Assembly: GCA_963796455.1 (NCBI GenBank)
Contig: CAWCLO010000010.1
Location: forward strand, 224,001-288,000
Direction of reading: 5' to 3'
From: Candidatus Sulfomarinibacteraceae bacterium
Lineage (GTDB): Bacteria; Acidobacteriota; Thermoanaerobaculia; Thermoanaerobaculales; Sulfomarinibacteraceae
Length of the DNA: 64,000 nt
Below, piece after piece: positions 1 through 64,000 of this stretch (positions are counted from its first letter, which is position 1; every line of letters begins with the position of its first letter). The notes beneath the pieces are model-generated. The model searched no databases. It was not told the origin of the DNA and saw nothing but the letters and a program-made list of their open reading frames with translations. The translations under genes and the position numbers were made by a program.

Positions 1-397
1 CGCGGAGTTTCTCGAACTCCGCGGGCGGGAAGGTCGGCCGCCGCAGGATTTCAAACAGGAACTCGGCCATCCGCGGCAGTTCTTCCGCCAGACCCTGGGC
101 AGAAAACGAGACGATGGTGGGCGTCGAGGATGAGGCTCGAACCATGATTTGCAGCCCGCGGTCCTCGAGTTCGCGGGCGAGCTCGAGGCGATCGTAGTTT
201 CCGGTTCCACGATCGAGCATTGCGGCGGTGATTCCCGGAATAGAAAAACGATCCTCCGGCGCAAAAGCCGGACCGGCGCGGAGGGTGCCGGCAATGGTCA
301 CGGTTGGCGCATGCGGATTTGCCAACACCGCCAGACTCGCACCGTTTGCATAACTGTGCACGCTGACGCGGTCAGCAAATGCCTTTCTACTCTTCAT
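1..397 (-). CDS. M16 family peptidase, non-catalytic partner subunit (partial, runs off window start)
   Basis: Manual translation from ATG at 397: MKSRKAFADRVSVHSYANGASLAVLANPHAPTVTIAGTLRAG...PGITAAMLDRGT...RPTFPPAEFEKLR. M16 N-terminal pattern without HxxEH; overlaps the stop of the upstream M16 gene. Confidence 0.8.
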   Translation of the reverse strand, partial: MKSRKAFADRVSVHSYANGASLAVLANPHAPTVTIAGTLRAGPAFAPEDRFSIPGITAAMLDRGTGNYDRLELARELEDRGLQIMVRASSSTPTIVSFSAQGLAEELPRMAEFLFEILRRPTFPPAEFEKLR

Positions 398-1691
398 GGT
401 TTACCACCGCATTTCCCTCGGGCACAAATCGACCGACGGTGAGGTTGTTGTCGCGCAGGTAGGTCTCGGCCACTCGCAGCAGATCGGCGGCCGAAACCGC
501 CTTGATCAGATCGAGGTCGCGGACAAAGCGGCGCCAGTCTCCCATCGCAACCGCCTCGGTGAGACCGGTCATGATCTGGCCCGGAGACTCACGGTGAAAG
601 GCGAGATCGGTACGAGTCTGCGCCAGCGCCCTGGAAACCTCCTCGTCGGTGGGCGGAGCAAGAGACAAGGCCGCGACCTGGGATCGGATGACACTTTCGA
701 CCTCGCCCGGATCGACTCCGGGCGCCACCGTTGCAAAGATCTGGAAAACTCCCGGGTCGTGAAGCTCCATCGCGAATGCGTGAACACCGAGACACATATT
801 TGTTTCCACCAGCCGTTGATGGAGCCTCGAGGTCACCCCGTCGCCGAGAATCTGGGTCAGGACCGAAAGCGGTGCCATATCGGGATGCAGACCCTCGGCG
901 ATGTGCCACGTCAACGCGAGAGAAGCGAGTTCGCCGGCGCGGTGTATTTCAAAGCGCCGTTCGCCGCGTTGTTCGCTTTCCCTGATATCGAGGACCGGGC
1001 GTTCGACTTCACCCGGTGGAATCGAACCAAAGGCCGACTCCACCTGATCGAGGGCCTCGTCTTCGTCGATATCGCCAACGATGATCACGCTGGCATTGTC
1101 GGGATGGTAGAAAGTGTCGTAGAAACCGCGGAGCGTCTGCCCGCTCATGGTCTCCACATCTCCTTTCCAGCCGATGGTCGGGTGGCGGTAGGGGTGTTCG
1201 AGATAGGCCATGGCAAAAGAGGACTTCATCAACAAGTCGAAGGGGTCATTTTCTCCCGAATCAAGCTCGTTGAGGACCACGTTGCGCTCGCTCTCGAGAT
1301 CCGAGTCGCGCACCAGGGAACCCCGCATACGATCGGATTCGATCTCCACTCCAAGCCCCAGGTGTTCGCGCGGCAGCACTTCATAATAATTCGTTCGATC
1401 GAGCCAGGTTGTGGCGTTGAAGCCCGCACCGACCCGATGCAGTTGCCGCGCGATCTCGGTGCCGAGGTCGCGGTTGAACTTTTTTGTGCCCTTGAACATC
1501 AGATGTTCGAGGATATGGGTCGCCCCGGTGTGGCCGGTCTTTTCATTTCGTGAACCGACCCGATAGACGATCCCGAAACCCACCACCGGAGCGACCGGTG
1601 TCGGCATGGTCAAAACTCGAAGACCATTGCCACGATGGCGCCATTCGCCGACTCCGGTTTCACGCTCGACCAGTTCAAACTGAGTTGCCAT
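387..1691 (-). CDS. M16 (pitrilysin/insulinase) family zinc peptidase, catalytic subunit
   Basis: YRVGSRNE..TGATHILEHLMFKGT (inverted HxxEH), NATTWLDRTNYY, HPYRHPTIGW, YHPDNA motifs. Confidence 0.93.
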   Translation of the reverse strand: MATQFELVERETGVGEWRHRGNGLRVLTMPTPVAPVVGFGIVYRVGSRNEKTGHTGATHILEHLMFKGTKKFNRDLGTEIARQLHRVGAGFNATTWLDRTNYYEVLPREHLGLGVEIESDRMRGSLVRDSDLESERNVVLNELDSGENDPFDLLMKSSFAMAYLEHPYRHPTIGWKGDVETMSGQTLRGFYDTFYHPDNASVIIVGDIDEDEALDQVESAFGSIPPGEVERPVLDIRESEQRGERRFEIHRAGELASLALTWHIAEGLHPDMAPLSVLTQILGDGVTSRLHQRLVETNMCLGVHAFAMELHDPGVFQIFATVAPGVDPGEVESVIRSQVAALSLAPPTDEEVSRALAQTRTDLAFHRESPGQIMTGLTEAVAMGDWRRFVRDLDLIKAVSAADLLRVAETYLRDNNLTVGRFVPEGNAVVNHEE

Positions 1692-1744
1692 CTCACCCCC
1701 GAAGGACAGAGTACCGCAACGCAGAGCGAGGGAGCAGAAGTTCC

Positions 1745-1842
1745 GGAAAAGGGGGCTGGTGAGAATGGGGGCTGGGCAGCCGGGAGGACCGAAGGAGGCT
1801 CTTCTCCCTTCTCTCCCTTTCTCCCTTTCTCCCTTTCTCTCA
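1745..1842. repeat. Intergenic low-complexity tract: GGGGGCTGG x2 and TCTCCCTT x4
   Basis: TCTCCCTT at 1803, 1812, 1820, 1828. Its reverse complement AAGGGAGA recurs at about 24268-24298. Confidence 0.75.
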
Positions 1843-1871
1843 GATTGTCATCGACTGAGTTGGGGTGGGGG

Positions 1872-2339
1872 TCATTCCATGGGGGTTGGTGTCGGTGCTC
1901 CCGGGCGGTAGCTCGACGCAAGCTGCAGGGTCACCCGATCCACCCGATCCACCGGGACCGGCGGTCTCTGGGCTCTGGCGATTCGCATGGTCTCACCCTG
2001 GTGCGCATCGACCCGGCCCGCGATCAGCAGTATCTGATCCACTCCGAGCGATTGGTACGCGACCTCCAATTGCACGTCCCCGTGACAGCCCTCAGGCTCG
2101 GCACAGGTCAACAGACAGGCCCAATCGATGTAATCGGGGTGGACGGTGCCGCGGATGCCGATCAGATCGACCGCGAGATCCGGAGAATCGACGGCGACCC
2201 GGTCAACCTCGAAATCCGACGGCTCCGAATTGAATTCCACCGGCGCCGGACCGCAACCGCGAAACGCCAGAACCAGCGCCACGGCGACGATGACCGCAGC
2301 GGCAAAAACCAGCCACAGAACGCGGCCGGTCAGCACCAC
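1872..2339 (-). CDS. Membrane-anchored hypothetical protein, last gene of pilus cassette 1 (paralog of 12329-12793)
   Basis: N-terminal TM segment; shares SPDxAVDL, W-C-x3-C-x4-GCH, IAGR-DA-x-GE-MRI-R-QRPP with the paralog. Confidence 0.75.
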   Translation of the reverse strand: MVLTGRVLWLVFAAAVIVAVALVLAFRGCGPAPVEFNSEPSDFEVDRVAVDSPDLAVDLIGIRGTVHPDYIDWACLLTCAEPEGCHGDVQLEVAYQSLGVDQILLIAGRVDAHQGETMRIARAQRPPVPVDRVDRVTLQLASSYRPGAPTPTPME

Positions 2340-3187
2340 TATTCGATTGGCGTCGGCCGCGCCACAACCTCGGCCCCGCTGACGCCACCGTGTTCGAGCG
2401 GCAAGTTGCTCGGGTGCGGCACGCCACCCGCCTTGGTGTAGTCGGGCTCGCGGCGCGTCTGTTCCTGCATCCAGATGACGCTGGCGCGGACATCAGGTTG
2501 TGTCTTGTTGGTCGGGATCTCGGCTGAGAAGGAGTGCGAGAAGAGCCCCTTTTCGTTGGGCTGCAGCACGCTCGCCACTGAAACCTCGCCCGTCCACGGC
2601 TCAGCGCCGGAGGTGGAGGCTTGAAGTTGTACGCGGACGTTTGTGACAGGATCGGGAAGTCGATTGATGATCTCCCCTTCCACGTTCCAGCTGCCCTCGC
2701 CGGCCGCAGAAACCCGCATATTGTTGAGGACGACGCCGCCCCCTTGCTGGAAACCGTCGGGGACCCCACCGGCTGCGGCCGAACCATCGCCCTCTTCACC
2801 TTCACCGACACCGCTGCCCCGAACATGGCGGACATCGCGGTCGGTGATGGTGAGCTTGCCGGTCTCCTCACCGCCCACATCGGCGGCGTTCTTCAGAGAT
2901 CGACCACCGGTCAGGGAGTCGCCACTCTCCGGCGCCGGTGCCTGAGGGTTGGCTGCAGCAGCATCTGCTGCCGCGGTTGCTTCTGCTGCACGAAGAGCAT
3001 CGAGGTCGACATCGGCTGAGTCATATGCAACCTGTGAGCCGTTCGGCATGGTGATCATGATGTAGGACCCGGTCAGCCGATAGCTCTCGGCGGTGATAAC
3101 CGATCCGTCGCGCATCGGCACGTCTACGGCAGCAACCACACCGGTGATCAAAAACGCTGCACACACGCACAAAATGATTTGCTTCAT
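2339..3187 (-). CDS. Secreted hypothetical protein, probable C-terminal Ig-like (FxLYD-like) domain (paralog of 12796-13614)
   Basis: Signal peptide; RDG..A.S.R.TGSY, ITDRxVRHVRGSGV, GEIxN, LxPxEKxxF and PDVRA shared with the paralog. Confidence 0.75.
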   Translation of the reverse strand: MKQIILCVCAAFLITGVVAAVDVPMRDGSVITAESYRLTGSYIMITMPNGSQVAYDSADVDLDALRAAEATAAADAAAANPQAPAPESGDSLTGGRSLKNAADVGGEETGKLTITDRDVRHVRGSGVGEGEEGDGSAAAGGVPDGFQQGGGVVLNNMRVSAAGEGSWNVEGEIINRLPDPVTNVRVQLQASTSGAEPWTGEVSVASVLQPNEKGLFSHSFSAEIPTNKTQPDVRASVIWMQEQTRREPDYTKAGGVPHPSNLPLEHGGVSGAEVVARPTPIE

Positions 3188-3190
3188 TCC

Positions 3191-6100
3191 TCAGTCCTGT
3201 CGCCAGTTGGTGACGATATGCCCCGCCACATTCGGGAACTCCTCGGTTTCTCCGGGAGTGACGTGGCTGTCGGTGAATGACACATAGGTCGTTCCATCGA
3301 TATTGTATTCCTCACTCCCAGTATAGAAGTCATTGCTCTCGGTGTAATCACCGAGACCACACTGGAACCACAGTTTATAGGTTCGGCCGAGCCCGGATGC
3401 CTTACAGATTAGCGGATCGCCGGAACCGCCGGGGTCCGGGGTCGGGGTGGGGCTGGGACCGGATCCTCCACACTGGTCGGGCACATTGTGGCTCGCCGTT
3501 GCTCCTTCGGTCGGATCAAAGGTGGGGAAGAGGACGTATCCATTGACGACATTGGCGCGGTACATCACCTTTTCGTTGGGTCGCAGGCTGAGATACCAAC
3601 CGTAAAACCCGTCGTTGGGTCGGAGGGCGCTGTCGGTGCAATCGTAGGACCCATCGAGTTGGTCGTAACTCTCTCCCACGAGATCACCTGCATCACGCAG
3701 GACGTCATCGCCGACGTCGAGCAGGAAGAAGAAATGATCCACGTTGCCGACTTCGGTATCGAGATCGGCGCGGTCACCGGAGCCGAGGGCCAGGCCCCAG
3801 GTGTAGTCGGAACCATCAAAGATCGCCGGGACCGTGATGGGACGGAAAAAGAACTCCTGACGATGGGGGAAATCGAGTTTGAAATCAAAAATTGGGGTCA
3901 GCGTACCGGCGTCACCACCGGTGGCCAGCGGATCTTTGGGCCCCGGGAAACTGAGCCGGTGGACTCCACCATTCGAATCTGCAAAGTAGATTCGATCGTG
4001 GAAACCATCGATGTCGGAATCCAGCGCTGTCGGGCCCGCCGGAACCGCGTAACCGATGTTGGCGGTATAGACGACGGCACCGGTTTCGATATCGACGCCG
4101 TAGATGTGCCGCCCCGTAAGATCGTTCTGTGTCTCGTCGTAACCACCGCCAAAGAAGGCGATGAAGACGTCGTCGGGTTCTTCGGGCGTCGCCCCGTTGT
4201 ACACGGCGATCCGTGCGATGGCAGGTCGGGACCAGGTCCACCCGAGATCCCAGAACTGCGGGCAATCGGCCACAGGGGTACCGATCGGACACTGGGAATC
4301 CCGGTCCGTTTCGTCTTTGAATTCCCAGAGAACCTTCGGATATTCGCTGTCACAACCGGCAGTGCTGCCGTTCAGACAACCGGGGAAAACGGGCGAACCG
4401 GAAGAGATCGACGGAATGTAGGCCGGCGCCGAGCCCAGGGGATCGGGCTGAGTCACATCCAAAGCGGTCATCCCGCGACCGCCCCGACGCATGGTCGCGA
4501 TGGCGATGGTCCGCCACTCACGATCGCCGTCACCATCGTGGTCGATGTAGACATCACTTGATTCGATGAACCCATCCACCATGTATCTCGGTTCCTCTTG
4601 ATAGGTCAGGGCCTTGAGCCGGTACATGACCGCGTCGGGAACAAATGCAAAGAGTTCACTGCCATCGCCGAGATCGTGTGCGAGGTCGTAGGTTTCGTCC
4701 GAGGTCACCCGGTCGCGATCCCAGATGCCGGCATCAAAGGCGTGCAGCATCCCGTCATTGGCTCCGGCAAAGACCACTCTGCGACGCTTGGCGTGCTTGT
4801 CCATGAACAATGGGTAGTCATGGGCCCCGACCTCGGTCGAGCCGCCGTAACCATAGTCAAAGAAGAACATCGAACGATTGGGCGGATTCACCACCACCGG
4901 TTGTGAGTGGTAGATGTCGCCCAGAACCGATGTGCCGACCGGGCGCGGATTGGGCCGCGGGTTCGGCGTCACGGCCGTATCATCGTCCATCCAGATATCG
5001 CGGACAAAATTCACAACCTCCTGGACCTCGAGGCTGCCCTCGGTCCCGGTGAATTTCAACCGCGCCAACAGATCGGTCTGCAGATCCGTACTGGTTGCGA
5101 CATCGGCAAGATTGTAGCGTTCGAGATCGCCGGAGTAATCGCTGGCCATGAAAACGTAGCGCTTGGGATTGCCTTCGGTATGGGCCGCAATCTGTGCCTC
5201 GAGGCGCTGGTTGGAGTTCCAGGCGTTGCCGCTCACCTGCTCGATGATGATCTGACTGACATCGATCTCGCAGTCGGGTGTGCTCGGCAGAGTCGGCTGG
5301 CTGGCGTCGAACTTGAAGCCATAGAGGTTGCCTCGCCACAGCGAGTTGCTTGGCTGCGGTTGGAAGAAGGGATAAACCGAAAGAAAGTGCTGTTGTTCGG
5401 CCGGAGCGCCTTCCTGCGGTGGCGGCGGCGATACCTTGAACGGGATGAAAGACCGGTTGTCCGTCTGCAGCGAGTTGATGACTTCGTGCAGGGCAGTCGC
5501 GAGTTCGGAGGCGTTCCGCGCCCCAAAATACTGCCCGCCCGTGGTATCCGAGATACAGGTCAACTGCGGCGGCGCATCGGCCACCGTCTCCGAGAAACCG
5601 ATGGTAAAGACCTGCATCGGCTCGATACCATTTTCCGGAGCCGCGAACTTCGACGCCGACTGTCCTGGATCGCACGAGAACTCACCAGGCCCGGCGCAAC
5701 TTTCCGCACCGTCGGTGATCAATACGACGTACCACTTCCGACAGTCGACAAGGGGATCGTCGGCCCAGTCTCCGTTGGTCACCTGCTCGATATACCAATC
5801 GTATGCGTCGAGCAAGGAGTTGTTGATGGGCGTCGCGCCGTCGGCGACCATCGGAACCGGATTATAGGTCGGGGACGCGGGGTCGTTGTCGAAGTCGTCC
5901 TGCCACGAGAAACCGCCGGCTCCGTCGCTGAGATAGTCGACCGCCGAGGACATGGGCTCGAGGAAGGAGCGGATCGAGGCAAAGTCCGTGCCGTCGCCCG
6001 GCACCGGCAGATCCGTCAGCAGATTCCAGCCGTTGCAGTAATTGGTTGTCGTCGTGTTGTTGGGTGACGTGACCGCGGGCGGCGAGGTGTTGACATCGAT

Positions 6101-7189
6101 CTTGCGCCCCGCCACCTGGCGACCGGCCGAGTAGTCCACCAACCCGCCTTCGTAGAGAAGTTTGAAGGGTATTTCCTCAGAATCCACTTCCGTCCAGGCG
6201 CTCCACGGGTCGCAGACCAGACCGCAAGTGTCTCCCCAGGCTCCGACTCTGAAGTTGTCGAAGAGGGTCGTATTTTGACCGGCCCCGGAAGTGCTGTAGC
6301 GCCCACCCTGATAAAAGCCGGCGGCGCCCGGGGTCAGAGGGGCCGCTGATTCCGTCCACTCCATGAGAGTGCACCAGCATCTCTCGGGATCGGTGCCTCC
6401 CTGGCTCGAACAACAACCAAAGAACTGCAGATCGATGCCCTGGTGTTGCAGACGTTGGATCTGCACCCGCAGGTTGCTGCAATACCACTCGAGACGCAGA
6501 CGGTAGGCGTGATACGGGATGAGATACTGGGTATAGGGGTCACTGGTCGGAAGACTGATGCTGCCGCTGCCGAGGACCGACCACGAACCTTCAGCAACAA
6601 AACGGAGCAGGACCCAGGACGCCCGGTATCCTGCAGCGGCTTGGACTGCGGTGGGGAAGTTTCTGACACCAAAGAGATAACCTTGGTCGGGATTGTTGTC
6701 GCCATCGGGGTCCTGCATGCCCCACACCAAGCCGGGTTTTCCGCCTTGGGAGATTCCGATATCGAGCTCCATTCGGATGTTCGTCCAATCGGCCGGAACA
6801 TAACCGGGATTCGTGGGCTGTGACTGCTTCGCGATGAGATATCCCCACCAGCCGCTCCTGACCAGGGTTTCCTCGATGCAACGGGAACCCCAGACTCCAC
6901 CGCCAACCTCGGGGGGAATGAGGGGGAGGGTCGTGCGGTACGTGAAGTCCATCGAACCACCGTTGACCAGCCACTCATCCCAGATCGCCCCGGTCCCATC
7001 GAGAGGATCGTCCGGTGGCCGCGGCGAGGTTGTGGTCTCGAAGTCGTCATAAAAAACCAGCGCCGGCGCCGCGGCGGGGAAGACCCCACCCCAGGCGACA
7101 GGAGCGCTTGCCATCACGAGCAGAACACCGCACAACAGTGCGCGGGCTCCGGATGGGAGCGTTGTTTCGGATCGCAGTTGACTATTCAT
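3191..7189 (-). CDS. PilY1-like adhesin, C-terminal part (B1): signal peptide, lectin-like domain, C-half of vWA, PilY1 beta-propeller
   Basis: LGDIYHSQPVVV, FAGANDGMLHAFD, ELFAFVP, YMVDG, LGWTWSRPAI, Ca-loop DSDIDGFHD, GWYLSL, terminal NWRQ. vWA C-half GATPI..LITDG..VFTIGF. Own RBS GGAGG. Confidence 0.88.
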   Translation of the reverse strand: MNSQLRSETTLPSGARALLCGVLLVMASAPVAWGGVFPAAAPALVFYDDFETTTSPRPPDDPLDGTGAIWDEWLVNGGSMDFTYRTTLPLIPPEVGGGVWGSRCIEETLVRSGWWGYLIAKQSQPTNPGYVPADWTNIRMELDIGISQGGKPGLVWGMQDPDGDNNPDQGYLFGVRNFPTAVQAAAGYRASWVLLRFVAEGSWSVLGSGSISLPTSDPYTQYLIPYHAYRLRLEWYCSNLRVQIQRLQHQGIDLQFFGCCSSQGGTDPERCWCTLMEWTESAAPLTPGAAGFYQGGRYSTSGAGQNTTLFDNFRVGAWGDTCGLVCDPWSAWTEVDSEEIPFKLLYEGGLVDYSAGRQVAGRKIDVNTSPPAVTSPNNTTTTNYCNGWNLLTDLPVPGDGTDFASIRSFLEPMSSAVDYLSDGAGGFSWQDDFDNDPASPTYNPVPMVADGATPINNSLLDAYDWYIEQVTNGDWADDPLVDCRKWYVVLITDGAESCAGPGEFSCDPGQSASKFAAPENGIEPMQVFTIGFSETVADAPPQLTCISDTTGGQYFGARNASELATALHEVINSLQTDNRSFIPFKVSPPPPQEGAPAEQQHFLSVYPFFQPQPSNSLWRGNLYGFKFDASQPTLPSTPDCEIDVSQIIIEQVSGNAWNSNQRLEAQIAAHTEGNPKRYVFMASDYSGDLERYNLADVATSTDLQTDLLARLKFTGTEGSLEVQEVVNFVRDIWMDDDTAVTPNPRPNPRPVGTSVLGDIYHSQPVVVNPPNRSMFFFDYGYGGSTEVGAHDYPLFMDKHAKRRRVVFAGANDGMLHAFDAGIWDRDRVTSDETYDLAHDLGDGSELFAFVPDAVMYRLKALTYQEEPRYMVDGFIESSDVYIDHDGDGDREWRTIAIATMRRGGRGMTALDVTQPDPLGSAPAYIPSISSGSPVFPGCLNGSTAGCDSEYPKVLWEFKDETDRDSQCPIGTPVADCPQFWDLGWTWSRPAIARIAVYNGATPEEPDDVFIAFFGGGYDETQNDLTGRHIYGVDIETGAVVYTANIGYAVPAGPTALDSDIDGFHDRIYFADSNGGVHRLSFPGPKDPLATGGDAGTLTPIFDFKLDFPHRQEFFFRPITVPAIFDGSDYTWGLALGSGDRADLDTEVGNVDHFFFLLDVGDDVLRDAGDLVGESYDQLDGSYDCTDSALRPNDGFYGWYLSLRPNEKVMYRANVVNGYVLFPTFDPTEGATASHNVPDQCGGSGPSPTPTPDPGGSGDPLICKASGLGRTYKLWFQCGLGDYTESNDFYTGSEEYNIDGTTYVSFTDSHVTPGETEEFPNVAGHIVTNWRQD

Positions 7190-7207
7190 GGCTGCCTCCT
7201 GCCCCCA

Positions 7208-9397
7208 TCACTCGATCTCGGTCGGTGTCGGCGGCGGCACGGTCGGTGTCCGCGTCGGCGTCGGCGGCGGTGTGTTGGTCCGGGTCGCAGTGGCTGCGAC
7301 GGTCGGCGTCAGCGTCCGGGTCGGTGTCGACACGGCTGTGGTCGGCGTCAGCGTCCGGGTTGGCGTCGCCACGGCTGTGGTCGGCGTCAGTGTCCGGGTC
7401 GGGGTCGACACGGCCGTGGTCGGCGTCAATGTCCGGGTCGGTGTCGACGCCGCTGTGGTCGGGGTCTGAGTCCGGGTCGAGGTGCCCCACGGAGTCGGTG
7501 TCAGCGTCCGCGTCGGGGTCGACCAAGGCGTCAGCGTCTGCGTCGGGGTCCGCGTCGAGGTGCCCCACGGAGTCGGCGTCAGCGTCCGGGTCGGGGTCGA
7601 CCACGGCGTCAAGGTCATTGTCGGGGTCCGCGTCCGCGTCGCCGTGCCAAACACCGTCGGGGTCCTGGTCGGCGTCGGTGTGATCCACCACGGAGTCTGG
7701 GTCGGGCTCGGCGTAATGGAAGCCGAGGTGGGTGTTCGCGTCCGGGTCGGGGTCGCAGACAAGCTGCCGTAGTCGTCACAGATGTCGTTGCAGCTGACAC
7801 CCATGGTCAGCACGTCGAAGTCGAGGCAGAGCTCGTGATAGGCCGTGTGTGTGAAGTTGTTGTCGATGTCCGCATACCAGTTCCGGCTCGAGGTCGCCGG
7901 AATGCGGGCCAGTGACGGCACGGTCGTCGTCTGGATGCTCGGGGTGTTGTAGTCGGTTGAGGGCGATCCATCACCCCAGTAGTGGGTGTTGGTGGAGTGC
8001 GAGTAACCACCCGAGAAAACGCCGAACCAGTCCAAACGGTAACTCGGCGAGAGCGGCTGCCAATCGACCACCGTGCGGGTGATCTCGATCTGGAACGAGG
8101 TCTGGTTGTTGATGACCGCGCGCAGGATCCCGCTCTGGGGTGAGGCCATGGTGACGGTGATATCGCTGCAGTCGATCATCGGTGTCGGCGTCGGAGTGAT
8201 CGTCCGGGTCGGCGTCTGGGTACTGGTGGCGGTTCCAGTCGGAGTGAAGGTCGGCACAACCGGAACCGAGCAGGTTCGGCTCTGCTGCTCCTCCACCGCT
8301 TCGATATAGAGCATCCAGTCGTTGGACTCGTCGCCGTCGAAATCCGGGTCATCGGTTGAAGCATCCAGGTCATAATTGTCGACGCCCGGATCGGCCACCA
8401 GTTCGTTACCGACCAGAGAGCCTGCACCGTTGACAGCAAGTGGGTGGTTTGCGTTACCCGAAGTATTGACCGCCGGAATCCGGAGCTGCACCCGCCGTCG
8501 ATACTGGGTGACATCGCTTCCGGAAACTGTTTCCCACTCCGCACTGCACCCGTCATCCGGGTTGCTCGCGTCGGGAGCCCTGTTGGGCACACAATCCGGG
8601 AAACCGTTGGTGGTCGGATCGCCGTAGTACCACTCGTCAGGGATCATCTTCCCGAGACCATCGCGCTCGCCGGAGGCGTAAAATGGAAAGACGTTGTCTT
8701 TGCAGATGGTCTCGTCGTCACTCGGGTCGTCGGTTTCTTTGCTGTCGACAAAACAGTTGCCGAAGTAAACCGGCATCAAATCATAGGGGAGGCGCGTCGT
8801 GGAGTCGCCCGGGACGTCCTCGAGCCCGGTGTCCCAACCGGTGACCGGGCCAAAACGATCAGTGACCACCGAAGCGTCGGGGTCGAAGTACGGGCTGTAC
8901 CCGATAAGCTCGTTTTTCAATATGTCAGCTGGATTGTCGACCAGGGCACCGGCAAAGGTCTCGTTGTAGCCGATGCGATAGGCATAGTTGGCCTCGATGA
9001 GGCTGAATCGATCGGCCGCGCGGGACTCATATATCCAATGCTTCTGGGGGATCGGGTTGGATCCATCGGTGGGTTGGGCTTGAGCGTAGCCCGCGAGCGC
9101 ATAGTTGGCGTCAGAAACTTCTTCGAGGAAATCGGCGAGCACCGTCTTGGCGATACCCATCCGCGAGTAGGGATCGTCGCCACCACCCGGCACCATTCCG
9201 TAACCCACACGGGCGCCCTCGACCTTGCCCGGCGCTTCCGGGCTACCCACCATCGACTTGGAAGTGTCGAGGATGAATATCAGATTGGGTGGAGCGGCCG
9301 TCTCGCGAAGGAAATCCCGATCTTCGGCGTCGAGAGCTCCGGCCAGACCGACCGCCAGGGCCAGTGCGAGCCACGTTGTCCATCGTCTCTGTCTCAT
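7208..9397 (-). CDS. PilY1 N-terminal-like secreted protein (A1): vWA N-half with DxSxS, variable domain, Thr/Pro-rich tail
   Basis: Signal peptide MRQRRW...LDA, then [14 protein letters not shown] and [21 protein letters not shown]; about 180 aa Thr/Pro repeat C-terminus. Start chosen at the ATG after GAGGGGG. Confidence 0.8.
7215..7760 (-). repeat. Coding tandem repeats ([13 protein letters not shown] 13-mers; [16 protein letters not shown] units)
   Basis: Roughly 39-nt units at 7300-7460 and a near-duplicated block of about 78 nt at 7475-7610. Confidence 0.85.
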
Positions 9398-9417
9398 GAC
9401 AGCCCCCTCGGCGCGCA

Positions 9418-9948
9418 TCAGTAACACAGCTGAACCGGCGTGAATTGCTCCTCCAGGAATGGGAAGGAGGTCACGTCCACCTCGACCGTCGCACGGCTCA
9501 CGCCCGCGAGGCCGCCGATGGTCCTCTGGGCGTCACTGCGCATGTGAAAGTGACGTGTTTGGTACTCGGGAAACGAGGACGGAACCCCGCCTGCAAAAAC
9601 CGGCGTCACCGGTTGGGTTTCGCAGAAATCGCTGACTGTGACCGTGAACTGGCCTTTGAGAAGTCCCTGAATATTTGGATCGTCTTCGAGAATGAATGTG
9701 CCGGGAGCACCAACGGCGCCGAGTTGGATCATCTCGATCTGCATCATCGCCCCCGCGTCGGCTGCGTACATCGCCTTGGCCACCCATCGATCCGTGCCCG
9801 AAGCCTGCAGACCAAGAGAGGTCTGCAACAGGAGCCCCATCCCGAGAAAGACCAGCACCAGGGACACCAGGAGGGCCATGATCAGAGCTGCACCTTTCTC
9901 GCCGGAATCGGCTCGAGCCGGGCACTCAGGAGTCACTCGGTGCTTCAT
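9418..9948 (-). CDS. PilX-like minor pilin (cassette 1)
   Basis: [19 protein letters not shown] prepilin leader lacking Glu5, plus AMYAADAG, both typical of PilX. Start re-called at MKHRV. Confidence 0.85.
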
Positions 9949-9958
9949 CGCGCCTCCA

Positions 9959-11044
9959 TCAGAAAAGAAAATTGCGGAGCGCGGCCGCAACCTCGATGCG
10001 CCGCCACTTGGCGCCGCGGTCATAATCATCGATGTCCGCATCCTCGATCTGGAAAGTTGATTCCGGTTCGTTCCACCCTGAAACCTGCCAGGGGGTCCGT
10101 CCGAGCACCGTGATCCGGATACCGATGTTGCGGCTGTCCACAGCGTCAGCTGCCGTCGGGGACTGCTCCCACTCGTTTTGATCCACCAACCCGTTGTTGT
10201 TGGCGTCGATCCCGAGGGCGATCTGAAGACCGCCGATATTCGTCGCCACCGGTAGATCGGAGGCGCCAAATCTGTCGGCACGCATCCGTCTCAGCTCGAG
10301 GGCCGGGTTGACGTAATAAACATAGGACTCGAAAACGCCGATACGGTAGACGTCGAAGTTGGGCGGCATCGCGGCACCCGAGGGGTTGAGACCCCAGAAC
10401 CACGCGGCCGTCGAACCCTGAGCTTTGATGGGGATGGTCAGCGTCCGGTTGGGATTGACCCCCGCCAACACCGATCCGGAAGCGATCTGGCCGACCACGT
10501 ACCGCGACTGGTCGAGGTTGCCCATCATGACCACTCCGCGGCCCTCGAGGCCGGCAACATCCACGTCCCCGATCAGATTCATGATGGTATTGCCGCCATC
10601 GATCGATGTTGTCTCACGGACCACGACCTGCAGCGAGCCGGTCGAAAAATCCGATCTGTCGACAAAAAATGGAGGGATTTCGAAAAAGCCCCGCATCATC
10701 AGCACGTCGGAGCCCTCTTTGACTGCCACCGAAGTGCCGAAGGGGGTGGTAAAAGAACCCGACACATCGTTGGCGACACCACCCGCGATCCAGGTCGGCG
10801 TCCCTGCCACATTGACGGCAAGCAACATCGTGGCACCGCCCATCATGCGCGCTGTGCGCATCATGTGATAGGCGGCAAAACGCACGTTTTCCTGGGTGTC
10901 GGCAAGTGCGGTTTCGATTCGCGACACCTTGGCCGACGAGTCGAGGAGGTTGAGGATTCCAATCATGAAGATTGCAAAGACGGCCATTGCCACCATGACC
11001 TCAACCAGGGTATAACCCGCACGACCGCGTAAACCGATTTTCAT
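9959..11044 (-). CDS. PilW-like minor pilin (cassette 1)
   Basis: AG|YTLVEVMVAM N-methylation motif; QENVRFA; VATNIGGLQIALGIDANNNG; IRITVLGRT; LRN C-terminus. Confidence 0.87.
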   Translation of the reverse strand: MKIGLRGRAGYTLVEVMVAMAVFAIFMIGILNLLDSSAKVSRIETALADTQENVRFAAYHMMRTARMMGGATMLLAVNVAGTPTWIAGGVANDVSGSFTTPFGTSVAVKEGSDVLMMRGFFEIPPFFVDRSDFSTGSLQVVVRETTSIDGGNTIMNLIGDVDVAGLEGRGVVMMGNLDQSRYVVGQIASGSVLAGVNPNRTLTIPIKAQGSTAAWFWGLNPSGAAMPPNFDVYRIGVFESYVYYVNPALELRRMRADRFGASDLPVATNIGGLQIALGIDANNNGLVDQNEWEQSPTAADAVDSRNIGIRITVLGRTPWQVSGWNEPESTFQIEDADIDDYDRGAKWRRIEVAAALRNFLF

Positions 11045-11048
11045 GACC

Positions 11049-11507
11049 TTATCCCGGAACCTTGAGGCTGGTCACTGTAAGCACTCGGCGGCCTTCGAGA
11101 ATCTGATTGGTCGAAGCGACGGTCATCGAAATCCGCTTGAGGTTCGCGTCAGCAGCCGTCGCGGCTTCCGTCCATGCCGCGGAGGCCTCGGTCCAGTTCT
11201 GCACCCGAAAGTCTTCGACCGTGTAGTTGATCGTGAAATTCGGACTCTGAGGATCCAATGTTGCCGGGGTGCCGGCAGTGTCGACCAAGGCGGCATCATC
11301 AAATGCCAGCGCCTGCAATCCTTCGAGAGCAAATCGAGCCTCGGCCGCCAACAGGGCATAATCGTGTCCCGAGGCGTTGGTCACCATCGCGTGCGAAAAC
11401 AGACCGGCAATGCCCAGCGCGACAAAGCTCAATATCATCAAGGCCACCAGGACCTCAACGAGGGTAAAGCCGTCATGCCCACCACGGTTCTGATCAAAAC
11501 CGCCCAT
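11049..11507 (-). CDS. PilV-like minor pilin
   Basis: DG|FTLVEVLVALMILSFVALGI; small; LKRISMTV near C-terminus; lies between fimT-like and pilW-like genes. Confidence 0.82.
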   Translation of the reverse strand: MGGFDQNRGGHDGFTLVEVLVALMILSFVALGIAGLFSHAMVTNASGHDYALLAAEARFALEGLQALAFDDAALVDTAGTPATLDPQSPNFTINYTVEDFRVQNWTEASAAWTEAATAADANLKRISMTVASTNQILEGRRVLTVTSLKVPG

Positions 11508-12148
11508 CAGTACCTCCAGTGCCTCAGCTCGGGAACCCAACCGTTGGCTTCTTCCGCATCCCACATCCGTTCTTCCACGGTTCCCGAGGCACGAACCTGA
11601 ATCATGATTCGGTTGTTGTATCGATCCGACAGCACGAATGCGCCGATGCCCGCACCCACATCGTTGGCGTGGACGATGGCGCTGCCGTCGGGAAGAAAGA
11701 CCACGCCCCGGGTCGTCCCCGACATCGGATGCAGCGACCAGTTCGTCTCGGTCGGTTCCGGTCCGATAAAAGTATTTGGTCCCATGGGCCAGCGGCCGAC
11801 CACCTCATCGCCCGGATCCGGCGCCTCATCAGAGGTCTCATCGACCCAGGCCACCACCGTATGATTGGGTTGCACCGAGTCTTCAGGCGTCAGTAAGACC
11901 GCCACGCGGCGGCTGTTCTTGATCGCGTTGATTCGCGCCACCGCCAGCGCCTGGCGGGTCATCTTGACCTCGTCCATGAGATCCGCCCGCACCATGGCTC
12001 GGCGCAGATTCGGAATGGCGATGCCGACGATCAAACCGATGATGGCCAACACCACGAGCAGCTCGATCAGAGTGTAACCGCGCTGCGAATCTTCGCGGCG
12101 GTAGTCGGCAAACGATTCGGGCCCTTGACACTTCATCAATTCAAGCAT
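11507..12148 (-). CDS. FimT/FimU (GspH-like) minor pilin
   Basis: RG|YTLIELLVVLAIIGLIVGIAIP; ARINAIKNSRRV; VVFLPDG; SD GGGGAGG. Confidence 0.85.
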   Translation of the reverse strand: MLELMKCQGPESFADYRREDSQRGYTLIELLVVLAIIGLIVGIAIPNLRRAMVRADLMDEVKMTRQALAVARINAIKNSRRVAVLLTPEDSVQPNHTVVAWVDETSDEAPDPGDEVVGRWPMGPNTFIGPEPTETNWSLHPMSGTTRGVVFLPDGSAIVHANDVGAGIGAFVLSDRYNNRIMIQVRASGTVEERMWDAEEANGWVPELRHWRY

Positions 12149-12203
12149 GCGTTGCCTCCCCGTGGGCCGTCAAGACCTCGGCCCCTACCTTAAAAAACCT
12201 TTG

Positions 12204-12232
12204 ACAATAGTAATTTGCGAACATTTGGTCGA
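12204..12232 (-). promoter_or_regulatory. Possible sigma70 promoter for pilus cassette 1 (TCGACC-N17-TATTGT)
   Basis: AT-rich intergenic gap 12150-12328 upstream of the fimT-like gene; imperfect consensus. Confidence 0.3.
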
Positions 12233-12328
12233 AATGCCTGCGAATCTGATGATTAGGTGATAAATGACTATGCGGCCGGGTCATCAAATCCTCCGATCGA
12301 CGGTTTGAGCCCGCCACATCATCCACCG

Positions 12329-12793
12329 CTACATCATCGGCGTCGGCATCATTTCGACCGGCACGATCTCTCCTTCGACCACCACGGTCAACCGATCGAT
12401 CCGGCCGATCTCGATGGGGGGTCGCTGAACCCTGCCGATCCGCATCCTTTCGCCATCATCAGCGTCAAACCGGCCCGCAATATTGATTTTTCGTTCTTCC
12501 CTACCTGAACGGTAGAGGATTTCCAGGCGCACATCCACGTGGCAGCCGTCCTTCTCACGACAGACGAAAAAGCAGGACCACTCGGTGTACTCAGGTTTGA
12601 CGAGGGCCTTGAGATCAACGAGGTCGACCGCGATATCGGGAGACTCCAGGGAGATTCCATCCACACTGAAGCCATCCCCACCCGGAGAAGCAGACGACCC
12701 GGAAGGGCCCCATGCCCGCCAAGCGACCAATGCGATCGCCACCACTGCGACCGAAGCCAAGGCAACAATCCAGGTTGTTCGATTCGACATCAT
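12329..12793 (-). CDS. Membrane-anchored hypothetical protein, last gene of cassette 2 (paralog of 1872-2339)
   Basis: TM segment; WSCFFVCREKDGCH; IAGRFDADDGERMRIGRVQRPP. Confidence 0.75.
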   Translation of the reverse strand: MMSNRTTWIVALASVAVVAIALVAWRAWGPSGSSASPGGDGFSVDGISLESPDIAVDLVDLKALVKPEYTEWSCFFVCREKDGCHVDVRLEILYRSGREERKINIAGRFDADDGERMRIGRVQRPPIEIGRIDRLTVVVEGEIVPVEMMPTPMM

Positions 12794-12795
12794 TC

Positions 12796-13614
12796 CTACT
12801 GAATCGGGGTCGGTTGGGAGGGCGGTCCCGTACCGACTCGTCGCGCGGGTGCCTGACCGAGATCCTCGGGCGAACCCGAATCCGCCGGTCGTTCCCTTTC
12901 CATCCAGATAACGGTTGCACGGACATCGGGATGGTTCTTGTCAACCGGTTTCGCGGCCGAAAACACCTGCTCGAAGACCGCCTTTTCACCGGGTTCGAGA
13001 TAGGTGGCAACCTGAACTTGCGAACGCCAGATTTCCTCACCGGGTCCGGGCTGGCTTTCCAGACGAACGGAAATATTGTTGGCGGGAAAACGATTGCGAT
13101 TGACGATCTCGCCCGAAATCTGCCACTCGTCTTCACCGACCGAGATCACCCGAACTCTGTTGACGAGCACGTTCCCACCCTGTCGATAACCCTCAGGCAT
13201 TTCCCCGGAGGCCTCGACCTCAGGTTCCTCCGCAAGCTCGTCATCGCCCAGCACACCGCTGCCGCGAACATGCCGCACCTCGCGATCGGTGATGGCGAAA
13301 CCAGAAGCCGGTTCCCCACCGACGTTCTGGGGGCTCTTGAGCGTTCTTCCCGAGGTCAGTCGTTCAACGCTGTCGTTGCTTGGATCTTCGGCATCCGCCG
13401 ATCCGTCGTCAGCCTGGAGGAGGGCCTCCACATCCACATCGACGACGTCGTAGGCAACCCGTCGGCCATCCGCCAGTTCGAGCATCACGTAGGACCCGGT
13501 AATCCGAACCGAAGAGGCCTCGAGCACCGTGCCGTCACGCAGTCGGACCTCGACCGCCGCCACGGCGCCGGCCAACAATAGCGCGCAGCTCAGAGCCCAA
13601 AGGACACGTCTCAC
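12796..13614 (-). CDS. Secreted hypothetical protein (paralog of 2339-3187)
   Basis: Signal peptide; same motifs and same position in the cassette as the paralog. Confidence 0.75.
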   Translation of the reverse strand: MRRVLWALSCALLLAGAVAAVEVRLRDGTVLEASSVRITGSYVMLELADGRRVAYDVVDVDVEALLQADDGSADAEDPSNDSVERLTSGRTLKSPQNVGGEPASGFAITDREVRHVRGSGVLGDDELAEEPEVEASGEMPEGYRQGGNVLVNRVRVISVGEDEWQISGEIVNRNRFPANNISVRLESQPGPGEEIWRSQVQVATYLEPGEKAVFEQVFSAAKPVDKNHPDVRATVIWMERERPADSGSPEDLGQAPARRVGTGPPSQPTPIQ

Positions 13615-13618
13615 ATGA

Positions 13619-16600
13619 TTACTCTTGTCGCCAGTTGGTAACGCTGTGCTCCCTGATCAACGGGAATTCCTCGGTCTCTCCGGGACCATCAGTGGTCCCC
13701 GTGAAAGTGACGTAGGTATCGCCGCCGATCGAGTAGTCCTCACTGCCGGTAATAATATCATTGTGTTCGGTGTACTCGCCGATCCCGCACTCGTACCACA
13801 ATTTGTAGGTTCGACCGATGCCCGTGGCGCGACACACGACGTCGACCTCGGTTGTCGAACCGGTTCCGGAACCGCACTGGTTCGGAGCATTCGTCGCGGT
13901 GTCGGTGGACGGGTCAAAAGTCGGGAAGAGCACGTAGCCGTCGATCACAGTGGAGTCGAAAACGACTTTCTCCGTGTCGCGCAAGGTGAGATACCAACCA
14001 TAGTCACCGCCCGTGGGATTCAGCACACTCCCGTCCGGACAAACAAAATCAAGGCTGTCGTCGAGATCAGCATCGCTGAAAACCAGGCTGCTGTAGTCCA
14101 TCTCGACCAGGTCCGCCTCCCCGCGTGTGGTCGTGTCACCTACATCCATCACAAAGAAGAAATGGTCGATTCCGGAATCATCGCGGGCCAGATCGGCGCG
14201 GTCACCCGATCCCATCGCCAGGGCCCACGTGTAACCGGTGCCGTCAAAGACCACTGGGACCAGGGTCGGCTTGGTGAAGAACTCCTGCCGGTCAACAAAG
14301 TCCGTCTGGAAGTTGAAGATATCGGTCAAGGTTCCAGCGGTCGCACCGGTCTGGCCCACATCCGTGGGCGAAAGATACTGGAGCCTGAAAATGCGGCCAT
14401 GGGAGTCGCCGAAATAGATCCGATCGTGGAAGCCGTCGATATCCGAGTCGAGGGCCGTCACTCCACCGGGGACATCGACACCGATCGCCTCCTTGACCAG
14501 GACGGTCCCGGTCTCGAGATCCACGCCGTAGAAGAAGGTCCCCGTGGCATCGGAGTCGGTCTCGTCCCAACCGCCACCGAAGAAGGCCACGAAGACATCG
14601 TCGGGATCGCTGGGATCGGAGGAGTTGTACACGGCGATCCGCGCGATGGCCGGCTTCGACCAGGTCCACCCGAGATCCCACCACGGCGCACAATCATCCC
14701 CTGAGAGACCACCGAGACAATTGGTGTCTTGATCCAACTCGTCTTTGAATTCCCACATCAGACGCGGCCACTCGCCGTCACAACCCGAAATGGATCCTAC
14801 CCGGCAACCGGCAAACTCTGAAACCTCGGGAAGATAATCCGGTGAGGCACCGATCGGGTCGGGTTGGGTGATATCGAAAGCCGCCATGCCCCGGCCGCCG
14901 CGCCGCATGGTCGTGATGGCAACCGTCCGCCACTCGCGGTCGCCGTCGCCATCCGAGTCGATGAAAGCATCGGACTTGGTGATCGGACCGTCCACCATGT
15001 ACTGGGGCTCGATGTGGTCGAGGCCCCCACCCGAGGTCAGATCATAGAGCCGGTGCATGATCGCCTGGGGCACCCAGGCTGCCAGCTCAGTTCCGGTCCC
15101 GAGATCGTGCACCAGGTGATAGTCCTCTGTGGTATCGACACGATCGCGGTCCCAGACACCACCATCGAAGAAGTGGAGCATGCCATCGTTGCCGCCCACC
15201 AGGATCATGCGCCGCCGTTTGGCCTGTTTCGTCATGAAGTCAACATAGCTGCTGGCGCCATAACCATAGTCGTAATAATAGGTTGGTGTATTTGGCGGAT
15301 TCACGATCAAGGGTTGGGAATGATAGAACTCGCCATAGACCGGATAACCCGTCGGTCGCGGCTCGGCCGGCGGCCCGGCGTTCCCCGCGGTGAAGTCGTT
15401 GTCCATATAGATATTCCGGACAAAGTTGGCGATCTGCTGCGACAGCACATCGTCTTGGGCTCCAGGCCGATTGAGATGATCCCAGAACTCGGAACGAAGG
15501 GTCGCGTTGTCCGGCAGCGTCGCCAGATCGTGGCGCGCCCATTCACCGGTGCTGTCCGAGCCCATATAGACGAATCGTTTCGGGTTGCCCTCGGTGTGGG
15601 CGGCGAGCTGTTCGGCCAGTCTTTCGCTTGCGTCCCACACCAGTTCGTCGGTGTCGAGTTCACAGTCACCGGTGGTGGGCAGGGTCGGCTGGGCTTCGTT
15701 CAAAGCAAAGCCGTAGAGCGAACCGCCCCACAAGGTAAAGCCCTCTTGCGGTTGGAAGAGCGGGAAGATCGCCAGCGAATCGAGCGAGGGCTCGCCGCCG
15801 GTCGAGGGCGGCGGTGGGGCGACCTTGAAGGGAACGAAGGACCGCGTGCCGGCCTCCAGGCGATAGAAGACCTGGTACAAGGCCTCGGAGAGCTGGCCGG
15901 CGTCTTCGGCGGTCAGGAAGAGGCCACCGGTCTGTTCGGCAATACAACTCAAGGGTGAGTCTTCGGCGACCGATTCCGAAAAACCGATGGTATAGACCGG
16001 CAGTGGCGGCACTCCCGGGATCCCCGGATCGGCGAACTTGGAGGCCGCCTCGCCCGGATCGCACACCTTGTCCGGATCCGGTTTGAAACCATTGGCCGGG
16101 CAATCGCCGACACCTGCCGGGGCGCAGGCCTCGAACTCGCATCCTTCTTCGCCATCGGTGATCAGCACCACCCACCAGTTGCGACAGTCCTCGTAGGAGT
16201 CGGTGGCCCAGGCCCCGGTGGTCTTCTGATCCACATACCAGTCGAAGGCCTCGAGCAACGAGCCGTTGATGGGCGTGGTGCCGTCCGCGATCATCGGCAC
16301 CGGGTCGTAATCCGGGCTCGCCGGGTCGTTGTCAAAGCTGTCGACCCACGAAAAACCGGAGTTCGATTCGTACTGAACCGCCGATGTCATGGGTTCGAGG
16401 AAGGTCCGAATGGCGCTCAAATTGGTCGAATCGGTGGGCCCGGGAAGGTCCTCGAGCAGATTCCATCCGTTGCAATAGGGGTTCGAGTCGATCGAACCGT
16501 TGTAGGAGCTGTCGAAGACGGGCGCTTCGGTGTTGACATCGATCTTGCCGAGTTCGGGCGCCGGTTGGATGTGGCGGCCGGCCGAGTAGTCGAACAGCGC

Positions 16601-17838
16601 GCCCTCGTAGAGATACTTGAAGGGAACGATATCGGTACGCTCGTGGGCCCATCCCTGCCACGGGTCGCAGACCAGACTGCCACCTGGGCCCAGATCTGAG
16701 ATTCTGAGGTTGTCGTGCTTGTATTCCCAGCTGGGGCTGAGGAAGGTCCACAGCTGGCTGCGATAAAAGCCGACCATCCCCGGGGTCGTGATGGGAGAGG
16801 GGTCGATCGAGTCGACCGGGCCCTGGAGGATTTCACACCAACAGTCGTCGATGTTGGCGTCGGTGCAGATCCCGGTCGGCGCGGCGGCCGAGGCGCAACC
16901 GTAGTAGAGGGTGTCGACACCCGGAGTATCGCCCCATGGCATCAGGTACTGAACCCGGAAGCTCGGGTACATCCAATCGAGGCGGAAACGAAACGCTCGA
17001 CCCGTCCTCAGGCATTGCAGTGAGGTCGTCGACAGGGTGGCCGCGGTCTCGGTCCCCGGCATCTTCGCGACCACGGGACCATTGGCGAGCTCGACCCAGT
17101 CCTGCTGGCCGGAGATGTTGCCGAGTCGATCCCAGCCCTTGACCCGTGCAAGGTGCCAGGTGGATTGGTAGGCCGGGAGCACGCAGTTGGCGCTGCTGCC
17201 AGTGAAGCCGTTCGAACTGCCGGGGGTGATGTAGAAGATGTAGCCGTCGGCCGGTTTGCGGTCGGCCGGACCGAAGTTGGTATCGACGGTCGACGAGAGA
17301 TTCCAGACCAACCCGGGCAAACCGAGCTGATGCCAGGCGATGTCGACCTCGTAGCGGATATTGGTCCACTGGGCGGGGTCGTAGTTCCCCGGATAGGGGT
17401 TCTCCGCGCCGTCATCAGGATCGCTCGGCGGGATCGAGTCGCGGATCACGTGGAAAACGCTGTTGGTCGGCGAACCGTAGAGGGCGAGTGCGTGCTGCTG
17501 GCCCCACATGAAATAGGGGTCGTTGTCAGCCCACGAGGGCTTGATGGCATAGACAAAGAACTTGGCCTTCCAGGACGAGCCGCTCTCCCACTGTTGCCAC
17601 TGCCACCAATTCTGGCGTCGGAGTCCCAGGGGATGCTCTGCGAGGTACTGTAGCTCTCGAAGTCCTCGAAGAAGACCTCGGTCGCGGCGGCGGGAAAGAC
17701 CTGGGCCTCGACCGCCGGCGCTAAGATCAGCGCCGCCAGTGCCAGGGCACCAAGCGCCAATGAGGCAAAACGACCGGTTTTTATTCGCCACCCGACGGGG
17801 GCCGATGTATTTGCGATGAGTCGTGGATAGTAATCCAT
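13619..17838 (-). CDS. PilY1-like adhesin, C-terminal part (B2); one frameshift near 17614
   Basis: ORF 17446-17838 supplies the signal peptide and QVFPAAATEVFFEDFE (matches B1 VFPAAAPALVFYDDFE). ORF 13619-17791 supplies the rest (GTTPI, LITDG, GGNDGMLHFFD, DSDIDGFHD, NWRQE). Adding one C in GACGCC[C]AGAAT joins the frames. Confidence 0.83.
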
Positions 17839-17856
17839 GGCTTTCTCCCGTTCTCG

Positions 17857-19874
17857 TCAGGTGGTCGGCGTCGACGTCTTGGTAGCCGTCGATGTCGGGG
17901 TCGGCGGACGCGGCGTGGCGGTCGCCACCGGCGTCGGAGTCGAAGTGGCCAGGGGCACCGGGGTATTTGTCGGACCCGGGTCGGGGTGTTGGTTACACTC
18001 CCGTTGTCGGCGTCCTGGTCGCTGTTGACGCAGAAGTCGGCCACGGCGTGTTGGTCGCCGGGACGGATGTGTTCGTCGGCGTCCTGGTCGGCGTCGGCGT
18101 GCCGTAGCTGCCCTCGTAGGTCACGGCACAGACGTCGTCGCAGTACAGATCGCTCCCATCACCCGCACCGCCGGCGATCTTGAAATCGAAGCACACCGTG
18201 TAGATGCCGTCCCAGATGATATAGGGCGCGCTGTCCCTGAGATAGGCCCACCAATGGGTGGTGACCCCTGCGCCGATATTTTCCGTACCCGCGTATCCCC
18301 CGGTGGCCGGGAGGGTCGTCAGTTCAACCGGGCGCACATATCTGCCCGGTATAGGGCACAACGCTGTAGCTGCCGGTGCTTTCGTCCCAGATCTCTTCCG
18401 AGGTGGAACCACATTAGTTGGTGGCACCGTCGGTGCAGATCCGCATCCAATCGTGGTAGGCCCACTTGCGCATGTTCTGGCCCCAGTCAAAATAGAGGCG
18501 TTCGATGGTGGCGGTCTGTGGGTGGCCGTTGTAGAGCGTGGCCCCCATTTGACCGGCATAGCCCGAACTCGAGCCCTTCCGCATGTTGGTGACCGAGACC
18601 CGGCAGGTCGGGGTCTGGGTCGGGGTCGGGGTGAAGGTCTCCGTCGGCGTCGGGGTGATCGTGAAGGTCGGGGTCCAGGTCGGTAGAGTCCCGGCCGGCA
18701 CACACACCTGCGTATCGCGCTCCTCGACCGAATTGACATAAAGCATCCAGTCGGAGGTGTCGTCACCGTCGTAGTCACCTTCATTGACGCTGTCGAGGTC
18801 GTAGTCCTCGGGTTGGCCGGTCTCCGCCACAGCCTCGTTGCCGACTGGGCTCCCGCCGCTGTCGACTGCAAGAAAGTGGTTGGGGTTCCCGCCGACCGTG
18901 GTTGGGATCTCGAGCCGAATCCGCCTTTTGTACTTGATGAGATTCGGGCCGACCATCTCTTCCCACGCATTCTCGCAGGCGCCGGCGACCGGGCTGCCGG
19001 TGCCGTCGTCCCAGATCGGATCGTTGGGGTCGCAGCCGGGATAGTCCTCATCGGCCGGGTCGAGTTGGCCGTAATACCACTCCTCGGGGATGATCTGCCC
19101 GGTTCCGCCATCGCGGATTCCGGAGTCGTAGAAGGGAAAGACATTGTCCTTGCAAAGGGTCACGTCGTCGGTATCGTCTGCCGGAGTCTGCATGTTGTCT
19201 ACAAAGCAGTTACCGAAGTAGATCGGCATCAAATCGTACGGCGGGGGCACATCGACCTGGGTCACCGGCGGTCCAGGGTCGGTGTAGGTGTAGTCGATCC
19301 AACCCGTGTCGTAGGCGTTCACCGGACCAAAGCGGTCGGTGGTCGCGGTCGTGGCGGGGTCGAAGTAGAGCTTGTAACCGATCAAGCGGTTTTTGATGAT
19401 ATCCGCCGGAACATCGAGAATGATGCCCGAGTGGTTTTCCGAATAACCCATCCGGTAGGCGTAGGTGGCCTCGATCATGTGGAAACGATCCTGGGCGCGC
19501 GCCTCGTAGACCCAGTGTTTCTGCGGAATCGGGTTCGAGGCATCGGTGGGTTGGGCCTGGGCATATCCGGCCAGCGCGAAGTTCGCCTGGCCGACCGTGT
19601 CCAGGAAATCATCCAGAACCTTTTTGGCGATACCCATCCTCGAGTAAGGATCGTCGCCCGCGCCGGGCACCATGGCGGCGTTGACCTTGGCGCCGTCAAG
19701 GATTCCGGGCACCTCGGGGCTGGCCACCATCGAACTCGATGAATCGAGGATGAAAATGATATTCGGAGGCGCCGCCACCTCGCGCAAAAAATCGCGATCA
19801 TCGGCGAGGGCAACCCCGCACAGACCGACAGCGGCCACCAGCACCAACCATCTCGTGAGTCGACTATGTCTCAT
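17857..19874 (-). pseudogene. PilY1 N-terminal-like protein A2 (vWA N-half, variable domain, Thr/Pro tail); C-terminal third disrupted (real lesions or assembly errors)
   Basis: PPNIIFILDSSSSM and [14 protein letters not shown] match A1. In-frame TAA at 18414-18416, frameshift near 18345, and two more near 17995 and 17972; the Thr/Pro frame ends at TGA 17857-17859. Confidence 0.72.
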
Positions 19875-19896
19875 GACTGCTCCCTCGATCGGCACA

Positions 19897-20421
19897 TCAG
19901 TAACACTCCCCTACGGCTTCGAACGCCTCTTCGTGAAATGGGCTGGCAACCACATCGGCCTGTACCGCCGCACGGGTCGTGCCCGCGAGACCGCCGATGC
20001 TTCGGGTCGCTTCGCTGCGAAGATAAAAATGGCGTTCGAGATAACCTTCTTGAAAACCCACCATCGGTTGCGCGGGTTCGGTTTCGCAAAACTGGTCCAC
20101 GGTGACGCTGAACTGTCCTTTGAGGAGACCCGGCAGATTGCCGTCATCCTCCAGAATGAAGGTCCCGGGTGCGCCCACAACCCCCATTTGAATCATTTCA
20201 ATCTGCATCATCGCACCGGCATCGGCGGCATAGAGCGCCTTGGTCACCCAACGATCGGTTCCGGAGGCCTGGAGCCCGAGCGAGGTCTGCAACAGCAGAC
20301 CCATGCCCAGAAAGACCAGCACCAGCGAGACCAGAAGCGCCATGATCAAGGCCGCACCGCGCTCGGATTCCCGATTTGCGTGGCGGGTCAGCGGCTGGGG
20401 AATGTTTTGGTTCAGCATCAT
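19897..20421 (-). CDS. PilX-like minor pilin (cassette 2)
   Basis: [38 protein letters not shown], identical to the cassette 1 PilX over this segment. Confidence 0.87.
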   Translation of the reverse strand: MMLNQNIPQPLTRHANRESERGAALIMALLVSLVLVFLGMGLLLQTSLGLQASGTDRWVTKALYAADAGAMMQIEMIQMGVVGAPGTFILEDDGNLPGLLKGQFSVTVDQFCETEPAQPMVGFQEGYLERHFYLRSEATRSIGGLAGTTRAAVQADVVASPFHEEAFEAVGECY

Positions 20422-20427
20422 GCCCCC

Positions 20428-21576
20428 TTAGATCATGAAGTTCCGGAGAGTGGCCCTGAGCTGGATGCGACGCCATTTGGCGGAGCGATCCACATCACTG
20501 GCTTCCATGTCCTCGATATTTTCGAAAGTTTCGGCCGGTTCCTGCCACTCGGGAACCGGAAATGGCGTGCGGCCCAGAACGGTGATCCGCATCCCGATCA
20601 CCTGGTCGCCGGTGAGATCGCCGGGACCGGTCGGGGCGTTTTCCCACTCGCCGGCCTCGACCACACCGTTGCCGTTCGTATCGACCCCGAGCGCGATCTG
20701 CAGGCTGCCGATGTTGACCGCCACCGGCTCCGGACCGCTGGAAGAATCAGAAGTCCGAAAACGCATCAGGGTGTTGTCGTTGCGGACATAAAAAGTGTAG
20801 GACTCGAGGATTCCGACCCGGTAGACCCTGAAGGTCGGGGGGTAGGACGCCAGTGCAGAATTCATCTCCGGCCAGAAGGTTCCGTCGCCGGCCTGGTGTT
20901 GAAGCACCAACTGCTGGTCGGGGGAGCTTCCCGAAAGGATCGAACCGGAGGCTATCTCACCGACACAGTAGAGACCCTCACCCATGAAGATGATTCCCCG
21001 ACCGGCAAGACCGCTGACCGTTAGCGCATTGAAATTGTTGACCGCAGTTCCGGCAGGGTTTTTCTGGTTGATATCGAAGGTCCCGGAGCCACTGGCGTTG
21101 TATCCATTGGCATCGACAAAAAAGGGAGCCACCTCGAAGAAACCCCGAAGCGTGATCACATCACTACCCTCGGCCACCTGGACGTTCGGGACATAGCCCG
21201 GGATAGTGACCGAACCGCTTTGGTTCGAGGCAAGCTGGCCACTGACCCAATAGTCGGTCCCGCCGTTTCGGGTGGCAAATGGCATGTCGCCGCCGCCGAC
21301 CATCCGCGCGGTGCGCATGATGTGATATGCCGAAAAACGGACATTCTCCTGGGTATCGGAGAGGGCCTTTTCGAGCTCGGAAACCTTGGTCGAGGTATCG
21401 AGGAGGTTGAGGATTCCAACCATGAAGATCACAAAGACCACCGTGGCGACCAGCATCTCGATGAGCGTGTAACCCGCGCTGGACCGGGATCCTGCGCGAA
21501 AGACACGCACAGCGATCGCCCGCTCGCATCGCCGCTCGGTGTGTTCTGAATCACAAAGTTGACCTGGATGGTTCAT
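20428..21576 (-). CDS. PilW-like minor pilin (cassette 2)
   Basis: AG|YTLIEMLVAT; DTQENVRFSAYHIMRTARM; LQIALGVDTNGNG; paralog of 9959-11044. Start uncertain. Confidence 0.87.
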   Translation of the reverse strand: MNHPGQLCDSEHTERRCERAIAVRVFRAGSRSSAGYTLIEMLVATVVFVIFMVGILNLLDTSTKVSELEKALSDTQENVRFSAYHIMRTARMVGGGDMPFATRNGGTDYWVSGQLASNQSGSVTIPGYVPNVQVAEGSDVITLRGFFEVAPFFVDANGYNASGSGTFDINQKNPAGTAVNNFNALTVSGLAGRGIIFMGEGLYCVGEIASGSILSGSSPDQQLVLQHQAGDGTFWPEMNSALASYPPTFRVYRVGILESYTFYVRNDNTLMRFRTSDSSSGPEPVAVNIGSLQIALGVDTNGNGVVEAGEWENAPTGPGDLTGDQVIGMRITVLGRTPFPVPEWQEPAETFENIEDMEASDVDRSAKWRRIQLRATLRNFMI

Positions 21577-21599
21577 GAATTGGACAAACCTCCATATTC

Positions 21600-21628
21600 A
21601 GAATGAGTAAACGAGCGACAGAATGCAA
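21600..21628 (-). promoter_or_regulatory. Possible sigma70 promoter for cassette 2 (TTGCAT-N17-CATTCT)
   Basis: 17-nt spacing in the AT-richer gap upstream of pilW2. Confidence 0.35.
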
Positions 21629-21783
21629 GGGCTCTCAGCCAACGTTGAAAGTTCTTTAACAGTCGTGTCACCTGATGATTAGCACCCATTTCCGTCAACC
21701 TGGCCGATCCGAAGACTCACGGTGGGCTCTCCGCTTGGATGAGGGAGAGTCGTCGAATCCCGGAGAATCCCACTGTTCACGTC

Positions 21784-24204
21784 CTATTCAGGTGATGGAG
21801 AGGCGGCGTCTGCGATCGCGGTGGCGTCGCCAAAGGCCCACACCCTTGATTCCAGATCGGCAACGAAGAGCTCCTTGCCGTCGTCGGTCAGCCCGGTCGG
21901 TACGATTCCGGCTTCTGCCAGATCGATCTTCGTCACCTCGCCCGATTCAACGAGCCAGATCGATTGCGACGGGACATCGGTCACCAACCAGCGGCCCCGG
22001 CGGTCGATCGCGAGCTGAGGCCGCGAATAAAAATCGCTCCACGCCCCGGGGAGATCAACAATCTCGAGGGCGCGACCCTGGCGATCGAGAACCTGGAGTC
22101 TTCGATTGCCGGTGTCCGCCACCAAGAGTCTCCGGTTGTCGATCCATGCCAAACCGACCGGTTCGACGAATTCCCCGGGACCGGAACCCTCGCGGCCGAT
22201 GGTCACGACACGGGGGGTCCCGCCGACCACGGTCATCATGACGATCCTTTTGTGACCGGTGTCGGTGACCGCCACCGAACCGTCCGCGGCGACCGCGACC
22301 CCGCGCGGACCAAACCATCCGTCGACGGGCAAGGGCATGGGACGGACGGCGCCGGTGGCAGGATTGAAGATCAGGACCCGATGGTTCCAGGTGTCGGCGA
22401 TCACCAGCAGACCGTCGGGGGTCCATGCCACCGACTCCGGCTGATTGAGAGAGTCCGGAACCCGAATCTCGGCCAGGATCCCATCGGGGTTGAAGAAAAG
22501 AACATCGTTGGCAGCGCTGTCGGCCACTGCCAACAGACCATCCTCATTGACCGATATGCCCCTGGGCTCCACCAGCCATCCTTCTCCGATGACTCGTGAT
22601 GAATCCCCACCGAGCGTCCCGGCAATCGAACCCGGGGTCTCGACCGTTCTGGCTCCCTCATCGACCTCACCCGTGTAGCGAAGAACGACGGTGTCGGTGG
22701 ATCCGATGATGCCCCAGGGCCTGCGGGTGAAGAGGTATCGGATGAGCTCGGCGACCGTCGGACGTTGATCCGCCATCACCCACCAACCACGCAAGGGAAT
22801 TCGTTCCGAACTGTAGCCGGGACCCAGACGGCGCCGCACCTCGGGCTCTTGCGAGGGATCGCAGAAAACCAGGGGCTGGCGTTGGCCTGGGTTCGGATCC
22901 GCCCACCAAACCGGAGTGGTTCGCCAATACCAGGTGGCCGGCCATGCCACTTCGCCGCCGGCGGCGGCGGCGGGGTCGTGGCCTTCGGCGGCCAACACCA
23001 CCCCTTCTGCCAATGGCTGCAACAGTTCCGGACAGGTCTGGACATAGACCAGAGCCTCGACCCGATCGAGGTTGGGACTGATTTCATCGAGCACGAAATT
23101 GGCCGTCACGGTGGTCACCAGGGTCGCAGCCAGGCCGATGCCTGCCAGAGTCCGGCTCCACCAGACACCGCGCGGCCCAAAGGTTCGCGCCATCTGCAGA
23201 CCGGCCAACGGGAGAAAGGCCCACACCTGGTGAACACCCAACCACGGAACTTTCTCCCCGAGGTAACTGTACATCGCGATCGAGGCGAGACCGAAGACGA
23301 GCAATGACCACTCGACGAGACGCATCCGACGCCCTCGTCTCACGGCCCACGACAATGCAGCCACTATCGGAAGAAACTCGTAAATAGCGAGACGCGGCAG
23401 GTGGTACCACGGAGGGCCGGCAACCCGTTCGATAGTGTGCTGCCCCCACCAGTAGGAGATGGCCTTGTAGGGGAAGAACCAATCCCGGAGATGGGTGAAT
23501 CCGACGGTGAACATGGGAACGGTGACAAGCACCGCTGCGGCAACCGAAGCGATCAAACCCCAACGATGACGGGAGATCCAATCGACGGTGTTTGGAACCA
23601 TCGAGCGGGGGCCCGCACGGATGAGGAGCACGAGGGCAACCACCCCGACCAGGGCCGAGGACACAAAGGCATTCTCTTTGGTGGCGAAGGCGAGTCCCAC
23701 CCAGACGCCGAACCACATCCATGCCTTCCAACTGCCGTTGACGGCGCGCCACGCCGCGACTGCCGCCGCGGACGCGACAAAGACCTCCAGGATGTCCATT
23801 CGAAGGAAGCGGCCGTAATACAGCCATATAGGTGAAATCGTCGCCAGCAGCCCGGTCCACCAGGCGGCGCGCGGACCCAGGGGCCGACGGGCGGCAAATG
23901 CCACTCCGATCAGCGCCACCCCGGCGAGGGCGATCGAAAGCCTGGCGGTGAAATCCGAATCGCCGAACACCGCCAGAAAAATAGCTGTGAGGTAGTAAAG
24001 CAAAGGCCCGTGGTAGGTCGGGTCGTAACGATATGTCCCTTCCTGCAACAGCACCCACGATGCGTGGGCATGGATCGACTCGTCGTGATGGTAGGACCTC
24101 TCTCCAAGACCCCACAGATGCAGCGTCAGCGAGAAGAGCACGAGCAGCAACCACGGCAGATACCGGCGAGCTGTCGATCTCCAGTTTTCGGCCAAAAATG
24201 CCAC
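21784..24204 (-). CDS. GT-C fold membrane glycosyltransferase (TIGR03663/PMT-like) fused to a C-terminal NHL-repeat propeller
   Basis: HHDESIHA..YRYDPTYHGPLLYY, ATKEN and EKVPWL with many TM segments; C-terminus has PRGI..VADS, ADTWNHRV, TDTGHKRI, ADTGNRRLQ repeats. Confidence 0.85.
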   Translation of the reverse strand: MAFLAENWRSTARRYLPWLLLVLFSLTLHLWGLGERSYHHDESIHAHASWVLLQEGTYRYDPTYHGPLLYYLTAIFLAVFGDSDFTARLSIALAGVALIGVAFAARRPLGPRAAWWTGLLATISPIWLYYGRFLRMDILEVFVASAAAVAAWRAVNGSWKAWMWFGVWVGLAFATKENAFVSSALVGVVALVLLIRAGPRSMVPNTVDWISRHRWGLIASVAAAVLVTVPMFTVGFTHLRDWFFPYKAISYWWGQHTIERVAGPPWYHLPRLAIYEFLPIVAALSWAVRRGRRMRLVEWSLLVFGLASIAMYSYLGEKVPWLGVHQVWAFLPLAGLQMARTFGPRGVWWSRTLAGIGLAATLVTTVTANFVLDEISPNLDRVEALVYVQTCPELLQPLAEGVVLAAEGHDPAAAAGGEVAWPATWYWRTTPVWWADPNPGQRQPLVFCDPSQEPEVRRRLGPGYSSERIPLRGWWVMADQRPTVAELIRYLFTRRPWGIIGSTDTVVLRYTGEVDEGARTVETPGSIAGTLGGDSSRVIGEGWLVEPRGISVNEDGLLAVADSAANDVLFFNPDGILAEIRVPDSLNQPESVAWTPDGLLVIADTWNHRVLIFNPATGAVRPMPLPVDGWFGPRGVAVAADGSVAVTDTGHKRIVMMTVVGGTPRVVTIGREGSGPGEFVEPVGLAWIDNRRLLVADTGNRRLQVLDRQGRALEIVDLPGAWSDFYSRPQLAIDRRGRWLVTDVPSQSIWLVESGEVTKIDLAEAGIVPTGLTDDGKELFVADLESRVWAFGDATAIADAASPSPE

Positions 24205-24221
24205 GATGGAAGCTTATCAGA

Positions 24222-24322
24222 GGCTGGGGGCTGGGGGCTTGGGGCTTGGGGCCTGAGGACAGGCGGAGGAGAAAGGGAGAAAGGGAGAAGGGGAGAGCGG
24301 GAGACGGGGAACGGGGAACGGC
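24222..24322 (+). repeat. G-rich 7-8-mer tandem tract (GGGGCTT/GGGGGCT, GGGAGAAA, GGGGAAC)
   Basis: Read directly; G5-CT-G5-CTT-G4-CTT-G4 at 24226-24251. Confidence 0.85.
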
Positions 24323-24324
24323 AG

Positions 24325-24612
24325 ACAGGATCGGCGTACAGAAGTCAGAGGCAGAGGCAGCGAACAGCACTCACTTCTTCGGGGCCCTGGCTTTTGTGGT
24401 GCGGCCGTATCGGCCGCACGGTGTGCAGGCGAGACGCCTGCACCACAACGGGCTGTTCCTTCTGTTGAACGACTCGGAGGCGGCCACGCCGTCGCTGCAT
24501 CTGATCGCTACCGCTGACCGCTGTGCCCTGTCGCCGTATCCGGTCCCTGCTCCCTGCCGCTGTAGCTGTCGCTGTCGCTGCCGCTGCAATTCGGGTACTG
24601 GGACGGAATCGA
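24325..24612 (-). mobile_element. ORF-less derivative (copy C) of the four-helix-bundle element, carrying a REP-doublet
   Basis: About 128-nt core with about 12 differences from 28165-28292. Shares GGCC(A/G)CCTCC..GTCGTTCAACAGAAGG, CAGCGGCAGCGACAG and AAG-stop-G.GCTGTTCGC with 51180-51830. Confidence 0.7.
24394..24448. repeat. REP-like inverted doublet (REPIN-like)
   Basis: TTGTGG-TGCGGCCG-tat-CGGCCGCA ... TGCAGGCG-aga-CGCCTGCA-CCACAA: two hairpins, each preceded by GTGG on its own strand. Confidence 0.7.
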
Positions 24613-24617
24613 AGACC

Positions 24618-26981
24618 TCAAGACGCCGCGATCACGCCCAGATTGCGGAGAGCCTCGAGAACTGCGGCGGGGCTCGACTCGCTCTGAATCCGTACGACGC
24701 CCGAGCCCCAGGAATCGGTGCCGGTGCTCTCACTCTCCGAGATCACCACCACCGGCACGTGGTAAGCGCGCAACCACGCAGCAAGGCCCTCTTCGGCCGG
24801 ATCTCCGGAAACGACAACGACGCTGGGCGCCCACCGGTCCAGGAGTTCACCTGCAACCGCGATGGTGGGAGCGTGACGCACCTCCAGCGATTCATCCGCC
24901 AGACCCTCGATGATGTGGGCGGCGGCTCGACCGTCGGGCTCGAACAAAAGCACCCCGGCCCTTGATTCCGAAGCGCCACGGCCCTCGAGGGTCTCGATCT
25001 TCGAAACATCTCCGAGGGGGAAGCGGACGATGAAACGGGCCCCATGGCCTGCCGTCGATCGCACATCCACCTCACCGTCGTGGGCCGTCACGATGCCGTA
25101 GACAACCGCCAAACCAAGTCCCGCGCCCCGACCTTGCCGCCGGAGCGTGAAAAAAGGCTCGAAGAGGTGCTGGCGAACCTCGGGCGGAATGCCGGGACCG
25201 TCGTCAGCAACCTCGAGCACCGCGCGTCCGGCGGTGTGTTCGACCCGGACAGTGATTGTTCCGCCACTCTCGGTGACTGCATCCCGAGCATTGAGCACCA
25301 GATTCAGAAGCAGACGGCGGAGACCGACCACGTCAGCGACCACCGGCACCGGTTCGTCGTCAAGCTCGAGGTGCAGCTCCGCCGCCTCGGCAACCACATG
25401 CTGGAGAACCCCCTCCTGCTGCTGCACCAGATCCACCAGATCGACGGTACTCGGCGGCGAACTTTCGCGGCGGGCGAAGAGCAGGAGTTCGCGCACGACT
25501 TCGGTTCCCTGCTCGGCGAGATCTCCAATGGCAGCTGCCGCATCCGCCATCGATTCCGGCTGTCGCTCGACCAATCGAATGTGCAGCAGGATGGCGGCCA
25601 GGAGATTGTTGAAATCATGTGCCACGCCGCTGGCCAGGGTGCCGACCGCCTGCATCTTTTCTGCGTTCCGAAGTCGCCCCTCGGCATCGACGGCTTCGGT
25701 CACGTCCCGGACCACCAGCACGGCGTGCTGCATGCCTTCGGGGCAATTCAGCGAACAATCGAGCAATCGACCCACGTTCTCGGCCCGCCAGGACAGGGGA
25801 GATTTGCCCTGGAGACGTTGCTCGAGATTCTCCGAGACCGCTTCCGCGTGGGCTTCGAGGGCCTGGTTGGCAAGCGCGATGCGGCCCTGCCGGTCAACCA
25901 ACGCCACTCCATCCACCATCGCATCAAAGGTCCGGCGCCACCGTTCACCCATCCTCCGGACACGATCGGTCACATCGTGGATCGCCAGCAGATATCCCTT
26001 GGTCTCGTCCTCACCGGCCGCCACCAGGCGCAGCTCGACCTCGGCAAGCTCATCCTCGCCGATCCGCCAATCGGCCTCCAGCACAACCTCGGGATCAGAG
26101 TCGGTCGACCGCAGAGCGGTCAACACCTCGGCGAGCGTCGGCCTCGCGAGGAAACCGGCAAGAGACGAACCGACGGATCTCGAGGCGTCACCGCCAAGGT
26201 ACGGCTCGGCTGCCGGGTTTGCGCCACGGAGACAGAGATCCTGATCGAGCCGCAACAGTGGTGATGGCGATGCGGTGAAGAGCTCCCTGAATCGTTGTTC
26301 AGAAGCTACCAGCGACCTTCGCTGTGCCGCCAGACGCTGCGCCATATCTTCAAACGCCACAGCGAGATCACCGACCTCGGCCGTCGTTCCACTGTCATCG
26401 GGAAGATCGATAGGTTGTTCGGGGTCGAAATTACGCACCCATGAGGCCAGATCCTGCAGTGGCCGGACCACTCGACCGATCAATGCGAGACCTGCCACCA
26501 GGGCGAGCGTGAGGGCGATTCCGAGCCCAGCCAGCAGACGCATCGCGGCCATCGCGAGATGAGACCGCATCCTGGCGCGCGAAACGATCAGCAGAACTTC
26601 AACCGAGTCGCCTTCGCCAAGCGGACCGGGACTCACCACCACCCGTTGCCGGACGCGGAGAAAACCGGTGTCCAGCGCTTCGATCTCAGCGGCAGAGGGC
26701 CCGAACTGCCACAGCAGTTGGCCGTTTTCCGAACGCACTTCTCCCGCACGCAAATCAGTCATCGAGATGATCGCGAGATATTCCGCGGATCCGCCGTCGG
26801 CAGCGGCAAAGGCGAGCATGTGGGCCAATAGATCGGCCCGGGCCCGAAGCTCGTCCTCGAGGATTTGTTCTTCGTGCCAGAGAACCAGGGCACTGACCAC
26901 CACCATGGTCACCACCAGCACCCCGAGCAGCCACAACAAGAAGGTGCGCCCGAGCGTCAGCCGGCGGGTCTCAACCCGCAT
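24618..26981 (-). CDS. Hybrid sensor histidine kinase (TM-HAMP-PAS-PAS-HisKA-HATPase-degenerate receiver)
   Basis: H-box GTLASGVAHDFNNLL; N-box NLVLNARDA; DDGPGI; FEPFFT; GAGLGL; receiver-like tail lacking the acidic pocket. Confidence 0.92.
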   Translation of the reverse strand: MRVETRRLTLGRTFLLWLLGVLVVTMVVVSALVLWHEEQILEDELRARADLLAHMLAFAAADGGSAEYLAIISMTDLRAGEVRSENGQLLWQFGPSAAEIEALDTGFLRVRQRVVVSPGPLGEGDSVEVLLIVSRARMRSHLAMAAMRLLAGLGIALTLALVAGLALIGRVVRPLQDLASWVRNFDPEQPIDLPDDSGTTAEVGDLAVAFEDMAQRLAAQRRSLVASEQRFRELFTASPSPLLRLDQDLCLRGANPAAEPYLGGDASRSVGSSLAGFLARPTLAEVLTALRSTDSDPEVVLEADWRIGEDELAEVELRLVAAGEDETKGYLLAIHDVTDRVRRMGERWRRTFDAMVDGVALVDRQGRIALANQALEAHAEAVSENLEQRLQGKSPLSWRAENVGRLLDCSLNCPEGMQHAVLVVRDVTEAVDAEGRLRNAEKMQAVGTLASGVAHDFNNLLAAILLHIRLVERQPESMADAAAAIGDLAEQGTEVVRELLLFARRESSPPSTVDLVDLVQQQEGVLQHVVAEAAELHLELDDEPVPVVADVVGLRRLLLNLVLNARDAVTESGGTITVRVEHTAGRAVLEVADDGPGIPPEVRQHLFEPFFTLRRQGRGAGLGLAVVYGIVTAHDGEVDVRSTAGHGARFIVRFPLGDVSKIETLEGRGASESRAGVLLFEPDGRAAAHIIEGLADESLEVRHAPTIAVAGELLDRWAPSVVVVSGDPAEEGLAAWLRAYHVPVVVISESESTGTDSWGSGVVRIQSESSPAAVLEALRNLGVIAAS

Positions 26982-27086
26982 ATCTCACCGTCCTTTGCAG
27001 AGGGCCAGAGATCGAGTGATTCCCGGTGCACGGTGTGGCTTCGAGGGGGGTGATTGTGTCACGACCCTTCAACCGAAAAGCAACGG

Positions 27087-27392
27087 TCAAAAATCGAAGA
27101 AATCACCCTCGAAGACGTCCGACAGCTGCCTCATGATCCCCGCCGAAAGACCAGCCGTGATCCCGGCCATGATCGATGCGCCCTTGGCGCGGCCAATCAA
27201 ATAACCGACCAGACCGACGCTGGCGACCGAACCAAAGGGATGACGTCTGACCGTGTCCCGCCAGTCGATCGAATGCGGGACCAGTGAGTCGAGAATCGTA
27301 TCGGCGTCCAGGCGCCGCGCAGAGTCCGCATCACCGGTCATATCGTCGAGGGGCGTATCTTCGACGTCGTCAACCATGGTGTCATCCATCAT
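27087..27392 (-). CDS. Small hypothetical membrane protein (DUF883-associated)
   Basis: SD GGAGG before ATG; VRRHPFGSVASVGLVGYLIGR resembles the DUF883 C-terminal anchor. Confidence 0.65.
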   Translation of the reverse strand: MMDDTMVDDVEDTPLDDMTGDADSARRLDADTILDSLVPHSIDWRDTVRRHPFGSVASVGLVGYLIGRAKGASIMAGITAGLSAGIMRQLSDVFEGDFFDF

Positions 27393-27405
27393 AGCCTCCG
27401 AGCGG

Positions 27406-27894
27406 TCAGTCACGAGGCCGTGTTGCGTAGCCGACGACAAAACCGACCGCCAACGCGATCAGAACAGCCTTGCCGGGGTTCTCGCGCACATATTCGACAA
27501 CCTCGTCACCCTTTTGTTTGAAATCGACCTCAGCCACCCGGGTCCGCGCCTTGGCGTAGAAGTCTTTCGTTTTTTCCGAAAGCCCTTCGTACTGTTCCTT
27601 AGCGTTGGCGTAGAGGACCTCAGCCTGATCACGACTCTTGGTCGCCAGTGAACCCATCTTTTCGCGCGCTTCGGCGAGGTATTTCTTGGCGTCGTCGAGA
27701 TAGACCTTTGCATGATCCGCACCGACGGAGGCCTTGTCCCTGGCCTTGCCGTAGGCATCCTGCATCGCGCTCTTTGCGCTTTCCATCGACTGCTGGGCTT
27801 TGGCCAGCGAGTCTTTGACGCCGCTCAATCCACCCGATGCGTCGGCCGCCACTTCTTCAATGGCTTCGTCGACACTTTTCTTCTTTTCTGCCAT
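27406..27894 (-). CDS. DUF883/ElaB-YqjD-like tail-anchored protein
   Basis: Helical Ala/Lys/Glu-rich body ending EYVRENPGKAVLIALAVGFVVGYATR. Confidence 0.82.
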   Translation of the reverse strand: MAEKKKSVDEAIEEVAADASGGLSGVKDSLAKAQQSMESAKSAMQDAYGKARDKASVGADHAKVYLDDAKKYLAEAREKMGSLATKSRDQAEVLYANAKEQYEGLSEKTKDFYAKARTRVAEVDFKQKGDEVVEYVRENPGKAVLIALAVGFVVGYATRPRD

Positions 27895-27921
27895 CTTCGA
27901 CCTCCTGTAAAGAACGCGACC

Positions 27922-27950
27922 ATTCTACGGGGAAGCTCTGCAGACGTCTA
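27922..27950 (-). promoter_or_regulatory. Possible sigma70 promoter (TAGACG-N17-TAGAAT) for the DUF883-like gene
   Basis: Consensus-like hexamers with a 17-nt spacer, about 30 nt upstream of the ATG. Confidence 0.4.
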
Positions 27951-27997
27951 CCCATTATTGTTAGGTGTGTGTTTTCAGTGAAAAGGCGCCCGCCAGC

Positions 27998-28425
27998 TCG
28001 ATACTCGATGCACGATGCACGATGCACGATGCTGGATGCCGGATCACTCTTGTCCAAGACAGAGTCTCAGACAGCGACCGAGGACAGCCTCAGTGACCAG
28101 GAGTCGGCGGCAGCGACAGCGGACAGGGTCAGCTAACAGTCGACAGCGAACAGCGGCCGGGACAGCGAACAGCACTCACTTCTTCGGGGCTCCGGCCTTT
28201 GTGGTGCGGCCGTCTCGGCCGCACGGTGTGCAGGCGAGACGCCAACACCACCACTGCTGTTCCTTCTGTTGAACGACCTGGAGGTGGCCACTTCGTCGCC
28301 TGTACTCCTGACCGCTGCTGCCGAACACTGATCGCTGTTCACTGTCGCTGCTCCCTGTTCGCTGTTGGCTGACGCTGGACACTGTCGCTGCCGCTGCAAT
28401 TCGGGATCGGGATCGGGATCGAAAA
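27998..28425 (-). mobile_element. ORF-less derivative (copy B) of the four-helix-bundle element, with REP-doublet and CGATGCA / GGGATC tandem ends
   Basis: Reverse complement shares GAGACTCTGTCTTGGACA and GGCATCCAGCATC with 51944-51990, and TCAGGAGT.CAG..G.CGAA.TGGCCACCTCC.GGTCGTTCAACAGAAGG with 51307-51356. Confidence 0.75.
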
Positions 28426-28458
28426 AACGGATGCGCTACGATCGCCCGCGGAGGTTCA

Positions 28459-29847
28459 ATGAAGATCACAGTGCTCGGCGCGGGTCGTTGCGTCACCGGC
28501 TCGAAGTACCTGATGTCGTGGAAAAACTTCAATGCGCTGCTCGATTGTGGACTTTTCCAGGGGCCCGCGGAGAAACGCCGCCTCAACTGGGAGCCTCTCC
28601 CGCACCCGGCACACGACATCGGCGCCGTGGTTCTGACCCACGCTCACATCGATCACTCGGGGTTCCTGCCGCGCCTCAGTCGTCAGGGCTTCACCGGCAA
28701 GATCTACTGCACCCCTCCCACCAAGGCGCTGCTCGGCGTCTTGCTCCCCGACGCCGCCCACATCAACGAGGAGGAGGCACGCTACGCCAACAAACAGGGC
28801 TATTCAAAACACGAACCCGCGTTGCCCCTGTTCCGTCAAGCGGATGCCCGTGCGGCCCTCAAACTGATTGAAAAGGTACCCTTCGATCACTGGCAGGAGC
28901 TGCACCCGGGGGTGCGTTTTCGTTATCACCGCCAGGGCCACATCCTCGGCGCCGCTGCCGTCGAACTCGAGACAAAGGTGGCGGGCGGAAAACGCAAGAC
29001 GGTCTATTTCTCGGGCGACGTGGGGCGTTATGGAGTGCCCATCCTCCGTGAGCCGGTTTCTTATCCGGGTTCTGACGTGCTGTTTGTCGAGTCGACTTAC
29101 GGAGACCGGCTTCACCAAAATCTGAATCCTCGGGTTGCACTCGCTGACGAAGTTCGAGCCGGGATCGATCGCGGCGGCGTCATCATCATTCCGGCCTTCG
29201 CCATCGATCGCACGCAGGAACTGCTCTATATGTTGCACGAGTTGATGGTCGACGGCGATCTGCCGCCCATTCCGATTTATCTCGACTCGCCGATGGGCAT
29301 CGAGGCCACCGCCCTCTACACCCGCTTCATCAACGAGCACGACACGGAGATGCAACATTTCTTCGCCGATCAGGAAAACCCGATCTTTCCTCCCAACCTG
29401 CAGGTGACGAAGACTTCAAGGGAGTCTCGCAAAATCAACTCGATGGGCGGACCGATCATCATCATTTCGGCCTCCGGAATGGCCACCGGAGGACGAATCC
29501 TCCACCACCTCAAGCTCCGCCTGCCCGATGCAAAGAACAGCGTGATCTTTGTCGGATACCAGGCCCAGGGGACCAAGGGACGACGGCTGGTGGAGGGTGA
29601 AGAACAGATCAAGATCCACGGCGAGTGGATTCCCGTCAGAGCCCACATAGCATCGGTTTCGGGGCTCTCGGCCCACGCCGATGCCAGCGAGCTCATGGTC
29701 TGGCTCAGCCGCCGGGAGCGCGAACCCGAACAGGTCGTTCTGATTCACGGCGAGTACCCAGCTCAAGAGGCCCTCGCCGAGCGCTTGCGCGATGAGTTCG
29801 GATGGAAGAGTTCAATTCCTGAACTCGGAGAGGTCTTCACTGTCTGA
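28459..29847 (+). CDS. MBL-fold beta-CASP ribonuclease (YSH1/TTHA0252-like)
   Basis: VTGSKY, DCGLFQG, LTHAHIDHSG, GHILGAA, FSGD, ESTYGDR, SASGMATGGRILHHL, SAHAD, LIHGE. Confidence 0.93.
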   Translation: MKITVLGAGRCVTGSKYLMSWKNFNALLDCGLFQGPAEKRRLNWEPLPHPAHDIGAVVLTHAHIDHSGFLPRLSRQGFTGKIYCTPPTKALLGVLLPDAAHINEEEARYANKQGYSKHEPALPLFRQADARAALKLIEKVPFDHWQELHPGVRFRYHRQGHILGAAAVELETKVAGGKRKTVYFSGDVGRYGVPILREPVSYPGSDVLFVESTYGDRLHQNLNPRVALADEVRAGIDRGGVIIIPAFAIDRTQELLYMLHELMVDGDLPPIPIYLDSPMGIEATALYTRFINEHDTEMQHFFADQENPIFPPNLQVTKTSRESRKINSMGGPIIIISASGMATGGRILHHLKLRLPDAKNSVIFVGYQAQGTKGRRLVEGEEQIKIHGEWIPVRAHIASVSGLSAHADASELMVWLSRREREPEQVVLIHGEYPAQEALAERLRDEFGWKSSIPELGEVFTV

Positions 29848-29917
29848 TGCCATTGGGCCGATGCTTGAGCTCTTTCGCATACAATTGAGAGGTCCGTCCA
29901 CGATTGAGGAGGGTCCG

Positions 29918-30508
29918 GTGCAGAAGAAGAAACAAACTATTCTCCGTCTGATAATCGCTAGCTTTCTGTTCGTCGGGATCGGTTGTGGAAATCCGCCAAC
30001 GACGACTTCGGACGGGCAACGTGTCCCGCCACGTGATTCGCCGGTTCCAACGCCCACCCGAAGTATCGTGTCCGGTTCTTTGAGCGATGATGAGATGGCT
30101 GAAATGCTGCCCGACTACTCCTTGACCCGCGCCGGTGGGAACTGGATCCAGCTGCAACATCGCGTCAACCAAGAAATCACCATCGTGGTCGGGGTCGAAA
30201 TGGGTCTATCCGGAGCAGACCTCGATTCACAAATCGAAGACCACAGAGAATCGATTCACTACCCACCGCGAAATCAGCACCGCGGTTCCGGGCACACCGA
30301 ACTGCCATTTCTCGGCAACGCCACCTGGTCGTGGGGGAGCCTCGATATCGGCGAAGACCCGATCGACGAAATCGCCCTTTTCGCCTTTCATCCGGTTTTC
30401 GAAGCGCTGTTGATCGCACGCTACGAGGGCCCTTCAGAAAACGACGAAGTGCAACCAGAGCTCGACGAACTCCTGAGAGTCGCTGATATCGTCGCACAGG
30501 GTCTCTAG
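29918..30508 (+). CDS. Putative lipoprotein (paralog of 30538-31116)
   Basis: GAGGAGG then GTG; lipobox-like VGIGC; LGNATWS..DEIALFAFHP..RY motif. Confidence 0.65.
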   Translation: MQKKKQTILRLIIASFLFVGIGCGNPPTTTSDGQRVPPRDSPVPTPTRSIVSGSLSDDEMAEMLPDYSLTRAGGNWIQLQHRVNQEITIVVGVEMGLSGADLDSQIEDHRESIHYPPRNQHRGSGHTELPFLGNATWSWGSLDIGEDPIDEIALFAFHPVFEALLIARYEGPSENDEVQPELDELLRVADIVAQGL

Positions 30509-30537
30509 AAATCGGCTCGTCGGTATTGGAGGAGAAC

Positions 30538-31116
30538 GTGAACGATCGTTTGAACTTTGTCGCCATCGTGTTCATCTTTGCTGCCCTGACCGGCTGCGGA
30601 AGCAACGAGGAACCACCGGTTCAGGTCCAGGCGCCAGCCCCCGCGGCGGAAAGCACGGAACAACAATATCGTCACCAACCGGCAGGCCCGATGGGATATC
30701 ACTTCGAGGGACTTCCCGACGGATGGTCCGTGCAATCACAAGAGGGTGATCGGACGATGCTGGTCAGCAATCGCCCGGTGGACACTTGGATCGTGGCTTT
30801 TGTCGAACCCACGATCCTCGGCGACGAGCTTCAGAAAGGGGTCGAGATGCACCGCCGTGATACCGAGAGATCGGAAGGTGGGCGGCACCTGGACAGCGGA
30901 GCGATCGACACGACCCTCGGTCCCGCAATGTGGTCCCTGGCCAGGTTTGACGAGGACGAAGAAATACACGATGAGCTCATCGTTTATGCAGGCCACCCCA
31001 GCGAGTACGCTGCCGTCTCTTTGAGATATGTCTACCCAAGTTCCGAGAGCATCGATCCATCGGCCCGTCTTGTCGAATTGGTCGAGATCCTACAGACGAT
31101 GAAGCCCGGAATCTGA
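30538..31116 (+). CDS. Putative lipoprotein (paralog of 29918-30508)
   Basis: GGAGGAG then GTG; lipobox LTGC; LGPAMWS..DELIVYAGHP..RY motif. Confidence 0.7.
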   Translation: MNDRLNFVAIVFIFAALTGCGSNEEPPVQVQAPAPAAESTEQQYRHQPAGPMGYHFEGLPDGWSVQSQEGDRTMLVSNRPVDTWIVAFVEPTILGDELQKGVEMHRRDTERSEGGRHLDSGAIDTTLGPAMWSLARFDEDEEIHDELIVYAGHPSEYAAVSLRYVYPSSESIDPSARLVELVEILQTMKPGI

Positions 31117-31117
31117 C

Positions 31118-31150
31118 CAAAAAAAAGACGCCGCAGAAACCTGCGGCGTC
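31118..31150 (-). terminator. Rho-independent terminator ending the alpha operon
   Basis: GACGCCGCAG-aaac-CTGCGGCGTC 10-bp stem preceded by A9, i.e. a U-tract on the minus strand. Confidence 0.88.
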
Positions 31151-31174
31151 GGTGATCATATTTCAGGAAGGAAA

Positions 31175-31831
31175 TCAGTCCTTCTTTTCTTCAGTCTCTT
31201 CAGCCGCCTCAGCATCCCCGGCAGGCTCGTCATCAACCGCATCCGCGCTCGATGAGTCCTCGGGCTCCTCAGCCTCCGCAGCAGGCTCAGCCTCGACATT
31301 CTCTGGAGAGGCATCTTCGGCCGGTTCCGCTTCCGCAGCTTTCTCCGCGACGGTTTCTTCAGCTTCCTGAGAGTCTGACTCCGCCTTGGCGCCGCCTCCG
31401 AACATTCCCTTGGCGCGATCCATCAACGACGATTTGCTCGCCGACGAAGAGCCGTCGTCCTCATGATCGGCGAGATCGTAATCGACAAACTCGATGATCG
31501 CCAATTCGGCACCATCGCCGCGCCGGCGACCGAGCCGCATGATGCGGGTGTAACCGCCAGGCCGGTCGGTGAATCTCGGCGCGATCTCATTAAAGAGACG
31601 TCTCACGATGTCCTTGTCAGAAACCATCGTCAGAACCTTACGCCGGGCCGGCAGGGTGCCGGTGCCCGCGAGGGTCACCATTCTCTCTGCCAACGGACGA
31701 AGCTCTTTTGCCTTGGCGAGCGTCGTCACGATCCGTTCGTGGGTGAACAGAGCGGTCAACTGATTGCGAAACATCGCTTTTCGGTGGGCTGTGGTACGGC
31801 CCAGCTTGCGGCCTTGAACTCGGTGTCGCAT
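31175..31831 (-). CDS. rplQ: 50S ribosomal protein L17 with long acidic C-terminal extension
   Basis: MRHRVQGRKLGRTTAHRKAM...RPGGYTRI..RRGDGA. Confidence 0.97.
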   Translation of the reverse strand: MRHRVQGRKLGRTTAHRKAMFRNQLTALFTHERIVTTLAKAKELRPLAERMVTLAGTGTLPARRKVLTMVSDKDIVRRLFNEIAPRFTDRPGGYTRIMRLGRRRGDGAELAIIEFVDYDLADHEDDGSSSASKSSLMDRAKGMFGGGAKAESDSQEAEETVAEKAAEAEPAEDASPENVEAEPAAEAEEPEDSSSADAVDDEPAGDAEAAEETEEKKD

Positions 31832-31847
31832 CGCGGTCTCCCGGTCC

Positions 31848-32810
31848 CTAAAGGTCGAGGTTCATACCGAAACCGAGGCCCATGACCTCGAGCTTCGAGC
31901 GGACCTCTTTGAGGGATTTTTCACCGAAATTGCGGATCTCCACCATCTCCTTCTCGGAGCGGCTGACGAGATCGCGCAGGGTTCGGATATTTGCGTTTTT
32001 CAAACAATTCATCGAACGAATCGAAAGCTCGAGGGTTTCGATCGAGGCGTCGAGGATGCTGTCTTCCTCTACGGGTTCCTCTTCTGCAGCGGGGATGACC
32101 GCCACTTCTTCGACCTCGGCAAGCGATGTGTAGATGTCCATGTGCCCTTGCACGAGCTGGGCTGCCTGGCTGAGTGCTTCTTCGGGTGTGATGGTCCCAT
32201 TGGTCCACACCTCGACCACCAGCCGCTCGTAGTTGGTCATCCGACCGAGCCGCGCCATCTCGACGCGGAAATTCGCCTTACGAACCGGCGAATGCGCCGA
32301 ATCCACCGGGATGAAACCGACATCGAGATCCTCAGTCTGGTTTTCCTCGGCCGGCACATAGCCGCGACCGGGAGCGACCCTGACGGTCATCTGCAACTTG
32401 CCATCGGCCGAAAGGGTCGCGACGTGCACGTCGGGGTCGATGACTTCGACCTGGGTCGAGCCAGCAAACTGGCCGGCTGTGACCTCACCCGGGCCCTTGG
32501 CTTCGAGTGTCAGAAATGTCGGTTCCTGGCCATGGATCTTGAGTGGGATCTTCTTGAGGTTGAGGATGATATCAGTCACATCCTCGACCACGCCCGGCAC
32601 TGCCGAGAACTCGTGGTCGGCGCCCTCGATCTTGACGGCGGTGATCGCCGCGGATGGAATCGAGGACAAGAGTGCCCTTCTCAGGGCGTTGCCCAGGGTC
32701 GTTCCCCATCCTCGCTCGAACGGTTGTGCGAGAAATCGGGAAAACTGGGGTGTGTGTGTATCTTCTTCCGGCTGCGCCTGCGCCGGACGTTGGAAATCCT
32801 GCCAGATCAT
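31848..32810 (-). CDS. rpoA: RNA polymerase alpha subunit
   Basis: PFERGWGTTLGNALRRALLSS; LELSIRSMNCLK; NFGEKSL. Confidence 0.98.
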   Translation of the reverse strand: MIWQDFQRPAQAQPEEDTHTPQFSRFLAQPFERGWGTTLGNALRRALLSSIPSAAITAVKIEGADHEFSAVPGVVEDVTDIILNLKKIPLKIHGQEPTFLTLEAKGPGEVTAGQFAGSTQVEVIDPDVHVATLSADGKLQMTVRVAPGRGYVPAEENQTEDLDVGFIPVDSAHSPVRKANFRVEMARLGRMTNYERLVVEVWTNGTITPEEALSQAAQLVQGHMDIYTSLAEVEEVAVIPAAEEEPVEEDSILDASIETLELSIRSMNCLKNANIRTLRDLVSRSEKEMVEIRNFGEKSLKEVRSKLEVMGLGFGMNLDL

Positions 32811-32822
32811 GCGCCCTCCACC

Positions 32823-33452
32823 TTATCGAGAGTAGAGCTCGACAATGAGCTGCTCCTGGATCGGGAAACGAATATCTTCGCGGACCGGGTTTTCTAAGAC
32901 CTTGCCCATGAAATTTGCGGAATCAACCTCGAGCCACGACGGAATTCCACGGCCTTGAGCAAACTCCACGGCTTCGCCGATCTGAGTATTCTCTTGGCTC
33001 TTCTTTTTGACGCCTACTTCCATCCCCGGTCGAACGCGGAAGGAAGGGATATCCACCCGCCGCCCGTCGACCTGGATATGACCGTGACGGACCAGCTGCC
33101 GAGCCTGAGTCCGTGAGGTCGCAAACCCGAGCGAGAACACGACGTTGTCGAGCCTCAACTCAAGCAACTGGAGGAGGTTTTCACCCGTCACACCTTTGCG
33201 ACGGTTGGCCTCCGAAAATGTGCGGTGGAACTGGCCCTCGAGCACACCATAGATGCGCCGCAGCTTCTGCTTTTCGCGAAGCTGAAGACCGTAAGCCCGA
33301 ACCTTGCGGCGGCGACCCATCCCATGCTGACCGGGAGGGGCGTTGCGACGCTCGATCGCACACTTTTCCTTGTAACAGCGCTCGCCCTTGAGGAACAACT
33401 TCATTCCCTCACGACGGCACAAACGACAGACAGGACCTCTGTACCTTGCCAT
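32823..33452 (-). CDS. rpsD: 30S ribosomal protein S4
   Basis: [16 protein letters not shown]...LELRLDNVV...LIVELYSR. Confidence 0.98.
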
Positions 33453-33460
33453 CTCGTCTC

Positions 33461-33856
33461 CTATACCCTGCGCCGCTTGCGCGGACGGCACCCGTTGTGC
33501 GGAATCGGGGTCACGTCCCGTATGCTCTTGATGTCGAGGCCCGCGGCTGCCACGGCTCGAATCGCAGACTCGCGACCCGGTCCGGGGCCGGTGACCCGAA
33601 CGTCAACTGACCGGACACCGTGGTCCTGGGCCTGTTCGGCGGCACTCTTGGCGGCCAACTGGGCCGCATAGGGTGTTCCTTTGCGCGAACCCTTGTAGCC
33701 GATACGGCCACCGGAGGACCAGCACAGGGTCCCACCGCTCGGATCCGAAAAGGACACGATCGTATTGTTGAAGGTGGCGTGGATATTGGTCACCGCGTGG
33801 GGAACGTTCTTCTTTTCCCGACGGGCCTTGCGACCACCTTTTTTCTCGTTGGCCAT
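33461..33856 (-). CDS. rpsK: 30S ribosomal protein S11
   Basis: [26 protein letters not shown]. Confidence 0.98.
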
Positions 33857-33900
33857 TCTGCTTCTCCTGCTCGCTGGTTACCGTACCTCGAGGGTACTCA

Positions 33901-34284
33901 TTACTTCTTGGCGACTTGTTTCTTACCGGCCACCGCTTGCCGACGGGGTCCTTTACGGCCCCGGGCATTGGTGTGGGTTCTCTGACCCCGCACCGGTAGT
34001 CCGCGACGGTGGCGCATTCCGCGATAGCTGCCAATTTCGATCAGTCGCTTGATGTTCATCGCGACTTCTCGGCGGAGATCACCCTCGACGCCGCCCTCGT
34101 TCTGGATCACCTGCGAGATCCTGAGAACTTCGTCCTCGGAAAGATCTTTGACTTTGATGCCTTCATCGACCTTGGCGGTCGCGAGGATCGTTTTTGCTCG
34201 GGTACGGCCGATACCGTAGATATAGGTCAACCCAATCTCAACCCGTTTGCCCGAAGGCAGATCAACACCTGCGATACGTGCCAC
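33901..34284 (-). CDS. rpsM: 30S ribosomal protein S13
   Basis: ARIAGVDLP...[22 protein letters not shown]. Confidence 0.98.
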
Positions 34285-34299
34285 CCCTTACCTCCTCGT

Positions 34300-34413
34300 T
34301 CAGCCCTGGCGCTGCTTGTGCTTCGGGTTCTCGCAGATCACCCGGACCACGCCCTTACGACGGACGATTTTGCATTTCGCACACATTCTCTTGACCGATG
34401 GACGAACTTTCAT
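34300..34413 (-). CDS. rpmJ: 50S ribosomal protein L36 (Zn-binding form; absent from the ORF track)
   Basis: Manual translation [37 protein letters not shown]. Confidence 0.97.
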
Positions 34414-34423
34414 CGTCGCCCTC

Positions 34424-34642
34424 CTACTTGTAGCGGTACACGATGCGACCCCTCTTCAAATCGTATGGAGAGAGTTCGACCAGCACCTTGTCGCCCGGAA
34501 GAATGCGAATGAAATGTTTCCGCATTTTTCCGGATATGTGAGCTAATACCCCATGCCCGTTTTCCAACTCGACGCGAAACATTGCGTTGGGCAGGGGTTC
34601 TACGACCGTGGCCACCACTTCGATGGCCTCTTCCTTAGGCAT
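34424..34642 (-). CDS. infA: Translation initiation factor IF-1
   Basis: [30 protein letters not shown]. Confidence 0.98.
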
Positions 34643-35399
34643 TCAATGACTCCTCGGAACCGAGCACACGTGGACCGTCAGCGGTGACCGCCACCGAGCA
34701 CTCAAAATGGGCTGCGAGTCTACCGTCTTCCGTCCTTGCTGTCCAGCCATCATCGTCAATTCGCACCCGCCAACTCCCTCCGGTGATCATCGGTTCGATT
34801 GCAATCACCAGACCGGGTTTGAGGCGTTGACCATGACCGGCCTTGCCATAGTTCGGAACCTGCGGCTCCTCGTGCAGCGCTCGTCCAATACCGTGACCGA
34901 CAAACTCCCGGACCACACCGAATCCGGCGCCTTCGGCCCGCCGCTGGACCGCGGCACCTACGTCTCCGAGCCTGGCGTCAGGGGCCACAACGGCCACCGC
35001 ATCTTCGAGGCACTGGCGAGTGACATCCATCAACCGCCGCGCCTCCGCGCTGACTTCGCCGATTCCGAAGCTGATCGCGGCATCACCATAGAAGCCGTCG
35101 AGCAGGACCCCGCAATCAACACTGACCAGATCTCCAATTTTGAAAACAGCTGCGGCGCTCGGGATTCCGTGGACGATGACATCGTTGATCGAAGTGCATA
35201 GAGTGGCTGGAAAACCGCGGTAGCCCTTGAATGCCGGTACGCCGCCATCCGCCCGAATCATCTCTTCGGCGATCTCGTCGAGATCCTTGGTCGACACACC
35301 CGGCGCCGCCACCTGTTCGACAGCTCTCAGGACCCGGTGCACCAGGCGATTGGCCCGGTCCATGGTCTCGAGCTCACGGTCCGACTTCAGGCAGATCAT
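34635..35399 (-). CDS. map: Methionine aminopeptidase type I
   Basis: [41 protein letters not shown]. Confidence 0.96.
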
Positions 35400-35974
35400 A
35401 CGCTCACCGGTGCCGCGATCGCTTCGAAGATCTCATTGTTGACGTCGTCGATGCTGCGATCACCATGAATCACAACCAGCTGTTCGCGATCGCGATAGGC
35501 CTCGATCAGCGGCCCGCTCTCCGAGCGATAGGTCGTGAGACGCTGCCGAATCGTCTCCGGCGAGTCGTTCTTCCGACCGCCGACGCGGCTCACCACCACC
35601 TCGTCCGGCACATCCAGAAGCACGACCCTCTCGATGCCACGACCAAGCTCCGCGAGCACTCCGTCGAGGAGCGCTGCCTGTTCGAGATTCAGCGGAAATC
35701 CGTCGAGAACAAACCCACGTGCGCAATCTTCGGCATCCAAGCGTTGCAGCACCCGGGCGGCGACCAGCCGGTCGTTGACGGCTTCGCCACGGGAGAATTC
35801 CACTTCAGCCTCTCGACCCATGGTCGTTCCCCGCTCGATCTCGTCCCGCAGCATGTCTCCGGTCGAGATATGCGGCACCTGGTAGCGCTCACTCAGAAGC
35901 GCTGCCTGGGTCCCTTTTCCCGAGCCCGGAGGGCCGATCAGGACGATATTGAGGCTTGAGAACGGAGGACTCAC
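35396..35974 (-). CDS. adk: Adenylate kinase, short-LID type
   Basis: GPPGSGKGTQA, HISTGDMLR, LDGFP; position after secY. Confidence 0.92.
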   Translation of the reverse strand: MSPPFSSLNIVLIGPPGSGKGTQAALLSERYQVPHISTGDMLRDEIERGTTMGREAEVEFSRGEAVNDRLVAARVLQRLDAEDCARGFVLDGFPLNLEQAALLDGVLAELGRGIERVVLLDVPDEVVVSRVGGRKNDSPETIRQRLTTYRSESGPLIEAYRDREQLVVIHGDRSIDDVNNEIFEAIAAPVSV

Positions 35975-37359
35975 CCGCGCCTCCCGCGCACCCGTCCGCG
36001 GCGCATGAAACCGTCATAGTGCCGCATCACGAGCTGCGATTCGATCTGGTTGACGGTATCCATCGCCACACCGACCACGATCAGCAGCGAGGTGCCGCCG
36101 AAGAAGAACTTGACGCCGAGGCCCTGCGTGAACCACGCCGGCAAGAACGCATCGAGAGTCGGTCCGATCATCGGGATCGTCGCCACCTTGAAACCGGCGA
36201 TCAGAATATTCGGCAGGATCGCCACCACCGCGAGGTAGATCGCGCCGACCAGAGTCATTCGAGTCAGGATTTTGTCGATGAATTCGGCGGTCCGTTTGCC
36301 GGGTCGAATCCCGGGGATGAATCCACCGTACTTGCGCATGTTCTCCGCTGTGTCTTCCGGGTTGAAAATAATCGACGTGTAGAAGTAACAGAAGAAAACG
36401 ATGGCCAGGAAGTAGACCAGGTTGTACATCGGCTCGCCCCAGGCAAGGGCCTCGGTGATCTTCTGCAACCAGCGGTTGTCGATCATCTGGCCGAGGGTCT
36501 GAGGAAAGGACATGATCGACGCGGCGAAGATGACCGGGATCACACCGCCGGTGTTGAGCCGCAACGGGAGATAGGTGCTCTGGCCGCCATAGACCTTTCG
36601 TCCGACAACCCGTTTCGCGTACTGGATCGGTATGCGTCGTTGGGCGCGTTCCATATACACGATTGCAGCCACGACCAGGATCATGAATACGATCAGGATG
36701 ACTACCGTGATGATATTCAGAGTACCGGTCTGAACATCGGTGATGGTGTTGAATATCGCTCCCGGCAAACCAACCACGATGCCGGCAAAGATGATCAGCG
36801 AGATGCCGTTGCCGATGCCGCGCTCAGAGATTTGTTCGCCAAGCCACATCACGAAAGCCGTACCGGTCGTCAGAGTCAACACGGTTACAAAACGGAAGCC
36901 CCAGCCCTGGAGGTTTTCCGGGACCAAAAGGGCCCCTCCCGGCGCCGAAGTGCGCTCGAGGAAGAACGAGATTCCCATGCCCTGAATGACCGACAGCACG
37001 ATGGTGCCGTAGCGGGTGTACTGGGTGATCTTACGCCGACCCAACTCTCCTTCTTTGGAGAGTTTCTCGAGATAGGGCCAGACCACCGTCAGGAGCTGCA
37101 GGATAATCGATGCCGAAATGTAGGGCATGATCCCCAGAGCAAAGACCGTCATCCGACCCAGCGCACCACCCGAGAACAGGTTCAGGAATCCCAGGACCGT
37201 TCCCTCGGCGGCTTTCGTAAACTCGGCGATAGCCACCGGGTCGATGCCCGGAATCGGGATGAAGGAACCCAGCCGATACACCGCCAGCAGCGCAAAGGTG
37301 AATGCCAGGCGATTGCGGAGATCCGGTATCGCGAAGATATTGCGAAAACTGTCGATCAC
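35971..37359 (-). CDS. secY: Preprotein translocase SecY
   Basis: [40 protein letters not shown]. Confidence 0.98.
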
Positions 37360-37805
37360 GACGTCACCATCTGGCAGCTACCACCGGCCTTTTCGATCCC
37401 CGACCGTGCGCCCGCGGAAAACTTGTGCGCCTGGACTTCGAGTTTCTTTTTCAGATCGCCGTCGCCGAGCACTTTGATCGGCAGTTTGCCGTTGCGAACC
37501 AACCCCTTCGCCACCAGGGTCTCGGGAGAAACCGTGTCGCCGTTGGCGAACACCCGCTCGAGATCGCGGAGGTTCACAACCTGGAACTCGACCCGGAAGA
37601 TATTTGTGAAACCGCGTTTGGGGATCCGGCGAACGAGCGGCATCTGGCCACCCTCGAAACCGTAACGCCGCGAATAACCGCTGCGCGATTTCTGGCCCTT
37701 GTGTCCCTTGCCGGCGGTCTTGCCGTTGCCCGATCCCGGGCCGCGACCGACCCGCTTGCGGGCCTTCGTGGCACCTTTTGCCGGGTGCAGATCATGAAGT
37801 TCCAT
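37356..37805 (-). CDS. rplO: 50S ribosomal protein L15
   Basis: [29 protein letters not shown]. Confidence 0.98.
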
Positions 37806-37808
37806 GAC

Positions 37809-38351
37809 TCAGTCCTCCAGTTCCTCGACCGAGACCAGATGCGTGACCTTGGCGATCATGCCGCGAATCGGCGGATCGTCGTGGCGGGTCACGGAGCGGC
37901 CGATTCGGCCGAGCCCGAGCCCCTGAAGCACGAGCGTCTGTTTCCGTGCATACCCGATCTGGCTTCGCACCTGAGTGATTTTGAGTGTTGCTTTCTTTTT
38001 CGCCGCCGCTTTTTTCTTCTTCGGCGCTGCGACTTCCGTTTTTTCGGCAGCCGCCTTCGGTGCGGCCTTCGGTGCGGACTTCTTCTCCAAAACGGCCGTT
38101 TCTGCCGCCGGTTTTGCAGCAGCCTTTTTCTTCGGGGCCGCCTTCTTGGTTGCCGGCTTCTTCGCAGCAGGCTTCTTCGCGGCAGCTTCTTTCTTCGGAG
38201 CCGCCTTTTTCGCCGCTGCCGGCTTTTTCTCGGCCTTTGCCGCCGTGGCCGCCTTCTTCGGGGCCGCTTTCTTGGCCGCCGGTTTCTTTGCCGCCGCCTT
38301 CTTGGTCTCCTTTTTCTCGGTGACCTCGGTTTCTTTCTTTTCTGCGGTCAT
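37809..38351 (-). CDS. rpmD: 50S ribosomal protein L30 with about 120-aa Lys/Ala/Pro-rich N-terminal extension
   Basis: C-terminal [11 protein letters not shown]...LGL...[12 protein letters not shown]; lies between rpsE and rplO. Confidence 0.93.
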
Positions 38352-38959
38352 CAGCTCTTACCTTCCTCGACGGCAGCCTCGGCTGCTTCGACCACCGGGG
38401 CTGCTTCGACCACCGGGGCCGCTTCAACCTCGACCTCGACGGCCGGCTCGGGGGCGGCTTCAGCTTCAGCTTCCGCCTCGCCCCCGACTTCCACTCCACG
38501 AAGTCGCTGCACCTGTTTGCTGGTCATCAGACGATCGATCGCGTCAAAGGTGGCGCGCACGACGTTGAATGGATTTCTGCTGCCGACGATTTTCGTCAGG
38601 ACATCCGCAACACCGGCCGACTCCATAACGGCGCGAACGCCGCCGCCGGCGATAACGCCGGTACCGGGCGAAGCGGGTCGAAGGAGTACTCTGGTCGCAC
38701 CCCAACGCCCCCACACCAGATGCGGGACCGTACCACCAACCATTGGGATACTGATCATTTCTTTCCGCGCCTGCTCACTGGCCTTTTGGATCGCGGGCGG
38801 CACTTCACGTGCTTTCCCCGTACCGTAGCCAACCTTGCCGGATCCGTCCCCGGCAACGACCACGGCGGAAAAGGAAAAGTTCTTACCGCCTTTGACGACC
38901 TTGGCAACTCGGTTGATGTGAACGACTGTTTCAGCGAATTCGCTCTCTCGGTTCATCAT
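38351..38959 (-). CDS. rpsE: 30S ribosomal protein S5 with acidic tail
   Basis: [27 protein letters not shown]. Confidence 0.97.
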
Positions 38960-38971
38960 GATCTGCAACCC

Positions 38972-39331
38972 CTAGAACTTCAGGCCCGCTTCGCGGGCCC
39001 CGTCCGCAATCGCGCGAATTACGCCGTGGTAGCGGAATCCGCCACGGTCGAAGACGACTGCTTCGACACCTTTTTCTTTGGCCCGCTCGGCAACCAACTT
39101 GCCGAGAGCCTTCCCGGCCTCGCAATTGCCGGTGCTGCCGGAAGCAGCCTGCTCAAGGGTCGAGGCCGAAACGACCGTCACACCCTGCTCATCGTCAATC
39201 ACCTGGGCATAGACATGCCGCAGACTTCTGAACACGGACAACCGAGGACGGTCGGCGGTGCCAAGAACACCTGCGCGGAACCGACGCCTGATCTTCGTCC
39301 GACGCTGTTTACGATCTTGAACCCGGCTCAT
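38972..39331 (-). CDS. rplR: 50S ribosomal protein L18
   Basis: [21 protein letters not shown]. Confidence 0.98.
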
Positions 39332-39873
39332 GCTGTCGCTCCCTGCTTCCCGGCCTTGGTCCGGACTCTCTCGTCTGAATAACGGATGCCCTTGCCCTTG
39401 TAGGGCTCGGGGGGCCTGAGGCGGCGAATTTCGGCCGCGATCTGACCGACCTGTTGCCGGTCGATACCCTTCACGGTCACGATGTTCGCCTTGCCGTCGA
39501 CTTCGATTTCGATCCCGTCCGGAACCTTGAAATCAATTGGATGCGAGTATCCGAGATTGAAGATGACGTTCTTGCCCTGGCTCTCGGCACGGTAGCCGAT
39601 GCCAACGATCTCGAGCGACTTCGACCATCCCTCCGACACACCGGCCGTGGCGTTGGCTAGAAGTGCCCTCACCAGCCCGTGGAAGGAGCGGGTCGCAGCC
39701 TCTTCGTCGGCACGATTCACCGTCAGAACACCATCGTCCATTGCAGCCGTGACACCGGGCAGGAGACCAACCTGAAGCTGGCCCTTCGGTCCCTTGACCG
39801 TGACCACCTCGTCGGCGATCGAAACATCGACGCCTTTCGGCATCGGGATCGGCATTTTTCCTATACGTGACAT
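39328..39873 (-). CDS. rplF: 50S ribosomal protein L6
   Basis: [22 protein letters not shown]. Confidence 0.98.
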
Positions 39874-39881
39874 ATCGCCCC

Positions 39882-40280
39882 CTACCAGACCTCACACAGG
39901 ACTTCGCCACCCACGCGCAGGCCTCGAGCCTGCTCGTCTGTGAGAACGCCCCGGTTCGTCGAGATCACTGCCACACCGAGGCCGTTTCGGACCTTGGGCA
40001 GCGCGTCCACTCCGCGGTATATCCTGCAACCAGGACGTGAGACACGCTGCAGCCCGTGAATCACCGGCTCGCCGTCTTCGGAGTACTTGAGATAGATACG
40101 GATCGTTCCCTGGGGACCTTCTTCGATCACCTTGAAGGTGCGAATATAGCCCTCCTGTTTGAGAATCTTGGCGACCTCGAGCTTCATCTTCGAAGCCGGC
40201 ACATCGGTGCGATCGTGCCGCACCGTGGTCGCGTTGCGGATCCGTGTCAAAAGATCGGAAATCGGGTCAGTCATACTCAT
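39882..40280 (-). CDS. rpsH: 30S ribosomal protein S8
   Basis: MSMTDPISDLLTRIRNA, SRPGCRIY, GGEVLCEVW. Confidence 0.98.
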   Translation of the reverse strand: MSMTDPISDLLTRIRNATTVRHDRTDVPASKMKLEVAKILKQEGYIRTFKVIEEGPQGTIRIYLKYSEDGEPVIHGLQRVSRPGCRIYRGVDALPKVRNGLGVAVISTNRGVLTDEQARGLRVGGEVLCEVW

Positions 40281-40290
40281 GATCGACTCC

Positions 40291-40476
40291 TCACCAGCTC
40301 GCCTTGGTGACTCCGGGGAGAAAGCCCTCGAGAGCCAACTTCCGGAAGCACACCCTGCACAGCTGGAATTTGCGCATGAAACCACGTGGTCGGCCACAGA
40401 CCCGACAACGGTTGCGCTGGCGAACCTTAAACTTCGGCTTTTTCAAGCTTTTTGCGATCATTGCCTTGCGTGCCAC
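40291..40476 (-). CDS. rpsN: 30S ribosomal protein S14, type Z
   Basis: 61 aa; CRVCGR..LCRVCFR. Confidence 0.97.
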
Positions 40477-40484
40477 GATGCCTC

Positions 40485-41027
40485 CTAACGGCTCTTGAAC
40501 GGCATGCCCATGCCGGCCAGAAGCGTGCGCGCCTGGTCATCGGTGGGAGCCGTCGTGGTGATGGTGATATTCATGCCCATGGTGCCTTCCACCTTCTGGT
40601 AATCGACCTCGGGGAAGACCAGAATGTCGCGGATACCAAGCGTGTAGTTTCCGCGGCCATCAAAAGCGTTGGGCGAGATACCGCGAAAGTCACGCACACG
40701 CGGCAGGCCGATGGAGATCAAACGGTCGAGGAACTCGTACATTCTCTCCCGCCGCAGGGTCACCCTGGCCCCGACCGGCATCCCCTCACGCAGCTTGAAC
40801 GCAGCGATTGATTTGCGTGCTTTACGCATCTCGGGCAGCTGGCCGGTGATATTGGCAAGTTGCTCCATCGCCGTGTCGAGCAGTTTGGCGTTGCGGCTTG
40901 CTTCACCGACGCCGATGTTGCAGGTGATCTTCGTGATCTTCGGAACCTGCATTGGATTGGTCAGCCCAAAGTCCTTCTGGAGCTGCGGGAAGACCTCCTT
41001 ACGATACGTTTCTATCAAGCGCGCCAT
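40485..41027 (-). CDS. rplE: 50S ribosomal protein L5
   Basis: [24 protein letters not shown]. Confidence 0.98.
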
Positions 41028-41035
41028 CGTCCCTC

Positions 41036-41356
41036 CTAACGGTCGAGAATCGCGCCGTCGACCTTGGCAACGCGGACCTTTCGTCCGTCGTCCAGCACCT
41101 GCATACCGATCCGGGAGCGCTGACCGCTGTCCGGAGAAATAACCATCACATTCGAGACATGAACGGCTGCCTCGCGCTCCACGACCCCACCCTTGACGTT
41201 TTTCTGCGGGTTGGGCCGGGTGTGGCGCTTGATCATGTTCACGCCCTCGATAACCAAGCGCTCCCGATTGCGGTCTATCACGAGCACCCGACCCCTTTTA
41301 CCGGCGTCCTTGCCCGAGATGACCTCGACGTTGTCACCTTTTTTGATCTTCATCAT
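41036..41356 (-). CDS. rplX: 50S ribosomal protein L24
   Basis: [24 protein letters not shown]. Confidence 0.98.
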
Positions 41357-41362
41357 CCGCTC

Positions 41363-41734
41363 CTACAGGACCTCTGGGGCCAACGAGACAATCTTCATGA
41401 ATCGTTTTTCGCGCAGCTCACGGGCCACCGGGCCAAAGACCCGGGTACCGATCGGCTCGCGCTCGGTGTTGATCAACACCGCCGCATTTTCGTCAAAACG
41501 AATGTAGGAACCATCGCGCCGACGGGCACGATTGCGGGTCCTCACGATCACCGCTTTGACGACGGTGCCTTTTTTGATTTCCGATTCCGGCGCCGCCTCT
41601 TTGACCGTGCACACGATGAGGTCACCGAGACCGGCGGTTCGGGGGGCGGCGGAGCCGCCGACCTGGCGGATCGCCTCCAGCCTGCGTGCGCCGGAATTGT
41701 CTGCCACCAAGAGCGAAGTTCCCATCTGGATCAT
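41363..41734 (-). CDS. rplN: 50S ribosomal protein L14
   Basis: [26 protein letters not shown]. Confidence 0.98.
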
Positions 41735-41749
41735 TGCTCGACCTCCCGA

Positions 41750-42019
41750 CTACTGAGCCCGCTCGATGACTTTGCAGATCCGCCACCGTTTGCGCTTGGA
41801 AAGGGGACGGCACTCCTCGATGAGTACCCGGTCACCGTTGTTGCACGTGTTTTCTTCGTCGTGCGCCATGAACTTCGAGGTCGTTCGCACGAACTTCGAG
41901 TACAGGGGGTGCATGATGAGGTTCTCGACCTTGACCACAACCGACTTGTCCGCCGAGTTCGAGGTCACGACTCCGACCTTGGTGGTCTTACGGGAAGCTG
42001 TTTCGGGGCTGCTCATCAC
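41750..42019 (-). CDS. rpsQ: 30S ribosomal protein S17
   Basis: [23 protein letters not shown]. Confidence 0.97.
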
Positions 42020-42216
42020 ACACCTCCCTCGGCACGGCGCTCGTTGATCACCGTCAGCACACGGGCGATGTCCTTGCGGACCTCGCGGATCTTGATCGGG
42101 TTTTCAATCTGCCCCGTGGATTTCTGGAAGCGGAGCTTAAAAAGCTGCTCCTCGAGATCTCCCAGCGATTTGCGGAGCTCGTCATCCGAACGTTCACGAA
42201 ATTCTTTGGCGTTCAT
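42016..42216 (-). CDS. rpmC: 50S ribosomal protein L29
   Basis: [25 protein letters not shown]. Confidence 0.97.
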
Positions 42217-42629
42217 AACTGGTCTTTCCTGGATACAAAACGGGTCTTGAGTGGCAACTTGTGGGCTGCAAGCCGCATTGCCTCACGCGCGATGTCCTCG
42301 CTGACCCCTTCCATTTCATAGAGAATGCGGGCCGGCTTGATCACCGCCACCCACTCCTCGGGGTTGCCCTTGCCCTTACCCATACGGGTTTCGAGCGGTT
42401 TCTTGGTCACTGGCTTGTCGGGAAAGATCCGGATCCAGATCTTTCCACCACGTTTGACGTGTCGGGTCATGGCGATACGGGCGGCCTCGATCTGACGGGC
42501 GGTAAGCCAACCACGTTCGATCGCCTGGAGCGCGTAGTCCCCAAAGCTGACCTTCGAACCGCGTCGTGCCAGCCCGCGGTTCTTACCGCGTTGCTGCTTT
42601 CTGTACTTGACCTTTTTCGGCATCAACAT
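42213..42629 (-). CDS. rplP: 50S ribosomal protein L16
   Basis: [19 protein letters not shown]. Confidence 0.98.
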
Positions 42630-42638
42630 GATGACTCC

Positions 42639-43292
42639 TTAGACGCGGGGCCGGTTGGCGCGCGCGCGATGACGTTCGCCCCGGTAGACCCAGACCTTGA
42701 TCCCGATCACCCCGTAGGTGGTGTAGGCGGTCTTGAATCCATAGTCGATATCAGCTTTGAGGGTGTGAAGGGGGAGGCGCCCCTGCTGGTACCACTCGGC
42801 GCGTGCGATTTCCGCTCCATTGAGACGACCGGCGCAACGGATCTTGATTCCTTGCGCACCGAATCGAAGCGCATTCTCGATCGCCCGCCGCATGGCGCGA
42901 CGAAATGCGATCCGCCGCTCCAACTGACGCGCGACGTTGGCCGCAATCAGGTGGGCGTCGATCTCCGGGCGCTGGATCTCCTGAATATTGATGTGGATAT
43001 CCTGGCCGTAGCGACGCATGAGGTCGTCGCGCAGCTTGTCCACCTCGGCGCCCTTGCGGCCGATGATGATTCCCGGCCGCCCGGAGAGCACATTGACGCG
43101 CAACTTCGAGGCCGTTCGTTCGATATCAATCGCACTGACCGCTGCGTTCTCCAGCCGCTCCATCAGCTCCTGCCGAAGCTGCAGATCCTCGTGCAGGAGA
43201 TTCGCATAGTTCTTGCCGTCGGCGTACCAACGCGATCGCCAGGTGTTGTTGTAACCGAGGCGAAAACCGTAGGGGTGCGTTTTCTGTCCCAT
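42639..43292 (-). CDS. rpsC: 30S ribosomal protein S3
   Basis: [34 protein letters not shown]. Confidence 0.98.
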
Positions 43293-43300
43293 TGCGTCTC

Positions 43301-43642
43301 CTATTCCTTGACCGAAAGCTCGACCGTGACGTGGCACATCCGTTTGAGGATGCGATGCATCCGGACCCACTTGGAGGCCGGACGGCCACGCTTCAGGCTG
43401 GGCCCGCCGTCGACGGTGATCTTGCTGATGAAGACCCGATCGACGTCAACGCCGGGTTGGGCCTGTTCGAGGTTAGCCAGCGCCGAGCGAACCAGCTTGG
43501 CGACATCCTTTGCCGCGTACTTGGGGCTCAGCTGCAACGTTGTGAGGGCCGGCTCGATCGCCTGACCGCGCACCATATCCACCACCAGCCGCACCTTTCG
43601 CGGCGAAGAGCGATAGTACCGAAGTTGAGCTCGCGAATCCAT
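43301..43642 (-). CDS. rplV: 50S ribosomal protein L22
   Basis: [19 protein letters not shown]. Confidence 0.96.
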
Positions 43643-43651
43643 AGTGCCCTC

Positions 43652-43927
43652 CTATACGCCCTTCTCGCGGCGACCGGAGTGACCGCGGAAGGTCCTCGTC
43701 GGCGCGAACTCGCCGAGCTTGTGGCCCACCATGTTTTCGGTGATGAAGACCGGAACGAACTTGTGGCCGTTGTGAACTGCGATCGTCATTCCCACCATCA
43801 GCGGAGTCACCGTTGATCGACGCGACCAGGTCTTGATGACTCTGCGGTCGTCAGCCGAGGTGACGCCCTCGATTTTCTTGGCGAGGTGCTCGTCCACGAA
43901 CGGACCCTTCTTGATTGACCGTGCCAT
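43652..43927 (-). CDS. rpsS: 30S ribosomal protein S19
   Basis: [21 protein letters not shown]. Confidence 0.98.
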
Positions 43928-43936
43928 CTGCTCCCC

Positions 43937-44764
43937 CTACTTCTTCTTACGACGCGAGACGATGAGCCGATCCGAAGCATTTTTCTTGCTACGGGTCTTG
44001 GCGCCCTTGGTCGGCCAGCCCCACGGCGAAACCGGATGTCGGCCCTTGTTGCGGCCCTCACCGCCACCATGCGGGTGGTCGACGGGGTTCATGGCTGTGC
44101 CGCGAGTCTGCGGTCTGACACCGAGCCACCGCGAACGACCCGCTTTGCCGAGGGAGATGTTGCTGTGATCCGTGTTGCCGACCTGGCCGATCGTTGCCAT
44201 GCAGGTTGACAGCACCATGCGCATCTCACCCGACGGCATGCGGAGCGTGGTGTATTTGCCCTCTTTGGCCATGATCTGAGCCGATGTCCCGGCCGAACGG
44301 ACCATCTGGCCGCCCTTACCGGGTTTGAGCTCCACATTGTGGACCAGGGTGCCGAGAGGGATATTGCCGATGGGCATCGCATTGGCGGGCCTCACATCAA
44401 CCTTGTTACCGGCCACAACCCGATCGCCCACGGTCAACCCGACCGGAGCCAGGATGTATCTCTTCTCGCCGTCCGCATAGTGCAGGAGAGCGATATTGGC
44501 CGAGCGGTTGGGATCGTACTCGACGGTGGCGACACGCGCCGGAACATCGAGCTTGTTGCGCCGGAAATCGATGATCCGATAGCGCCGCTTGTGGCCTCTT
44601 CCGCGGTGGCGGGAGGTGATGTGGCCCTCCGCATTGCGTCCGGATGATCGCTTCTTGCCCTCGGTAAGTTTCTTGTGCGGACGATCGGTCGTCAGCTCCT
44701 GAAACTCCGAAGTCGTGACGAAGCGGCGCCCCGGAGAGGTCGGTTTGTATGACTTGATTGCCAT
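43937..44764 (-). CDS. rplB: 50S ribosomal protein L2
   Basis: [26 protein letters not shown]. Confidence 0.98.
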
Positions 44765-44774
44765 GACAGACTCC

Positions 44775-45068
44775 TCAGATTCCTTCGAAGAACTCGAGCG
44801 TCTTCGAGCCTTGAGCCAGGGTCACATAGGCCTTGCGGCTTGACGAACGGTGATTGACCGTACGTCCGTAGCGCAGAACCGGCTTGCCCTTGCGATTGAC
44901 AATGTGGACCCCCGTCACCTGGACGTCGAAGAGCTCCTCGACCGCCTTGCGAACCTGAATCTTGTTCGCTCTCTTGTCGACCTCGAAGCACACGGTGTTC
45001 TCGCGCTCCTGCATCAGGGTCGTTTTCTCAGTGATGAGAGGCCGCAGAATAATCTCGCGCGCCTTCAT
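44775..45068 (-). CDS. rplW: 50S ribosomal protein L23
   Basis: [24 protein letters not shown]. Confidence 0.97.
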
Positions 45069-45688
45069 GACAGCACCTCCGCGAGTGAACGAAGCGCCGG
45101 TTCCGACGCGAGGATCCAACGGTGGTTCAGCACCTCGTAGGTGTTCAAGGAACCGGCGTCGATCATCTTGATCTCGGGCCGGTTGCGACTCGCCAGATGG
45201 AGGTTGAGATTCTCCAACCCATCCACCAACAAAACCTTCTCACCGGCAACACCAAGCTTCTCCAAGCGTGCGAGAAATTCCTTGGTCTTGGGTGCGTCGA
45301 TTTCGAGCGAGCCCATCACCACCAGACGGCCTTCGGCAAGACGCTGCGACAGCACACCTCTGAGCGCTGCCCGGCGGGCCTTTTTGTTGACCTTTTGGGC
45401 ATACGACCGGGGCCGCGGTCCGTGGACCGTACCACCCGAGCGCCACAGCGGAGACTGGCGAGAACCAGCGCGTGCGCGACCGGTGCTCTTCTGCTTCCAG
45501 GGCTTCGACCGGGTGCCCTTGACATCCGAACGCTCCTTGGTCTTGTGCGTGCCGCGGCGGCGGCTCGCCAGATAGGCTCGAACCACTTCCCACACCAGGT
45601 GCTGGTTGACCTGATGGGCAAAGACCTCATCCGGGAGGTCGACATTGCCGACCACCTCGTTGTCCCAGTTTTTGACGTCAACCTTCAT
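45065..45688 (-). CDS. rplD: 50S ribosomal protein L4
   Basis: KPWKQKSTGRARAGS, GGTVHGPRPR. Confidence 0.97.
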   Translation of the reverse strand: MKVDVKNWDNEVVGNVDLPDEVFAHQVNQHLVWEVVRAYLASRRRGTHKTKERSDVKGTRSKPWKQKSTGRARAGSRQSPLWRSGGTVHGPRPRSYAQKVNKKARRAALRGVLSQRLAEGRLVVMGSLEIDAPKTKEFLARLEKLGVAGEKVLLVDGLENLNLHLASRNRPEIKMIDAGSLNTYEVLNHRWILASEPALRSLAEVLS

Positions 45689-45704
45689 GACTTTACCCAT
45701 CCCC

Positions 45705-46331
45705 TCATGAGGCCTTGACGATCCGGATGTAGCTGTTACGCGCACCCGGAACCCCGCCTTTGAGGAAAATCAGATTGCGCTCGGCATCGACTTTGACAAC
45801 GCGAGCGTTTTTGATTGTGGCTCTCTTGTTGCCCAGCTGTCCGGGCATCTTCTGCCCCGGGAAAACCCGCGACGGCCACGCCGATCGACCAATCGAGCCC
45901 GGCGCACGGTGAAACATGGAACCGTGGGTCGCCTTGCCGCCGCCGAAACCGTGGCGCTTGATCACGCCCTGGAATCCGCGGCCCTTGGAGCGACCGACCA
46001 CATGGACCGCGTCATCCGCATCGAAGATGTCCGCCAGTACCGAGTCGCCGGGCTTGGATTCATCACCCGAGTCAACCGGAACTTCAGCCACAAAACGTGT
46101 CGGCGGGACGCCGGCCGCTTTGAAATGCCCGGTTGTCGCCTTCGCCGCATTCTTGCGAGGCGTGCGTTCGACGAGGCCGATCTGAACCGCCTCGTAGCCG
46201 TCGACACCAGTCGATTTCTTCTGCACAACGATGCATGGCCCGGCTTCGACAACAGTCACCGGGACCACTCGTCCCTCGTCATCGAAGATCTGGGTCATGC
46301 CGACCTTTTTTCCGAGTATGCCGCGTACCAT
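45705..46331 (-). CDS. rplC: 50S ribosomal protein L3
   Basis: [20 protein letters not shown]. Confidence 0.98.
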
Positions 46332-46335
46332 TGGA

Positions 46336-46656
46336 TCACCTCGCTCCGTAGGCCTTGATCTCGACGTCGACGCCCGCGGGCAGCTCGAGCTTCATCAAGG
46401 CATCAATGGTCTGTTGGGTCGGTTCGAGGATATCCAGCAGCCTCTTGTGGGTGCGGATTTCGAACTGCTCACGCGACTTCTTGTCCACGTGAGGTGAACG
46501 AAGCACGGTGAAGCGTTGGATATGGGTCGGCAGCGGAATCGGGCCCGCGATGCGGGCGCCGGTGCGCTGCGCGGTGTCGACGATCTCGGTCGCCGACTGA
46601 TCCAACAGACGGTAGTCGTACGCTTTCAGACGGATGCGGATCTTGTCGCTCGCCAT
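46336..46656 (-). CDS. rpsJ: 30S ribosomal protein S10
   Basis: [23 protein letters not shown]. Confidence 0.98.
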
Positions 46657-46659
46657 CGT

Positions 46660-47853
<1,194 letters not shown>

Positions 47854-47866
47854 CGCTGCTGCCTCC

Positions 47867-49954
47867 TTAGGCCGTCATGCCCGTAACACGGGCGACGATC
47901 TCGTCCGCCTTGGCTTGCGGAACCTCGTCGTAGTGGTCGAACTGCATGCTGTATGTGGCCCGCCCCTGGGTCTGCGATCGCAGATCGGTGGCGTAACCGA
48001 ACATTTCGGAAAGTGGTACGTGAACTGTCGCGACCTGGAACCCGGCGCGCGATTCCATTCCGAGCACCCGCCCACGGCGGCGATTGAGATCGCCGATGAC
48101 ATCTCCGAGGTATTGCTCGGGGGTCACCGCTTCGACTTCCATCACCGGCTCCATCAACACCGCGTGTGCTTTCTTTGCGGCGTTCTGCAGGGCCATCGAC
48201 CCGGCGACCTTGAAGGCAAGCTCGGACGAGTCGACATCGTGAAAAGAACCATCAAACAGGGCCGCCCCGACACCCATGAGCTGATAGCCGGCGAGGACAC
48301 CACGGTCCATTGCCTCGCGGACGCCAATCTCGACGGGACGGATGAACTCCTTGGGGATCACGCCGCCGGTGATCTCGTTGACAAACTCGAACTCGGAACC
48401 ATCTCTCAAAGGCCAGATACGAAGCTTGACATGACCATACTGGCCGCGGCCCCCGGACTGACGCACGAAGAGCCCCTCAGCCTCGGATTCCCGGGTGATG
48501 GCCTCACGATAAGCGACCTGGGGACGACCAACCTTGGCGCCGATCTTGAACTCACGGGTGAGACGGTCGGAAATGATCTCGAGGTGGAGCTCGCCCATGC
48601 CCGAGATGATGGTCTGCCCCGTCTCCTCGTCGATCTTGACTCGGAAGGTCGGATCTTCTTGAGTGAGCTTGTCGAGAGCCGCGCCGAGCTGATCCTGGTC
48701 GGCTTTGGTGCGCGGTTCGATGGCCACCGAAATAACCGGTTCGGGGAACTGCATCGCTTCGAGGACGATCGGGTTCTTGCGGTCACAGATGGTGTCGCCG
48801 GTACCGGCATTGCGAAGACCGACCACCGCACAGATATCGCCGGCGAAGACCTCGGAGAGTTCCTCGCGTTTGTTGGCGTGCATCTTCAGCAGGCGCCCGA
48901 TGCGCTCTGATTTTCCGGTGGCCGCATTGCTCACCGAGGTCCCGGTCGCCACCTTGCCGGAGTAGATCCGAATAAAGGACAACTGACCGACAAAAGAGTC
49001 GTTCATGATCTTGAAGACAAGGGCCGCAAATGGTTCGTTGTCATCCGCCGGTCGGGTGTCGATCTTCTTGCCGTCCGGGCTCAAGCCCTCGATCGGCGGA
49101 ATATCCTCGGGCGACGGCAGGAAGTCCACCACCGCATCGAGCAGCGGTTGCACGCCGCGGTTTTTGAAGGCCGAACCGCACAGAACAGGAACCAGCGCGC
49201 CGGCAATGGTTCCCAGGCGCAGACCTTTGAGGATCTGCTCCTCGTCAAGGCTTCCGTCTGCCAGATATTTTTCGAGCAAATCTTCGGATGTTTCGGCAAT
49301 CGCCTCAAAGAGGCGCTCGCGATACTCCTCGACCTCACCACGATAGCTCTCCGGGATCTCTTCCTCGTGGTACTCGGCGCCCAGTGTTTCTTCGTGATAG
49401 TGGTAGGCCTTGAGCCTGACAATGTCGATCACGCCCGCAAAGTTCTCCTCGCTGCCGAGGGGAATCTGAACCGGAACCGGATTGGCCTTGAGCTTGCTCT
49501 GAATCTGATCGATCACACCGGCAAAGTTGGCGCCGGTGCGGTCCATTTTGTTGATAAAGGCCACTCGCGGCACCTGGTAACGATCAGCCTGGCGCCAGAC
49601 GGTTTCGGACTGGGGCTCGACTCCGCCGACCGCACAGAAAACCGCCACCGCGCCGTCGAGCACACGAAGGCTGCGCTCGACCTCGGCCGTGAAGTCGACA
49701 TGTCCGGGGGTATCGATGATGTTGATTCGGTGATCGCGCCAGAAACAGGTTGTCGCAGCGGAAGTGATCGTGATGCCCCGCTCCTGTTCCTGAGGCATCC
49801 AGTCCATGGTGGCGGTGCCGTCATGGACCTCACCGATCTTGTAATTGATGCCCGTGTAATACAGCACACGCTCGGTAGTCGTCGTCTTACCGGCATCAAT
49901 GTGGGCCATGATGCCGATATTCCGGACCTGAGCAAGTGGGATAATACGGGGCAT
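47867..49954 (-). CDS. fusA: Elongation factor G
   Basis: [28 protein letters not shown]; start re-called at MPRII. Confidence 0.98.
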
Positions 49955-50006
49955 TTTTTCAAAGATCTCCTGCGCAACCCTGTCGTTTGTTCTGAACTGT
50001 TCTCCG

Positions 50007-50477
50007 CTACCAGCGATAGTGGGCAAAGGCTTTGTTCGCCTCGGCCATGCGATGGGTGTCATCGCGCTTTTTGATCGTTCCACCCCGATTCGAAGCCGCA
50101 TCGAGGAACTCGCTCGCGAACTTCTGAGTCATCGTCTGTTCATGGCGCGACTTGGCAAAACCGATCAGCCACCGGATGGCCAGAGCCTGCTGCCGATCCG
50201 AGCGCACCTCCATCGGAACCTGGTAAGTGGAGCCACCGACGCGGCGAGATTTGACCTCGACCTGCGGCTTGGCGTTTTCCACTGCGCGCTTGAAGACCTT
50301 GAGCGGGTCGTCGCCGGTCCGCTCTTCAATGAGGCTGAGCGCCCCGTAGAAAATCCGTTCCGCCACGGTCTTCTTGCCCTGAATCGTCACGTTGTTGATG
50401 AACTTCGTGACCAGGCGCGAATTGTAGACCGGGTCCGGAAGGACTCTTCGCTTGTCAATAGTTGCTCGCCGAGGCAT
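50007..50477 (-). CDS. rpsG: 30S ribosomal protein S7
   Basis: [25 protein letters not shown]. Confidence 0.98.
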
Positions 50478-50494
50478 GCGTTGCTCCCCCCGCC

Positions 50495-50869
50495 CTAGTT
50501 CTTCGGCCGCTTGGCGCCGTACTTCGAGCGGCGCTGGCGGCGACCCTCGACACCCTGGCTATCCATGGTGCCGCGGATGATGTGGTAGCGAACGCCCGGC
50601 AGATCCTTGACGCGGCCGCCGCGGATCATCACCTGCGAGTGCTCCTGCAGATTGTGGCCCTCACCCGGAATGTAGGCGGTGACCTCGATACCGTTGGTCA
50701 AGCGAACACGGGCCACCTTGCGGAGGGCCGAGTTCGGTTTTTTGGGCGTCGTCGTAAAGACACGCGTACAAACGCCTCGTCGCTGCGGACATGACTGCAG
50801 CGCCGGACTCTTGGTCTTTTCGGTTGCCACCTTGCGGCCCTGACGGACCAATTGCGAGATCGTCGGCAT
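50495..50869 (-). CDS. rpsL: 30S ribosomal protein S12
   Basis: [22 protein letters not shown]. Confidence 0.99.
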
Positions 50870-50963
50870 GTTCGCTCCCTGTGTAATTCCATAAATCCAA
50901 GCGGATAGGCCACTTGGCTGTTTCCAGTGTGTACGAGCCCTGACCGTGAGTCAGAGCCGCGGA

Positions 50964-50992
50964 AGAATACCCAAGATGCCGCGTTCTGTCAA
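50964..50992 (-). promoter_or_regulatory. sigma70 promoter of the str operon (TTGACA-N17-TATTCT)
   Basis: Perfect -35, 17-nt spacer, near-consensus -10, about 95 nt upstream of rpsL. Confidence 0.75.
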
Positions 50993-51326
50993 GCGGTTCT
51001 AGGGCGTTTTCGGCACATCAGAACGTTTTTTCGCCACCGGAGGGTCTCGAAACTCGCTCCTCGATGCTCGATCACTGCTGTCCAAAACAAATCGTCAGGT
51101 CGAGTTGCCCGCTTGACAACAAGAGGTTTACGGGTCGGTTTTTGGCATTTCCGGTTCGCGGTTTGCCCGTACCGGTACCCGATCCAGAAATACAGCGGCA
51201 GCGACAGCTTCCAGCGACAGGGAGCAGCGATCAGTCTTTGTTAGTCTTCAGTGTTCAGTGTTCAGTGTTCAGTGTTCAGCGGCAGCGGCAGCGGCAGCGG
51301 CAGCGATCAGGAGTCCAGTCGGCGAA

Positions 51327-51466
51327 ATGGCCACCTCCGGGTCGTTCAACAGAAGGGGTAGCCGGTGGGCGGCCGATGTCAAGGACAGGCAGGGTGCAGG
51401 GCATCCTTGACATCGGCCACCACACCGGCTTGTGGGAAAGGGCATGAACGACCCGGAGGTGACCAT
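51327..51466 (+). promoter_or_regulatory. Nested stem-loop 5' leader sequestering the RBS and start codon of the four-helix gene
   Basis: ATGGCCACCTCCGGGTCGTTCA (51327-51348) pairs with TGAACGACCCGGAGGTGACCAT (51445-51466), 1 mismatch; inner perfect 15-bp stem 51371-51385/51404-51418. Confidence 0.75.
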
Positions 51467-51818
51467 GTCCTCAGCCGCCACGAACACCAACCTCGTTGCC
51501 CACTCGAAAGCCCTCGAAGCAGCAGGAATTGCGATCAAGCTCGTCATGAGGGTTCCAGCTCCGCTGAAGTCCATAGCCGATCAGGTGATCCGGTCGGCAA
51601 GTTCGGTCCCTGCGAATCTGGCGGAAGGGCACGGCCGAGTCGGTAGAGACCGGTCGAACCACTGGAGAATCGCCTACGCCTCGGCCAAAGAGGTCGACAG
51701 CCACTTGGAGCTCCTCGCCCATACCGGTGCGATCAGTCGGGATCGCGCCATTGAAGCGATGAACGCCTTCGATCAGGTCCGAGCGATGACCTGGCGGCTC
51801 TTGAACCCGACCAAGTAA
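51465..51818 (+). CDS. Four-helix-bundle protein (23S rRNA IVS protein / bAvd-like fold family)
   Basis: ADQVIRSASSVPANLAEGHGR...HWRIAYASAKEVDSHL matches the family signature (Q..R...S...NIAEG.GR...IA.GS..E); SD GGAGGT. Confidence 0.88.
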   Translation: MSSAATNTNLVAHSKALEAAGIAIKLVMRVPAPLKSIADQVIRSASSVPANLAEGHGRVGRDRSNHWRIAYASAKEVDSHLELLAHTGAISRDRAIEAMNAFDQVRAMTWRLLNPTK

Positions 51819-51992
51819 GGGCTGTTCGCCGACGCTGCCCCAGCCGCTGGTTGCTGACGCTGATGACTGAACACTGCCGCTGGCGACTGTTCGCTGCCGC
51901 TGCCCCGGGGCGCTGCCGCCGTCGCTGTCCCTGAACGCTGCCAGAGACTCTGTCTTGGACACGAAAAATCGGGTTTGGGCATCCAGCATCAG

Positions 51993-52020
51993 AAAAAAAG
52001 GGCCGCCCCGAAGGGCGGCC
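51993..52020 (-). terminator. Rho-independent terminator after rpoC
   Basis: GGCCGCCC-cgaa-GGGCGGCC (UUCG loop on the minus strand) with A7 tract. Confidence 0.88.
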
Positions 52021-52041
52021 GGGATTGATTTCGAGCGACGT

Positions 52042-56265
<4,224 letters not shown>

Positions 56266-56278
56266 GTGCAACCCCTTC

Positions 56279-60547
<4,269 letters not shown>

Positions 60548-60647
60548 GGACCTTCCCTTTCAACCAATAACGACACGGGGAGACAGAGCCTCCCCGCATC
60601 ATCAGGTGATGCTCTCAGAAACCAGGGACCGAATAGCGAAAGGCGCG

Positions 60648-61028
60648 TTACTTGATCTCCACCTGGGCGCCGGCCTCTTCGAACTTCTTCTTGACCTCTT
60701 CAGCCTCTTCTTTATTCACGGCTTCTTTGATCTTGGCGGGAGCGCTCTCGACCAACTCCTTGGCCTCTTTGAGACCCAGCGCGGTGACTTCGCGCACCGC
60801 TTTGATGACGTTGATCTTTTTGTCACCGATCGAGTTCAGGACGACGTCGAACTCGGTCTGCTCTTCGGCTGCTTCGGCAGCGGCACCAGGCATCGCACCC
60901 GCCATCATCATGGGGGCTGCAGCCGCTGCGGAGACACCGAATTCTTCCTCGATAGCCTTCACGAGCTCGTTGAGCTCGAGAACGGTCATCCCTTTGATCT
61001 CTTCCAACATTTTCTCAGTCGTAGCCAT
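60648..61028 (-). CDS. rplL: 50S ribosomal protein L7/L12
   Basis: [21 protein letters not shown]. Confidence 0.98.
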
Positions 61029-61041
61029 CGTCACATCCTCC

Positions 61042-61581
61042 TTAGGATTCTTGTGTTTCTTCGGTTTCGTTCTTTTCAGCGATCTGTCCGAGCACGGTGG
61101 CGAACTGTTGCAGCGGTGCATTCAGGGCCACCGCCAGGCGGCGCATCGGCGACTGCAGAAGCTGCAGCAGCTTGGCCACCAGTTCGTCGTGCGAAGGCAG
61201 ATCGGCGATCTTTTCCGCGTCCTTGCCCTCGAGGATCTGTCCCTCGAGGAAAGCCTGCTCAAAAGAGAGTTCCGGGTGGGTCTTGATAAAGCCCTTGAGG
61301 ACCTTGGCAAGAGCCACACCGTCACCTGCGGTCCAGGCCAGCACTTTCGGGCCGCTCAGGAAGGGTGTGATGCCCTCCATATCGGTGCCCTCGACCGCAA
61401 GCCGGACCACTGTGTTCTTTACAACCTTGTACGTCGCGTCTGTCTTCCGAACCTCCGAACGAAGGATGTTGACATCGTTGACGTTGAGTCCCCGGTTTTC
61501 GAGGAGAAAGAGCGTCGAGACATCCGACAACCTGTCGCGAAGCTCGAGCGACTGCTCGTGTTTCTGCTCCTTGGTCAGCAT
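61042..61581 (-). CDS. rplJ: 50S ribosomal protein L10
   Basis: [19 protein letters not shown]; position in operon. Confidence 0.96.
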
Positions 61582-61591
61582 CTTCCTCCTC

Positions 61592-62290
61592 CTATTTCAT
61601 ATCGAGGGTGCCGACATCCACTTGGATGCCCGGACCCATGGTCGAACACAGAAAAACGGTATGAACGTAACGCCCCTTTGCGGTCGCCGGTTTGGCCTTT
61701 TGGACCGCGGAAATCAGGCTGCGAGCGTTCTCGATCAGATTCTCGGCCGAGAAACTGACTTTGCCAACCGGGGCGTGAATGATCGCCGTACGGTCGACTC
61801 GAAACTCGACCTTACCGGCCTTGATGTCATTGACAGCAGCCGCGATCTCGGGCGTAACGGTTCCCGACTTGGGGTTTGGCATCAAACCCCGTGGACCGAG
61901 GACACGACCGACTTTCGAGAGATTCCTCATCATATCCGGGGTCGCCACGATGGCATCGATCTCGAGCCAACCACCCTGGATTTTTTCGATCGCCTCGTCG
62001 CCGGACATCACATGATCCGCTCCGGCGTCTTCGGCCTCTTTCTGCGCCGGGCCCTCACACACCGCTAGAACCCGGAGGCTCTTACCGGTGCCGTGAGGGA
62101 GAACAACCGTGCCGCGGACCATCTGGTCAGCATGGCGCGGATTGACCCCGAGCCTCATCGCCATCTCGACCGTCTCGTCGAAACCGGCAAAAGCGGTTTC
62201 CCGAACGAGACCGATCGCTTCTTCGAGCGGATACGGTCTGCGTTCGACTTTGGCGGCCGACTCACGAAACTTTTTACCCCTGCGGGCCAT
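61592..62290 (-). CDS. rplA: 50S ribosomal protein L1
   Basis: [24 protein letters not shown]. Confidence 0.98.
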
Positions 62291-62780
62291 TGGCCACCTC
62301 CAGGTCTTCGCTATCACCGTCCGCCGCAGGCTCCTCGATCTCGATCACTCCGGCGGTCAGGCCGACATCGATGCCCATCGACCGGGCGGTCCCGAGGATG
62401 ATCTTGACTGCAGCCTCCAGCGTTTCGGCGTTGAGATCGACCATCTTGGTCTTTGCGATCTCTTCGACGTTGCTCTGGGTCACTGTTCCAACCTTGATCT
62501 TGTTTGGTTCACCCGAGCCCTTTTCGAGCCCGGCGGCCCGACGCAGCAGGAATGATGCCGGCGGAGTTTTGGTAATGAACGAGTACGTGCGGTCTGCGTA
62601 GACCGTGATTACAGCGGGAATAATGATTCCCTGTTCCTTCTGCGTGCGGGCGTTGAACGCCTTGCAGAAGTCCATGATGTTGAGTCCGTGTTGCCCCAGC
62701 GCAGGACCGACCGGCGGCGCTGGCGTCGCCTGCCCACCCGGCAGCTGGAGCTTGATTTCTCCGATGACTTTCTTAGCCAT
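62274..62780 (-). CDS. rplK: 50S ribosomal protein L11 with C-terminal extension overlapping rplA
   Basis: [26 protein letters not shown]. Confidence 0.97.
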
Positions 62781-62789
62781 GGTTTCTCC

Positions 62790-63323
62790 TCAATTGAGTT
62801 TCTGCACCTGGCGAAACTCCATCTCGACCGGAGTCTCACGACCAAAGATCGTGACCATCACTTTGAGGGTCGAGCGATCGTAATTAACCTCTTCAACGAC
62901 ACCGTTGAATGAAGCGAAGGGGCCGTCAGTGATGCGAATGCTCTCGCCCTTTTCGTACATCTCCGTGGGTCGCGGTTTTTCCTGGGTCGCCACCGACTGA
63001 TGGAGGATCTGATTGACCTCTTCTTCAGTCAGGGGTGTAGGTTTTTTCCCGGCGCCGACAAATCCCGTGACCTTGGGGGTGTTCCGAACAAGGTGCCACG
63101 CATCGTCGGTCATCTCCATTTCGACCAGCACGTAACCGGGGAAGAACTTGCGGCGCACCTCGCGCTTCTTACCGTTCTTCATCTCGACCACGGTCTCGGT
63201 CGGAACCTGAACTTCGCCGAAGAACTCTTCCATACCCAAGGCCTCGACGCGCTGTTCGAGGGTCTTTTGAACCCGATCCTCGAAACCTGAGTACGTGTGG
63301 ATGATGTACCACTGCTTGGCCAT
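62790..63323 (-). CDS. nusG: Transcription factor NusG
   Basis: WYIIHTYSGFE, FPGYVLV, IFGRETPVE. Confidence 0.98.
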   Translation of the reverse strand: MAKQWYIIHTYSGFEDRVQKTLEQRVEALGMEEFFGEVQVPTETVVEMKNGKKREVRRKFFPGYVLVEMEMTDDAWHLVRNTPKVTGFVGAGKKPTPLTEEEVNQILHQSVATQEKPRPTEMYEKGESIRITDGPFASFNGVVEEVNYDRSTLKVMVTIFGRETPVEMEFRQVQKLN

Positions 63324-63333
63324 GAATGAGCTC

Positions 63334-63543
63334 CTACGAAAAGACGTCGAAAACTTCGAACAATTGGTTTCTCAGCAATAAAAAGACGAGATCGCACAAA
63401 TACAGATACACGCCGAAGATAAAGGAGGCGATCACGACCACTGTGGTCGTGTTGATGACCTCCTGTTTCGACGGCCAAGTAACCTTTTTGGTCTCGACCA
63501 CGACTTCAGAAAGAAATGTCTTGAGACGTGTCCACCACTGCAT
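63334..63543 (-). CDS. secE: Preprotein translocase SecE
   Basis: ETKKVTWPSKQE plus one TM segment. Confidence 0.95.
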   Translation of the reverse strand: MQWWTRLKTFLSEVVVETKKVTWPSKQEVINTTTVVVIASFIFGVYLYLCDLVFLLLRNQLFEVFDVFS

Positions 63544-63568
63544 GCCGACGACTCCAGTCGAACGAATA

Positions 63569-63644
63569 TGGCAGGCCAGGAGGGACTCGAACCCCCAACA
63601 ACCGGTTTTGGAGACCGGGACTCTGCCAATTGAGCTACTGGCCT
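63569..63644 (-). tRNA. tRNA-Trp (CCA)
   Basis: AGGCCAGTAGCTCAATTGGCAGAG..CCGGT-CTCCAAA-ACCGG..GGTTCGAGTCC..TGGCCTGCCA; encoded CCA end. Confidence 0.97.
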
Positions 63645-63733
63645 GCGCGTGAAAATTTCACGCACCTCACCCGGATCGGCGCCAATGAGGCGCTTGACGG
63701 AACGAGGCGCTGCAAACCGCGCATATTCGTTTC

Positions 63734-64000
63734 TTATTCCAAGATGTCCGTAATGGAACCAGCGCCGACGGTACGGCCGCCTTCGCGAATCGCGAAACGG
63801 AGGCCTTTCTCCATCGCGATCGGCTGGATCAGCTCCACTTCCAGGTTTGTGTTGTCGCCGGGAATCACCATCTCGACACCTTCGTCGAGGTTGACCGATC
63901 CCGTGATGTCCGTCGTCCGGAAGAAGAACTGCGGGCGATAGCCCCGGAAGAACGGCGTGTGCCGGCCTCCCTCTTCCTTCGTCAACACATACACCTCGGC
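63734..64000 (-). CDS. tuf: Elongation factor Tu, second copy (3' part only)
   Basis: Nearly identical to 46660-46925; ends ITDILE versus ITEIVE. Confidence 0.97.

Follow-up and report, generated by a model that had tools for sequence, protein, structure and literature searches.

PilY1 is thought to act in surface sensing and load bearing as a single chain whose vWA domain is N-terminal. The vWA domain of both P. aeruginosa PilY1 and M. xanthus PilY1.3 lies in one chain (PMC8806160, PMC13190605), and intermolecular disulfides are considered unlikely for the P. aeruginosa protein (PMC8806160). One PilY1 divided over two ORFs, with its propeller apart from a DUF4114 domain, is called an annotation error in PMC13190605. 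In Geobacter sulfurreducens, PilA-N and PilA-C are encoded by adjacent genes, for which PMC10710030 allows gene fission as a possible reading. The openly accessible papers searched yielded no description of a split PilY1 or a split vWA.

Here, two cassettes from a member of the Sulfomarinibacteraceae, bacteria of sediments, are analysed in a window, the whole stretch of DNA examined, of 64,000 nucleotides. In each, the vWA domain of a PilY1 and its metal site (MIDAS) are divided between two genes, A and B. We put at roughly 80% the reading that a single-chain gene was split once in Sulfomarinibacteraceae and that the two exported chains fold into one vWA domain, likely held by a disulfide.

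Organization of the two cassettes

The features of both cassettes are listed in Table 1. Gene A1 starts with the ATG at 9397 and stops at 7208-7210, and the insert of its core terminates in one strand of the hairpin that is split. The first-pass annotation had described A1 as carrying DxSxS followed by a Thr/Pro tail and a stop, and B1 as a separate gene with its own ribosome-binding site and signal peptide, the remaining MIDAS ligands and the propeller. Translation agrees with all six motif positions given for the two cassettes, every motif being on the minus strand; GGAGG is present in the spacer, a signal-like segment is seen in sequence and hydropathy, and the propeller matches PF05567. 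A genes have no Pfam or NCBIfam match, and since the Pfam search found no PF05567 propeller in A, A alone is not a PilY1. A module homologous to the A1 passenger forms the C-terminal end of two other secreted proteins of the same genome, and PA14 domains occupy the passenger slot in some relatives. A 381-nt contig from an RNA library covers A1 from 8890 to 9270, which does not show transcription. No sequencing run contained half of the query words; only contigs were compared, and no run is shown to span the A1/B1 junction.

Table 1. Positions in the window of the features of cassettes 1 and 2.
Feature	Positions	Strand	Remarks
Two unnamed genes behind B1	1872..3187	(-)	
Gene B1	3191..7189	(-)	1332 aa; signal peptide, lectin-fold domain, vWA C-half, PilY1 propeller, C-terminal peptide
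B1 C-terminal peptide	3194..3229	(-)	likely PilX-docking strand, by analogy with PMC12918778
B1 PilY1 β-propeller region (PF05567)	3230..5443	(-)	E 1.3e-13
B1 vWA C-half (res. 325-582)	5444..6217	(-)	
B1 MIDAS Asp (ITDG)	5708..5719	(-)	translation
B1 MIDAS Thr (GATP)	5828..5839	(-)	translation
B1 Cys326	6212..6214	(-)	opens B core; proposed partner of A1 Cys376
B1 N-terminal ConA-like (lectin/CBM66-like) β-sandwich	6218..7087	(-)	model pLDDT 88.3; Foldseek best E 1.4e-7
B1 signal peptide (res. 1-34)	7088..7189	(-)	predicted from sequence and hydropathy
A1 stop–B1 start spacer	7190..7207	(-)	18 nt; ribosome-binding site GGAGG
Gene A1	7208..9397	(-)	729 aa; signal peptide, vWA N-half with insert, passenger domain, Thr/Pro tail
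A1 Thr/Pro-rich tail	7211..7762	(-)	
A1 passenger domain (about res. 405-545)	7763..8185	(-)	unnamed
A1 conserved core (res. 25-378)	8264..9325	(-)	vWA strand 1, helix, strand, then Cys-containing insert
A1 Cys376	8270..8272	(-)	closes A core; proposed interchain disulfide partner
A1 MIDAS DxSxS (DTSKS)	9254..9268	(-)	translation
A1 signal peptide (res. 1-24)	9326..9397	(-)	predicted from sequence
pilX-like gene, cassette 1	9418..9948	(-)	
pilW-like minor pilin, cassette 1	9959..11044	(-)	N_methyl, weak PilW
pilV-like minor pilin, cassette 1	11049..11564	(-)	
fimU/GspH-like minor pilin, cassette 1	11507..12148	(-)	N_methyl, GspH
Gene B2	13619..17838	(-)	frameshift near 17600 in this assembly
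B2 ITDG	16151..16162	(-)	translation
B2 GTTP	16271..16282	(-)	translation
B2 core Cys	16667..16669	(-)	
Gene A2	17857..19874	(-)	in-frame TAA and two frameshifts in this assembly
A2 core Cys	18702..18704	(-)	
A2 DSSSS	19731..19745	(-)	translation
pilX-like and pilW-like genes, cassette 2	19897..21576	(-)	

The N-terminal domain of B matched no Pfam family. The B1 model has 335 Foldseek matches at E<=0.001, headed by galactocerebrosidase, L-type lectins and CBM66, at identities of 8-14%, so that the likeness is one of fold only. The domain is thus predicted to adopt a ConA-like β-sandwich fold, with carbohydrate binding putative.

Genes with a prepilin motif lie upstream of both cassettes. The pilX-like ones are named by position only, and that of cassette 1, which we take to be pilX-like from its position together with an N-terminal motif, has no family match. 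B1 and B2 (PF05567, E 1.3e-13 and 3.5e-13, above cut-off) are the sole PilY1 propellers found in the genome, which encodes PilM and six PilT-family matches above cut-off, as for a type IVa pilus machine. B1 and B2 share with PilY1/PilC tip adhesins the propeller, minor-pilin neighbours and a type IVa pilus host; a place at the pilus tip is putative. Paralogues of the two genes that follow B1 are found behind B2 (12329-13614), and the first gene after B1 is conserved behind PilY1 genes both split and single-chain.

Cassette 2 carries lesions in this assembly. The in-frame TAA of A2 lies at 18414-18416, where the homologue P0082 has a tyrosine, and both A2 frameshifts lie beyond it. The cassette 2 frameshifts are probably consensus or assembly errors, since independent short-read contigs (single contigs, depth 2-4) lack the indels at 17613/17623, 17977-8, 18002 and 18345. 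The first-pass annotation was silent on these lesions, as on the lectin-fold domain of B and, treated below, the cysteine pair at the break and a probable re-fusion.

Conservation of the break and the predicted A-B complex

We collected 82 A-type and 64 B-type proteins; A-type matches occur in at least 50 of 77 Sulfomarinibacteraceae genomes and at least 14 of 24 genera. We counted 44 distinct cassettes whose two halves are intact and share a contig. The break falls at one and the same site in 43 of them, which were selected for cores within 4.5 kb of each other, and the remaining one is a single ORF; since the cassettes share ancestry, these counts are not independent. The vWA domain and the propeller are thus not in one polypeptide in those 43, a stop, a ribosome site and a second signal peptide interrupting the domain. 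Indels in cassette 2 of this assembly and frameshifts in several relatives could suggest an error of sequencing or assembly, or gene decay. The chance of this is negligible, because 43/44 cassettes from many assemblies show this split, together with a ribosome site, a signal peptide and some 2 kb of coding sequence in between. The earlier observation of a break shared by the two cassettes, taken to argue against a one-off frameshift, is confirmed.

The two genes might still yield one chain through stop read-through, frameshifting or protein splicing, and in 18 of 37 parsed cassettes, cassette 1 among them, A and B do share a reading frame. B is out of frame in the other 19, the A stop is TAG in 17, TGA in 16 and TAA in 4, and the hydrophobic, signal-like segment found at all 37 parsed B starts would end up inside a read-through product. 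As to splicing, neither A nor B has an intein (Hint) family match and the B N-terminal domain models as a lectin fold. A single product is thus highly improbable.

The metal site is conserved across the break. In aligned cores, the DxSxS residues of A are kept in 76/76 (D), 76/76 (S) and 75/76 (S) proteins, and those of B in 59/59 (T) and 58/59 (D); both exceptions are the single fused copy. Neither half holds the full MIDAS, which argues against each protein being a complete vWA on its own, one of the outcomes that the first-pass annotation had named as speaking against its proposal of a heterodimer completing the fold in trans.

The model of the two cores together scored 0.90, the best control 0.00; 116 of 157 solved pairs and 2 of 215 mismatched ones reach the mark for this score, and the halves of a split gene may do so through likeness to solved vWA folds. 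Runs agreed in at least 91% of contacts (472-490 contacts), with partner pLDDT of at least 86. With unrelated partners, pLDDT dropped to 53-64 for A and 55 for B, so that each half is modelled with less confidence without the other. An A-B interface is thus predicted, in which residues 14-19 of the A core pair with 164-169 of the B core, the first strand of A lying against the WYVVLIT strand of B. The regions of all five MIDAS ligands sit in this interface (the model was built without metal). The model thus supports an A+B heterodimer that would complete the vWA fold and metal site in trans.

Structure searches point the same way. Both parts of the single-chain form are needed for its resemblance to vWA domains (range 11-602, Z 11.1, rmsd 3.3, 151 aligned), and with the strand pairing this match assigns A and B together, as modelled, to the Rossmann-type vWA fold. 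For the single-ORF copy of genome G034, the AlphaFold2 model of the N-half is weak overall (pLDDT 38.8) and gave no Foldseek match at E<=0.001, only the wide structural search being informative. Pfam VWA is above cut-off in three distant single chains and has no match in the A half, the B half or G034. In the PDB sequence search the A core found nothing and the B core two weak vWA-like matches; in the atlas searches, every cluster returned was unnamed or carried a minority label. Single chains, A cores and B cores aligned together came out misaligned, and that alignment was discarded.

With a signal peptide and additional domains on each, the two proteins could act separately; the half-vWA pieces would then fold by themselves or with different partners, and other reasons would account for the kept MIDAS residues. 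We consider this improbable: all five ligands are conserved in halves unable to complete the site alone, the confidence of each half falls without the other, the genes are adjacent in 43/43 split cassettes (cores within 4.5 kb by selection), and the main groups of the A tree recur in the B tree. Relatives with one ORF, which had also been named as a possible objection, do exist in G034 and in distant genera, while 43 of 44 cassettes remain split. Such relatives show A and B to be the collinear halves of a single chain; they do not make the split an error.

Cysteines at the break and history of the split

The break falls in the loop between two cysteines, of which one now closes the A core (Cys376) and the other opens the B core (Cys326). 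Ala replaces Cys376 in 11 of 82 A proteins and Asn replaces Cys326 in 8 of 56 B proteins covering the site, C385, C483, C498 and C640 being retained there. In the A and B trees, the Ala-type and Asn-type sets belong to the same clade. The joint loss is one evolutionary event. A metagenome scan found no contig with both genes of this clade, and the link between two of its A-B pairs therefore comes solely from equal-sized contigs. Cysteines internal to B are lost pairwise (237/322, 506/545, 967/976). A bond of Cys326 with Cys237 was rejected, Cys237 co-varying with Cys322, as was one with Cys385, which is retained where Cys326 is lost. At the same site, four of seven distant single chains keep a strand-Cys-loop-Cys arrangement and three lack both cysteines.

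Because the break lies between two cysteines that are jointly lost in one clade, the pair points to an interchain disulfide between Cys376 of A and Cys326 of B, a feature new here that we regard, taken by itself, as fairly likely. In the complex model both residues are in the interface; the pair is absent from the 25 contacts listed, the neighbouring register being 2-4 residues off. The bond would be dispensable, since the cysteine-less clade keeps the split. Two DsbA-like proteins were found in the genome (90.5% complete); DsbB and VKOR were not.

The single-ORF copy of G034 is sister to the split cassette L136, with SH-aLRT 99 in two B trees, and the A tree independently places them side by side. 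Both G034 halves are also nearest to L136 (50% and 45%). Since G034 nests among split forms, its single ORF is probably a re-fusion. A different history, in which G034 keeps the ancestral ORF and fission occurred more than once with no re-fusion, is rather unlikely. In its favour, a single clade of split forms gets a borderline value in the AU test (p 0.044), and G034 is a long branch of odd composition from one contig of one fragmented genome, for which the careful tree search is incomplete; repeated fission would, against this, require the identical break and the same lectin domain every time, besides contradicting the placement beside L136. A search for longer fused forms found none, and also missed the known fused protein P0099.

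The proposed two-chain pilus-tip adhesin compared with known systems

We propose that genes A and B go back to a single fission, within Sulfomarinibacteraceae, of an ancestral gene for a single-chain vWA-PilY1. Both products would be exported by Sec and pair in the periplasm, the last core strand of A pairing with the first of B to re-form the hairpin, and the first strand of A pairing with a core strand of B. Three metal ligands would come from A and two from B. B may anchor the pair on the minor pilins through its C-terminal peptide and would thus carry A. At the tip of the hairpin, the newly created ends would display the lectin-fold domain of B and the variable passengers and Thr/Pro tail of A, giving a modular pilus-tip adhesin. 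In its fullest form, which we favour by a narrow balance, this is a naturally split adhesin whose MIDAS forms only upon assembly of two chains, an ancestral hairpin disulfide having turned into an interchain lock and the break opening two places at which mobile binding domains are displayed; where a genome has two cassettes, A chains of one could combine with B chains of the other, and in one lineage the split was undone.

A vWA domain and metal site divided clade-wide over two exported proteins is unexpected. The split allows direct tests of the role of each vWA half and of force transfer across a chain boundary, and would, if true, provide a two-component module for covalent assembly that already exists in nature. 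As a case of gene fission within a domain it is clear: one can see where the break fell, what the ancestral state was, a compensatory loss of cysteines and a probable reversal. A genes escape PilY1 and vWA annotation, and two-ORF PilY1 genes are liable to be dismissed as errors.

Single-chain PilY1 proteins of other Thermoanaerobaculia (G033, G037, G054, G060, G025, G030, G035) share the operon and a vWA with a large insert; they have one ORF and one signal peptide, and lack a lectin domain or Thr/Pro tail at the site. The vWA-bearing PilY1 proteins and the split system have in common a minor-pilin operon, a DxSxS..T..D vWA, richness in cysteine and a C-terminal PF05567 propeller, whereas here the MIDAS is on two genes, and a lectin-fold domain, passengers and a Thr/Pro tail are added at the break. 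Like PilA-N/PilA-C of Geobacter, the system uses two polypeptides, encoded side by side, to build one type IV pilus subunit. PilA-N/PilA-C is, in contrast, a major pilin cut between helix and globular domain, while the tip adhesin is cut within a domain, through its metal site. Finally, in PMC12918778 an adhesin is joined to a minor pilin by docking, and the short conserved C-terminal peptide of B could dock alike; the strand exchange proposed here would be a second one, within the vWA domain of the adhesin itself.

The two cassettes and their relatives

In each of the two cassettes, gene A encodes the N-terminal half of a vWA domain and gene B its C-terminal half with the PilY1 propeller. The first-pass annotation had claimed that the metal site (MIDAS; DxSxS in A, T and D in B) is thereby divided between two secreted proteins, and translation confirmed all six vWA/MIDAS motifs of cassettes 1 and 2 where it had placed them. 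B1 and B2 matched the PilY1 propeller family, and a search of this genome (G000) found no other PilY1 propeller; A1 and A2 matched no family. Core identity is 57% between A1 and A2, and 48% between B1 and B2. Prepilin-motif genes lie upstream of the A/B genes. PilM and PilT-family genes are present in G000, and six matches to PilT-family ATPases exceed the cut-off. Cassette 2 has its own pilW- and pilX-like genes, without its own pilV or fimU.

Features of the window and of related loci
Feature	Position	Strand	Remarks
A1	ATG 9397 to TGA 7208-7210	-	729 aa
A1-B1 spacer		-	18 nt, contains ribosome site
B1	7189-3191	-	1332 aa
Cassette 2	13619-19874		
A2 in-frame TAA	18414-18416		
Glycosyltransferase-NHL gene	21784-24204	-	directly upstream of cassettes
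Pro-Thr-Pro C-end motif	7211-7231, 2342-2360, 1875-1895, 12332-12350, 12799-12815	-	short; A1 and genes behind B
Ordinary nusG-rplK-rplA-rplJ-rpoB-rpoC-fusA-tuf-ribosomal protein-secY-rpoA region	about 31000-63300	-	
Secreted proteins of G000	C4:1179934-1181094, C4:633851-635518		A1 passenger module or its neighbourhood, plus Thr/Pro tail
Single-ORF PilY1 of G034	L055 10255-14697		probably re-fused

In the assembly, A2 carries an in-frame TAA and two frameshifts, and B2 one frameshift. Matching indels are absent from short-read contigs of near-identical DNA (single shallow contigs), so the frameshifts are probably consensus errors. The A2 TAA, at whose position a homologue has Tyr, may be either a further error or a genuine stop. 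Nearby rpoB, rpoC and EF-G are full length.

Protein searches yielded 82 A-type and 64 B-type sequences, and related loci came mostly from Candidatus Sulfomarinibacteraceae or Thermoanaerobaculia (Acidobacteriota). Of 61 genomes of relatives, 37 had a match to the B region; the A protein was matched in at least 50 of 77 family genomes and at least 14 of 24 genera. None of the B-type proteins has DxSxS near its start, and none of the A-type proteins has both downstream MIDAS motifs together. Among 44 distinct cassettes with both cores intact on one contig (broken or cut cores were left out), 43 are split and one, in the relative G034, is a single ORF, which bears out the earlier view that the split is not a one-off frameshift. 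The junction was parsed in 37 split cassettes, the other six having a lesion between the cores. A hydrophobic segment starts B at all 37 junctions, the A end is Thr/Pro-rich at 35, and the A stop codon is variable. These features and the recurrence of the split exclude an artefact. Read-through, which would make A and B as one chain, is unlikely because B is in frame with A at 18 junctions and out of frame at 19, the stop codon varies, and every parsed B start has its hydrophobic segment.

The A ligands are retained in 76 (D), 76 (S) and 75 (S) of 76 aligned cores, and the B ligands in 59 (T) and 58 (D) of 59, both exceptions being the fused G034 copy. Judged from these alignments, the MIDAS is conserved in trans, across two chains. 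Of the copies, that of G034 alone has a degenerate MIDAS, with changes at two ligands.

In B-region trees, the split forms group with G034 in a single clade (SH-aLRT 100) that excludes the distant single chains, of which one tree had nine and the other eight. These trees and the one built on A cores agree in making L136, a split cassette, the sister of G034 (99). A constraint that unites all split forms costs 23 log units (p-AU 0.044). A single fission and a single re-fusion make the simplest history; the re-fusion is drawn from one genome and quick trees.

Predicted association of A and B

The model of A1 (residues 25-378) with B1 (residues 323-582) scored 0.90, and the best of its three controls 0.00. 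Of the 157 solved complexes, 116 attain the mark for this score, as do 2 of the 215 mismatched pairs. At least 91% of contacts were shared between runs, and partner pLDDT was at least 86. Residues 14-19 of the A core pair with 164-169 of the B core, in the manner of vWA strands 1 and 4, so that an A strand is predicted to join the B sheet, as had been proposed. All five ligand regions lie within the predicted interface. Beside an unrelated partner the pLDDT of either half falls to 53-64. Since split-gene halves can pass this test through likeness to solved folds, the model supports, rather than demonstrates, binding of A to B. For the fused N-half of G034, whose model is weak (pLDDT 38.8), vWA structure matches span residues 11-602 and so run through both parts (best match Z 11.1, rmsd 3.3, 151 aligned).

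A and B would each be exported on their own, then fold as a pair in the periplasm and be clipped by a disulfide. B may dock on PilX through its C-terminal peptide, as has been demonstrated for other PilY1/PilC proteins (PMC12918778), and A would get to the tip solely via B.

Cysteines at the break point

In G034, the A-core end and B-core start are linked by 11 residues between two cysteines. The same site is strand-Cys-loop-Cys in four of seven distant single-chain PilY1s, and both cysteines are absent in three. A single-chain clade with a degenerate MIDAS (L058, L059 and L060, from G035, G025 and G030) is also without both hairpin cysteines. In split forms, the first cysteine closes the A core (A1 Cys376; all 76 aligned cores); the second opens the B core (B1 Cys326; in column in 57 of 59, insertion-shifted in two). 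Over the 82 A proteins, the Cys376 site is Cys in 69, Ala in 11 and apparently frameshifted in two; over the 64 B proteins, the Cys326 site is Cys in 48 and Asn in eight, with eight fragments short of it. Ala-type A and Asn-type B proteins form matching clades in their trees, and in two such pairs A and B come from contigs of equal length, a criterion that correctly pairs a control. In B the other cysteines disappear in pairs, Cys326 singly.

In the A1-B1 model, A core 339/340 contacts B core 20, and A 346 contacts B 12. This antiparallel register brings Cys376 and Cys326 close; the pair itself is absent among the named contacts. We infer, at roughly two chances in three, that a hairpin disulfide, formerly within one chain, now joins the two chains as a Cys376-Cys326 bond. 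Against this bond, the cysteine co-loss is one event only, the Ala/Asn clade manages without it, and neither DsbB nor VKOR was found in G000 with the families searched, despite many Cys-rich secreted proteins. DsbA-like proteins are present.

Domains at the new ends and comparison with known systems

The B N-terminal domain models well (pLDDT 88.3) as a ConA-like beta-sandwich resembling L-type lectins and CBM66, with putative sugar binding. Between core and tail, A carries passengers that vary among relatives: an unnamed module in A1, shared with other secreted proteins of G000, PA14 domains in four relatives scanned, and none in G027. A ends in a Thr/Pro tail in every intact case. The two secreted proteins of G000 with the A1 passenger module or its neighbourhood and a Thr/Pro tail suggest a mobile C-terminal module; insertion of such modules, bringing in a stop and another signal peptide, would be a plausible origin of the split. 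The gene upstream of the cassettes, also found in G027, encodes a membrane glycosyltransferase (PMT_2/TIGR03663, Agl23-like) with NHL repeats in the same chain; the Thr/Pro tails could be its substrate. When ORFs starting with ATG were scanned across the genome for the Pro-Thr-Pro motif at C-ends, there were four matches, all in this locus, and the motif is a possible locus-specific signal.

B is a PilY1 by its propeller and operon. A and B together may be likened in function to vWA-PilY1, but they are two chains instead of one. PMC13190605 and PMC8806160 deal with PilY1s made as one chain; the former attributes one two-ORF case to faulty annotation. No description of a split PilY1 or split MIDAS was found in the openly accessible literature searched. 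The nearest precedent is Geobacter PilA-N/PilA-C (PMC10710030). The A/B split is real and conserved.

Follow-up and report, generated by a model that had tools for sequence, protein, structure and literature searches.

The closest described relatives of the locus analysed here presumably include MIC231, which we take to be a mobile insertion cassette of the IS4 family, and, for the doublet found in one class of gene-less copies, REPINs and their RAYT genes, which it presumably resembles. A preprint reportedly treats Avd-like genes lying between tandem repeats, and gap repair is a known route to derivative elements. Mobile insertion cassettes and IS4Sa MITEs have, like the present element, IS4 ends, a 9-bp duplication and no transposase, and consist of forms with a passenger gene together with gene-less miniature derivatives (available text of PMC3129680 and PMC2266710); the ends of the IS4Sa subgroup read CA------T and its duplications measure 8-10 bp (PMC2266710, in the part available). 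ORF-bearing intervening sequences (IVSs) of 23S rRNA, as in Coxiella and Leptospira, share with it a PF05635 gene (S23p) in the loop of a long stem, the occurrence of gene-bearing and gene-less forms, a sporadic distribution and poor predicted translation (available text of PMC4990558 and bioRxiv 2024.02.27.582315). The propagation of such IVSs and the function of their protein are long-standing questions, according to the accessible part of PMC4990558. Avd of DGRs is similar in fold (TM about 0.8), size, basic charge and pairing with a structured non-coding element (PMC5758913 and PMC10053308, as far as their available text goes).

The window, i.e., the whole 64-kb stretch of DNA that was analysed, belongs to a 5.02-Mb genome (G000) of 90.5% completeness. 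The first-pass annotation had pointed to a 117-aa four-helix-bundle ORF, antisense in the spacer that separates the rpoC terminator from the rpsL promoter, and this was confirmed. The ORF is antisense to both genes, is flanked by a terminator-like site at 52020-52001 and a promoter-like site at 50992-50964 (both on the - strand), and is preceded by a Shine-Dalgarno at 51455-51459, 5 nt before the start. Its protein matches PF05635 with 57.5 bits (cut-off 33.8) and TIGR02436 with 59.5 bits, above the cut-off. A single-sequence structure model shows four helices (pLDDT 93.7), and its closest structural matches are Xcc0516 and BT_0352 (27% identity); TM is 0.80 to Avd 4DWL (8% identity) and 0.82-0.84 to 2GSC. 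The calculated pI is 10.2. This is the sole gene of the window cassette, within which no transposase, integrase or RT was found, as had been noticed at first. An Rfam search of the 64-kb window returned tRNA only, and a consensus scan of the leader hairpin detected no outward or antisense promoter. The whole unit, with imperfect terminal repeats, occupies 51073-51967 (about 0.9 kb), so that the limits proposed earlier, 51175..51990, had to be moved: the left end lies about 100 bp further out. Arms made of repeats and of their complements were found on the two sides of the gene as described, and the stretch 51060-51990 folds more stably than 20 shuffled versions of it (z = -7.2). The relatives previously placed at 28.0-28.4 and 24.3-24.6 kb are real, but they are not empty copies, as a REP doublet replaces the gene in both (Table 1). 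Two further simple-repeat arrays abut the 24.3-kb sister (24230-24320), such arrays numbering at least 90 in the genome. Elsewhere in the window, 46660-47853 and 63735-64000 onward (from C10:287735) form a 1193-bp duplicate of the tuf region (98.9%), as expected for tufA/tufB. A 7.2-kb duplicate with 96% identity, reaching contig ends, joins C2:1-7218 and C10:770619-777833 of the same genome, and could reflect strain mixture or assembly overlap.

Table 1. Coordinates of the window copy of the cassette and of its two gene-less sisters.
Feature	Position	Strand	Remark
Left target 9-mer	51064..51072		Final unit of a short heptamer array; right end of the window copy without duplicate
Terminal inverted repeat = IS4-family right end	51073..51090	+	First 17/17 bases identical to the complete IS4 of G017
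Subterminal segment derived from IS4 right end	51091..51172	+	Aligns to the G017 IS4 end past the repeat
Left arm, 6-7-nt repeats	51193..51310	+	Differs in every copy
Leader core = anti-Shine-Dalgarno arm	51324..51348	+	Nearly invariant genus-wide; retained in most gene-less copies
Inner hairpin with compensatory changes	51361..51433	+	Most deletions, and the capture of the REP doublet, have their left break on its 5' side
Shine-Dalgarno and start codon	51445..51469	+	Predicted pairing with the core
117-aa four-helix-bundle gene, PF05635/TIGR02436	51465..51818	+	Fold of Xcc0516, BT_0352 and Avd
Right arm, complement of left-arm repeats	51821..51942	+	Repeat comparison
Terminal inverted repeat = IS4 left end	51950..51967	-	4 of the outer 6 bases altered in the window copy
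Heptamer-array remnant adjoining rpoC terminator	51980..51990		Sequence
Gene-less sister	28045..28422	-	IS4 end 28045-28062, arms, REP doublet 28201-28251, core 28270-28286; second IS4 end absent
Gene-less sister, no IS4 ends	24320..24592	-	REP doublet 24396-24446, core 24466-24482, arms; left limit approximate

The 18-bp end repeat also bounds a complete 1372-bp IS4 (NF033592, 269.8 bits). A complete IS4 with the cassette ends was likewise found in the congener G017 (251.6 bits), and its right end resembles the cassette over the next 80 bp past the repeat (p 0.0005-0.002 by shuffling for segments of the 51091..51172 type in three copies). The complete elements with cassette-type ends are L155 and L213 (G017:C434). 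When the genome collection was scanned with the end, the matches listed included IS4 transposase genes at at least 10 distinct loci, as well as miniature elements with exact 9-bp duplications. Several miniature IS4-ended elements of 200-390 bp carry exact 9-bp duplications, and those that were checked have no core (loci L117, L118, L120, L126, L160, L178, L180, L189, L196 and L209 for the miniatures). At one mismatch the end was found 161 times in G000, against 0 for the control. Exact 9-mer flank duplications surround 21 of the 80 elements with both ends (2.0 in shuffled pairs), and the flanks match at at least eight of nine positions in 40 of the 80 (7.9 expected). The signal is confined to 9 bp among the lengths 3-14 tested, and for the 32 pairs not situated in arrays z is 11.9. 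By cargo, exact duplications accompany 8/32 gene-bearing, 9/28 REP-bearing and 3/13 deletion copies, and in the congener G006 they were seen in 10/20 copies (1.9 expected). The window copy retains no target duplication and, its right end being damaged, is probably immobile. A 5-bp duplication with the AT belonging to the ends was considered and rejected, since pairs with other terminal bases still agree over 9 bp.

The target consensus is AT-N5-AT, mostly within heptamer arrays in intergenic DNA, and insertion occurs in either orientation; in 30/37 cases the flanking arrays continue in the same direction across the element. We had considered these arrays as footprints of repeated 9-bp duplication. 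This was dropped, since in four congeners the heptamer makes up the arms of a different PF05635 clade, and since IS4 elements in other taxa, inspected by eye, have no such arrays at their flanks; the arrays are better read as favoured targets. Ends and duplication together fit IS4Sa as tabulated in the available part of PMC2266710 (Table 1 there). Because of the IS4 ends and 9-bp target duplications we are highly confident that the outer unit is an IS4-derived mobile insertion cassette, and the original idea of movement without a transposase finds no support. It was likely moved in trans by an IS4 transposase. Among 25 genomes of the genus, a cognate transposase could be located in 1. Searches of G000 (90.5% complete) and of G006 (95%), where the burst is recent, turned up none.

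Congeners contain 0-54 matches each, and the tree shows genome-specific clades. Among 69 loci from 11 congeners, which represent top hits rather than all copies, 21 (G006) have IS4 ends, 30 another end and 18 neither. The second end type belongs to G008, G014, G016, G017, G005 and G003, and gives 8-bp duplications (7/21 exact vs 2.2). In G017 it bounds a complete ISL3, L338 (G017:C613), adjoining a gene-bearing cassette, with which it could form a composite transposon; this congener holds both complete partners, the other being the IS4 L213 on contig C434. ISL3 was looked for in G014 and not found. IS1595 had been a candidate partner of the second end type and was discarded (0/5 genomes). In metagenome and viral contigs the second end gave two miniature elements and otherwise chance matches. 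What stays constant across vehicles is the left arm, the leader and the gene. Named records that combine the ends of the element with the gene belong to Ca. Sulfomarinibacteraceae, Acidobacteriota. In run X1, contigs of sediment metagenomes cover the gene at a depth of 152-590 and unique flanks mostly at 1-40; among the sequencing runs compared, the best share of words was 0.26, and no read of the raw-read run X21 mapped.

The comparison of the rpoC-rpsL site with an empty one, as suggested at first, was informative. The spacer measures 209 bp in G011, which is empty, and 1172 bp in G000. Both genes were present together in 15 of 17 loci surveyed, and the 14 besides G011 are all without this cassette there. 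The spacer is an insertion hotspot, with lengths of 209-1228 bp in 15 genomes (L011-L027), most of which hold a different hairpin or repeat insert. In G013 a separate, opposite-facing copy stands behind the same rpoC terminator. Such a recurrence is one of the observations that agree with an inner module mobile by itself, a view close to the one first proposed, in which the protein and host repair would drive a homing-like gene conversion into hairpins and arrays without any transposase, and the IS ends would be secondary shells. Other observations of this kind are the 57 matches of G004, which have no IS4 end and, in the 30 loci examined by eye, no common end (two loci have an ISL3 end on one side); the many incomplete copies in G000, in which one end is missing or both are (226 loci, with 80 end pairs); the mixing of IS4-end haplotypes across cargo classes; and the bursts in genomes where cognate transposases were not found. 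However, the length of the duplication tracks the end type, 9 bp for IS4 and 8 bp for ISL3, which points to cognate transposases. In G004, moreover, the copies are of greater age (protein identity 80-88%), so that their ends may have disappeared since, and nearest-neighbour ends still cluster by cargo (22/27 and 13/22). We consider an autonomous module quite improbable, and continue with a cassette likely carried by IS4 and ISL3 transposases.

A blastn search of the element against its own genome returned 226 loci, 65 spanning the gene, 37 part of it and 124 little or none, so the dispersed family of ORF-bearing and ORF-less members that had been postulated does exist. Scanning for the leader core gave 182 sites, of which 62 have the gene, 70 a REP doublet and 50 deletions or other ends. 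The core is present in 73 of the 80 end-paired elements. None of the 182 sites falls within any of the 4079 genes predicted by our own caller, and the sites are over-represented in convergent gaps (68/182 vs 16%). In co-directional gaps, gene-bearing copies are antisense in 19 cases to 8 and gene-less ones in 19 to 28 (p 0.017, one of several comparisons). Local hopping was not seen, identity being 0.908 within 30 kb against 0.909. The left junction of the REP-bearing copies is common to 68/70 and the right one to 67/70, and judged by these junctions the 70 copies stem from essentially one capture event. They carry IS4 ends and duplications, and were therefore amplified the way the gene-bearing copies were. 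In the other derivatives that were mapped, the left break lies at 51349-51390, on the 5' side of the inner hairpin, in 38/46, a count biased by anchoring on the leader core; breaks often coincide with short shared words, and a jump to 51632-51634 is common to 9 derivatives. A third cargo, a long palindrome of another repeat family, was seen in IS4-ended cassettes that retain the right arm and lack the core, at C4:24631-25197, C4:114700-115252 and C5:1335-2018 of G000. Core-less IS4-ended miniatures are common in congeners. As both these and the gene-less copies spread well, the protein is not required in cis for transposition.

The REP doublets match REPs around two resident RAYT genes (profile match NF047646; C4:210157, L044, and C1:952748, L045). 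A second composite repeat family has a similar doublet, about 25 copies of it occurring among the 50 REP hits outside the cassette. The match to the RAYT-associated REPs, the Avd fold of the protein (TM 0.80 to 4DWL) and deletions and mosaics that look like template switching could together be taken for retroelement-like spread, either by an RT recruited in the manner of Avd and copying cassette RNA, or by RAYT moving the REP class. Against this, G000 and G004 have no PF00078 match, while matches do occur in G011 and G012, which lack the family; over 31 genomes RT presence showed no tie to family copy number. Nor was adenine-biased mutation seen among rare variants, the transition spectrum being even (A>G 0.38, C>T 0.33, G>A 0.31, T>C 0.28). 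The REP copies have IS4 ends and 9-bp duplications, and no leading/lagging strand bias was found (33 to 37 for the REP-bearing copies). Spread of this kind is very improbable, and for G000 largely refuted.

There were two observations on the gene copies themselves. Firstly, 57/63 near-full copies are intact, with a median identity of 89%. The ratio of N to S is 58:139 for shared variants and 67:32 for single ones (p 5e-10), with a neutral expectation of 2.4-3.1 to 1. This corresponds to pN/pS of 0.14 for shared variants and 0.69 for singletons, the latter being close to neutral after allowing for transitions and possibly including assembly errors. Within each of 7 genomes pN/pS is 0.10-0.26, the loci there being top hits, which favours intact copies. 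The second observation was a decay of linkage, with r2 falling from 0.14 to 0.02 within about 60 nt (0/1000 permutations). The purging of shared variants and the linkage decay together indicate selection on the protein in spreading lineages and exchange of short tracts between copies. Gap repair after cut-and-paste, or plain gene conversion, would probably explain both the mosaics and the derivatives.

The leader folds with z -7.3, equalled by 0 of 200 shuffles, and its ribosome site and start codon are predicted to pair with the core. According to this fold, the leader is predicted to block translation by hiding the ribosome site. Covariation in the folded RNA had been proposed as a check, and the leader stems do covary: among 119 distinct leaders from 12 genomes several pair types per column occur in the distal inner stem, with almost no sequence variation in the core stem or at the centre of the inner one. 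The four common interior mismatches would be wobble pairs on the - strand, which folds better in 97/119 leaders; as leader alleles are inherited, this preference is a hint only. The arms behaved differently from what was anticipated. They are complementary overall (-112 vs -67 kcal/mol for shuffled arms). However, an arm fits its own partner no better than the arms of other copies (z -0.9 in 39 gene-bearing and 0.1 in 62 mostly gene-less copies), and covariation of the flank pairing was thus not found.

Outside the cassette family, G000 has four unrelated single-copy PF05635 genes (C1:983149, C4:1278094, C9:2726 and C10:733004; L377-L380), each sitting between inverted arms of its own 6-8-mer. 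Each of these units forms 31-75 arrays genome-wide, nearly all intergenic; 328/336 arm-type arrays in G000 are intergenic. The co-occurrence of repeat motifs with four-helix ORFs elsewhere, suggested as a check, was also recovered across the genus, tandem repeats standing on both sides in 26 of the 30 top-scoring PF05635 loci, where a repeat was defined by a raw, unshuffled periodicity score of at least 9. The repeat unit follows the protein clade in a FastTree tree read by eye. One 8-mer reaches high numbers in G000 and G014 alone, each of which has a gene wrapped in it, with 1 and 3 matches in two more genomes; the 8-mer of G004 was found at its own gene only. G011 has neither a PF05635 gene nor any of three repeat patterns, and its rpoC-rpsL site is the empty one. 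One 7-mer family is spread over 22/25 genomes, and G000 contains 91 target-heptamer arrays, yet no gene of the clade carrying that heptamer. A gene and its arms are passed on together, so that agreement between repeat unit and clade is by itself no proof of binding. As the heptamer arrays are the arm unit of another clade, the cassette is a nest, an IS4 shell in the arrays of one clade enclosing the gene and arms of another.

A different account of the gene starts from the host. In this account the IS4 cassette carries a passenger kept by host selection, with the protein binding repeat arrays downstream of genes and acting on RNA stability or termination; gene conversion would spread variants, and missense alleles poisoning a pentamer would be purged while null alleles are tolerated. 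Several of the results above suit it: gene-less forms amplify freely, deletions are tolerated while shared missense is purged, mosaicism is of short tract, and arm-type arrays are intergenic, with core sites enriched in convergent gaps. On the other hand, copy number ranges from 0 to about 65 within the genus and G011 does without the whole family, the leader is predicted to block translation, and gene-bearing copies lie antisense in co-directional gaps more than gene-less ones do, as if avoiding expression. We find this account unlikely as a whole; host-level selection on the gene, taken by itself, is slightly less so, though still improbable.

The explanation we prefer, and hold for moderately probable, is that the cassette was moved in trans by an IS4 transposase, that its cargo is an older selected module, and that the protein binds its own repeat-and-hairpin strand and thereby favours copying. 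The last part, binding of the protein to its own arms or leader in favour of copying, is possible, with the balance tipped a little against it. The module resides within IS4 ends in G000 and G006, within ISL3 ends in four to five congeners, and within no common end in G004, and enters AT-N5-AT sites, mostly in intergenic heptamer arrays and in either orientation. A cognate transposase would act by cut-and-paste, followed by gap repair or gene conversion from other copies. Repair may switch template often and slip at the leader hairpin, which would give mosaics, microhomology deletions and the capture of the REP doublet; after this the gene-less forms multiplied, with the ends and duplications of the gene-bearing ones. 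In the weakest step, the protein, presumably a basic pentamer by homology, might recognise the arms and leader of its clade as a single strand, the - strand being slightly favoured. Such recognition could make the module a preferred template or cargo, and so keep the gene selected across separate bursts. The gene-less REP copies have spread as widely as the gene-bearing ones (70 vs 62).

A wider and more speculative reading, which we regard as rather unlikely, is that each clade of PF05635 proteins reads its own 6-8-nt tandem repeat, the protein and its arms together making up a nuclease-less selfish module. Such a module would copy itself via host repair, seed gene-less arrays across the genome, and colonise hairpin vehicles of any kind, IS4 and ISL3 ends as well as rRNA helices. 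If true, this would explain the protein of 23S IVSs, many bacterial heptamer arrays and the origin of DGR Avd. If the protein does read repeats, a single explanation would cover both a large orphan family and a frequent kind of bacterial repeat that so far lacks one. The present system offers 65 gene copies, derivatives that can be dated, a repeat specific to the clade, and two transposase partners that have been identified. This work adds the census of copies, the contrast in selection between shared and single variants, the mosaicism, the capture of the REP doublet and the finding of both partner transposases in one congener, together with a first test of the gene-repeat link, the outcome of which is mixed.

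A literature search in which subscription papers were thinly covered found PF05635 genes described neither in IS-ended cassettes nor in repeat arms. Compared with the described systems, the cassette differs from 23S IVSs in its place, as it lies outside rRNA: the sole 23S gene of G000 (C10:140644-143654) has no copy, and the mapped copies are all intergenic. It also has a route of spread in its IS ends and duplications, of which the available text of PMC4990558 and bioRxiv 2024.02.27.582315 describes none for IVSs. The differences from Avd of DGRs lie in the missing RT, the absence of adenine-biased change and an identity of 8%. With REPINs and RAYTs the family shares 70 gene-less copies whose doublet matches REPs beside resident RAYT genes, but here the unit is bounded by IS4 ends, has an exact 9-bp duplication in 9/28, and carries the doublet as cargo. 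Unlike the passengers of mobile insertion cassettes and IS4Sa MITEs, the one found here is a PF05635 gene with its own arms and hairpin leader, which was selected while spreading; its module occurs within ISL3 ends in congeners as well, forms fine mosaics, and reaches 65 gene-bearing copies per genome.
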